Below are positions 1 to 64,000 of a stretch of DNA of 64,000 nt, one piece after another. Location: positions 124,001 to 188,000 of the forward strand of contig NMRA01000337.1 in the NCBI GenBank assembly GCA_002633005.1, given 5' to 3'. The first letter of the stretch is position 1. Each line of letters begins with the position of its first letter. A model generated the notes under the pieces. That model was not told where the DNA came from. It searched no databases and worked only from the letters and a program-made list of their open reading frames with translations. The translations under genes were made by a program, and so were the position numbers. The DNA is from Phoronis australis. Lineage: Eukaryota > Animalia > Phoronida.

Positions 1-824
1 TTGCTGGTTTATTTTGCTTGCGGCAGTCAAGGGGGGGTGGCCCCCCCCCTAAATCTGCCTATGATTTTGTACTTTTTCAAATTGTCACCTCTGTAGTCAA
101 AGGTGATTTGAACCATTGGAGAAAAATTTTGTCACATAGGGGACTTTTAGGCCTCGTGGCCGGGAATTTCACGTGATTTTTCAATATTTTTGAGAGGGGA
201 ATAGGGCCGATATTTGGCCCCAAAATTGAGGGATTGAGGGCCCTGTCCTTTTTGTAAAGAAAAATGCGTCGCACTTCAACCCATAGTCATGAAAACAGAG
301 CCTGGCTGGCCGAAGATTCTCCGGTCCTCGTTGTTATGGCGACATCCAGTACGAGATGCGACAAATTATGATTCGAAAACAGTAATAAATTGTACACGGA
401 CATATTTTCCTTCGTCGCGGCGTATAGCAAGGACCCAACGCTTCCGAATCCCAACATCTTTAGGGATTGTAAAACAGAGTGTCCGTATTTTTTCTAGCTG
501 TTCGAGCAACGCGGAGTACAACTACGCGGATAAGCCACTAGAGCTATCGTAGCGAGCCTCGTTTTGGAACGCGCCTCCTGTCGGCGTGAATAGGGTCTAT
601 GCCTCCACCTGTGTTGTCACTGGTTGCACTTGATTCACTTGTCTGGTGTACACCAGTTCAGCTGAGACATCCGAACAAATCATCTTGATTGGTTCCTGAG
701 CTGACAGTCATCATCAGGAACCGATCAAATGTTCTTGAGCATTGATCCAGCATACTCCAGGAGAGTGAATTAAGTCCAGCCGTTGCGAGCCTGCTCTTTC
801 TCATAATTATCGTCATGGTTACAG

Positions 825-1017
825 ACTCGCATTCTGGTAACGCATGGCCTGAGCTTCCTGCCCAAGACAGACCGGATCATTGTTTTGACAGAGGGGCGTG
901 TCTCAGAGCAGGGGACATTCGAAGAGCTGCTGTCTCACAGAGGCGCCTTTGCTGAGTTCTTGAAGAACCATCTGACAGAAGAACCAGATGAGACATTGGA
1001 AGTATTGGATGAAGAAA
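825..1017 (+). CDS. ABCC1: ABCC1/MRP1-like exon: end of NBD1 (H-loop)
   Basis: acag|ACT...GAA A|gtgagt; TRILVTHGLSFLPKTDRIIVLTEGRVSEQGTFEELLSHRGAFAEFLKNHL; 193 nt, phase 0->1. Confidence 0.93.
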
Positions 1018-2500
1018 GTGAGTAGAAGCACTTTCTTTTTGAGATGAAAACTGAATAATATATATTGAATAGATGACACCCAGTGTACCATTGAGTAGCT
1101 CATGTCAGCTTTGATAAATCAAATATGAGGTGGCCAATCTAACAGTGCATACAATTGGTGAACTGTCGGCCCATGTGTTATGTGTAAAATTAGAGACGAG
1201 GTAAACTCGCCATATTCTAATATGGTGAGTTTGTCTCTCTAAAATGGCTAGTGCCAAGACATGAAGTAAAAGTGAGGTTTTAAAGTTCAGGTAATGTGAT
1301 AATTGATGTGTTTATACCTGATCTTTTTTATCTTTTCTGCAGAAAAATCTCAGATTGATATTATAAGATAGTAACACATCTTGTGCATCAATGCCTGTTT
1401 TATTAAAGCTCCTATGTCCTGTCATAAGTACGATATTTTGAAGGTAATGTTGCGTTTTTGTGTAAGCGAAACAGTTGCATCGGACTGATTCATGATAGCA
1501 GTTCACATTCCAGTTGAAAGCCCACCTTCATAAACCATAATGAATAGTTTGCCAATAAAAATTCAAGATACAGCTGTGTTCAACTGAAACCAGGTGTATG
1601 ACAATTTATGAAACACAGCCTGGCATCTCTGTCCATCGTATATGTCAACTACTGACTTTCAAATTGCTCGTCAAACGATGCTTGCCTGTCTAGTTTGCAC
1701 TTATGCAGTGTTGTTTCATTTAGACTTTAAATGGCAGTTGTAGTTGCTTAAAATACAATTACTCAAGTGGTATGGTACACATTGTACCTGACGTGCGCAG
1801 GCCGCTCAGGTGGGCTTGTTGCACTGATTACCTGCAGTTGCTTAGAATGGCACTCAAAAGTTGTGTTGTCAACTAAAATAAACATTGTCCACAATTTCTA
1901 TTGTATTCTTATGCTGCTGTGCTATTTGTTCTGCTGTGCTCTGCTTTATCTAATTTTTCCTTGTTTTCGAAAAGTCCACGGTCAAGGTACGAGAATGTTA
2001 CTCACATTTTTATGTTGCATGTTAATGTTAAATGTGCGTGTTAACAATTAAGTTTGATGGTTTTCTCATTTGTCTCTTAAAGTGTCCATGGTAGAAAAAA
2101 TTAATCCGAGAATGGTGGAAATGCTTATTCTTGTAGAAAATTACCCTTGAGGAGGGTTGTCTGAAACTTTGTGACAACTATATGATATAATAAAAGGAAT
2201 TTTTTTCTACCATGTTCATAAATAAGGGTTTCAGTTGGGGTACTCTGTGTATTTTGGTAATAAGCGACTGGTAAATTCTGTGATTTCTTTAGTTGTTAAT
2301 GACATCGTACTCATATCTTGATTTGTAAATGTTGCTTAAAATTAATTGTTCAAGAAGGAGATATTATAACAGTTTCAAGCCAAAAATAACCCTATTTAGA
2401 AATACAATTATAGCACCTCTAGAATTCTGTAGTTTGATTTCTCAACGTTTTTCTTCTGTCGGGCTCTGATCCTATGATTTTAGATGTTACTGACAACGGC

Positions 2501-2604
2501 AATAGTCTGATATAACGTGCCCGTATTTTGAGAACCAGATTGATACCCGTTATTCAGTGGAGAAAACTGGTTCTCAAAATTCGGGCACGTTATAGCAGAC
2601 CATT
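2501..2604. repeat. Short foldback (palindromic MITE-like)
   Basis: arms aatagtctgatataacgtgcccgtattttgagaaccag / ctggttctcaaaattcgggcacgttatagcagaccatt. Confidence 0.7.
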
Positions 2605-3229
2605 ACCATTCACAGCTGCTATGTTTATTCTATATCAAAATTACTGTACATTGCAATCATGCTATGTGTTTGGTAAATTTTCAAGTTGAGAATCACATTC
2701 CTTTGGCTGCCAAATGTTCCTCAAGACTTGACTTTAAAATTGATCATTCCGATGCCAAATGTGAAGTTTGTTTCATGTTTTGCGATTGGTAAAGTTCGGA
2801 GTTAATTTTGGTAGTCTTGGGACGAGAAGAAAGTGATGAACTGACTTAAATGTCCATAGGTGCTGGCTGTATCATTTCCTATTTATCTTAATTGGCTACA
2901 TAGTGCTTAATGTTGTGGGTCACTCCAACCTATTAAGTCTCATTTTTCCACCTCGTGGCAAAAAAGATATGGGGCTGGAATATTCGCACATGTTTTACTT
3001 TTAACTTGTGTTGGTTTGTGCAATTTGTTCTCGACGTTAAAATTTACTAACCAGTAATAGATATTTTGTTAGAGTTAATCTAATAAATGTGTTGTATAAT
3101 AAGATTGATAGCATGTTTTCTGAAAATGGTTTTGTGAGACTAACTCAAACATCAATGTTTAACAAGTTAGCTAATTTTGTGGAAGTTTTGGCTAAAAACC
3201 AGCTGAGAAAGACAGACAAAAGTAAGTTA

Positions 3230-4755
3230 CCGTATTCGCTGTAATAACCGGCCAGGGCGCTTAGAAAAGTTCGTTTCATTGGGGGCACTTATTATAACCC
3301 AAGGCTGTTGAAACCCGGTCTGCGAAACGAGTGAAATCGGAAGCTAAGATTCATCACATTTACGTTCTGTGACGTATCTGTAATCTTAAGTGGTGCATTG
3401 CTATCAAACTTTGCTGCTAAATTTTACAGAAAATTGTGCTGAAATCCCAGGGCGAAAACTCGCCGACTGCCTGCGTCACAATCGTCGATATGGCGACTTG
3501 AATGCTTGAATAAAAATACAGTTTTGACTCAAACAAATTACCTGAAATCCTCCTTAAGTTTTCCAAGTAGCGTCCCGTGGAGTCAGGATCAAGGCAGGTT
3601 GAAGTGCAAATCTGTGCTACATCGTGCCATCTACTTGTATGATCGGCAACATGAGAAAAATGTCTGGACGAACACACAATGTTGTTGTCACGTGACGTTT
3701 GTTTTGAAGTTGTCAGCGTTTGTGAGTAAGCTAGCGCATGCATGTCACCAGACTTTATTCGCCAGAGCAGAGACCGTCTTTTGGCCAGAGCCACGCAATC
3801 TAACGAGCTTGATGTGCATTGTATCTAAAGAAATTTGCACAAGCAGTAGGCCTAAACCAGAGTGTGTTTCATTCAGCACTTGCCGGTCTCATATGCAAAA
3901 AACATTTGACATTTGTCTCGGTAAGGCCATATTAGTCGCCATGTGGATGGCGGTCTCATATGCTAAAAACGTTCAACATTTGTCTCGGTAACGCCATATT
4001 AGTCGCCGTGTGGATGGCATACGTGACAGTTATTTTTCGATGTAAGGTTGTGTAAGCATTCACTGTTAGTGGTCATTTTATCGGATATTTGGCTTAAAAA
4101 CACTAATTATGGTTGATCGAACAATTCATCCTAAAAATAACGCAAACATTATTCATAGTATTAGGAACTGTCGGAAATAGTTGCCAATATTCATTTCTTG
4201 CCGATGCTATGCTACCCGTTTCATGAATGGATAGTTCCCAACTAATGTCTTTGATGACAAGTTCATTTATGTAGCGCGCGCTTCCTGGCCACATGTTTTT
4301 ACACTGGCCAAGCTTTTTATTAGTCTTCAATTTGCAGTTTTCACATATAGGCCAACAAAGAAATTTGGATTCCTGTTGAAAGCGGGAAATATCTACAAAG
4401 CAATCCCGTAGACAAGTACACTACTTCTGTTCTGAAAGGCCAGACCATTGGTCCTCGCAATATCAGCAGAACTTTTGTGTTTGTTTTGAGGCATGGTGGA
4501 AGTTTGAAGTGTATAGTCACGTCTAAATACCTACATTGTGGCGAGGCTCGTGGTCTACAAATTCTGCGCACAATGATTTTTTTAGGACTGTCGGATATTA
4601 TTGATAAATTGAAGACGTTACTGTAGAATTTTAAGACTGTAGGTAAGGCATTTTTCACACGTACACGTTCATGGACTGGGAGCTTATTTTAGCAAAGTCT
4701 GAAAACGCGTGGGGGGTGCTTATAGGGGCATGGGCGGTTATTACGGCGAATATGG
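3230..4755. mobile_element. Non-autonomous TIR element with TA target duplication (Tc1/mariner/pogo-like)
   Basis: TA|CCGTATTCGCTGTAATAACCG ... CGGTTATTACGGCGAATATGG|TA; no transposase ORF. Confidence 0.7.
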
Positions 4756-5934
4756 TATGCGAAGTAATTTGACTATGAGTCAATTGTTTACTCTCGATTG
4801 AAATTTTTTACTCAGCAATTTTTCACACATCAACTTTTGTTGAAAAGTTTTATGCTGGTTAAGATAGTGCTCTTTTCTGAATTGAAGTTTGTTACATTTC
4901 CATAAGCTTTTGTTTGCTAAGTATTTGCTTAATTTACTCTTGCAATGCTCTATTTTGTTTAATTTGTAGTGCTGTTCAAAAAACACTTGTTATCCATGAA
5001 TTTTGGCTGCATTTTACCTTTCAACACAGTAACNAATAACGCAAACATTATTCATAGTATTAGAAACTGTCGGAAATAGTTGCCAATATTCATTTCTTGC
5101 CGATGCTATACTACCCGTTTCATGAATGGATAGTTCCCAACTAATGTCTTTGATGACAAGTTCATGTATGTAGCGCGCGCTTCCTGGCCACGTGTTTTTA
5201 ACACTGGCCAAGCTTTTTATTAGTCTTCAATTTGCAGTTTTCACGTATAGGCCAACAAAGAAATTTGGATTCCTGTTGAAAGCGGGAAATATCTACAAAG
5301 CAATCCCATAGACAAGTACACTACTTCTGTTCTGAAAGGCCAGACCATTGGTCCTCGCAATATCAGGCAGAACTTTTGTGTTTGTTTTGAGGCATGGCGG
5401 AAGTTTGAAGTGTATAGTCACGGCTAAATACCTACATAGTGGCGAGGCTCGTGGTCTACAAATTCTGCGCACAATGATTTTTTTAGGACTGTCGGATATT
5501 ATTGATAAATTGAAGACGTTACTGTAGAATTTTAAGACTGTAGGTAAGGCATTTTTCACACGTACACGTTCATGGACTGGGAGCTTATTTTAGCAAAGTC
5601 TGAAAACGCGTGGGGGGTGCTTATAGGGGCATGGGCGGTTATTACGGCGAATATGGTATGCGAAGTAATTTGACTATGAGTCAATTGTTTACTCTCGATT
5701 GAAATTTTTTACTCAGCAATTTTTCACACATCAACTTTTGTTGAAAAGTTTTATGCTGGTTAAGATAGTGCTCTTTTCTGAATTGAAGTTTGTTACATTT
5801 CCATAAGCTTTTGTTTGCTAAGTATTTGCTTAATTTACTCTTGCAATGCTCTATTTTGTTTAATTTGTAGTGCTGTTCAAAAAACACTTGTTATCCATGA
5901 ATTTTGGCTGCATTTTACCTTTCAACACAGTAAC
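4136..5934. repeat. About 900-bp near-identical tandem duplication joined by a single N (probable assembly overlap)
   Basis: 4136-5033 matches 5035-5934 with few SNPs/indels; n at 5034. Confidence 0.9.
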
Positions 5935-5983
5935 CAGCTCTGAGTCAGTTGTTTCTTGGCTTTTCACTACAAAATAATTGTAG

Positions 5984-6056
5984 GTCTTGCCTTACGCCAG
6001 GAAGTCTTATCTCAAGTCAGTGAGCTCCTTCACGAAGATATAAATGAGATCAGGAA
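5984..6056 (+). CDS. ABCC1: ABCC1-like linker exon
   Basis: tgtag|GT CTT...AGG AA|gtaagt; (S)LALRQEVLSQVSELLHEDINEIR(K); phase 1->2 fits both neighbours; poorly conserved sequence. Confidence 0.7.
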
Positions 6057-6530
6057 GTAAGTTGGTACTTGTCTTGTTTGCGAGTGGTTCATTTGGCTGG
6101 CTGAACTTTGCAGTTCTTAATATAGCACACAGCCTACAATATTTAAAACCATATAATTGTGTCGAATGACTATCTTGAAAACTGGTCTTCAAACAAGATA
6201 AGTTTTACCTGTTTGTTTGTTATTGTTGTCATGGATACTAGTTAGCTGTTATTTCAAACTCAGTTTTGACTGAATAAATCATTTTTTATGTAAAACACAA
6301 GGAATAAATCCTGCGCAGCTGTGAGATTTTCATTGAAAAGTTGACCTTGATTTCTATTTTAGTTTTGGCTTTGTGCTTGCAGCTTGAAAAGGGGTCTGCC
6401 AATGTGCAAGATTTTCACTTATAAATGGAGCATGAGGCACCCTGTCCTGTTCTTCAAACATCCAGGTGCCACCTTGACAAAGTATTCATGAACTGCTCTC
6501 TGTTTTACTTTGGTGTTGGGCCTGTTTCAG

Positions 6531-6696
6531 GAAAAGATCTGCTGAGCATCGAGAGAGAAAGCAGACAGCTACCAGTGATACAAATATTGATGAGCCCTAC
6601 CCTCAACCTCTGGCTGGCTTTAAGACTGAGCTGGCCGTGTCTAGGGACAAAATATCTACTGCAGATGAGGCAGAACTTGACAGTATGCAGCGTCAG
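6531..6696 (+). CDS. ABCC1: ABCC1-like linker exon
   Basis: tttcag|G AAA...CGT CAG|gtacgt; KRSAEHRERKQTATSDTNIDEP...DSMQRQ; open frame, phase 2->0 fits neighbours. Confidence 0.7.
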
Positions 6697-7139
6697 GTAC
6701 GTGATAATAATAGGCAGTAACTTTTATTAACTCTTTACACTCCAAGTAACTGTCGGCCATTGTGTCCTTGAACCCCAAGTAACTTAGCACACATGGGCTG
6801 AACTGAGGTGCTTGTTTTCAAAATTCCAAAGACAATCCATTTATCATTGAATTTCAAAGTTTGATACACCAAAATGTAGAGAACAGGATGAACTTTATCT
6901 ACAGTTTCACCAAAATTAAAAAATCTCACTCTCTCATGTGATGCAGGTAAGTAACACCTGAAATGCCGGTGTTTGTTTGCAAATTTGCCAATTCAGTGTA
7001 TCATTTAAAGAATAAAAATGATTTATCAGTAACAGTGTCGTCAATATTCTTCAGTAAAATTTCTTAAGATACATTTTTGATCATATTTCATATCTTCTAT
7101 TTACATTTGAAGGCCATAAAGTGACTTAAATTAGGCCAT

Positions 7140-7825
7140 CATTAAGTTCAACGATTCAAATTGTCCACTTCCGGTTGTGACTCGCGCTTTGTTTGGGCGT
7201 TCAAATTAATTACCCTGACAATTTCATCGATATTGAAATTTTTAAAGTACTCAACTTGCTTATCAGAACCATCGTACACTCTAGAAGACCCCACATGTTC
7301 AGAAAATTTGCGAAGGTGTCGGAGTTCAACGGCGTTTGTTTGACCCAATTGCGACATTCGCGACCTGTTAAATTTTCCTCCGGTTCAAAGCCATGTAATT
7401 CAACTTCTTTGTCGTAATAGTCAACAAAATCTGGCCAGATATATAAGAATTCCTTTTTGGGTTATCTTGTACATTAATTAAGTAAAAAGCATACAAATTA
7501 TTGCTAATTTCGTCATTTGAAAAGTCTACGTCTGAATCGCCGTCGGTCGTCATTTTGTTTTCGCGAGTCATCGTTCTAAATTCTTGGAAAACCCCTTCAA
7601 TAACTCATATTACATCTCAGCAACGAATCAGAAAAGCTGTTAGAAATGAAGGTAGGCCTATATTTAAATTTGTGACGTACACAAAAGAATTCCCCTAATC
7701 AACCAATCAAATATGCTGTTGCTTAGAAGTTCGGCATATCGTGAGACCGATAAAGCGGTCCACGGTGTTGAATGGAGGTAAGTTTCAGAGACCGCTTAAG
7801 CGGTCTGCGGTGTTGAAAGGGTTAA
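7140..7825 (-). mobile_element. piggyBac-like terminal fragment
   Basis: end ...gcggtgttgaaaggg|ttaa with an internal repeat (gagaccg..taagcggtc..cggtgttgaa); acidic short ORF DGDSDVDFSNDE; other end not found, left boundary approximate. Confidence 0.45.
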
Positions 7826-9485
7826 ATACAGTCCAAAGTCATTAATTTAGTTAGTATGGCTAACTCAATATACAACAAACATGTGTCCTATATGGTGAAT
7901 GTTTCTTGTTTATTTAAACCTTCTATAAATTAACCCACATTCTGCGAAAGAAACTAACTTTTGATTTAGACAACTTACAATTATAAAGTTGATGTCAATT
8001 TGTTTGTGGGGTTGGAAGGAAGTGACAGTTACCTATCCGGGAATTTCATATATGGCACTGCTGTCATGTTTCAAGTGCATTGTGGGTTGGTTGTTGGCTG
8101 GTAAACATCCAGTGATGTCACAGAAACCTTTCTAACCTGTAAGCAATATCAGTGAAAAACACCACTTGGGTACACCAGCTCTCAAAGCACAGGTTCACTA
8201 CAACATGCTTTTTGATGCACAAAACTTTGAAAATGAGGCTCAGAATGCGTCAAAATAATGTGTAGATTAGCAAATCTTAGGCACATACCATCAGATCATG
8301 TAAAGTTAAATCTCCCCAAATTATTTGTGGTATCATCGGATGTTTCACAAGTTGGCAATTGTCTGACAATGAATTTGAAAAGTGGCAGCTGCTTTACAGA
8401 TGCTCCAAACTGAGACTATATTTGGCCAGAAAATGACCTATTGTGACGAGGGATTTTGTAGAGCCTTGATACCCCTAGTTGTTACATTTTCCGTGGAATG
8501 CACGTGTGAGAAATGTACCATTGTTACATTTTACGAAATCAAAATCGAGAACAAGTGGTATCTGACACGGCTGGGGCGTATTTGAGTATTTTTGTACAAT
8601 TGGTGCCGCCCAAAAAAATTGGATACCCACCCGTTTATAGAGTTGGCTCAGACAAAAAAGTGACCCATTTAGCGACTAATTTTGTGTAAAAATTCACATT
8701 TTCGTGTCGTGTTCCAGAAATTCGGAAAAGGTACCTTTTAGAGGCAGCGTATTTGGTCGAAAATGGCATCATTTTGGAGAGTATTTTTGTTGTATAAAAA
8801 CACCCTTTTTGCACTTTTCGTATACCTCTAGGAATGCCCTCTGGGCTGACATGGCATGAATCTGGCTACCTATTATAATTGTTTTTGTTATTATTACATT
8901 ACTATTAACTATTACTGCTATTACTACCATTTGTACTATTAGTGCTATTACTATTTTCACTATTATTAAGGTGATGGGTTTTGATGTAGTGGAATAGCAA
9001 GATCTTGCACACCTATATCAGGTGATTTTGTATTCTTGCGAGCAAGGAATAGGAAATTTTTATGATTTATATGGAATGGCTCGTTTACTCTTATCTCCTT
9101 CTGCTGCTATCTGCTAAACATGCATCTTGGGTATGTTAATACTTATCAATATGATCTAGGACATCATGTTCATTTGTTTGTTATTGTTCTGTTATGCAGG
9201 TATCAACTTTACTTGGCGTCATGTTGGTTACGCACAAAATTGAGGATCAAGGATCGCAACTATCACTTGTTAATTTTGGCCATTTTTTATGGTCCTCTGG
9301 TATAACATTTGACAGTAATGAAGCAAACTTGTAGTAAGTTTTCTTTCTAGAGCCATATAATCATTTGCTGCTGTAACCTATCATCCCCACTTACTTATAA
9401 ACAAGACTTTTTAAGATGAGCGAATTTCCCCAAGTGTGGAAGTGGCATGAACAGTTTCCTGAATTACGTCACATGTGTTTTGTAG

Positions 9486-9635
9486 ATTTCCCAGTACGAC
9501 GAGATGAGAGCGGTTCCGGCGCTCAGTCGTGTGACATCTTATGTTGAAGGTGATGATGGTGCAAAAAAAGAAGTGGCTGAGAAAGGAACGGAAAAAGACA
9601 AGCTGATTGAGACAGAGACTGCAGAAACTGGGCGG
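9486..9635 (+). CDS. ABCC1: ABCC1-like linker exon ending in conserved LIETETAETGR
   Basis: tgtag|ATT...GGG CGG|gtgagg; ISQYDEMRAVPALSRVTS...KLIETETAETGR; a second in-frame acceptor (exon start 9495) is possible. Confidence 0.85.
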
Positions 9636-9671
9636 GTGAGGAAACATTTGAGGGTCAAAAGCCTGTTGGGA

Positions 9672-9920
9672 TGGAGCCTGTTTCAGGTGACAGAGCCTGT
9701 GTCAGGTGAAAGAGCCTGTGTCAGGGGATAGAGCCTGTTTCAGGGGATAGATCCTGTGTCAGGGCATAGAGCCTGTGTCAGGGGATGGAGTCTGTGTCAG
9801 GGAATAGAGTCTTTGTCAGGGGATAGAGCCTGTGTCTGGGGATAGAGTCTGTGTCAGGGGATTGAGCCTGTGTCAGGGGATAATATCTTTGTTGGGATTG
9901 AGCCTCTGTCAGGATATAGC
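9672..9920. repeat. 20-bp minisatellite (gatagagcctgtgtcagggg), about 12 units
   Basis: direct tandem units starting about 35 nt after the donor at 9636. Confidence 0.9.
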
Positions 9921-11028
9921 ATTTGCAGGATCGTGAGCTTGTCACAGCTACTGAAGAGTTTTTAACATAATGTGGTGACTTAAAGGATACCAAGTACCTG
10001 ACTTAATGAGTAATTTGTGATCAATGAACATAGTACCGAACCCACAAAACACAGCTTGCTCATCCAAAAACAATGCATTGACTCACAGACTTGTGCCTGG
10101 GCTCACAAAGATGTCTCACCAATGGTTAAACACTATGCCAGAACCACAAGACATGACTTACTCACCCTTACAAACTAATGCCCCAGTTCACTAGCACAGT
10201 GCATGTGCGTGGTGTCTATGTACTGTGTGAAGTCGTCCGTGTACCTGTGTTGGTGAGCTAACAGTTGTGTTTGGTTGTGTAAGCCGTGTTTTACGATTCC
10301 GGCTCGAAGTTTAGGGACTGATGAGCCGTGTTTGCAAGTCGGTGAACTGACCTTGTTGGGGCTGTGAGTTGTGTTTATGTGTAAAGAACTATTTTTGGTG
10401 AGGTCGCTCACAGGCATGTTGTTCATCTTTTGAAACTTTTGATTACCAAAAAGGTGTCGGAGTTCATGTAACTTGTTCAACTTTCATTCTTATTTGTTGA
10501 GCTTTGATTTGTTACCGTCTTCAGTGTGAGCACAGTGCTACAAAAAGTGAATGCAAGTGGAGTTCTTTTATTCATTAAAAGTGACAAAAACACCTGAAAA
10601 TTTTATTGGCTTAACTACTCCTAGAGATCCAAACATCATCTTGATATTAGCAATTTTAGCAGTTTGTTGTGGAAATTATTTTGAATAACAGCTTAATATT
10701 TTAAATGACTTATTTGTACTAAATAACACCAGTAAAAATTCAATTTCGGACTTCAGAAGGGTGACCACTAATGATATTAGGGAGTCCGCTATTTAGCTAC
10801 CTGCAGGCTGGGCCTCCCTAAATTAATATATTAAGCTGCCTCACCGGAATGTGGCTGAAGAGCAGGGCTCTCTATATTAATGTAGGGCCCTACTTTTGAA
10901 GATTAAAATTAAATTTCTTGCCCGTGTCTTTTTATTAGGAGTAAGTCTTAAGCTTTTACATGCAGTTATTTTTTAGGAAAAATACTACTGGTAAAGACAG
11001 CAATCAATTGTTATATAATTATCTACAG

Positions 11029-11242
11029 GTAAAACTTGCAGTGTTTGTTGCCTACCTGAAGGCGGTGGGTATTCCTGTCTCCATTCTCATTATTTGCCTC
11101 TACATTCTCAACAACGCCTGCGCCATTGGAGCCAACGTTTGGCTGAGTGACTGGAGCAATGATGAGCTGGTCAATGGTACAGTTGATGCAGCTCAACGCG
11201 ACATGAGACTTGGGGTTTACACTGCTCTTGGATTTGCTCAAG
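11029..11242 (+). CDS. ABCC1: ABCC1-like exon: TMD2 start (TM12, start of TM13)
   Basis: tacag|GTA...CAA G|gtaggt; VKLAVFVAYLKAVG...GANVWLSDWSND...RLGVYTALGFAQ; phase 0->1. Confidence 0.95.
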
Positions 11243-12999
11243 GTAGGTAGAATAAATCTGAGTTTCAGCAGAAATAGGGTATTATCTCTTAAGATTTGAA
11301 TTGGTAAAATTTATGTTACGTTTCACAACTAAGTGAAGTTTATCTTCAGTTGAAATTGACAGCTTTTTTCTACCTAAATCTTATTACAAGAAAAAAATGG
11401 AGTTCAGTTTCAGTTATGGAAACCATGCGTTTGAAGTGTTCACCGCAATGGAAAATGCACAACCTTCAAGTAAAATGCGGGGTTGTGCTTTGAAAGAGAA
11501 ATGAAGAATTGCTGTCCCTGTAATAAAGGCTCGTTAGCCTTATTGCAAGACCAGGGGTATGTGAAATGCCTGCATGCGCCCGATGAGTTTGTTTGCACAC
11601 TGTTCTTCACACTAGCCACAATAAAGTAAGGCCATTGTCACTTAACTCAGACTCAGTCAAATGTGAACTCTGGTCAGACCATGCCATTGTGTAGCGAACT
11701 TTTGTTTTGCACACCAGTTTCACAAGGAATGTTTTACAGCAAAATTAAACTGTGAATTCAAGATCATTTGACCCTGTTGTTCCAGCAATTTTAAGTGATG
11801 ACTCTGATAAGTTGTTCTAAAAGGCTAAATTTTTTCTCAGACAAATGTCAATCATTATCACAGTGATACCCTGTCTGTGAAGGCCTTGTATAGTTTGTTT
11901 TCAGAGACAATTTGACAAAAACATGGAATCCACATGGTGACCTGTGTACTCACCTTAAACACATGGTGACCTGTGTACTCACCTTAAACAAGGTGATCAT
12001 TTCTGGTGTTTGTCACTTTTCTGTCGCTTACAGTACAGCCACTGAATTATTAGACTTTTTCCGGGCTCCTTCCGGTCTGGCTAGGCGTGAAGCAGACCGG
12101 AGACAGGCCGGAGAGTGAGTTGTGAGTCGACGGTGACAACTGGCGTGAGCTTAAGCATGACTGTGCCGGGAGCTTACCGTGAGTTAGGCGTTAACGAAGC
12201 GCGAGCGGACCGTGAGTCAGGCGTGAGCCATGCGTGAGTTTTTTGCCTTCTCTACAGTCACTACAATCCTGATTGCTATTCTCACTCGTTTAGCGCGACT
12301 TGAACAAAGTGCTGTATTGCATTTCAAGAAGATTTTCTCAGTGCTAGAATCATCTAGTAAACAACTGTAAGAACTTTGACAACATGGGTAAGGAATTCCG
12401 TACTGTGTTTGCAGTATATATGGTACTGGTCAGCTATCTCAAGGCAAAAGACCGTTACGCAATATAGTTTACTATATAGTTCATTAAAACATGTGGATGC
12501 ACCACTTGCTCAACTGGAAGCCAAACCATCAAGACTCAGCAAGTGTGTAATGCTATCTTTAATGAAGAAATGTATCATGAATATGTAATGAATTGTATGA
12601 AATATTGTATATTTAATTTAGTGGATTTGTTATTTGACATTTATTCTTGTTATATTAGTTATTAACTGTTTACTGTGTGTTATTTCTCATTTATGTTCAT
12701 ACTAGTGGGCCTAGATCGTTTAATTGTGAAACGATCTGCACTGCAGACACAAGTGCCGAAGTAAGCAGATTTAGTTTAGTGTAGGTTTCTGACTGAACTT
12801 GAGAGCTCGCTTTAGGTGTCGAGATAAGTTGTCTATACGGTTTGTCGTTAAATATTGATTTCAGAATGCCTCTTGTTATCCGTGCATTTAGTTTATGCTT
12901 GTATTTGTTGATTTTTTTTGGTTTTGGAGGGCAAGTGTTTGTTCATTATATCAGTTCAAGCTCGTGAGAAAATGTTGTAATTTGTGTTAACGTCGTTAC

Positions 13000-13900
13000 C
13001 CTCATTGAGTATGGGTTGGTCATTTATTAAGTTCTTTGAGATCATCTCTTAACTGTTTATTCAATGGAGTATGCCTGGGTACTCCAGCTTTGTGGTTTGT
13101 TTTGGTGTCAATTATAACGAAGGTTAGGCAGTGGTCACATAGAGACGATAATAGAATTCCGGCCTGAGACTGTTCAAGGATACAGGAAAACTTAATATAA
13201 ATATGGTCAATAAGTAGCAAAGATATCGGTAAATCTAATGGAAAGAGTAATTTTAGGAAGGTGGTGGTGGTCTATCATTACATCAAAAAATTCATAAAGT
13301 TTCATATTGGGGTTTAAGCTTATAAATTCGAAGTTCTTTGTTATATGAAGACAGATTAGTTAGTTCAAAGGTACGTATGGTCACTGAGGAATAGATCTTC
13401 GTGTCTGAATTCATTTGTGGGTGGTTAGTAAACATTAACAATTATCGTCAATTTTTTATTCTCAGGCGTTCTTACATGCGCTATTAGTCCTTCCCATGAA
13501 GTAAAATTGTTAAGCCTAGTGACCTTCATAATTTCCAAGTATATTTGATGAGATCTTACTGACGAGAACAAGACTCATGAGATGGCATTGATGCAATAAA
13601 ATACCCCGAAAGTTGAAATAAATTCGGATTATCATTTTCGCTTAACTAGATTTCCTGGAGGCGGTTGATGTCAATACACTTGTGAGCTTCATGAATCATT
13701 TCCTGAAATATTGCAAACCTGGAAGACTGTATGGCTGTATATTGACACTTAGTATGCATAACTTGTGTTTATCGTACCTAAGGTATTTTTTGAAACCACT
13801 GGTATCATAGTATGCGTACGTTGATGAAACTGTCTTCATCATTCAATCTCAAGTTTGTCAATTGTGCTTATCAATTATATGTTGTAGTTGTCGTTTCCAC
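13000..13900 (-). mobile_element. Degenerate LINE (CR1/L2-like) APE endonuclease fragment
   Basis: minus-strand PKITLSIRF...LIDHIY...GILLSSLCDH and IIVNVY*PP motifs, with stops and frameshifts; boundaries approximate. Confidence 0.55.
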
Positions 13901-14182
13901 CATAGGCGTTTAACACCTCATTGGAATCTAAAGACATGTCACCTCTATCATGTTAATGGGTTCATTCGTGGTGGACGAAATGACACAACTGCGCTGCTCT
14001 TCAACAATGCCGTGCCTAATTGAAAAGTGAATGCTTGCAGTCTGCTATTGAAACTAACGAAAATATAAATTCTATACATACTATTAAGACTAACATCGAA
14101 AAAACTACTGTAGTATGAAGTAGGAAACTTAAAAACAAACATAATTGGTTGAATCATCCAGTGATTAGATTAGGTGTTTACG

Positions 14183-14297
14183 TTAAAGGGGAATGCCACC
14201 CGATTTAATTAGTCTTTTTTACCATCTTAATCGGTCTATATCCACGTCGCCTCGCATACGGTGGACCTTACCTTGCCAAGAGGTGTCGCGTTAACCT
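14183..14297 (+). mobile_element. Left-end fragment of the Kolobok-like element
   Basis: ttaaaggggaatgccacccgatttaattagtc... matches 22905-23020. Confidence 0.8.
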
Positions 14298-16900
14298 TCT
14301 AACTGGTACGCATACTTCCTTCTGTGTAGGCAGTTACATCACCTTGTAATGCCGTAGGCACAGCCAGCCGAGGGGTTACATGTTGGCTACAACTTTGGTG
14401 TTTCAGTGTGTATGATTCGACCATTGGGAAAATAAAACCAAGACGAGATTTTAGGGATAGTAATACGTTATTTGGTTTCATTTCATTTTGATTGTTGTGA
14501 TAATCGATATTCATTTGTTTTAGTGATAGTTGAATAATAAAGCTACCTGATCATAATTTAAAAGATTTTGATTTTTTGAAAAATTGCAAATTCAGTTGTG
14601 CCCACTGTAATTCCAAATCAAATATTTGTTATCAAGTGCATTCGATGTTTTAAAAGTTTCAATCCTTTGATTACTCGGCCTTTTGTCGTCCACCAGTGTG
14701 TCAATTTGCAATGCTATTACTATAGTGGGTGTTATGTTGCCCATCTTAGTTACTTATCATTATTGGTTTCCGGTTTGATGTAAGCTATATGAAACCTGCC
14801 TATTTTGTACGACTATTTCGCACTCTTAGCACTGTATACAGAATGCACCAAAATTATTATGTATTTCACGGACATCAGTAAAGTATGGGGTATTTTAGGT
14901 GAAATTACTTCTGAATCTTGCTGCGTATTTTTCACATCCCTAACTGCCGGTCTTGTATTGGATAAACCACGGTTTAAATTTATGCTAACTTTTCTCTCGA
15001 TCAGCTTTTCAACTACCTTTTTTGAACTGTAATTCACCCCCGGGATTTACCACCAATAATTTGTCTTCATAATAGAATCATGTAAACTTTTGGTATGCGT
15101 TTTGGCAATGACAGTGATGATTTCATTAGATTTCACTTTCCAAACAGGTAATCTTCAGTAACGTAGAATTTAGCATAATTAACAATTGAACATGCGATTT
15201 GCCAGCTCGACCAAGTTTGCAGTTATTGGCCTTTCCAGCAGCAACATCAACATCTTGAAGTAATCACTCATCAATGTATACAACGAGAGGCAGAAGTCAG
15301 TGACATGCAACCAGTTGTGTGGCATTCCACAATAGTCCCTACAAGTTATTTCTGTGGACACATGCAGACGATTCCTGGGTCCGTTTCATAAAAGACACAA
15401 ACTTGATGGTCTTACGCTCTCATTTCACTATGATTGCTGTATGCAGTTTTAGTCAAGTAATTATGAGCGCATCACAGTCGAAAACTAATTTACAAAAACT
15501 TTCTCAGCAACTAAGAGTTACGAGTATTTTCTCATAGGTGAGTTTCGATTATTTTTCCGAAATCCTTACGTGGGTCGAAAGACCAAATTCCTTTCTCAAA
15601 TCTTAAGTCACTTCATGAAACATAACGCTGGACTCAACTTCTCACTTGTATATATTTGCTTTTGAAATAAACGTATAAAGATGTTGACACACGTGTGTGT
15701 AAGGGTAAAATTCAATTATCTTCCCGATAAGCCACAGCATAGCACGTGAATTCTGCACGCATTTATACTGAATTCCGGCATCACGCGGAGAAAGTGAACA
15801 TGACCATTTGACGAGTCAGACAGGTGGACTACATGGGCCCGAAATACTTAGGGGATGGGGCTACAAATAAACCCGCATGAGGGGTTGGAGACTTATGCGC
15901 TTGCAGTAGGGGATGGTGATGCTACATGTCGTCACGCAAGCTTATTGAAATTTTCTGTTCCACTGAGTACGGTGCAAGAATCCACGGAGAGACAATACAT
16001 GAGTGCGCAAGTCAAGATGGGTGGACTATTTTTAGGGCGAAATAAATATCCAGCTGTAATGAGTTTTGTGGAGACTGCAGCCGTGTAAGCTATGAACGAG
16101 TGTGGAGGGTCGCGTTTTTTTGTCTTTCCTTAGGCCACTAAAGTGGTCTAAATCTTTACTAACTTCAGTTAATTCGATCGGACATGATTTTTGCAGTAAT
16201 AAATTGAACAATGTAAATGTAACGCCAGACAAGTTAAAGGAGTTCGTTTGTATGACTACTACGAGAAAATGCGGAGTTTGTCGGAACTCAGTAGACAGTA
16301 TGAAATGCCAAAACAACAGATTACTCGACAGCTACACAAACAACGTCACCTGTACATGCAGATCTACATGATATTTTTAGTAGCCCGGCGCACCATCACG
16401 GTACCGTATGTCACCACAGCTACATGTACCAAAGCCGTGAGGAAAGCGTTTATCAAACCATAGGTAAGCGTGACCGCTATCGGAGAGTAGGCGTGAGACG
16501 ACCGTGACTAATTTCTCTCACGCCTGTGTTCCGGTAACGCTCGGGTCTGGCCAGGCGTGAGATAGACCGTAGGAAGTCTAATAATTCAGTGGCTGTACTG
16601 TACAGCAATGCTATAACATTGAAACTGCATATTGTGCGAGTGTTTATTGAGATGTAGTTTACTTGTGAAAGCAACATCCCTAGTGTGTATTTCAGTTGAC
16701 ACATATTTTTGCTATTCATTCTCATTGTTTTTACTGGCGTTTTATTTTAGAGCTCACACTGTCTTATTGAAACATTGGCTGTTATGCTTTGTGTGGTAGT
16801 AATAAGTTTACGTAGTGTTCTATTGTTTTCTTGCATAAAAGTACCATTGCAGATGATGACTGCTGTATGGCTATCCAACTATTCTCTGTCTTCCTTCCAG

Positions 16901-17211
16901 GTTTTCTGGAGGTGTGCAGCTCGTTTACTGTAGCCATGGGAGGATTGCGTGCATCACGCATCCTACACCGAGCACTTGCCGTAAACGTACTGCATTGTGC
17001 TTTGCATTTTTTTGAGGTGACACCTGCTGGACGCCTCATGAATCGGTTTAGCGCTGATGTGTTGGAGATCGACATGGTCGTCCACTTCACCATGCGTTCC
17101 ATGATCAACTGCATTCTGGGATGCATTGCGTCTTTCACAATTGTCGTTGCGACAACGCCCATATGTGCCGCTGTGATACTTCCACTATCCATAATCTACT
17201 CTTTTGTACAG
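16901..17211 (+). CDS. ABCC1: Mutually exclusive TMD2 exon, variant 1
   Basis: ttccag|GT...CAG|gtacac; 311 nt; FFEVTPAGRLMNRFSADVLEID. Confidence 0.9.
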
Positions 17212-17332
17212 GTACACTACATGTGGTGTCACCTTCACCATTCCGCTTTCATCCCAAGATGCTTCAGGGTCTTTTTTTGATTGGCTTCTCAAGCGAACAC
17301 TTAAAATGAATTAAAGATGGTGTTCAATGTTT

Positions 17333-17596
17333 GCGTGTGTGCACCCAGGGGGGCTCGGGGGCTTTGAATGAGCCCCCCCCAAATTGTTGAAGTGGGCAAA
17401 AGGTCCACCCCCGAGAGACAAAAAGTCCAAGAAAATCGGACAAAAGTCCACTAAATAAGTGCAAAGTCGCAACTCACAGAGGTGCTCCCGTTTTTTGTTT
17501 TTTTTTTCTTTAGTCCACCCCCTCTTTTGTTAGCGAATGGTCCACAGCGTCGAGAATTCGAGCCCCCCCCCAAATCGAAGGCTGGGTGCGCGCATG
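17333..17596. mobile_element. MITE, same family as 58015-58222
   Basis: gcacccagggggg...gaaggctgggtgcgcgcatg; shared internal aagtgggcaaaaggtccacc. Confidence 0.75.
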
Positions 17597-18052
17597 GTTA
17601 GTATCTTCAAATCGGCATTTAGCAAAGCTCTTGCAGAACCAGTAACTGACTTTGAACCTGCAAGGAAGACAGGTTCATCATCATTTCTTAATGACACACT
17701 CTTGTACGAGTATTTGAACATCTACTAAATGTGAGAGTGAAGAAAGTTAAACCACTTAACAGTGTTTAGTATTCATTTTTTTGCTTCGTGGAATTTGTTG
17801 GTTTTCAATGTGCACAAATGAGATAACGCTCCTATCATTCCTGCTTTTGTCCAGAGCTTCTCACCAAAAGCACGCTCTCAAGCGATTGGATTTGTGTGCT
17901 CATCTCCCTCATGCTTTTTTTTCTCTGGAACAAGCAAAGCCTTGGTATTTGTTGATGCAGTAATTAGTTGAAAAGGCACCCCGTGTTATAAAAGGCCCCC
18001 CGTGGTCTAAAAGACACCCCGTGGAATAAATGCAAGTGTTCACCAACTTTTA

Positions 18053-18797
18053 GAGAGGTTTCGCAAAGCGACATGAACATGAATTATCACGCATACTTAA
18101 TTACACGTGCTGATTCACATTACAGTAACAAAAATGGGTTTTGCAAAAGCTAAACGATTACGTGAACTTGAAAGTATATGTGAACTAAATAACTGAGTTC
18201 AAGCTGTCCAGTTATTGTAGTTCATACCATATGTACTACGATAACTGGACATCCTGATATTATCTGTTACAGATATGCAAGATAGAAATATATGCTGAAT
18301 GTGAAAAAAGTCGTTTCTATGATCTCCTGTGAAAGATGATCAACTCTTAGAATGCGAAATTTATTTGCAGTTTAAAATGAGTAGATGCAAGTAAATTGAG
18401 CATGTAAAAAGTTTTACTGCACAAAATCAAATCTGTTCAAATCCATTCTAGTTCGATTATATTCAGTGAACCTTGGCAGAATAAGGATTTTGGATAAAGG
18501 CCTTCCTTCAGCTAGACTTCGAGAATATTTATCGACAAAAGAATCGTGTTTGTTTTATACTGAAGCAAAGACGAACTATTGAGAACCTTATTAACATAAA
18601 AATTGTTTCATTGTTATGCCAAATATGAATTAAAAATGGGCCACAGGTTTCACATTTAAAGTGACGTGAATCTCCCTGTATTTGCATAAAATTGCAAACA
18701 CTATCGGGAGTACGTCACAGCCAACAATAACATGTATGACGGGGAATTATATATGCGTGATTATAATAAATGTTAATGTCGCTTTGCGAAACCTCTG
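18053..18797. mobile_element. MITE with about 45-bp imperfect TIRs and TA flanks
   Basis: agaggtttcgcaaagcgacat...tcacgcata / tatgcgtga...atgtcgctttgcgaaacctct. Confidence 0.7.
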
Positions 18798-19108
18798 TAA
18801 TATTGACAATGAAGACATTTGGTAATTGAACAATAAAGTCACTTGGATGTATAACTTCTTCCATTTACATGTGCTTTTTTCAGACTCTTCGTGAATTACC
18901 TGAATGCCGTCTACCCATTAATAACAGTTGAAAAGATAATATTTTTACATTTTTTACTGTTGATATGCTTGCATCTGTGTGTTTCACCATGCGTTTATTA
19001 CTCAATGGACCAGAATCTTCGTCATTTCAGCTTTGCCAACTTGTGTATTGCCTGGTCACATTTGCAACGTAGTGTTTTGACATTGTTTGACATTATGTTT
19101 TATGTCAG

Positions 19109-19419
19109 CCATCCTAGTCACCATTGTGTCCGTGGTAGCTTACCTTGTGATGCTCGATGCCGTGCAGAGCATGCACAGCCAAATGTTCAACAATGTCCTG
19201 CATGCACCCCAGAAGTTCTTTGACGTGACTCCTAGTGGACGCATTTTGAACCGTTTCTCAAAGGACGTCAACATGATGGATGTGATTGTACCGTGGTCTC
19301 TCCGTTCTTGGCTGGAGCTGGCACTCACCACTACCTTCACAGTGGCTGTGATCTGTTTTAGCACGCCCATATTCACAGCGGTTGTTCTGCCCCTTGGTGT
19401 CCTTTACTTTCTGTTGCAG
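19109..19419 (+). CDS. ABCC1: Mutually exclusive TMD2 exon, variant 2
   Basis: gtcag|CC...CAG|gtattg; 311 nt; FFDVTPSGRILNRFSKDVNMMD. Confidence 0.9.
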
Positions 19420-20093
19420 GTATTGTGTCATGTGCGTGTTCCTGCCTGCCTTGTAGCTAGACATTTCAAGATTCATGTTTCGGGTCTGCATAGCATTCTC
19501 CATAATAATGCCTTTCACTGTAATGGCGCTTACTTGCAATAGTTGGTGTCTGTCTCTGTTTGTGCTGCTCTAGTGCCAAACGAGGTCATACAAACTGCTT
19601 CGAGTTAACAGTTTGACTTGTGGTTGGCCCTGCTTCATCCATTTTTCCACATTATGAAAATAACTCTGTATGCTTGCTGTATAATCCTATTTATGAAAGG
19701 GAATTCTTTAACATCTTATATCTGGGTCTTTAGTCTCCATGTGCAAAACTGTGCTCGTCATTGGCAACTGCGAGTGTACTGCACACCTTTGCTCGTTCTT
19801 CTAAGAATGCTGTAACACCTAAATGTGAACTGGCTAATCGTAAAGTCATAGCCATGTTAACAGGCTAGGGGTTGGTGTTTACAAACCATTTGTCTATTTT
19901 GATTCATTTCTTTTCAGGTATATGTTTTTCTTTCCAACCACTTTCTACTTCATAGGTCATTTCTTTTATTTAAGTACTGCTCAGAACTGGTGCAGAAGCA
20001 TCGAAAAAAATGTGTCTGGATTTTCTTTATCGTATGAATCAAGTCTTGGAGAACATTCGTTCACTCGTTTTTCTTTCTTTTCTTACCACCCAG

Positions 20094-20404
20094 CTGTGTT
20101 CTCTTTCCTCGGATCATTTTTTCTTTGGATGGGCACGTTGGGGGCTGCCGGCCACTTGCACCAGCTTCTCTTGTCTCACATTATTCAGTCACCAATGACC
20201 TTCTTCGATACAGTCCCTATTGGTCGGATCATGAACCGCTTCTCCCAAGACATAGTATCACTGGACCAAACTCTGCCACAGATGTTTGGAGCGTTTCTGT
20301 TGACGTTCCTTGCCAGCGTATCCACCGTCCTTGTCGTTGCCATTGGCACACCGCTGTTTGTAGCAGTGCTCCCCATTCTTATGGTTTTATACGTAATAGT
20401 GCAG
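20094..20404 (+). CDS. ABCC1: Mutually exclusive TMD2 exon, variant 3
   Basis: cccag|CT...CAG|gtttga; 311 nt; FFDTVPIGRIMNRFSQDIVSLD. Confidence 0.9.
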
Positions 20405-21045
20405 GTTTGAATTCAACATGTTTTTCAGTGTATAATGTTATGTACTTTTAATTTGTTGTTTTGTTTCCGTTATTTGGTGTTAGTGTGTAATAACTGCATG
20501 TATTTGAAGCAAGAATCCTGCATGTGCATACAAAATGAATGAAGTGCAGTCTTTCACACAAGTACAAAATAAATTAAAAGTAACTTGAACAGCTTCAAGG
20601 ATGAAATTCAAACTTGGAAATATGTGCTCGTCAGACTGACTGGTCACTGAATTGACTATGGTTCTGTTCACTTGATGATATGATGCCACTGTAAACAAAA
20701 GCGATGGTCACAAGGACTTTAGTGTGTCTAAGCAAAATGTTGGAGTAGTTATATATAATTATTTTGTGAATTCAAGGATGATGCCTGACCTGTGAATCTT
20801 GTCCTGTACAGAAAAAATGTCGGGGGAAAATGTCTGCTTAGATTGGTCAGTTAAACTAGTTTGATTGACACATGGCCACTTGTCAATTCCGTTACAGACT
20901 AATTTTCATCCTCAGATGCAAATACAACTGAAAGGGTAAAACATGGGTATAGTGTGAACAAAGTGATCCAAAGTCATGAAACATCAATATCTGAATTGAT
21001 AGATACAGTAATTTCATCGGAAATGTTGATGATATTTTGTTTCAG

Positions 21046-21356
21046 GGGTCATTAGTATGACTGGAGCTGTTTGGGTTAGACTTGGTAGTCTGGTAGCATC
21101 CAAACGTCTGTTTGATCGGCTGCTAGCCAACATCCTCTGTTGCAAGATGCTCTTTTACGATACCAACCCTATTGGCCGCATCGTCAATCGGCTGTCGGAG
21201 GATGTCTTTTGCCTGGATGTGAAATACCAAGTGACGATTGACCAGTTCTTCTCATGCTTGTTTGAGACTTTGGCCGTTTTAGTGGTGGTGATTTATGGAG
21301 TACCGGTGTTTTTGGCTGTAATTCCAGTGTTGTTTTTAGCCTACTTTCTCATTCAG
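21046..21356 (+). CDS. ABCC1: Mutually exclusive TMD2 exon, variant 4
   Basis: ttcag|GG...CAG|gtagac; 311 nt; FYDTNPIGRIVNRLSEDVFCLD. Confidence 0.9.
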
Positions 21357-22052
21357 GTAGACATTAAACCTCCATTGACTATTAGCTTTACACCTAGGAT
21401 CGGTTGCATAAAAGTTATACCAGAACTGTTGTTGTATACCACTATTGCTGTCATAGCGATGAAACATGTGTCAGTGCTGTGCTACTTTAACTCAATCTTG
21501 TTCTATCCTCCCGTCAAATTTTTATAATGGAAACTGCCCACAGACATCACCTGTTGTAGTGATGTGCGTTGGCAGTTTGCTGGGTTTATAATTCTACACC
21601 TAAGTATAGATGTGGATACTTTCAATTTAAGCGAGTGTGCACAAACTTATGTTGTGCACAACACTTCCATTTTTATCACTTTCATTTCCAAGAAGTGTTC
21701 CCAAATTGCACTGATGATGCAGAGTGCCCCCATTGTGTTGGATTCCCCCTCATGAGCCTGGATGTGACACTTTGAATGACACGTATTACAGCCTCTTGTT
21801 TAAAATCATGCTACAACTGAACTCATCCAACGGATAAGCTCTGGAGTTTTATGCACCCGAACCCAGGTCTTGGCAGACGCCGAGTGATAAAGGCACCCCT
21901 CTGCGCATTGCAAGCTTGCTGTACTCCCTAGTCTTTGTTCTTAGGAAACTTCTAAAGCTTGTCCTCTATGTTTTTAAACTTAACTGTCTCCGACATATGT
22001 TCAGTCAGTCTGTGTAAACCTTAGGGATTTTGTAGCCAGCATTGTAAGTAAT

Positions 22053-22262
22053 GCTGCTCAATTTTGGAGGGTCTGCTCACTTTGTGACACCTATTGTAGA
22101 GGGGTGATGAGAGCTCAATTTTGGAGAGTCTTTTCACTTTGTGACACCTATTGTAGAGGGGAGACGAGTGCTCAATTTTGGAGGGCCTTCTCACTTTGTG
22201 ACACGTATTGTAGAGGGGAGACGTGTGCTCAATTTTGGAGGGTGTTTTCGCTTTGTGACACA
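22053..22262. repeat. About 59-bp minisatellite, 3.5 units, plus one dispersed unit near 25811-25865
   Basis: gctcaattttggagggt...cactttgtgacacctattgtagagggg repeated. Confidence 0.9.
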
Positions 22263-22904
22263 TTGTAGTTCGGGGTCAGACTTTGGGCACAACGTGAGTC
22301 AAGTGATACAGTGTTGTGTTTATCATCAAGGCAATAATTGTGGATGTTATTGAGGTTGAATGAGGTTACATGATGGAAAGGCACGTGCCGAAACGACCTT
22401 TTTTACAAGCACTTGTGCAGGCCATTGAAACTAGATCCCAGTGAAATGAAAACCAAAAGCATCTGGTATAACTGTCCTTTCTCAAAGAGTGACATTAACT
22501 TTAAATTTCCTTTCAGAAAAATGGCTTTGTACTAATGGTAAAAAATTTTCAATTTGGTACACATTATGCGGAAATTACATTCAGTGACTGCATCGATTGT
22601 CTTATTGTCAGTAAAAAGCCCGTTAATATTACACTTTGGTCAAATAAATTTTTCATCAACAGGCAAGTTTGTCACTAATTATTCAAACCACAATATTTCT
22701 TCAGTTTTAAAGCCCATATAGTGCAGTTGTGCTGCTTCTTTGTTAAGCTGAAATGAGAATGGGTTACTCTCACTAATTGTCATTTCCTGTTGACCTATAG
22801 AAATGTCCAACAATCAAAACGAAGTATTCCCTTTGTTTGCATTTGATTTGCTTATGCGTGTAACTGTTTTAGAGCTTTCTTAAGAAGACCTTTGAACAGT
22901 TGTG

Positions 22905-24564
22905 TTAAAGGAGAATGCAACCCGATTTAATTAGTCTTTTTTACCGTCTTAATCGGTCTATATATACATTGCCTCTTATACGGTCGACCTCACCTTGCCG
23001 AGAGGTGTCGCGTTAACCTGTGAGGAAGGTGAGAAATGACGCAGCGACGTCAGTGGTTCGTCTGCAGAGGGAATGCCGCTATCTCACGGTGCATTGGTTC
23101 CCGCTTGTCCGAACTATGAAGCTGTTAAGGAAGCAGGTATATCGTTTTTCCGACTTCCTCGAGAGCCCGAAATGCTTAGGAATTGGCTCGTGGTAGTGAA
23201 GAATGAAAGGTACGCTGTTAATAGCAAGTGTGAGGCCGTGAAACGTCTCCGTGCATTTCGTCGACAGTGATTTCTCTGACGAATTCCGGCTTACCAAAGA
23301 ACTATCCATAAGTTCCGTTGCCTGTGCATGTTCACGGCGCCTCTCTAGTATTTCTTGATCAGTGTATTCGAATTGATAGCTGTGAAACCTACAGATCCGA
23401 TCAGTGAAGTCTTCGTCAGATGACCTCTTGACTAACTAAGTCGGGATTGGCGCCGGGCGAGTTGCCATGTAGACGTTTATTATTCTGCGTTCTGTTTCAA
23501 AATGAATTATTCTCATCCTAACCAATGCTTATATAAAACTGAATCAAAGTCTGTCTCATTAGATACAATTTGTAATGCGTTTGCAGTATTTGTGAGTGCA
23601 AATTTTGAGAAGCCAGCAATGAATAAACCACGGCGTTAATTACCGGGTTTTGATGCCGACAATGACCGGACACCGAGGTCGTGTGAGCGCATGTTAATTC
23701 AGTGTTTGCTGACAGAAAGCTGTTGTGAAACAATTACTCGATTTTATATCTATGGTCACATGTTAGGGGAATCTTTATTCATAAATACACTAAATACATT
23801 GTTCAAATCATTAGTTACTTTACAACCTTTGCCCTGACGGTCTGTGGAAGGGGAACCCGACTTTGCGGCAACCGACAATTAGTAAGTAGGCCTAAATTTT
23901 CAGTTTCGTGGCTAATTCCCATTATTTCTTTGGCTCACTATTACAGTCTTTCTGTCGGTTTAGTTTTCAATTCAAGCTGGTTATTTTCGTGCCAGTCCGG
24001 CGGCCACGACGGGCCTGATGGGGTTCCGAGCCACTGGCCAGGATAATGAGTCCAGCCGCGACGGGCCTGATCGAGTTCTGAGCCCTGGTCGGGATAACAA
24101 GCGTTTTGTGTCTTTAGAACTCAAAAGTCATAAGTCTAAACAACACAATTCTGGGTTCTCCTGTCTCTATTTCACGGAAGAATACTTCGAATTTATCTCC
24201 GAACAGACTCCAAACTATGCACCTTGGTAAATTGGCCTGCCGAACTTCGTAGGCTACGGTGTGTCCAAATAAAAATAAATCCGTAACAGCTAAGTTAAAC
24301 ACATTTTTATAAGAACTCTGTGTTTTTTAAGGGTTTTACATCGAAGTTCGATTATTTTTTGGTGTTAAACGATGAATTCAAGCGAAAAACTGACACCAGT
24401 AACCTATGTTGTGAACTGCGGTGAAGACTGCGCGTGAAACCAATTACGTCATTGGATAATTTCAACACCTCCGTCTGCCGCAACCGAACGTGCCGTTATC
24501 GAGTAGAACTACTCGATTCAATTGATAGAAAATGGGTTGTTTTTTGGGTGGCATACTCCTTTAA
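22905..24564 (+). mobile_element. Non-autonomous Kolobok-like DNA transposon with THAP remnant
   Basis: TTAA|AGGAGAATGC...GCATACTCCT|TTAA; THAP-like VPACPN..ISFFRLP..W..(VCGRHF in the sister copy). Confidence 0.8.
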
Positions 24565-25505
24565 CTTGTCTATAACAAAAGTTCCACATGCAAGTAAAGA
24601 ATGTTTTCAATCATAGCTAGCTGGATAAGAGTCTGCTATGCACAAGATTCAAGAGTAAACAATAATCAGTGTATTTAAAAACAAAATGGCAAACTGAACA
24701 ACCACATACATACAAAGGAACAACGTTGTTAAAAACAATTATAATTTTCCCATAATCATGGATATGAAGGGCTGACTTTCTGAACTGAGAGGGTCAGTTG
24801 TCTCTGGTTATTGCTGCTTTGTGCTTTGTTCAAAGGTAAAATAGATGGTAAGGCGGTTGGTTTCAGTCATTTTCTCTCACCTGTAACAGAAATATTAGTA
24901 AATTATAAAAGAAAACACAAGGCAAAACTACTTTTGTAAGGCAGAATATACTTGACATTTCATCTTCATGTTTATTTGTAGAAACTAATAATCTTTGTAC
25001 CCAAGCCTTATTTCAGTTCTGAATTAAGATATGTGAAACATGCGGAAAGTGATTTAAGAATGTGTATTTTTTCATGACACCTAAAATGTCTTTCTGATCT
25101 CAACAAATAAAATTCATTCTAGGTGTCAATATTTATTCCAATGTAATGTTGCGAATTTACTGAATACGTCATTCATGTTAAGTCTGTAACCACTAGTCAC
25201 TGGGGTGGGGTCTGTTATAAAGTAAGGAAACCCATTCATCTAGCCGAGAGAATTTTATTGGACATAGCATAGTTTTGAAGAGTAACTGCTGTGAAAAAGT
25301 TACCCTTGACTTCCGAGCGGCACGTTCCATAACCTCTTATATTGGGAGCCCTCCCACCAGGACAATATGTGCTGCTACAGTGCTAGCCTATCATCCAGAT
25401 CCCGGGTGCGTTTTTTAAAAGAAACACTTAGTTCCATTGAGTTAACCCGTTATTCAGTGGGGATAACATCACTGAACAATGTCGATAGAAACTGATTGCT
25501 AAAAA

Positions 25506-25812
25506 CTTACCAAGTAACGTGATCATGTAGTCTCTCAATGGAAATGCATAGAGCACATACGGGTCATGAGGTTTCGGCATCCTTACACTTTTTTGATTGC
25601 AATTCTACACACCTTAGGTCTTTTGAGATTTTGTGACCGCCTGTCAAAGGTTTGCTCTTTGGGAAATAGCAATAATAAGGCTGAGTGCGATGACGTATTA
25701 CGATAATATTTCCGTCTTTTTACTAGCTGTTTACATGCAGACAGCGACACATGCACAATTCAATCACCATTAGTACAACAGCAACACCATGAGGCGAATT
25801 CGTCAAATAGCT
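25506..25812 (-). mobile_element. THAP-remnant repeat, second family; copy of 58617-58955
   Basis: shared tgtagtctc.caatggaaatgcatagagcaca...gggaaatagcaataataaggct; minus-strand RVCSMHF motif in the sister copy. Confidence 0.6.
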
Positions 25813-27540
25813 CCATTTTGGAGGTCTTTTCACTTTGTGACACCTATTGTAGAGGGGAGATGAGTTTTACAGATTTGTGGTAATATGTTGTAATAAAACT
25901 ATTTCTATGGATTCCGTCAATATACAGGAAAAATCACCATCTCGCGTGTTTCAAAGTTACAAATGTGACCCTTAATTTCTGGGAAAATGTAATTTGTCAT
26001 TGCAAAATTCTGGAATTTTTACCATTGACTAAAACTTTACCAGCATAAGCTCACGGTGTAGCTTTGTGGAATAATCAGTAGGTTGGTAGTCAAGAACAAT
26101 CTGTAGACACAGCAGTATCAGTCTTGGTTTGTGTTCATAAACCAACTGCATCCATCAACTAGCTAATCACAAGCCATACATATGTACTGCTTAAGACCTC
26201 TGAAGGAAAGTCATTCACAACCATCTTGTTTTTTATTCATTCGACATTTTTCATTTGTTCATGTTAGTTGGAATTGTAGTATCTTAACAGAAAAATTTCC
26301 TTGAGACGAGTTTTGTTGAACCCGGCATTCCATGGCCTTAATAGATACACAGTCAAACTGGTGGCAGACTGATCTAGTGTCGGGCATCAGTCAATGTAAA
26401 AGATGACTCAGAGTCATCGCAGTTTTAGCTGGAGTAAATCTTGTTCGTGGCAGTGGATTTTTATTGAAGCGATCTCACGGCTATTCTGTTTATGGTGTTT
26501 TCATGTTTATTTGGGAACCATAACTTTCCAAATAATAGTTGGAGAATATTAGACATCCAGCCGATAAATATCAGCAAAAAAAATAAAGTTAATTCTGGGC
26601 TTAATTATGGGTGACATTGTGTCTTCATCACCAGGACTTTTACTAGCAATTGCCGTGGTAGTGTTAGGCTGATGACATAATCAGCGCGGAATCAGGATGC
26701 AAAATCGCTCAGTTAAAATGTAAGTCAAGTATTAGTTTTAATTTTTTTGCTGATTTCTATATTATAGATTCAAAAAAGAAGTTTCACCCCAAAACGTGAA
26801 CCAACATTCAGGCTTGGCTATTTAAAGTCCATTTAGGATAATAAAACAATCATCTTTTCAGCCAATACCTCAACCTTAATTTTTAAACTGTGTTTACTTA
26901 CACAGTCCAACTGAGGCAGTTGTGTGACTAAAAGCAGGATTCACAAAAACTAAACTAACTTATACTGAGCCTGCATGTTACTTTCAGAAGGCCTGTTGTG
27001 TGTGAACAACACCCATGACTTAACAAGGGTCCGGAAATTCTAAGCCACTATGCAGACTAGTTGCCCATGTGAAATACTGGTTTTCATAAATGGTGATGCA
27101 CGGACCTTAAATATGGTTATGAAAGTGTGATACTTTTTCGAAGACTAAAAAGTAACATAAGACATTAAAAGACCTAACATCCAATATGTTTCATTTACTA
27201 ATGACACAATTTTGACTTTCCATTGCAGAATTCCATGGTAGCAGCGAGAAGCAAAAATTGGAAGTGTTAAATTTTTGCATTGTATCTTCACAAAAGAATA
27301 GCAAATAAAATTATTAAAGGATTATCTCACATGTACCCTGTAAATAATTGCAAATCATAAGTAGCATTGGCTCTCTATTGAGCAGAGGCTCATAACAGTA
27401 CTGTAGGGATAAGTTTGTCCACTTATGCTCGCCATGTTTTTTCTCAAAGGAAGGAAAAATGTCACCTGTTTTTGATTCCTGGAACAACAATTGCAGCCAC
27501 ACCTAGTGAGACTGGTATCTTTTTGTTGGTGTTTTTGCAG

Positions 27541-27851
27541 GTCTGTCGGCTTTCCTGGGCTCACTCCTTCTTAACTTCGGTGTTCTTCTTGCTGCCCGCA
27601 TTTTACATTACAAAATGCTTTGTAACATCCTCTCAGCACCCTCATCCTTCTTTGATGTTACACCGATTGGACGACTTGTGAATCGGTTTGCCAAGGATGT
27701 GGACACAATGGACACAATACTGTGTGAACTCTGGAAAGCTGTTTTAAGAACGTTTTTCACCAACGTGGGCACGGTCATGGTGATCTGTGCCAGCACTCCA
27801 CTCTTTCTTGCCGTTTTTATCCCCCTCGCTCTTTTCTTTGGTTGTGTGCAG
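27541..27851 (+). CDS. ABCC1: Mutually exclusive TMD2 exon, variant 5
   Basis: tgcag|GT...CAG|gtacag; 311 nt; FFDVTPIGRLVNRFAKDVDTMD. Confidence 0.9.
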
Positions 27852-28244
27852 GTACAGATATCTTCATTGTAGTTTGTATGAGACACTGTTTCCATCTGCC
27901 TGTGTACGTGTGCGATATATACAAAGCCATGGGCAGTGTGTATTTTATTGTTTCTTATTGCCTTCAAATAAATTTTAGTGTTTTTCTCCCAAATATTTCA
28001 TGGCATCATGAAACCATGATTTTGCTGTGAAAATAATTATATTCATTTGAAGAAATGCCCAGAAAGCCAAAAAGTATGCTGTGAAAATTGGTGCTAAGTG
28101 ACATCAAAACTTGGCTAACGGAAATATACACTGCACACAGCTTCAGTCTGTTAGTGTGTAGCACTAGAGCACATTTCATTTTTGTAGACTTTAGTTTGCA
28201 TTAAGTTTCCATCCCATCTTATCGTTTTGGGTATTGGTGTCATC

Positions 28245-28288
28245 TCTGTGTGTGTGTGTGTGTGTATGTGTGCGTGTACGTGTGTGTG
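28245..28288. repeat. (TG)n microsatellite between variants 5 and 6
   Basis: tgtgtgtg... run. Confidence 0.85.
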
Positions 28289-28548
28289 ATTCTTTTCAAA
28301 CAATTCTCTATATCATCAGACATTGTGAAACCCCTATGTTTTTAGTAAGATGAATTTTCTGTTTTTATGACAACCTGCAACCTGGCTTAGAATAATGTTT
28401 TTACTTTGCGTTATGTGGAGTGTCGAATAATTGGCTTCTTCCCTTATTTTAGGTTCTACTGGTGTCTCCATCATACTTTCCTAAACTTTGCTTGATGGGT
28501 TTGTTTAAGTGTTAGTACGGCATACAGTATTCGCCTTTCCTGTTGTAG

Positions 28549-28859
28549 GCGTAACTACGGTTTTCCAGACACTCTTAATATTTGTTTCGGGGCTGGCTGC
28601 TGCCTTTGCATTACATCAGTCCTTGCTGACACGTGTCCAGCGTTGGCCCTTGGGACAGTTTGAGCAGAACCCAACAGGAAGGTTGCTGAATCGATTTGGC
28701 TCCGACATTGAGATTCTTGACACTCAGCTTCCTCAGAAGATCTTGGCATTACTGGTCGTATTATTCCGCGTGGTGGGCACAGTATTGGTCATCTGCTTCT
28801 CGACGCCATTGTTCATTCTTGCCATGATTCCTTTGTTCATTCTTTATTTCTTCATTCAG
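28549..28859 (+). CDS. ABCC1: Mutually exclusive TMD2 exon, variant 6
   Basis: tgtag|GC...CAG|gtttgt; 311 nt; QFEQNPTGRLLNRFGSDIEILD. Confidence 0.9.
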
Positions 28860-29072
28860 GTTTGTCATAATTTCGCTGTTGTGCAGTCTGGTCTTCTTAT
28901 CCTCATAGTGTTCTTCACACTTGGCTATCTGTCATTATGTTTGCATGGCTCATTACTAATTATTCGTTGAGAATTAATTCAGGCCAGGGGGATATGTGTG
29001 CACCAAACTCTTGATCTGTCAATCATTCCTATACATTACACGCAACCAATTTTGGCAAAGCCGCAACATCAC

Positions 29073-30712
29073 TTAAAGGAGAATGCCACCTAAAAACAAC
29101 CTGTTTTGTATCAATTTAGATTGAGTAGTTGTTCTCGATAACGGCAGGTTCGGATGCGTTACCTGATTGCAACTGGAGGTGTTGAAATTATCCAATGACG
29201 TCATTGGTTTCACACACAGTCTGTTCAGCAGTTCACAAAAATGGTTAGTGGTGTCAGCTTATCGCTTGAATTCATCGTTTAACACCAATGAATCATCAAA
29301 CTTCTATGTAAAACCCTTAAAAATACACCGAGTACTTATAAAAACGTGATTTTTTTATTTCGCTGTTACGGATTTATTGGTATTTGGACACACCGTAGCC
29401 TACAAAGTTCGACAGGCCAATTTACCAAGGTTCGTAGCAGGAGTTTGGGGTTTGTTCGAAGATAAATTTGAAGTATTCTTCCTTGAAATACAGACAGGAA
29501 AACCTAGGTCTGTGTTGTTTATACTAGTGATTTTTTTGAGTTCTAAACACACAAAACGCTCGTTATCCTGGCCAGTGGCTCGGAACCCGCCAGATCAGGC
29601 CCGTCGCAGCCAGACTGAGTCGTTATCCCAGCCAGTGGTTCGGAACTCGATCGGGCCCGTCGCGGAAATGCTAATAGTAAGCCAAAGAAATAATGTGCAC
29701 ATAATTATTTATGTGAATTAGCCTGTGACGAAACTGAAAATCTACTTATTTGTCGGGGGCCGCGAAGTTGGGTTCCCCTTCTACAGATCGTCAGGGCAAA
29801 GGTTGTATAGTAACAGTGATTTGAATAATGTATTTGTATTTTTAAATAAAGATTCCCCTTACATGTGACAATAACATATAAAATTGAGTAATTGTTTCAC
29901 AACAGCTTTCTGTCAGCAAACACTGAATTAGCATGCGCTCACGCAGCCTCGGTGCCCGGTCAGTTACCTTTGTTGCCAGCATCAAAAGCCGGTAACGCTG
30001 TGGTTTATTCATTGCTGGCTTCTCAAAACATTTGCACTCACAAGCACTCTAAGGCATTACAAATTGTATCTAATGAGACAGACTTTGTTTCAGTTTCATA
30101 TAAGCTGCATTGGTAAGGATCATTTTAGGAGGAGAATAATTCATTTTGAAACAGAACGCAGAATAATAGACGTCTACATTGCAACTCACCTGCGCCAATC
30201 CTGACTTAGTCAAGAGCTCATCCGACGAAGACTTCACAGATGTATCATTAGGATACACAGGCTATTAGTTAGAACGGGAATACACTGATAGGCAATACTA
30301 GAGAGGCGCCGTGAGCATGCACACGCAACGGAACGTATGGATAGTTCTTTGGTAAGCCCGAATTCGTCAGAGAAATCACTGTCGATAAAATGCCGGCCAC
30401 AGACATAGAGATGTTTCACGTCCTCATACTTGCTATTAACAGCATACCTTTCTTCACTACCGCGAGTCACTTCCTAAGCATTACGGGCTCTCGAGGAAGT
30501 CGAAAAAACGATATACCCACTTTCTTCGCAGATTCATAGTTCGGACAAGCGGGAACCGATGCACCGCAGATGAACCATTGACGTCGCTCACCTTCCTCAC
30601 AGGTTACATGACACCTCTCGGCAAGGTGAGGTCGACCATATAAGAGGCGATGGATACAGACCGATTAAGACGGTATAAAAGACGAATTAAATTGGGTGGC
30701 ATTCTCCTTTAT
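29073..30712 (-). mobile_element. Kolobok-like element, inverted copy of 22905-24564
   Basis: reverse-complement similarity along the length; same TIRs; mirrored pseudo-ORFs (MFHNSFLSANTEL, FGHTVAY.VRQANLPR). Confidence 0.85.
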
Positions 30713-33700
30713 ATCATATGGTATTTAATCCGTGATCCATTTCGCATGAAATACAAATAATGTAATAAATTCTGTAGGCTGAGTATTTGGTGGATTTTAT
30801 TACACTTGTGCGTATTTTTGGTATACATGCGCATATTTTCGTTTCTTGCAATTATACCCCTGTGGCCTAGACCTACTTCTGGGCTGTGCTTGTAGTGAAC
30901 TAAATACTAAACATTTCTGATCATTTCAATACTAATATCTATTTTAGTGGATTGGAACACATATACAGATATGAGATAAGCTGGAAGCATGTCGCTTAAT
31001 ATGCTGTTTGCACTTGATTTCCTTGTTTGTGGGCTCAGCAGCTCAGTGTAACAGGTTTTTTCTTTTCTCTGTTACTGCCTTCCTGACTACCTAATATTTC
31101 CATGCTCTCCAGTTATCTCCAAGACAGACTAGCACTAAATCTTCAATCTTAAAAGTCGGGGATGGGCGCTTAACCGAGAGGTGGGCGCTTAACTGGAAAT
31201 CTTGAAAAATCGTAGAGGGGCGGTTAACCGAGCAGTGGGTGGTTAAATTGAAAATCCACCTAAAGTAGGGGGTGGGCGGTTAACTGAGCATGGGCGTTTA
31301 CCCGAACTCAATAGCCGACCATTGCTTGAAAGGAGTAATAATACGTCGCAGTTCCCGTCTTGTCCATTAAGACTCTTCAGGTGAAAGCAAAACATGGTCG
31401 AGAGGTTATACTGGTTTAGTATAATTTATTTCCTATCTTCTGCAAGTTTCGTTATCCAGCAAGATAGCTGAACATTTTTTAGTCGATTGGTGGTCTGTTG
31501 TGTTACAAGTTGTAAATGTTAGCCTGTCAAAGCCATAGTATTGTGACTAGTTATTTTAAGAATGAAGTAATAGTTAGTAATGCCGGCACTTGTGGAAGGA
31601 AATGAGAACAAAATAACAAAACGTGCACTCACGTGCAGGGCAGATACGAAAAATGGCCGACTTCAAAGTAAGATAAACCGAAATAATAATGAAGCAGTTT
31701 ATTAAACCAAAAGTGATTCCTATTATCTTCACACCAACTATATCTTAACCATATACATGCCTTATTTTATAGCTCGGTTCTTGGTGATCACAACAAAATT
31801 ATTCGAAAACGTCATTTTTGCTATATAAGTAAACATTTTTCATTGCATTTCGGCACAGAAACTTCCGCATTTGTTGTGCTTAATGGTCCTTTAGAATAAA
31901 GAACAAAAAGTGCCTTTCCCAATTGTTGACAGAATACATAGAATATTTTGCAATCCTCAGTGCAGAAATGAAAGGGAGGGTGTACAGAAATTTCTTTGAT
32001 GAATTTTCAGTTTTAATTTTCAGTTTCAAAATGTAGACAGTTTACCATAAGTGATGTGGTCTTCTAAAATTGTCAAAAAATAAAATTTCTTATCCAGTGT
32101 CAGTTAACTTTCTCCTTCAGTCTTAGGGGTTCCACCTTACATCAGCTACACCTGTTTCTCTGTCAGAGTTATATGATTACCTAACGCAAGCCTAAAATTG
32201 TCCTTGTCGTGGTAACTGTTCGGTGGTTTTCAAGTAACAAGGAATGTCTCCTGTCTACCGGCTTTGCTTGATTATCTAATTTGAAAACACTTTTAATTAG
32301 CAACACCAAGGACTATACTTAATTTTAAAGATCTGCACTTCTCTGGTGGTAGTTGCATGATGTCTGGCTTGGATTTCTGTGATTCATACTTTGTGAACTG
32401 TGGTAGAGTCGAATATGAGCAGTTAAAATCAGTGAGAAAAGCTTCCAGAACATCTGCAATGGACACATCAATGTTCAATGGGTAGTACTTGTGAAGAATC
32501 GAACCTCTTTTTAGTATCTGAATAGACAGGAATCCGATGTTAATGGTTGGACTAATAGCACCACCTATTGTATTTCAACTGCATCATTGTTATTAATCAA
32601 CTCTTTACTGATGTTGATGGCATCATTCTTCCACAGTTTCAAAGTTATGATAAAATGGTTTTCTTGTGTTGTGACCTTGTATGTGTTTAATAGTCATGTA
32701 TCTTTTTTGTATGTCTTCTAACTGCACTGTCTATCCTAGTGTGTCTTAACACTGACCCTCATTGAAAAGTTGCTTGCCAGGTGGTTACTGTATTTGATGA
32801 TAATCTTGTGATGTTAAATGGACATCAAAGATTATGGCAGCATTGTTCCTGTTGTTCTATAAAATACTTGATGCTTTAGGTTAAACCTACTTTTCCTTTA
32901 CATTAAAAGCCTGGAGCCTGTTTCTTGAAGAGTCTGTTGCCAAAAGTTTGTTGTTTTGTCTTTTAGCTTTGGCTTTTAATCAGCTTGCGAGTTGGCTGTG
33001 GATGTCTTCTTTTGAGTTTGAGTTGTAGATAGGTTTTCTGACTTAGTCTTAGCCCGGTTTCATGAAACAGGCTAAGCCATCCGTAGACTGATTTTTAGTC
33101 AAAAGACAATAGACTCTTTGAGAATCAGCCTCCCGGACTTGTTGTCATGGCATTGGTTTCAACATCCTGTGGATGTGAAAGATGAACCTGCAATTGCACT
33201 ATAGCGATCAAACTTGGAATGGCTGGTCAACCTTTGGATTTTCTGAAGTGTGTTTTCAGTATCTAGCAAACAACTTTTGTATGGTGGTCAATACTAATTT
33301 ATTGGGGTTCAGTTTGTTTGTGTTGTTCTAATGTTCTTGCTTTGTTACTGGTAAATAGTGCACTTTTATAGTTGATGCTTTCAGAGGGGTGCCTTTTCAC
33401 TGAATTCTTGTTTCAAAGAAGCAGAAAGTTATAGTGTGGTTTAAAGCAAAACAGTTTAAAAACATTTAAAAGTCATAATCTGGCCAAGGTGTAACGTTTT
33501 CAAGTTTTGCTGATAGTCATATATGGCAGGTTGACATGAACTTGTCATCATATGAAGATCTACTTCTTTGAATCAAGTTAGTATTGTGCTCGTAATGTGT
33601 TTTGTTTAAAAATTATAAGAAACTTGTTTAGTTTTTACTTTTTACTGTGAAAAAATAAATTGTTCACTGATTGTTTCAATCTGTGTATAACCTAAAGATT

Positions 33701-34017
33701 ATTCCTACATAGTTTGATTTTTAATTCAATTCCAATATATTTACTGCAACTGTTACAGTGACTAAATGAAAAATTACACCTGTCTTGTGGCAGATTTTAT
33801 AAAAAAATTGGAGTTCGTTATATTATTCAACAATGTTGCAGTATTTGTGGCTGGTTTTTTCTTAATTATTTAAATTCTAAACGTGGGTATGCATTAAGTC
33901 TAGAATGCTCCAAAATGTTTGTTTAATTACCTAATGAATGTTTGTTTATAAGAGACATTCTTGGCACATGTCCAACGTTTATAAGAGACATTCTTGGCAC
34001 GTGCCCAACGTTTTTAG

Positions 34018-34359
<342 letters not shown>

Positions 34360-34714
34360 TGATTTGTTTATGGTATAAATTACAAACCAGGGGTCCGTTC
34401 AGATTTGACAAGGCTATGAATGTGTACTTAATGCCATGTGTGCATTATGAGATGGGAGAATGTTCCAAGCATGAAAACCATCCTAAAAGAGCCGCTATGA
34501 GGACTTCCTAAACCTTAGTTTCCAAAAGAGCCCCCATGAGGACTTTCTAAACCTTGTTTCCAAAAGATCCTCAATGAGGCTCCTTGGTGGGAGTCGTATC
34601 TGAAATGCCTAAGGCTATCTTCTGGACGAATAATTTAATGACAACTTTCAGTGATGACCATTTTGAAAGTGAACATCGGTGGGAATACAGGCAAGATGTT
34701 GTCTTACTGATCCA

Positions 34715-35292
34715 TTATTGATACAGACCCTAGCTTCATATCACTTTTTAAACAGAGATGCAAAGATATTGATCAGCAAAAATGGCAAGATATTTTGAAC
34801 AACTCGATTTAGCTGGAAACTTACAGAACTTTTAAGTTAAATATATGTTTTGAAAACTATTTAGATGTAATTGACAATGTAAATGTTAGATCTGATATGG
34901 TAACATGGAGATGTTCAGCGCATGCACTAATGATTGAAAAGGGTAGACACTTGAAACTTAGCAGAACAGAAAGGTTATGCCCTCTCTGTGTGGACATATG
35001 TCGAGTCAGAATATCATTTTGTTATCGAATGTCCATTCTATGGTGACCTTAGGAAACGATATTTGCCTGCATGGAGCTACAACAATCCCAATGCTACAAA
35101 ATTCAACAGACTCATGACTATGGAGGAAAAAGATCTTATATGGTCAACATGCAAATATGTTCATTTCGCATTCAAGCGAAGAAGACTTCAGTTTACTTCT
35201 AGTGTTTGACACTTACCTTAAGTTGATTGTATTTGATGATTTGATTGTAACAAGGGCCGGAGGCCTAGTTATTGAATAAATATATATATATA
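34715..35292 (+). mobile_element. 5'-truncated LINE 3' end (CR1/L2-like)
   Basis: IEKGRH...ERLCPLC..ESEYHFVIECPFY zinc-finger-like C-terminus, then aataaa(ta)n. Confidence 0.65.
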
Positions 35293-35388
35293 GTAGTTGT
35301 CATGGGCTAGAACACCATATGCTTACTCAGCTAAATTGTGTGTCTGGCGTATCACATGTGAATAACTCTTGTCCCACTGAATTCCTAA

Positions 35389-35577
<189 letters not shown>

Positions 35578-36050
35578 TAAAAGTACATTTCATTACCAGT
35601 GGCCTGGGCTTTAGGTAGTTCAAAAAACATAAAACTCTAAATGATGCATGTCGTGTTATTTGTGAAGTAGTTTTTTGTGCCATATACCATAAGAAATTGT
35701 CAAACAAAAAAGAACAGAGAATAGAAGTTTTCAGCGTTTGCTGGTACCTGCGGTACAAGCATTTGTTTATCGCAGGTACCAAAGTACATTGAATAATCGA
35801 TGTTTGGGTGTTGTTTGTAGCTGCATGTTCATGTTAAGCATTACACTTGACAATTGATGGTTTGAGTGTGGTTTGTTCTTGCTGCTTAACCTGACACGAG
35901 GGCGTGAACATGATGGCTGTGGTTACTTAGGACTAGCAGGCTGGTGCTAAAGCATATTTTGAACTGGGAGCACAAATTGAGTCGAATCCTTCTGACTACT
36001 CCTGTCTGTGGTGCCACCTTTGTATTCACATTTTGCATATTGTTTCCTAG

Positions 36051-36167
<117 letters not shown>

Positions 36168-36831
36168 TAGAAATGGTCGTGATGTAATGAACATGTTTCA
36201 ACTACTATGCTGCTTGCTTGGGAATAGACTGCAGTCACACACATTTTACTTTTGCAGCAATATGACTAACATTTAAAAACCAGCAAAACCCTAGTTCTTA
36301 CTCATTTGAATCACAATGGTTTGTTTTTTATGAGACTGACTATTCTTGTAGAAGATATATTTTGAGTGTTCATGTAGGTTTTCTTCTAAAATAAACATTT
36401 GATTCAGTGTAAAGTAACTTTCTGCTTAGTTATTTATGAAATAGATTTTATGAAATACTTATGTGTTTGATCGTTGCTTAATTAATTATATAATGAGCAA
36501 AATACAATTATATCATAAATATGAAGCAAAATAGTGAAATTTTGAAATTGGTTTTATTTGACCAAAAACCAAAAAATCTTAATGTATCGATGCATTAGAA
36601 ACATTAAAAGATGCAGCCTAAAAGCTGTTCTAGACCTGCCTTGTGAAAAATACCGGCTGACAAGTCTGATTTCCGTTTGAGCAAATAAGAAAAAATGATG
36701 ATCAGGATGCACGGGTGGATGTTTGCCGAGTTTGCTGTCTTTTCACTTCATGTATCTCGTTTATTTCAATTTTGGCTCTTGCCAATGGGTAACCTTGCTA
36801 GAAAACTCAGTGATACAAAATTTTGTTTCAG

Positions 36832-36978
36832 GCTGAGTGGATTATCCCAAGCAACAGGCCTAAGCCCGAGTGGCCTGAGCAAGGAAACATCCAGTTTGAC
36901 AATTATGGCGTGCGGTACCGTGAAGGCCTTGACCTGGTGTTGAAGGGTATCACTGCGCAAGTGGCGGGAGGTGAAAAG
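36832..36978 (+). CDS. ABCC1: ABCC1-like exon, NBD2 start
   Basis: ttcag|GCT...AAG|gttcgt; AEWIIPSNRPKPEWPEQGNIQFDNYGVRYREGLDLVLKGI; 147 nt. Confidence 0.95.
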
Positions 36979-36989
36979 GTTCGTTCAAT

Positions 36990-39900
36990 ACTGGTCAAAC
37001 TCCTGCAGTAAAACTGCCCCTAAACCATCATTTGACGCGTTTGTTCTGGCGATGAATATCTGAGTGAAGTCAGGCACTCGTATGATCGGGGTGCTTCCAA
37101 GCGCATGCTTTAGCTTCTTGAATACCTGTTCACGACTTTCTTTGGCTGGCCCATCTTCAGTAAATCTGTCAACGGCGTGGCTATTTGTGCATAGTTAGGC
37201 ACAAACTTTCGGTAGTCCTAGGAATGACTGTACTACCGTTTTAGTAGATGGCGTTGGTGCATCCTGGATCTTCATCAGCTGCTGGTCTTCCATAGCTATC
37301 TTGTTCATCCCAACCTGATATCCAACAATCTCCACCTCTGGATGTCCAATGCTGCACTTTGACGGTCTTACTGTCAAGCCTGCTTGTTTTACTCTCTGAA
37401 ACAAGTCTCTCAGTGTACGGATATGTTCCTCCCAGTTTACAGTGTGGAGTAGCACATCGTCGACATACTGCTCGATATTATCTGAGCCTGCTTGCATTCT
37501 TCTCATCATCCTGTTGAACGTGGCCGCTGAAATCACCAAGCCAAACGGTATTCTGCAGAACTGGTAACAGCCTCCTGGAGTCACAAATGCGGTTTTCTCT
37601 TTACTATCCTCGTCCATGGGAATTTGCCAGTAGCCCTTCGTAAAGTCGAACTTCGAGAAGAAACACTGACCGTGCCCTGTCACCATAATAGCTTCTGGGT
37701 TACCCATGGGCTCGTTGTCAAATTTGGTCACTGCATTCAGCCGTCGATAGTCAACACAGAACCTTGTGGTGCCATCTTTTTTAGCCACCAACACTACAGG
37801 AGAGCTGTAAGCTGAAGTGGAAGGCTCAATGATGGTCATCTTTAACATCTCCTGCACTTCCTTCTTCACTAGGTTTTGAGTAGTGTGCGGCATCTGACGC
37901 GGTCTCACTTTCACAGGTTGTTCTGTTGTCAACTCGATGACGTGGCTGGCCAAATTGGTCTCTCCAGGCTGATTGGTAAAGATGCCACGGTAATCATAAG
38001 CTGTAGTGCCTGTTCACGTTGTTCCGACGTCAAGGAATCGCATAGCTTAACGTCCTTGTAGGTTTCACTGTGAACCTCCGGTCGAAGCTCTAAACCGCCT
38101 TCATCAAGAAGGGTCACTTCATCAGTCACACACTCCTCAATCAACACCGCACCGATCGCTTCATCTTTATCTGCGATGTTGTCAGCTTCACATTCTAATA
38201 CGCCTTCAACAGATTCTGTAGTCTATACGATTGACTTTTTCTGTAACCTCGTAAGGCCCCTTCTACTGCAGAGTAAGCTTGTTGTGGTCTGTGGGAAGTA
38301 ATACCAGCACACTTTGTCCCTTTTGAAACTGCGTCTGGCCTTCTTGTTGTAGTAATGCTTGTGAATACCTTGTGCATTGTACAAACTTTTTCTAGCCAAC
38401 TCGCAGGTCTCCTCTAAGCAGTTCCTAAGCTCGAAGACATACTGGTAAGTATTTCGGACTTCGTTGCTGTCTTCCCCTGTCCAGAGTTAGCTCAGAATTT
38501 GCATTGGACCTGTTAATGTCCTACATAGCGATTCAAAGGGTGAAAATCCTGTGCTTGATTGCGGGACTTCCCGGTAAGCAAACAGGACTGCTGGCAGATA
38601 CTGGTCCCAATCCTTTGGTCTTTCTTGACACATCTTCTTCAGCATGGGTTTTAATACACCGTTGATTCTTTCACAGAGCCCGTTGCAGCGTGGATTGTAA
38701 GGGGTCGTATACAGCTGCTGTGCACTCACAAGCCTGCTGACCTCCTTCATCAGTTCCACTGTGAACTGCGTTCCACGATCACTCAGGATCTTTTGCGGGA
38801 ACCCTACTTTACTGAAGACTTCTAATAATGCTTCAGCCACACATTCTGTCTCAATCTTCGGTAGCGCCACTGCTTCCGGGTATCTGTTAGTGAAATCTAC
38901 CCGTGAGAATATATGTTTTCCTTGTCGGAAACTGGAGCTATTGGGCCAATCAGATCGATCGCAATCCCTTTGAAGGGCTCCTCCATCAAAGGCATCTCTC
39001 CCAGGGATACCTTGGTCACTCGACCTTTCAGGATTGTCTTCTAGCAGATTTCACATGATATGCGGAATCTGATCACTTCTGGTGCCGCTCCTGGCCAATA
39101 GAAATTGTTGGTGATCGGGCCAGTTGTCTTTCTAACACCGAGGTGTCCACCGAGTATAGACTCATGAGCAAGCTTCATCACGGACTTCCATAAACTGCTC
39201 GGCACGACAACTTGTTTCACCTCGTCACCGCCTTTCTTCCTTGAATATCCGATAGAGTATTCCTTTCTGAATTTAAATCACGTATGACCCCTTGCCTTTG
39301 GTCTGTCGCTGAACCTTGGCTTCAGCTTGCTCCCACAGCTTCTTCATTGATTAATCTTCATGCTGGGCTTCTTTGAGCTGTTTTACTCCCACCTCTTGTA
39401 TGGTCAGAGATACAGGTAACGGTTTAATGTCCACTTTTTGTCGCTCTGCGTGAGCCCTGGTAGTCACTGCTACCGCTTCCCTGCTGGATTCATCAGGATA
39501 TGTTCTTACCGACATATCGGCCACCTCCTCTCCCTCTAGAGTTGAGGTCACTGGGTTCTTCTCTTTGGAAGTAGCACCCTTCTGAGAGTCGTCTTTGGGA
39601 CCCTCCACAAGGCCATTGCCTGTGCCATCTGCTGTCGCTCAACATCCCCTGGGTCTAAGGCGCCAGGTACGTCCCCGATAATTAAATCGGCCACTGGACG
39701 CTCCATACACATCGCAAACACTTCTCCTGTGTTGTACGGTGTCTTGATGTTGATCTTGACGAGAGGCAGCCATCTCTTGGTAGAGTCTGCCAACTCGCAT
39801 GACCACTTCTGGCAGGTCATATCTCCTGGTTTGACTAGACTGGATTGAACCACAATGGATCTGCAGCCTGTGTCTCTCAACACTGAGACCTTCTTTGTGC

Positions 39901-40900
39901 CAACATACCTCTCCTTCAGACGCAGCTTTCCTTCAGGGTTTTTGCGCTTCACTGACCTCTCCTTATTCTGGGAACCTCGGTGGTTGATCGCTGCTGACTT
40001 TTGGTGTTTCTTCCCCGGTGTCCGCTTCCGACAGTCTCTAGTCAGGTGTCCAGTTTTGTGACAGAAAAAAGCACCTTTCCTCTACGAGGTCAGTTCTGGT
40101 CGACTCTCTGATTGTCTGTCTTGACTGGTCGTTCTTGGGACTTTTTCAACTGAGTGCTGGTTATATCCACTCCGTGGGCCTCGATATACCTCTGTTAAAC
40201 CCACCATCTCTGGAACAGTCTTGGGTGTCCGCTCTCGCAGGAACAAGGCCAAGTCCAAGTACAGGTATTCAGGTACTGCTTACGCACTAACAGGTCTCTC
40301 AACTCAACAAAGTCCTTGCCACAGGCAGACATATCGATCCACCTGTCTAGGTAACGCTATATGCGGGCCACAAACTGATAAGCTGTCTCACCCCTCTCAG
40401 CCCTCGCATCCCGTTACTGTTTGTAAAAGCCCTCCTCCGTCAGCTCATACCGCTTCAGTAAGGCTCTCTTGAGTGTGGCATAGTCCAGTGCATCAGCCGT
40501 TGGCAGGCTGGTATAAACCTGCAGGCCCTTACCTGTTAACAGCGGACTGAGACTAATTGCCCATTCACTCTGGGTCCAGACCTGGCTATCTGTGTATCTT
40601 TCAAACCTTTCCAGGAAGTTGTTCATGTCATCCTGCTTTTCATCAAACTTGGGTAACTTCGGCTTTACGCCACCAGTTGGTCTAACATGGCTACCCTCTG
40701 CTACAACATGTTCAGCTTTAAGTGCTGCTTGCGCCCTCTCGTGTTCCATTCTTTCTCTCTCCATCAGCTGTTCAGCTTCCCGGACTTGCCTCCTCTCCTC
40801 GGCCTCTCACGCTCTCTCTTCAGCTTCACGAGCTTGCCTTCTCTCCTCCGCCTCAGCTTCTCACGCTTGCCTTCTCTCCTCCGCCTTAGCTTCAGCAAAA
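36990..40900 (-). mobile_element. Degenerate Gmr1-like gypsy retrotransposon (gag-PR-IN-RT-RH), LTRs not found
   Basis: minus-strand gag (LPKFDE..LTGKG..DYATLKRALL; C..CHKTGHLTRDC), protease RDTG, integrase (SDRGTQF..YNPRCNGLCER), RT (RFCVDYRRLN..YVDD), RNase H (TNASNDGLGAVLLQ); many stops. Confidence 0.88.
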
Positions 40901-41443
40901 AACACTCGTTGATTCCACCTGGAACGTCGTTTAGCGACAGTGTATTTGTCTCTGACATTGTTTGTTTGTCAGGTGTCACGTGACTTTTCAGAAGGGGGCA
41001 GAACTTGCGATAGGTCAATGTGAAGAGGAAGTCTGACGACGATTTTCCAGCGACTTCATCTACTCTGGTGCCTCTTAGTGGCAGTGATGTTTTTTGCACC
41101 TATAGCCTCTTAGTGGCAATTTCATTTTTTTTATTTTCCTTGGTTTCCCAGAAGTTCCTTGATGGATTTTTATGAAATTTGGTAAATAGCTTTGATGACA
41201 CATACCAGTTTTCAGATGGATTTGACGTATTTTGTGTCATCTAGTGGCCAATTTTATGTTCCAAATAAACACCCCTAGAAGCACACCATTTGTGGTGCAT
41301 TCGTGGACGCATTTCAATGCTCTGCGTTGCTCATTATCTCTTTTATTGCTTCTATTACCAGTACTATTATTTTGTGATTATTAATTACCTACTTAATATT
41401 AATGTATTATAAGTATTGAATATATTATCTTCTTTCTGGGTAG

Positions 41444-41614
<171 letters not shown>

Positions 41615-41667
41615 TAGTTTTGTGTAAATGTTGTTGCAAGTTAAGACCTTAAAGTAAAGTTCAGGTT

Positions 41668-41850
41668 TAAGTATTAATTAATTGTTCCTTATTTAAGTAT
41701 TAATTAATTGTTCCTTATTTAGTATTAATTAATAGTTCTTTATTTTTTTAGTATTAATTAATAGTTCTTTATTTTTTAAGTATTAATTAATTGTTCCTTG
41801 TTTTTAAGTATTAATTAATTGTTCCTTATTTAAGTATTATTTAATTTTCC
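41668..41850. repeat. About 27-bp AT-rich minisatellite
   Basis: taagtattaattaattgttccttatt, about 6 units. Confidence 0.85.
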
Positions 41851-42286
41851 TCATTTCCAAGTCAAAAATCAATTCAGAATAAGGAATGCGAGAGGAGATC
41901 AATGTTAGTGTGTTGTATTTTCAAGTATTTTTGTTTTGACCTCATGGGGTTCTTTAAAAAAGACTATTTTACTAACTGAACACTTCTAATTTATCTCTCT
42001 CTTTCTATTGATATTTTTGCAGTGTTATCAGACAAATTATAGCCAAAAGGGGTTTTTGCTAAAACAGACTGATTAAAATTGTGAGCATTCTGAGTTTTAG
42101 ATTTTTTATTGTTAGGATTTAGTAGACAAATACCTTTGGCTATAATTTTATTTTTTACTTCTCAACAGCTATGCTTCCACAGATTTTGTGCAAAAATAAA
42201 TTTATCACAGATTACTGAAATAATTAAACTTAAGTTTTTACCGACTCCTTAATCTTTTCATTTTTCGTTCCTCTGTTGTCACTTAA

Positions 42287-42490
<204 letters not shown>

Positions 42491-42718
42491 TGAGATTGAA
42501 TGCTGCTAAGCAGCGTAGAATTGAGTTTGTGCTATACACTATTGTAGACTACAGTTCTGTAGTTTCTGTTTCACACATTGCTGTGAGGAAGAGTTTTATG
42601 ATTTTAACATGTAAAGTAAAAGATTTTTTATATTTGACATAGATGTTGCTCCTTGCTTGTTTAAATTTTATGTTGCATTAATGTACAGGAACAGCATTAA
42701 AATCATCTGTTCTGTTTT

Positions 42719-44345
42719 TATAGGAGCATGCCACCCAAAAAACAACCTAATTTGTATAAATTTAGATGGAGTAGTTCTACTCCATAACGACACGTACGGT
42801 TGTGTTACCTGACACCTGATGGCAGACAGAGGTGTTGAACTTTTCCAATGACGTCATTGGTTTCACACGCAGTCTGTTCAGCAGTTCACAACACGGGTTA
42901 CTGGTGTTAGATTATCGCCTGAAGTCATCGTTTAACACCAATAAATCATCAAACTTCAATGTAAAACCCTTAAAAATACACCGAGTTCTTATAAAAACGT
43001 GTTGTTTTATTTCGCTGTTGAGGATTTACTGGTATTTGGACACACCGTAGCCTACAAAGTTCGGCAGGCCAATAAGGTCCGTAGCAGGAGTTTGGGGTGT
43101 GTTCGGACGGGAGATAATTTCGAAGGATTTTCCGTGAGATACAGGAGAACCTAGATCTGTGTTGTTTATACTTGTGATTTTTTGAGTTCTAAACACAAAA
43201 CGCTTGTTATCCTGGCCAGTGGCTCGGAGCCCGATCAGGCCCGTCGCAGCCGGCCGGATTCATCCCGGCCAGTGGCTCGGAAACTCGGATCAGACTTCAC
43301 GAACATAAACCGCCCAACGTTCTGTGGAAATTAAACTTCCAGTCAAGAAAATACATGACTAGTGAGCCAAAGCAATGTGCACGTGATTATGTTCGTGAAT
43401 TAGCCACGAAACTGCAAATCTACTTACTCGTCGGGGGCCGCGAATTCAGGTTCCGCTTTGGCCACAGCACCGTCAGGGCAGAAGTTGTACATTGACAATC
43501 ATTGAGTAATGTAAATGTAAATAAAGATTACCATAACACCTGGCCGTGGGCATGAGCTCACACGGCCTCGGTGTCCCGTCAATTAGTTTTATTGCACCTA
43601 AAGCCGGTAACGCAGTGATTTATTCATTGCTGGCTACTCAAATCATTTGCTCTCACGAAAACTCCAAAGGCATTACAAATTGCATCTAATGAGACAGACT
43701 TTGTTTCAGTTTTATATAAGTATTGGTTAGTGAGAATAATTCATTTTGAAACAGAACGCTCAGTAATAAACGCCAACACTATGGCAACTCGCAATCCGGA
43801 CTTAGGACGAGCTAGAGCTCATCAGTCCCAACTTCGCAGGTAGATCGTTAAGTTTTACAGGCTATCAAATCGAACAGGAATACAGTGATGAAGAAATACT
43901 AGAGAGGCGACGTGAACAAGCTAAGACAACGGAACGTATGGAGTTATTTGGTAAGCCGGCATTCGTGAGGCACTGTCGACGTCGCAGGCCTCAGACACGG
44001 AGATGTCTCACGGCCTCATACTTGCTATATTCAGCGTACATTTCATTCTTCACTACCATGAGCCACTTCCTAAGCATTTTGGACTCTGGAGGACATAAAA
44101 AAAAAACAATATACCCGCTTTCCTCGTAGCTGCTTAGTTCGGACAAGCGGGAACGATGCACCGCAACATAGCAGCATTCACTCTGCATATGAACCACTGA
44201 CGTCGCTAGCGTCGTTTCTCACCTTCCTCACAGGTTAACGCGTAACCTCTTGGCAAGGTAAGGTCGACCCTATGCGAGGCGATGTGGATATAGACCGATT
44301 AAGACGGCAAAAAGAATAATTAAATCGGGTGACATTCTCCTTTAA
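42719..44345 (-). mobile_element. Kolobok-like element, third full-length copy
   Basis: taggagcatgccacccaaaaaac...gacattctcctttaa; colinear with 29073-30712; THAP remnant CCYVA..FFLCP..W. Confidence 0.85.
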
Positions 44346-44435
44346 TCTTTGTCAAAAAATTGTGATGAGTTTTCTGTGTGCAAAGGCCTTCACCAATGTT
44401 CGTCTAAACATTTTACTGTTGGTCAGCAAATTTAA

Positions 44436-44705
<270 letters not shown>

Positions 44706-45033
44706 TGATATGAATACCACTGCCCATTGTATCAATTCAATATTGGATAATACTAAAAATATTTCTTTAGTACTTATCTTTGTCATCAGCATTGTATCAG
44801 TACAAGATTTTTTAAAAGCATACCATCTCCCATGGTATCAATACAATTTTGGATTACACCAAGAATGCTGCCTCATGTGCTATCTATTCTATAACTCTTC
44901 TTATACACATCATCATCTATCAGGGAATAGTAGTGTATTAAGAATTGAATACGCTCTACAATGGTTTAATATTGAGTAAATAAATATTCTTGTTGGATTA
45001 TAATATACTCCACATCCGTATATTATTCAGTAA

Positions 45034-45180
<147 letters not shown>

Positions 45181-46103
45181 ACTACAACCTGTGTTCAACC
45201 AGCGACATGTCCTTTTGCCCTCACCATTGTGAGCACGATCCTGTGTTATGTCACTGAGTGTTTGACCAATTAAGGCTTTGTAACGTCTTCGTGAGGGGTA
45301 CCTGTTGATGACAAAGTGTGTAGTTTTAGTGAAACACCAAAAATTGTGACTTTTTTGATGTTTGGATAACATTTAGTTTATTGTAAAAATGACTTGCAAT
45401 ATAGGCAAAACAACTGAAAAATGTTACTTAACAGTAGTTCAAGCGAAGGACTCGCACTTTTACATGTTTTCCTTGGAAATTATCTTGTATGTATGTATGT
45501 GTAGTTCTCATATCTTGGAGTAATTGGTGCATCACTATATCTGCTCAAGGTTTACGTTTCAGTAGTCCTTACAAAACATAGAATGTGCATTGGACACACT
45601 CAGGTTTTTAGGGGTCATTGTATCCAAAGAAGGCTCCAGTGATATCTAGTCACTTCATATAGCGGGTGCAGTTGTGTAGAAGTTATGTGTATGGACATGG
45701 AACTTGTTATTTATGGAGTCTATCCATATATGGGGTTCATGCACATTCAGCGCATGTCTGTATATGTCAAGTTGTGCTAGTAGCCATATTTTTGTTACTG
45801 TACTGCTTGGCCAAAATGGTGCTTAACTCCCATTTGTTATTGCTTGTCTCGTTTCAGTGCCAGTGGAATTAGTGTGTGTTTGCAATAATTTCCTGTTTTA
45901 GTTTGGATCATGATGCGTGTGTCTTACCGTAATATTTTTTTCATCCATTCGCTGCTTGCCTCTGTGTAGAACTTTAGCAAGTAGTGTATTTCTTGGAAAC
46001 ATGTTTGTACTTTCATTTCCTAAAAATAAGTCCAGCACTTGTGTTAGTGGTTAGTTTTGAATTCTTCCTAAAAATTGTTAATATATTTTTTCATTTTATT
46101 ATA

Positions 46104-46109
46104 AATAAA
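46104..46109 (+). promoter_or_regulatory. Candidate polyadenylation signal of the ABCC gene
   Basis: AATAAA about 0.9 kb after the stop in U-rich context; no transcript evidence. Confidence 0.35.
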
Positions 46110-46805
46110 TGACTTGATATACTTCAAACGGCTAAATGAGACAATGTATCTTTATGATAGACTTTCTTATAGTGCAGTTAAAGCATGTCAGTTTGCCTGA
46201 AATGTACTCTGTTGCTCAGTTACGATTGACTTCCAAAAGAGATTTTTTTGTGAAAGTGAAGTCTGCAACTTATTTATTTATTAAATGTAATATTTGCAAT
46301 GAGGATAGTCCCATCAGTTCACACTGCTTTCTATGGGGGCCCTCTGCAACTGAGCAGATTTGTCCCAAACTATATTTTACTGTGAACATTTTCCCAGATT
46401 TTGTAATTTTAATGTTTGTAGTTGTTGTCTTCAGTTTAATTGTAGTGTTTAATTAAAGTTGGAAACAGAGGGTTCGCGCGATAAGGTGCAAGGAAGATTT
46501 TTGTCAACTTCATGATGCTAACCTGATACTGCACAACGGGAATTCGCATGAAGTTTACGGAACTCCATGCTGGCATTCCATGTACAGGGCTTTTTTTATT
46601 AGGATGAAAAATTCTCAAGTCACTGTGGTGCTTTTCTGTTTTCAACTATTTCCAAGTAAATGCCCATGTGCATTGATGTTTGTGGATTTGTCTTGACAAA
46701 ATATTAATTGTGTGGCTTACAGTCAAACACTGAGTTCATGTTGGATGTCAATGAACATTCAAATTGATTTCTTTTCTTCGCCATGATAGCATGTAGCAGC
46801 ATATA

Positions 46806-47425
46806 TTAAAGAAAACAACAACGGTTTTTAGTAGACTTGACATGTTTCGGTGTCGTTTATTCAAACACCATCATCAGAAGAGAGAATGCAGTGGCCACCT
46901 AGCTAGGCCCAGAAACAAGTAATGAAGCACAGATACAGTCAGTTACAGGAAGTGACAATGAACTAGACCAACAATGACAACCTGTGGTGTGCCAGTCAGT
47001 GGCAGATCTACGATTTCATTAAGGGGGGGGTTTAGGATTCGAAAGAATCCGAGGCGCGTAGCGCCGAGGAGAAGGAAGGTCGCGAGAGGGTTTCCCTCCT
47101 CCCGTGTAAGATTTTTTGGGATTTTTAGTAGCTAATTTCGTTTTTCTGGCGATTTTTTTTCCAGTTTTTATTTTTGATCCTGTCCCGAGGGGGGGGGTTT
47201 AAACCCCCTGAACCCCCCCTGTAGATCCGCCTCTGCCAGTTGCCTATTGAGATTGGGCTTGCACCAACTGATGTGTCACTCCCGGTAACTGACTGTATCT
47301 GTGCTTCATTACTTGTTGCTGGGCCTAGTTAGGTGGCGACTGCATTCTCTCCTCTGATTATGGTGTTTGAATAAATGACACCGAAAAATGTAAAGTCGAC
47401 TTAAAACCGTTGTTGTTTTCTTTAA
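46806..47425. mobile_element. Foldback element with about 155-bp inverted arms (Penelope-like) and a nested MITE at 46997-47235
   Basis: 46806-46960 is the reverse complement of about 47271-47425; internal cagtggcagatcta...tagatccgcctctg flanked by ccagt on both sides. Confidence 0.7.
46836..46880 (-). ncRNA. Candidate minimal type I hammerhead ribozyme
   Basis: minus strand ctt-CTGATGA-t-ggtgt(ttgaataaacg)acacc-GAAA-catg-TC-aag: core boxes, 5-bp stem II, palindromic ACATGT stem III, 3-bp stem I. Confidence 0.5.
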
Positions 47426-47799
47426 GATTTCTTTTCCACGGTTTAGTTGTGGCATTGGTTTTGGTGAGAGTTTCAGAGTCATAGTTTCAGGGCTTTGCAT
47501 ATTTATATGTGTGTATAGTGTAAAGTGTACCATGCTGTAAGTGTGCTCTACTTATGTATTGAAGTATTGGTGCAACGTTTTGATTGGTTGAAAGATGATT
47601 ATACATGTGTAGCTCAAGTAACTGTAGTATAAATATACATTGAATATGAATTCATTTTATGGTGTGGTTTGAACCCTGAGTTAACTTTAAGACCATTTAC
47701 ACACCCATGTGGTAGTTGATGGAGTCTAGCCTTGCACCACATGCATTTGTGGAGATGTCGCATTCCATAGCTAATAATTCTGTAATATTTGTTGCCAGT

Positions 47800-47940
47800 T
47801 GCAGTCTTGCTTATTTCACTTGGAGGGTAGGCTGCAAATGTAAAGCAGTCTTGGTTATTTGATTTGGAGGGTAGGTTGCAACTGTAAAGCAGTCTTGGCT
47901 GTTTGACTTTGAGGTTAGGCTACAAATGTAAAGCAGCATT
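47800..47940. repeat. About 43-bp tandem repeat, about 3 units
   Basis: gcagtcttgg...ttggagggtagg.tgcaa.tgtaaa. Confidence 0.8.
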
Positions 47941-47999
47941 TCACCCTTTTAAACTGGCCAAAATGTAAATAGGCCATTTTCTGTCACAACGTCAGTCTC

Positions 48000-49064
48000 A
48001 TAATATTCCTTACTCTGACAGGATTCTACTTCTGCTACCAGCTTAAGTTACACAGGACTTGGAATGATCAATGACAAAAAAGAGGAAAATTTTCCTGGTG
48101 ATGTATCCTAGCTGAGAATGGTGCCAAGAGCCTGTTACTGTTGAGATATGCAGCAGCCCAGCAGATCCACCAAAGGAGCCTGGTGCAGCTCATGAATGCA
48201 ACTGTCGGCGCAAGAACTGAGTATGGGCTCCATCTGTGCCTATGTGCCTCCCAACAGTCAATTACCAAACTACAGAGGATTCAAAACCAGGCCATGAGGA
48301 TAGTAACCAGTGCAGCTAGACCCACTCCGGTAGACAGTTTCCAGTACTGGTTAGGTATCAATAGCATCCGTACTAAACAGAAGACACTAGCAGCCCAAGC
48401 ATTTCTAAAGGCAGCTACAACCAACTCTTATCCTCTGTACCTGGACTTGAGAGAGCATAGTGATGAGCACACTGCACAGAGGCAGAAAACTGTTCAATCA
48501 TGGGTTATCGGAGCTAGGGAGCTTGTCGAAGAGGTACGTCCAGTGGAGAACATCAACAGCATAGAGTGGTCCAAAGCCACAAACTTTGTCATCAACACCA
48601 TGGAGATTGGAGGCCGTCATTGGCGGGAAAGAGCTGACTGTATCAACCAAGCAACTATATTGGAATGGCTTGAAGAACAATCTCTCACAATCATTGTTGC
48701 AACGGACTGCTCACTAAGAGATGACACTACGGCTTGGGCAACATTTGCTTGGACTCCGTCGCGAGGGTCAACGCCTCTTCGAATGGTCAACAGCACGGCC
48801 TGGAAAATCCTCGTTTTTAGAGCTCAATGTGAAGCATATGAAGACGCCCTAGTCTGGCTCTCAAAGTACACAACACCTGCAGACAAATCAGTTCTACTTA
48901 CAGACTCCCTCAGCCTCATTAACAGGCTAAAAACTGGTCATGTGAAAGATTCCTGGATCCCTCTGTTCAGCTCTATTAATGGTCTCTTCACCAGTGTTTA
49001 CATACCAGGACACTGTGGCATCTCATTCAACGTCAAGGCGGATGAGCTTGCAGGCATCGCGTAA
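48000..49064 (+). mobile_element. Non-LTR retrotransposon fragment with RNase H (I-group-like)
   Basis: KLQRIQNQAMRIVTSA..TP (RT thumb), then TDCS...TDSLS...YIPGHCGISFNVKADELA (RNase H). Confidence 0.75.
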
Positions 49065-49079
49065 CCATTTCTTTTTCTA

Positions 49080-50790
49080 GTTATTTGAAAAAACTGGTGG
49101 ACGGATCAGAATCTATGCTTTTAGACGAAATCGGTAAAAAGCGGAAAATTTGGACATAGGCTTCATTGCCGAGAAGCGCTCTCAGTTGATTGGGCTGAGG
49201 AAACAACTATTGTATGACAATATGATCAGGTCCAAAGCGAGATCGATCGAGGAAGGAGAAGTCCCCTCCAAATATTTTTTACACCTAGAAAATAGGCATT
49301 TTACAAGTAAACACATGCGCTTCCTGTGGAAGTCATAATACAAAAACGGGAAATGAGTCTGAAATTATAGAGGAGACTGCTCTCTTTTTTGAAAATCTCT
49401 ACAGAGCTAGGACAACTACTGATGATAACTTAGGCGATTTCTTAGAAGAGGTAACATCTCCTAGGCTCGATGAAAATGAAAAAACAAACTTGAAGGTCTT
49501 TTGAGCTATGAGGAAATCACCAAATGTTCGAAAAAATGAAAAACGAGTTTTGGCTCTGGTTTACCATTGAATTTTTTAAATTCTTTTGGGATGATATAGG
49601 TATTTTTGTACTCCGATCTATAAATACCAGCTTTGCTGTGGGTCAACTATCGTCCACTCAGAAAGAGGGTATTATTACCTGTATTCCCAAAAGTGCAGAC
49701 AAAAGTCAACATTTTCTAAAAAAAAAACTGGCGTCCTATTTCTCTTCTCAATGTAACCTACAAAATCGCGTCTGCAGCAATTGCGGAACGCATTAAGTCT
49801 GTGCAAGGGAAAATTATTCATGAGGATCAGAGTGGCTACATCCCGGGAAGGAATTTGGCTGATAACATACGTGTGCTATACGATCTGTTCTATTATACCC
49901 AGAAGATCCAAATACCTGGGCTACTAATTCCTATAGATTTTGAAAAAGCCTTTGACTCTTTATCTTGGAGTTTATTGAAAAAGCTTTATCTTTTTTTAAT
50001 TTTGGGTGGTCAATTAAGAGATGGATCAAAGTTTTCTACAAAAATATCAAATCATGTGTTATTGTTAATGGCCAACCTTCTCGTTGGCTTAATATTCAGA
50101 GAGGAGTCGGACAATGTGACCCATTATTTGATGCGTATTAGCCTGTTATGCCAGCGATTTTAATGAAACTGAGAAGTGGTGGGAGAGGGTGTCAACATAT
50201 CTGTACACAATTGAATTATAGTTCCGAAGTCTCAAAAGTTGAGTCAAAATGGGTCAACGAACTGAACGTAAACACAACTAATTTTTCATGGGAAGATGTT
50301 TATTCCCTTTTATATAACACAACAAGAGACCCAAGAATTAGGTGGCTTCAGTTCAGACTCTTGACGAAAATTTTGACTACTAACTCTTTTGAAAATAATT
50401 CAAGTTGCGGATGACTACTCTTGTTCCTTTCGTGGACAATCGAAAGAGACTTTGAAACACTTATTTTGGGATTGTGAAACAAATTCATTTTGGACAAGAG
50501 TTAATAACGAAATTCTAAACAAAGCAAATCCCCAGTGTGTCAGCACTCTCTCCTGCAACAACATTATTTTTGGGTTTTTTGATAAAAAAGCAAATTTTAA
50601 AAACTTTTTTTTTATTATTGGGTAAACAGTTTATTTATACCCAAAAGTTTTAATCAAAAAGATTACTTCTAAGTAGATTTTTTAACTTCATCAAAGAATA
50701 TCATATGAGTGAAACGTAAAATGTTCGTAAGGATTGGAATTTAGAATTTATACAAAAAAGATGGTGTAACTTTTAAACGGTTTTTCTTAG
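49080..50790 (+). mobile_element. Tx1/L1-like LINE ORF2 fragments
   Basis: RSKARSIEEGEVPSKYF, DQSGYIPGRNLADNIR..IDFEKAFDSLSW, CSF..ETLKHLFWDC; frameshifted and internally deleted. Confidence 0.8.
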
Positions 50791-50794
50791 CAGT

Positions 50795-53700
50795 TGTTGC
50801 ATCGTTAGTTAGTCTAAAAAACAAGTATTAAATCAGGAACTAACGTGTATTGTGTATGTCAGACGATCGAAGTACCGGAAGTGGCTCCTTACATTTATAC
50901 TACTCGAATGTAACAACACTACACTCCTCCCTTACTACAGAGTGAAGATTCCTACTCAATACAAGTTCCTGAAGATCTAAACAGAACGTAACAACTTGCT
51001 AATAAAGGTTAATTAAGTGGCACCTAAGATCTAGTGCAAACTGATACACTAAATGAAAACAGAAGTAAACAACTACATGCTACTTGAATGCTAGAGTAAT
51101 CTTAAAGTGTACGCAACATGACTCTAGTACCTCAAAATACATTTTATTATTATATCTTACTTGATTTCAGTGCCTTTAGTGCACAGCTCATATAGAAACA
51201 CGTAAAAATTGAAAAAAAAATTATGTACAATGTCATGGGTTGAACCCAAGTCGTTCGGCACACTGTTCGGATCAGCAACTAAGTGCATAGAGTGAAGTGA
51301 AAGTAAAGTATATTTAGCGTCGAGAAGGTTCGTAAAGGGATGAAAAGATGTGTTAACGGAGGCTGCAGCAACAGCAGTCAGACGGAGAACGTCTCGGTGT
51401 TCCGAAGGACGCCAAAGTTGCGCAGCAGTGGCATCGCTTCGTGCGCCGAACGAGAGTGTGGGACCTCAGCGTGGACCAAGCGATTCCGTCCGGGGCCACT
51501 CTGTGTTCCTCCCACTTTGAGGAGTCGTTTTTCGACTCCAGTCAGAGGAGATGTTACGATGAAGGCCTGGTTCAATAAAGGACAATATTTACTATTCAGA
51601 AACATCGGCTCTTTATTCAGAATCGTCTGTTGGATGACTGGGTTGACTGGCCGAGCCCGAGGCCGCTTCTCTCGCGGGAGGATCCAGAGGCCTCAAAGTA
51701 GAAAAGTACGCAGCTGAAAACATATCAAACTCGTTCTCACTTTCGTGCAACCCCATTTCGTCATCCTGGCCACCATTCTCGTGCGTTTCTTCATAGTATT
51801 TGTTCATTTCTTGCTCATGATCGTTGTCGCTTTCGAATTCCCTACTCTCTAGTCGCTGATCTCTTGTGTTCAACCCATGATGTCACATGGCGGGAAATGT
51901 GAAAATTGGCAAAATTGAAAGAGAAATCAAAATTTCGAGCTCATGACACAAAATAATCATGGATTTAGCCAAATTTTACGTCATACGTTTAGCCTGTGGC
52001 CACCGGTAATTCGAAATGTGCAAAAATCCATGGTGTGTACTGTTTAAACAAGTAAGAACTTTATTACTAACTCTAAAGTCTATGTGATAAACACTGTAAT
52101 AGTCTCTCGCAAACAATCGGATTGACGGCAACTAGCGGGTTAGTACGTACATAGTCCTTTGAATAGTCTGGCAGATGTCGGTCGGTCACGCTTGCCGTGG
52201 GTCTGGAGGTTTGCGATGTAGCTGGAATCTCATCACTTGGGGGACTTGGACTAGATGTAGACAGTTTCTTGGTAGATGTAGATGTTGTAGTATCGGTCAG
52301 GGTAGATCCATGTTCTTTGTCTTCTTCGTTGGTGTCGATGTTACCGTGGATCTGTCGGAAGTGTGAGGAATTACGGGTTATCATCTGTTGTCCTCGTTGT
52401 GCTGTAATCATGCTGCCTTTCTCAGTTATCAGTGACAGTGAAAGGTGAGGGTTGTGTTGTGTATCTTACTTTGTCAAATAAAGTAGACACTCCATGAACT
52501 ACGCAGTGAAACGAACAGAATTGAACTGAACACTGAACTGATTTATTCTACATATCATAACAATATATATACACACAACTACATAACAACATATGATGCG
52601 TTACCTATGACACACTTCCTATACCAGGAATCTCATGACATAATACCAATTAAACTACTGAACTCATAAACAATAACAACCTACAAACATCCTGTTATTG
52701 TGTGACTAAGTACACAACAGGTTGGAACGGCAGTGTTGTTTTGTTCAACTTGGGTTGCTTCACTAGCACGCGATCTCCCGGTTGCAGATTCGAAGTCTGT
52801 GTGTGTCGGCGGTTATCAGCATACGACTTCATCTTGGCCTTGCTGGAGGTGTCATTCTCAAGGATGCGATTGTGAACTGAATCGTTGTTGAGACACTGAG
52901 GTATGGTAGGTAGACCAATGTTCATCTTTCGACCAGTGAGGGCTTCAAACGGAGATGTCTTGGTAGAGGAGTGAGGCGTGGCTCTGTACTGGAAAAAAGG
53001 TGGGAAGTTGCGTCTTCCAATTCTCTTGGGCTGCTGTTGCTGCTCGTACGTACTTATTCAGAGTTCGCATGAATCTTTCTGTTTCGCCATTTGCTTCTGG
53101 CCACAACGGCGTAACTTTCTTGTGAACGATTCCGAACTGTTGGGCGAAGGCTGAGAACTCATAGCTGCTGAATGGCGGTCCATTGTCAGTCTTGAGCTTG
53201 TGATGGTTGCCTTGTCGAGCAAAGATCATCTCGAGTTTCGGAATCACAGCCTTAGCTGAAGTAGATGAGACGATTTCTACTTCTGGATAACTGCTGTATT
53301 CATCTATAACTAAAAGAAGATATTCTCCCGTAGGAAATGGACCCGCAAAATCCATGGCGAGGGAATGTCACGGTTCCACTGGAAGGTCAGTAGGTACAAT
53401 TGGTTCTCTGTGAGGTTGTCCAGGGTTTGACGCTTGGCATGGAATACATCCGCTCACAGCCTTTTCTACGGCTTCGTCAATACCACTGAACCACACTTTT
53501 TATCGGATGAGCTGTTTGGTTTTCACCACACCTTGATGGGACTTGTGGGCAATAGTGATTACACGCTTCTGGAGGCTCTCAGGAATGACGGTTTTGTGTC
53601 CGCGAAGAACAAATCCATCTGCGACAGATAGTTCGTCCCTGAACAGTGTGAACGTGCTCAGTTTTGCTGTGTTCCAAATTCCAGTTTCGATAGCTGTTAC

Positions 53701-56162
53701 CAGCGCCTGTATCACTGGATCTTCTCGGCCCGCTGCAAGTACCTCTTCTACAGTCATTGACTTCGGGACTGCAGTCTTCGTTACATGCTGAATGTAAGCT
53801 TCTCCAGACCTGCATTTTGTCGATTCGGCTGTGTGACTGGCCAACTGGGCTTGCGTCGACTAGTATTTCGGTTTTCTTCTGATGGTCGAAATATGCAAGT
53901 ACTGAGGTACTTGTCAGCGCATCCTTCAGGTTACTGAAAGCTGTCTCTTCATCTTTGCCCCATGACCATGTGATGTCCTTCTTGGTGAGATGTCGTAACG
54001 GTTCAACAATGGTGGCATTATGACGAATAAATCTGGAAAGGTACTGCGCCATTCCGAGTAGAGATCGAACTTCTGCAGATGAGGAAGCAGCATTCATGTC
54101 GATGATGGCCTGAGTCTTGGACGGTTGTGGAGATATGCCTTAATTGTACACCAAACGTATGGCCATAGAAGGTGAGTTGGTTCACAGAGAATAGGCACTT
54201 CTCTTTCTTGAGCTTAGCACCACTGTCGTTCAGCCTCTTCAGTGTTGCTTGTAGGCTTGCATCGTGGTCCATCTGGGTTTTGCAGAAGACAATTGTGTCG
54301 TCTGAGAGGTTCTTGGCACCTGGGATGTCCTGAAGTAACTGTGCAATAGTATTCTGAAACAGTTCAGCTGCAGCGCTGACTCCAAACTTTCTTCGTCCAA
54401 CTCTAGTTGATGGTAGGCACTTGACATGTCTAACTTGCTGAAGACTGTATCTTCTTTCAGGTCATGGACAAGGTCATCAATAGTAGGCATGATGTGCTTG
54501 GTTCGCTTAATCGCTTTATTGGCTTCTCTCATGTCGACACACAGTCGTGCGCCTTCTTTCTTGGGTATTACTACAACTAGGCTAATCCATGGGGTGGGGC
54601 CGTTGACTTCCTCAATCACGTCGAGATCGGTCAGTCTGCCAATTTCATGTTCGACATCTTTTCGCACGTGAAATGGAATGCGTCGATGCCTCTGAGTTAT
54701 CGGTTGTATGGTGTCATCGATGTGGAGCTTGATCTTGACATCTTTGAGTTTGCCAATGCCTGGAGAAACAGAGGAGAATACTCTTCACTCTCCGGGATGG
54801 ATGACTGGAAGGCATACTGGATGAGACCAAGTGCTTGGGCGGTTTGTCCACAAAGTAATCTGCAAGTGGGACGGTCTCGTCGAATCAGGTAGAAGGTCGC
54901 CATGCATTTAGAGCCCTTATACGCCACTTCCGTTTTGAAGGAGCCCACTACATCGAGGCATGCATCTTGTGCGTATGCGTAAATCTTCGTCGAGCGGGGT
55001 TGTAGTGTAGGTCTCGTAGGAAAACGCTGAAGCATGGACTCGGGAATAATATTCACTGAAACTCCCGTATCTACAATGAATTCTACTGATGTATCAAGGA
55101 TTGAAATATTGATCCCCGGGACGTTTGACAGTATCAGCAGTGAACTCGTATTCGGAGTCGGAATCGCTGTCGTGCTCACCAGTGTCCGTCTTGTCCACCG
55201 ATTTGGCTGACTTGCTTTGATCTGCATACTTGTGCGAAATGTCCAACTTTTCCACAGTTCAGACAGTCTCTCTCTTTTGCAGGACATATGGTGTTCGCAG
55301 GATGGGGAAAATCTCCACCACAGTTTCGACACACTCGGTTTCGTTTTCGCCAGTTGTTGTTGGGCTTGTGGTTGTTACTGGTGTGGGTCTGCCCTGATGA
55401 CGTTCGCTTCGGGACTCGCGAGTTGAATTGTTTTTTTGGGTCTGTGCTGGTCCACGACGGCGGAGTCCAGTGGAGGTACAACAATGAAGAATCTGTGTTA
55501 AGATCTCACGATCTGTGTCATAAAAGTCACACGTGTTCTCAAGCGAGTGTGAAACGAGTCGATTGTCTCTGATGGTTCCTGCACCGCTTGCCTGAATTTG
55601 TATGTTTCATATGCAGTGTTTTGCTTAGGCCTGATGTAAGTAGTGAAGCTTTGTTTCACAGTATCATAGGTATCTTTTTCACCCTGTTGAGCGTCTGTCA
55701 TGCTATCATAGATATCGAACCCCTCGTCGCCTATGTAATGTAGTAATAGGGCTTTCTTACGTTTAGTGTCAGTAATGTCTAAGGCTAAAAGCATCTTTTC
55801 AAACTTGTTTAGCCATTTCATCCACCCGCGGATTGTTCATTGGCGTGTACCAGAAACGGGGGAAAGGCAGGTAGGGATGTCATATCAAAAGCACGGACTC
55901 AGCGTGTACGGGCGAGTACAGCTCAAATGTACTGCAAATGTCAGTTCGTGACAGTTTATGTAGGAATAACACGTATCCCTGTGGCTTCTCGGTTGTTATT
56001 GGGGTCTTGTCGATCCTCGTCGCCATTGTTGCATCGTTAGTTAGTCTAATTAAACAAGTATTAAATCAGGAACTAACGTGTAATGTGTATGTCAGACGAT
56101 CGACGTACCAGAAGTGACTCCTTACATTTATACTACTCCAATGTACATGTAACAACACTACA
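50795..56162 (-). mobile_element. Mag-like gypsy LTR retrotransposon, structurally complete but coding-dead
   Basis: LTRs 50795-50923 and 56027-56162 (TG...CA); TSD GCAGT on both sides; PBS TGGCGACGAGGAT; PPT aagggaggag; gag with two zinc knuckles, VDTG protease, RT, RH, IN (TDNGPPF..WPEANGETER). Confidence 0.93.
51102..52047 (+). mobile_element. THAP-bearing TTAA-flanked element (Kolobok-like) nested in the gypsy
   Basis: ttaaagtgtacgcaacatg / catggtgtgtactgtttaa imperfect TIRs; MKRCVNGGCSN..VF then frameshift PKD...W..FV...LCSSHFEESFF (THAP). Confidence 0.6.
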
Positions 56163-56965
56163 GCAGTCAAGAGGATTAGTTGGGGGGGTATGCGTGTGTG
56201 TGCGTGTCTGTTGTGTTCTTTGTCTTTTTGTGGTATTGTAATGTTTTTCCCATTGCCAATAAATGTACAAAAAACTCGTATCAGGGGAAAATATCGAAGA
56301 GTGTGTAACCAGCACGAACTTGGTTGCATCTCCAAATTTACATTTCCAAATTTACATTGCGTGCGATACTGGAAGGAAGAGGTCCAGAGACTATCCCAGT
56401 GCCTACCCTCTGACGTCACCACAGAAACAGAAACAGATAGAAATATTTTTGTGTTGTAAATTTAAGTGAAATAAACGTTTTTGTAAGAACTAAGTCAAAA
56501 TAATGAGGAAAATGGAAATCAAATATGAGGAAATTGGAACCGAAATTCCAAGCCCTGGTTACAAAAATTGCATACAGGCGCCATTTTCAGACTGTTAGAA
56601 AGGCTGGCCAACCCCAAGCGACCTGGTTATGCGTATTTTAAAGGTCTAATATGGTGCCAAAATGACTGTTTTTATATCTAAAATACGTGTATTGATGAAA
56701 AACATCAACATACGGTGTCGTAGCATACCCCAGTAGTTATTTACTTTTTTTACAATACAGCAGCCCCATTACGAACCCCTTTTAGCGCCAAAAAAGAACT
56801 TGAGATAACGCTTGCACCAATCGAAGTCTGTGACATCGTTAAAAGGAATTTGGCTTTCACCGTGTCTCCATTGTATTGGAATCGGCGATGAATGGCCGTA
56901 TAATTTAGTGCATAATGCGTGGAAAATCAAGGAAACACATTAATTGTTCATTTCATTTTATGTCA

Positions 56966-57259
56966 ATTAATACAACACGTTTTTATAAGAACTCGGTGTA
57001 TTTTTAAGGGTTTTACATCGAAGTTTGATGATTTATTGGTGTTAAACGATGACTTAAAGCGAGAAGCTGACACCAGTAACCCCTGTTGTGAACTGCTGAA
57101 CAGACTATGTGTGAAACCGATGACGTCATTGGATAATTTCAATACCTCCGTCTGCCGTAAGGTGTTGGGTAACGCAACCGTACGTGTCGTTATGGAGTAG
57201 AACTACTCGATCTAAATTGATACAAATTAGGTTGTTTTTTGGGTGGCATGCTCCTTTAA
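56966..57259 (+). mobile_element. Right-end fragment of the Kolobok-like element
   Basis: matches about 24295-24564 and ends gggtggcatgctcctttaa. Confidence 0.8.
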
Positions 57260-58014
57260 CTCCATTCTGGCGTTCACAGGTTGAAGGGCCAGCTCTCTTT
57301 TGTTCGATAAGTGCTCTAATCTTTAATAAGATCGTATCTAGCTTGACGTACTGGGCTGTGCTGCTAAAACTAAAAGTTAAGTTATATCATATTTAAACAT
57401 AAACCAATAGGATTTCTGAAATCCTCGTCAAATGGTGATCATGTTTAGTTTTTGAATCGCCAAAATCGCCCAACTGCAACCCAAGTTACGATAATCTATT
57501 CTTTCCGAATGTACCAATTCTCTCTGGGTTTGACGGTGTTCACACGTAGTCTGTAATAAGCTTGGTAGATAATTGGCGTTGTCGTAACAGACAGAAGAGG
57601 TGCTTGGCAGTTAACTAAGAAGTTAGATGTTATCACACGCTCAGAACCCCCTTCGTCTGGTAAAGTCACTGTACGAAAAAACGGTCATGCAGAGATCGAT
57701 AACTAGCTTACGTCAAAGAACTGTCACTCAGCTGTTACGCAGTGAGGTTCAGGAGAAAATTCGTGGGCACGGTGATGTCGTATGTACCACTTTACGCTGT
57801 TTGGTTGAGCATAATTCTTAGGCGCTCGAAGGTTCTACGAATTATGAGCGGTGTAATTAATTTGCGTAGCAATTAATTATACTTCCTGTGGTATGTAAGA
57901 AGCAAAAAATAATATTTTTATAAAGAATACTTGCATTTCTGGTGTCAAAAAGTCGTTTTAGCCGCTGGAAGCTGTTTTTAAGTTATTTCAGGTTCCAGTA
58001 TTTTTTACGCTTTG

Positions 58015-58222
58015 CATGCGCGCACCCAAGAGGGGGCTCGGGGGCTCGAACGAGCCCCCCATTTGGCGAAGTGGGCAAAAAGGTCCACCTGCGAGAAACA
58101 AAAAGTCCGAGACTAAATGAGACAAAAGTCCGCTAAACAAGCACAAACGCGTAATTGTTACCAAAAGGTCCACAACGTTAAGAATTCGAGCCCCCCATAT
58201 TGAAGGCTGGGTGCGCGCATGC
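58015..58222. mobile_element. MITE, same family as 17333-17596
   Basis: TIRs gcatgcgcgcaccca / tgggtgcgcgcatgc. Confidence 0.75.
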
Positions 58223-58616
58223 CTTGAACGATGATGTTTTTAATGCAGCCAAATTGAGCATTTGTGGCTTCATTCTCTTGAAACCTGTTACATGGCTGCC
58301 TGTTCCCTTGAAATCTGAAGTTCCTGCTTCTAATGGAAAAGAAATTATAAGAAAAATTCAGGATCTGTTCCGGGTGTATCCATACTGTATTTGAATTTTG
58401 TATTTATAAAATAGCACTATAACGAATGGTGATCAGCACTCGTATCATGTGGATAGGATTTTTAATTCGGTTACTTGTTAATCTCTTTTAGCGGTGTCTC
58501 GTTTGCAAAACGGCTATTCCTGTTGGCTCTTTAAGCGACGTTCATTTAAAGTCCTTGTCTCAAGATGCCCATGTGGTCCCAGTATCCGAAAATGCTTATT
58601 TAATAAAATCTTAGAA

Positions 58617-58955
58617 AACTTACCGAGTAACGTTATGTAGTCTCCCAATGGAAATGCATAGAGCACACACGGAGCTTCGGCATCCATACACTTTTTATTA
58701 TAATCGTCTGACCCTGTTGACCGCAATTCTCCACTAATGTAGGCCTAGTAAGCTTAGGTCTTTTGGAAATTTCTGACCACCAATCGAAGACTTGCACCAG
58801 GGAAAATAGCAATAATAAGGCTTTGCGCGACGACGTATTTTGATAACAATTCCGTCTTTTTACCAACTGTTCACATGCAGACAGCGACGCATGCGCAATT
58901 CAATCACGACTAGTACAGCAGCGACTCCGCGAGAATTCTCCGAATAGCCCCATTT
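58617..58955 (-). mobile_element. THAP-remnant repeat, second family
   Basis: ORF 58633-58866 ends KLRVCSMHFH; similar to 25506-25812. Confidence 0.6.
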
Positions 58956-60459
58956 GAAGGAGCCAATTTATCTACTACTTAACGTCAACACTTTCGTGTA
59001 TACACTGAGCGTTCTCTGGCCGGACACCTTTTTACAAGTTTATAGGCGGTCAATCGCAGCCCAAGACCGCCCCAATTTTACTGGCGCACTAGATCATTTA
59101 AGTGGTTCGTAAGGACTATCACTTTGACGTGGTTAAATGAATCCGGATCACGGTCGAATTTTTTGTTGTTAATTGTAATGTTCTGTTCATATACAAGAGC
59201 AATAATGTAATGTACCCTCGCACTGCGTCGCACTGAAATGGTATGCTTCTAGAAGTGTTTATTAGATAATGGAAAATACGTCAAATCCAACTAAAATGGG
59301 TAGCCTTTGTCACCTCCATAACGTAAAAATATTCGCAAAAATCGTTCGAGGAACTTGAAAGATAGAGGCAAACGTAGAAAAATCGAATTGCCACTAGGAG
59401 GCGCAGCGGTAGTCGGATCCACCCAAGAAGTCGTCATCTGTTGCAAAGTTGATAGAAAACACTTCTCAAATCTTACAAAGACCGTGAAGATGCAAAAATG
59501 CCACCAGGAGATATCACATTTATCCCACCCGTCTGTCAATTATGATAATTCTCTCCTGAGTGATTTGACGCATGCAGAGGCGGATGAACAAAAAGGGGCC
59601 AATAGGTGGCGCCGAGTCCATCTGAAAATGATGCTGTTGTCTCCTTAACAGAAACCAATTTGCCAAATTTCACGAAAAACCGTCAAGGAACTCTGAAGAT
59701 ACCGAAGCAAACCCAAAATTCTAAAATTGCCACTAGGGATCAAAGCGTGTGCGCACATGAAAACCACGTTAAGATTTTAATGGCGTTCCTAAGACCGAAA
59801 CTACGACCAAACGCACGACTTTCAATGAAATAAACCCCAGGAATGAAACAACAATTACAAAAATAAAATTTATAGCACCAACATTTATCATTTCAACTTC
59901 AGCCACAGCAGACAATCTGGAGCTATGACAACTACCATATTTTTGCTCACATGGTGATTAAAAACGGCATTGAGACTGTGGAAAAATGCCTTTTCACTGT
60001 GAGTAGTATTGCATTCGTTTTGTTAATGGCCTGTGAAACATGGGCATGGATAGAAAAACAAGTACATCGGTTGTCAATAAACTTTTAAACGAGGTCCCGT
60101 AAGAGCGTCTGTGTGGTGTCCGTTCGTCCTTCACTCAGATGACAATGACTGGACATAGTTTAAGGAAAACATTATATCAAATGCGGCTGTGTGTCCCCCT
60201 TCCAGAAAACAGCTTTTGATTTGAATCACTTACCATATTAGTCGCACGTTGTTCCTTGATTTTAGGGCTTCGAAAGAACGAAAATTTCGTTATAGCTTGA
60301 GACCAGGTTCAACTATTTGACTTACTAGGACGTATCGTTTTATTCGCCCAACATGACTTTAAGTAATAACAAATTGTCGCTTCTTTGAAAACCCAGAAGT
60401 CGCTTGTCATCTAAGTAAGGAACAAGTTGAGACCAATGAGGGGTAAGGCATAAGAAACT

Positions 60460-60560
60460 TAACATAATTGCACTACATATCACAATCGCAATATTTAACT
60501 GCACTACATATCACAATCGCAACATATAACTGCACTACATATCACAATAGCAATATATAA
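60460..60560. repeat. 31-bp tandem repeat, about 3 units
   Basis: tgcactacatatcacaatcgcaatatttaac. Confidence 0.85.
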
Positions 60561-60746
60561 ATCCTGTTTCCCATAAAACGAAGAAATACGCGCTAAATAA
60601 TTATCATTATAAAAATTGAGTGACGAACATTGGTGCAAAAATACAATTTTGGTGAAACAAGCCCTGATGTTGTCTTAATCTTTTCATGCACGAAAAAACA
60701 AACAATAATAAATAAATTTTCATCTCTGCAGCTCCTACATCTTCCG

Positions 60747-61056
60747 TCAGCAGCTGACGTGATAATTTTTGCCACACTCATTGTGAATATGCAGCAGTGG
60801 TATTCCTTCAAACGTCACACTATTCAGCGATGATATATTTTGACTTTTCGTGCTTTCTGCTGACCAAGAGTTGCCATCGTCACATTCACAATGAGGTGTG
60901 GAGTTCCAATTGTTTTGTTCAATGAGGTCTATATTTTGATTTCCTGACAACGAATTTCCACAACGTTGCTGTAAGCACGAATTCGGTGTGCTTGTTAACG
61001 ATTCCACCTCTGATTCGTCAGGTAGAGTTACACTTGCTATCGATTTCTCTTCAGGG
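60747..61056 (-). CDS. Probable terminal exon of the guanylyl cyclase (C-terminal tail)
   Basis: cttttcttccag|C CCT GAA; phase 2 matches the preceding exon; open frame PEEKSIASVTLPDESEVES...KNYHVSC*; no recognisable homology. Confidence 0.6.
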
Positions 61057-61712
61057 CTGGAAGAAAAGGATACCTTAGTTTTGTAAATTTTATATAGTTA
61101 CATCTACATCTGCCATGAAATTGCATTAGGTAACTTGGTTACAGGCGAGACGTCTCCTGGGGGCCTCAGGCCCGTGTTGAAAGTAGGGCTGCAGCTAAGA
61201 CGGTGATAGGCATGTTATGGCACTGAAACGTGAAGTTGATAATTTCTTCTATTCAGACATAATGATCACCTTCACCTGCCAATTAATGAACTGTCAGTGG
61301 ACAATTAAAATCAAAGATACGACCCTCTTTGCTATAAACGGACCATTAATAAAACGGATCCCTGGATTATGGCACTAATCACCAGCTGTGTATAATTTAC
61401 TGCTGAAACTTCCATAATCAATACAAAATAGAGAAAAGTAAGTGTACGTTCTACCATAAGGTTATTTCTAACTCTCTTCCAAATAGCCGCCGGTAATCTG
61501 GAACATTCAGTCTCAGACCATTTAGCAAAGTTTAAGATTCAAGTAATAGTCCGAACAAGATAAAATTGGAGTCGTTGCGCTTCCTGCTAAATGTTTTTTT
61601 GTAAGATATGAGGCAAATGGTCACCAAAAACAGCATCATTAGATTTTTCCGGATGTGCAATATGCCATTAATCAATTATAATTGTTGCATAGCGAAAGCC
61701 TACTTATATTAC

Positions 61713-61819
61713 CTGTTCCACCGTGAGTCGCCTTTACTGGAGTGAACCAGTTTCAGTCTCGCCATTCTCGTCTCGCAGTCCTCCGATAACAACCAATAAG
61801 TACGGACCTCCCCCTTGCC
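61713..61819 (-). CDS. Guanylyl cyclase exon, end of catalytic domain
   Basis: aatag|GGC AAG GGG...AAC AG|gtaata; GKGEVRTYWLLSEDCETRMARLK. Confidence 0.88.
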
Positions 61820-63143
61820 CTATTGTACAACAGCAAACCATGGCTTCTTTAGTAGTCTCCTTGTTGTATTCATTGCCATTATAAAATATTCATTAAATTC
61901 AATCTTACAGTGAGGTCTTTCCCTGGATTGGAAGAGTTCCTATTTAGGGTAATTTCCATCAGCGGAAATGTTTTAATTCAAGCTGCATATAAAATTCCTT
62001 CTTCTTGATCAGCAATAAAAGATTATCGCAATTAACTTGGAATACAAACGTGCAAATCGCTAAAAGCCTTGATTTTCAGATTTCATTTTTGTAACATATT
62101 GCCATTGGAAGATTGACAACCGATATCTAATTTTTAGCTAAACAAAAAACGAAAGAAACAAAAATAGTTTTACTTCAAATATTTTCTTGAAAGAAGTCCG
62201 CACCGATCCCAGGGTGGTGATAGACGCGTATACCTCTTCCAGACCACTTTGTGCGTCTTGCAAACACATTTCTTTGCTGGCGCACGAACCCGCACGTTAT
62301 TCCATGCCGGCTCAGCCACTTCCCCACTCATGTACAGACTCGTCTATCAAGATGCTAGACATCTTGGGGTTAACTTCTCACGGTTGCTGCTTCGTTTTTT
62401 GTAATTGTCTTTCTCTGCTAATTTCTTCCATTTTATCGAATGTCATTGCAAAAATTATAGACACTGTGTCAATACTCATGGGATCACTGCTATGTATTGT
62501 TGAGCGCATATTAAGTTTCCACTGATTCCATAAAGAGGGTATAAACCAACCTTCCATCTCAAAACCAACTTTAGATTTAGCCCTCTTTCTGCAATTAAAT
62601 TGGTCACAAATTGCTCCTTCAACATTTGAATTTTTAAGTGGAGATAAGTTCAGGTTTTCTAAATAATGTCACTGCTTGAGATCACGCAAGTAAGCTTTTT
62701 ACGGCATGATCGAAACGAATAACCAACTGTCAGTTCTTTGCAAACGCAGAAATGACTTTTCACCTGAGAAAGGAGGAAGCTGAGATCACTTTAATATCGG
62801 TAAGTAGTCTAAATAAAAATTATAAACGGTTTATAGTCACTTAAACGACTATAATCAACATATGAACACTTGACTTGTTTTTGGTACAGGAGGTGGCAAT
62901 ACGAGTCCGTGAGACGAGAATTGCGTGCGCGAGAAAAGAAATTCGTGCGCGGACAGGCCCCAACCACGAGCGTGAAAAGAAGTCTAGGTTTCTTGCGCAG
63001 AATATCCGTCATTACATTCTCATGAAAAGACAAGATTTATATAAATCCAAAGTGAACATACGGCAAACCCCACCGCTGCGCCTCTTGCATGCGGCCCCTA
63101 GGGCATTGCTTATCACATTGACCCCTGACCCTGAGTGGTTTAC

Positions 63144-63235
63144 CTTCATCGTGACCAATCCTCTTTCTTGTAATTCATAACCTCCCAGGCCGTCTAGTAA
63201 TACCTTACATTGCTCAGAACAGTGAATTTTCAGCG
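63144..63235 (-). CDS. Guanylyl cyclase exon
   Basis: ttcag|CG CTG...ATG AAG|gtaaac; (P)LKIHCSEQCKVLLDGLGGYELQERGLVTMK; 92 nt. Confidence 0.92.
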
Positions 63236-63440
63236 CTGAAATAGTAAAAAGCAAAAGAGGTAAAATAAGTTGCGCACGGTCCGCCTCTCAAGTTTAAACG
63301 TGATATGCCACCTAGGTTTAAAATATACTCTATCTGTCATATCGTGATCATAAATGGGTATCTCCGTTGACAATTTCAACCCAATTGCATTTTTTCAAAT
63401 AACTGATTGTAGCGTGAGGTTAACAGGTGAAAAGACTTAC

Positions 63441-63539
63441 GTTCACCATTGGATTCCATCCTGGAGGCAGTGTTGACAGTGTCGCCAAAGAGACAGTATC
63501 GTGGCATTTTCAAACCCACAACTCCGGCAACACAGGGAC
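63441..63539 (-). CDS. Receptor-type guanylyl cyclase, catalytic-domain exon
   Basis: minus strand ttccag|GT CCC...GAA C|gtaagt; [33 protein letters not shown], the guanylyl cyclase signature; 99 nt. Confidence 0.95.
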
Positions 63540-64000
63540 CTGGAAAAGTTGGAATGGTTAAAAACTTTTCTTTTTATAACTATCTTTTACAGTACAATAT
63601 TACAGTGCTAATCTGTCTTAATGCAATGCACACATAATGAATCTCTCTTGTCGGAAACATAAGTTTGTTCTTACTGAAAGCCAGTTTGAGAAACAACAGC
63701 GCAACTTTCTTTTCGACTTCGGATCAAGAGTAGGTCTATTGTCGTTTACTTTTCTTTTTGGGGGGAAACGGTGTGAGAGTGAACTTGACTAAGTCAAAGC
63801 CATCTGACCACCACGAACGTCACTCCCGCGGTAATCAAATTCAATCGCCATTCTTTTCTCTACAAAGTCTTCGCGGAAACCATTTGTTTTCCGTATCCCA
63901 CGAAATGGGCAGCTAAAGGGTAATATGGCCAGTAAAGCATTCATTACCTTCTCTTTGGCCACATTTACGAAATTAGAATACCGTAGTGAATGCCAATACG

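What the first reader, a model, noticed from the sequence alone, without database searches (positions are those of the whole stretch)
16901..28859. Six-way mutually exclusive exon array that swaps TM13-TM15 of an MRP1/ABCC1 exporter
Seen: six homologous exons (16901, 19109, 20094, 21046, 27541, 28549) lie between two single-copy exons (11029-11242 and 34159-34358). Each is exactly 311 nt, AG/GT-bounded, phase 1->0 and stop-free. They share F(F/Y)(D/E)xxPxGRxxNR(F/L)xxD but are otherwise very divergent. Because 311 is not a multiple of 3, including 0, 2, 3, 5 or 6 copies shifts the frame. All other exons in the window are single-copy, so this is exon duplication, not gene duplication. Inference: one gene makes six pumps with different cavities, and the conserved length and frame despite divergence imply selection on all six. 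Known context, from memory: mutually exclusive exon clusters are described in Drosophila MRP (exons 4 and 8, different TM segments), and tandem exon duplication in MRP1 is reported in several invertebrate phyla. The principle is not new, but this array may be unannotated, since gene predictors often keep one copy.
Basis: partly seen in the sequence, partly recalled or inferred. Interest (0 to 1): 0.92.

Follow-up and report, generated by a model that had tools for sequence, protein, structure and literature searches.

The report
Six swappable pocket exons in MRP1
An invertebrate drug-export pump gene (MRP1) carries six intact copies of one exon, RNA reads show at least three of them spliced to the same next exon, and the gene likely makes up to six pumps predicted to differ in their cargo pocket; this is a known arrangement, though the first copy is probably an old version shared with a snail.

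Summary
Real, but a new member of a known kind. Six 311-nt AG/GT exons are confirmed; of 64 subsets, only the 6 single-copy ones keep an open frame. RNA reads join copies 2, 4 and 6 to the common downstream exon (7, 5, 5 reads); no copy-to-copy joint was listed; copies 1, 3, 5 and all upstream joints are unshown. Silent sites are saturated while all copies are intact, so all six were under selection. The exon equals human MRP1 1028-1130 and holds four pocket residues that differ between copies; different cargo is inferred. No RNA docking switch was found. Most novel lead: copy 1 belongs to an old exon lineage shared with a gastropod (bootstrap 60, SH-aLRT 88-96). The scan noted the same array on other DNA (e1-8148101).

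The parts
825..1017 (+). Single-copy exon, end of NBD1 (ends read from AG/GT, not RNA-verified)
9501..9635 (+). Single-copy linker exon before TMD2 (start approximate)
11029..11242 (+). Common upstream exon U (TM12 and start of TM13), ends in phase 1
   Evidence: joints from it not seen (15 of 93 rows shown)
16901..17211 (+). Array copy E1; member of an old exon lineage shared with a gastropod isoform and with first copies of related arrays; splicing not shown
19109..19419 (+). Array copy E2; spliced to 34159 in RNA
   Evidence: 4+2+1 reads in 3 of 3 runs
20094..20404 (+). Array copy E3; intact, splicing not shown
21046..21356 (+). Array copy E4 (longest branch); spliced to 34159 in RNA
   Evidence: 1+0+4 reads in 2 of 3 runs
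27541..27851 (+). Array copy E5; intact, splicing not shown
28549..28859 (+). Array copy E6; spliced to 34159 in RNA
   Evidence: 1+3+1 reads in 3 of 3 runs
34159..34358 (+). Common downstream exon D (human MRP1 1131-1196)
35430..35556 (+). Single-copy exon after D; its start matches the loose ends of 30 reads behind D
36051..36152 (+). Single-copy exon with TM17 pocket residues W1246, R1249, M1250 kept (Y1243 is Ile)
36832..45177 (+). Five further single-copy exons to the C-terminus (about 36832-36978, 41444-41602, 42323-42489, 44456-44650, 45066-45177; ends approximate), NBD2
22905..24564 (.). Repeat element in the E4-E5 intron, inverted against its copy at 29073-30711 (79% identical); the pair brackets E5 and E6
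29073..30711 (.). Inverted copy of the same repeat in the E6-D intron

Best explanation
This MRP1/ABCC1-like gene holds six intact copies of one 311-nt exon; reads show copies 2, 4 and 6 each spliced straight to the common next exon, so the gene likely includes one copy per message and would make up to six pumps predicted to differ in the hydrophobic half of the cargo pocket. Shown: anatomy, frame rule, three downstream joints, saturation of silent sites. Inferred: use of copies 1, 3 and 5; exclusivity at the upstream joint; different cargo. How one copy is chosen (inferred, about 0.5): every copy has a weak intron-side donor, so each is skipped by default and one is picked by competition or splicing factors; messages with none or several copies all meet a premature stop and would be cleared by nonsense-mediated decay. 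The glutathione pocket, TM17 and both ATP domains stay constant, and the swapped piece changes the TM14 face (human positions 1089, 1093, 1097, 1100) while keeping the coupling loop.
For: Anatomy and no seventh copy. 6 of 64 subsets open, all single-copy. 3 of the 5 joints listed on 16500-34500 are GT..AG joints from the E2, E4 and E6 donors to 34159 (7, 5, 5 reads, sense strand, 3 runs of one study, 18-19% of each read); none is copy-to-copy. Fourfold sites 75 of 274 identical (27%; chance about 26%) against 62% at codon position 2, and simulated neutral decay leaves at most 2% of copies intact at 0.1 changes per site with indels. Column conservation in the six tracks the family (Spearman 0.70). 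Exon = human MRP1 1028-1130; bovine Q1088, M1092, S1096, N1099 contact vincristine, estrone sulfate or cyclic dinucleotide (PMC12647609, passages); the six have F/W/Q/V/E/Q, S/S/A/Q/A/A, C/L/T/C/T/V, G/T/A/E/T/R there. The same exon is swapped in RefSeq isoforms of Liolophura and Gigantopelta and repeated 2-7 times in 4 of 12 related loci scanned. Donor match at +3..+6: 1.2 of 4 for the six against 3.2 for 9 single-copy exons, p = 0.0007. Introns 641-6184 nt, all GT-AG, rule out steric and U12 mechanisms.
Against: No joint listed for E1, E3, E5 (listing needs 3 reads from 2 starts; depth only 1-7). No upstream joint among the 15 of 93 rows shown, so an E2-to-D read does not by itself prove that E1 was skipped. 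3 of 4 read variants inside the copies change the residue (too few to weigh). TM14 divergence among copies is the family norm, so there is no sign of extra diversifying selection. E1089A had little effect on vincristine export in human ABCC1. The weak-donor contrast is not clear in L005, whose single-copy donors are also weak (some ends guessed). E1 and E4 match only 66-69% of 29 conserved columns, below the family's 10th percentile.
Confidence: 0.85

Rival explanations
1. The array is mutually exclusive, but the choice is made by competing RNA pairings (a docking site in the downstream intron and a selector behind each copy), as reported for insect MRP1.
For: PMC6071210 (section 1 and passages) reports downstream docking sites for insect MRP1 and multiple stems in hymenopteran MRP. 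Two inter-intron helices exceed their 5-10 shuffles modestly (35.9 vs 31.1; 33.9 vs 29.5) among 21 intron pairs. An inverted 1.7-kb repeat pair brackets E5-E6.
Against: In four docker/selector layouts no joint score beat all 12 shuffles (best: 1 of 12 reached it; 16 statistics). No 10- or 11-mer is shared by 3 or more flanks. No intron match between the window and 12 related loci. Short, bulged pairings would be missed without close relatives.
Confidence: 0.35
2. Only some copies (2, 4, 6) work; copies 1, 3 and 5 are silent relics or very recently dead.
For: No joints listed for E1, E3, E5; depth over E5 is at intron level (0-1.5).
Against: All three keep frame, length and splice sites though silent sites are saturated; E1 has intact counterparts in distant lineages, one in an annotated isoform; three runs of one study at low depth.
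Confidence: 0.12
3. The copies are used in turn but are functionally near-equivalent; divergence reflects the loose constraint of this segment, or tunes rate, stability or trafficking rather than cargo.
For: TM14 identity among copies (16%) equals that of equally distant family pairs (17-20%); pocket positions vary widely across the family; only 4 of the pocket residues named lie in the exon.
Against: Six redundant copies would not be expected to survive to silent-site saturation; E1-type copies keep TM14 at 53% across lineages against 25% family-wide (partly circular, since the type was first seen in that helix).
Confidence: 0.2
4. Assembly artefact or remnants of tandem gene duplicates.
For: The window has one N flanked by a 900-bp 98.8% duplicate, probably an assembly seam, at 4136-5934.
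Against: Copies are only 39-52% identical in DNA; all other exons are single; spliced reads span 5-15 kb across the array.
Confidence: 0.01

Closest known systems
Insect MRP/dMRP (CG6214) second mutually exclusive cluster ('exon 8', name recalled; 8 exons in Drosophila per PMC4588896, passages)
   Same: Same gene family, same upstream junction, same TM13-end/coupling-loop/TM14 segment; 6 variants in 9 Anopheles stephensi and 9 in 18 Musca isoforms retrieved.
   Different: The insect exon covers about 74 residues, this one 103 (adds TM15). Insect copies form their own group in the tree. Insects also have a first cluster in TMD1, outside this window. A docking site is reported for insects; none found here.
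Metazoan MRP1 tandem exon arrays (Yue et al. 2017, RNA Biol 14:1399, PMC5711460; not held; known through PMC6071210 and from recall)
   Same: Tandem homologous exons of equal length in MRP1, one used at a time.
   Different: The citing paper summarises it as independent duplications in different phyla; here one copy (E1) groups with a gastropod exon rather than with its five neighbours. Whether the paper or its supplements list this exon, this species or this shared copy could not be checked.
RefSeq MRP1-like isoforms of Liolophura sinensis (XP_064611716, XP_064611727) and Gigantopelta aegis (XP_041363038, XP_041363039)
   Same: Isoforms differ over exactly this exon (989-1087; 1062-1163); host genes 69-74% identical over constitutive exons.
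   Different: Two variants seen in each among the 3 members listed; six here. No copy has a relative above about 50% identity over its length.
C. elegans mrp-1 exons 13A-D (PMC4165533, passages)
   Same: Four homologous mutually exclusive exons in an MRP gene.
   Different: 156 nt (3n), so no frame filter; position in the protein not checked.
Human/bovine ABCC1 (PDB 8vt4, 9j9f, 9lg6)
   Same: Best structural-sequence match of the constitutive exons (95 bits against 74 for ABCC3 and 72 for ABCC2).
   Different: One version of the segment; the array copy E5 and the chiton segment score slightly higher against ABCC3/ABCC2.

Membership tests
Mutually exclusive tandem exon cluster | Homologous exons of equal length and phase between two common exons | tested here: met
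Mutually exclusive tandem exon cluster | More than one copy is spliced to the common flanking exon | tested here: met
   3 of 6 donors joined to 34159, 17 reads
Mutually exclusive tandem exon cluster | Only one copy per mature message | tested here: inconclusive
   No copy-to-copy joint among 5 listed, all 57 multi-copy sets stop; low depth, upstream joints unseen, no long reads
Mutually exclusive tandem exon cluster | All six copies are used | tested here: inconclusive
   E1, E3, E5 have no listed joint; intact under saturation
MRP1/ABCC1-like long ABCC exporters | Constitutive TMD2/NBD2 exons closest to MRP1, with TM17 W1246 and R1249 | tested here: met
MRP1/ABCC1-like long ABCC exporters | TMD0, lasso and TMD1 glutathione pocket (K332, H335, Y440) | not testable with these tools
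   5' part of the gene lies outside the window; no genome held
MRP1/ABCC1-like long ABCC exporters | ATP-driven export of glutathione conjugates and drugs | not testable with these tools
   needs transport assay
Docker/selector (competing RNA pairing) clusters | One intron site complementary to a selector beside each copy, above chance | tested here: inconclusive
   No score beat all shuffles; test blind to short bulged pairings
Docker/selector (competing RNA pairing) clusters | Pairings conserved with compensatory changes in related species | not testable with these tools
   No relative close enough for intron alignment
Steric-hindrance or U2/U12-incompatibility clusters | Very short intron between copies, or mixed U2/U12 splice sites | tested here: not met
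   Introns 641-6184 nt, all GT-AG, no U12-type donor
NMD-filtered clusters | Zero or multiple inclusion gives a premature stop | tested here: met
   58 of 58 non-single subsets stop; decay itself not tested
Lineage-specific (independently arisen) MRP1 array | All copies of one species form one clade | tested here: not met
   AU test p = 0.0104 against one clade of the six, 45 rows x 103 columns, long branches present

The most novel reading that the evidence does not exclude
The array is not an invention of this lineage: copy 1 is an ancient, specialised pocket exon, fixed as the first slot of the cluster and kept with a conserved TM14 since before this animal's lineage split from gastropods (possibly before the lophotrochozoan phyla split), which would mean one ancestral two-state MRP1 switch with a dedicated, still unknown cargo, later expanded to 2-7 copies, against the view that these arrays arose separately in each phylum.
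Probability: 0.55. Interest if true: 0.55.

Novelty: new member of a known kind. Interest (0 to 1): 0.38.

Why it matters
As it stands: one more invertebrate MRP1 array, with direct read support for three of six copies, at a segment already swapped in insects and molluscs. Its use is practical: six natural variants of one pocket wall on an otherwise identical pump are a ready panel for asking what TM14 contributes to MRP1 specificity, and single-isoform annotations of such genes miss most of them. If the old, shared first copy holds up, it dates the switch to the early history of lophotrochozoans and points to a conserved cargo worth finding.

Tried and rejected
No genome is held for the window, so the 5' part of the gene and orthologous dN/dS could not be examined. 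The run search listed no indexed RNA holder; three raw runs and one contig set came by species label. First read lay at 90% likeness was swamped by repeats: 0 exon joints in the 15 of 93 rows shown; the contig set X4 was left out of the second lay. Docker/selector searches gave nothing above shuffles (5-12 shuffles for helices, 100 for k-mers). Extra diversification of TM14 was tested and rejected. No close orthologue of any copy: best full-length identities 43-52% among 420 proteins. The phylum of the host was not resolved: two trees leave it in an open fork with annelid and mollusc genes. Possible links E2-L006 copy 6 and E6-P0405 had unstable support (99/90 and 96/88; 86/93 and 93/83) and are not claimed. 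Yue et al. 2017 could not be read under DOI, PMC id or PubMed id. Paper searches for the mollusc/annelid array or an ancestral copy found nothing to the point, in a library that lacks the key paper, so absence from print is not shown. The protein atlas did not answer. No structure or complex was predicted; pocket positions rest on gap-free alignment to human MRP1. 51 of 63 loci were not examined (weak, partial matches).
Full report
Observation. The six exons are as described: 311 nt, AG/GT-bounded, 103 open codons from the third base, between a 214-nt exon ending in phase 1 and a 200-nt exon starting in phase 0. They align without gaps at 26-43% protein and 39-52% DNA identity, and profile searches of all six frames and of the DNA find no seventh copy. 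Every other exon of the gene, from the end of NBD1 at 825 to the C-terminus at about 45177, has one footprint among 130 homologues and no self-match. Joining every subset in silico, 6 of 64 are open, exactly the single-copy ones; the second copy in any chain is read out of frame and stops within 3-138 nt, so even four-copy sets die. PMC6071210 (section 1) says decay cannot police clusters of more than three exons; here it could.

Expression. Three raw stranded RNA runs of one study carry the same species label. At 98% likeness on 16500-34500, five joints were listed: three GT..AG joints from the donors of E2 (4+2+1 reads), E4 (1+0+4) and E6 (1+3+1) to 34159, and two repeat-derived strand switches. 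E2-to-D skips four copies and E4-to-D two. No copy-to-copy joint and none from E1, E3 or E5 was listed, but listing needs three reads from two starts, depth was 1-7, and only 18-19% of each run was read. Thirty reads run from D into the next exon. The lay that covered the upstream exon was swamped by repeats (15 of 93 rows shown, none an exon joint). So alternative use is shown for three copies at the downstream side; strict exclusivity and use of the other three are inferred.

Selection. Fourfold-degenerate sites are 27% identical between copies (75 of 274; chance about 26%) while second positions are 62% identical; in simulation a neutral copy survives intact in at most 2% of runs at 0.1 changes per site with indels, and 1-2% at 0.4 without indels. 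Conservation across the six follows that of 225 family segments (Spearman 0.70). Against this, 3 of 4 read variants in the copies are non-synonymous, and E1 and E4 deviate more from the family consensus than 90% of family segments; E4 is nonetheless spliced.

What the exon builds. It maps without gaps to human MRP1 1028-1130, D to 1131-1196: the end of TM13, the coupling loop, TM14 and TM15 (limits of TM13 and TM15 recalled). In bovine ABCC1 structures Q1088, M1092, S1096 and N1099 (human +1) contact vincristine, estrone sulfate and a cyclic dinucleotide in the plastic pocket; M1093A alters drug susceptibility, E1089A has little effect (PMC12647609, passages). The six copies differ at all four positions and keep D1084; W1246, R1249 and M1250 lie in a constant exon. 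Different cargo is therefore plausible but untested. A control removes one tempting argument: TM14 is the least conserved part among the six (16%), but it is equally so (17-20%) among family pairs at the same distance.

How one copy is chosen. Steric and U12 mechanisms are excluded. Competing pairings were sought as ungapped helices between all 21 intron pairs, as a shared docker in four layouts and as shared words; none stood clear of shuffles, apart from repeat-derived pairings. The one positive trait is donor strength: the six match the +3..+6 consensus at 1.2 of 4 against 3.2 for nine single-copy exons (p = 0.0007; six of those nine exon ends are read from sequence only), and 13 array donors in related loci average 1.6; but single-copy donors of L005 are weak too. 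I commit, at about even odds, to weak competing donors with factor-guided choice and decay of errors; hidden RNA pairings remain the main rival. An inverted 1.7-kb repeat pair around E5-E6 may bias their use (untested).

Relatives. The host gene is an MRP1-like gene nearest to chiton, Owenia, Pinctada and Capitella proteins (72-74% over about 530 residues), phylum unresolved. RefSeq isoforms of Liolophura and Gigantopelta differ over this exact exon. A scan of metagenome contigs gave 63 loci; of 12 examined, four hold arrays of the same AG/GT-bounded 311-nt exon: L001, L002, L005 (two each) and L006 (seven). Drosophila MRP (2 and 8 exons; PMC4588896, passages) and C. elegans mrp-1 (four; PMC4165533, passages) are published; Yue et al. 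2017 surveyed such arrays across phyla, read here only through PMC6071210. Its text and supplements may already contain this cluster. PMC9013439 and PMC4691838 were searched by term only and added nothing.

The most novel lead. The six copies are rejected as one clade (AU p = 0.0104; long branches present). E1 shares rare residues most with the Gigantopelta X1 exon (z = 5.8, first of 225), and a short TM14 signature occurs in 4 of 425 proteins. Nine rows of this type (E1, Gigantopelta X1, P0376, P0394, one copy each of L001, L002, L005, L006, L007) fall on one side of a branch in 5 of 5 trees, also with the signature columns dropped: bootstrap 60 and SH-aLRT 95 in the careful tree, SH-aLRT 91, 96, 92, 88 in four quick trees, two of them without the long rows E4 and L006 copy 2. 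The type is the first copy after the upstream exon in the window, L005, L006 and L007, first of two in L002, second of two in L001. The host genes of these loci are separate deep branches. Support is moderate, the group was suggested by the first tree, convergence among fast copies is possible, and L003, an intronless insect-side gene, shares part of the signature.

Verdict. Observation confirmed; mutually exclusive array very likely (0.85); a new member of a known kind; interest 0.38. The ancient shared first copy (0.55) would raise it to about 0.55.

Noticed in passing
window 22905-24564 / 29073-30711 / 42718-44345; fragment 14183-14297: A ~1.7-kb repeat family, abundant in RNA reads; the first two copies are inverted and bracket E5 and E6, so they could pair in the pre-mRNA.
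   Followed up: partly
window 12029-12057 / 16574-16602: Perfect 29-bp inverted repeat inside the intron before E1, spanning most of it; one arm lies in a 29-bp tandem repeat. Could be transposon debris or a loop that brings U near E1.
   Followed up: no
window 4136-5033 / 5035-5934: 900-bp direct duplicate (98.8%) on both sides of the window's single N: probably an assembly seam.
   Followed up: no
window 37198-40081 and 52948-55374, - strand: Decayed LTR-retroelement pieces: reverse transcriptase (PF00078) and integrase (PF00665) matches; the first lies in an intron of the gene.
   Followed up: partly
window 48102-49061, + strand: 320-codon stop-free stretch that looks like the tail of a non-LTR element by eye; no Pfam match.
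   Followed up: partly
P0278 (KAG7275222.1, Coryphaenoides rupestris), residues about 998-1200: A fish ABCC gene model chains two divergent copies of this same exon segment: a possible tandem duplication of the exon in a vertebrate.
   Followed up: no
P0187/P0199/P0244 and P0172/P0190 (cluster of Dysidea avara MRP1-like): Several exon-sized versions of the segment share the same longest-contig length: arrays or tandem genes may exist in sponge-like animals.
   Followed up: no
L006 5457-11686: Compact seven-copy array of the same exon, incomplete at the contig end; its upstream exon is 70% identical to the window's, the closest seen.
   Followed up: partly
window 36051-36152: Constant TM17 exon has Ile at human Y1243, a residue whose mutation nearly abolishes vincristine export in human ABCC1.
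   Followed up: no
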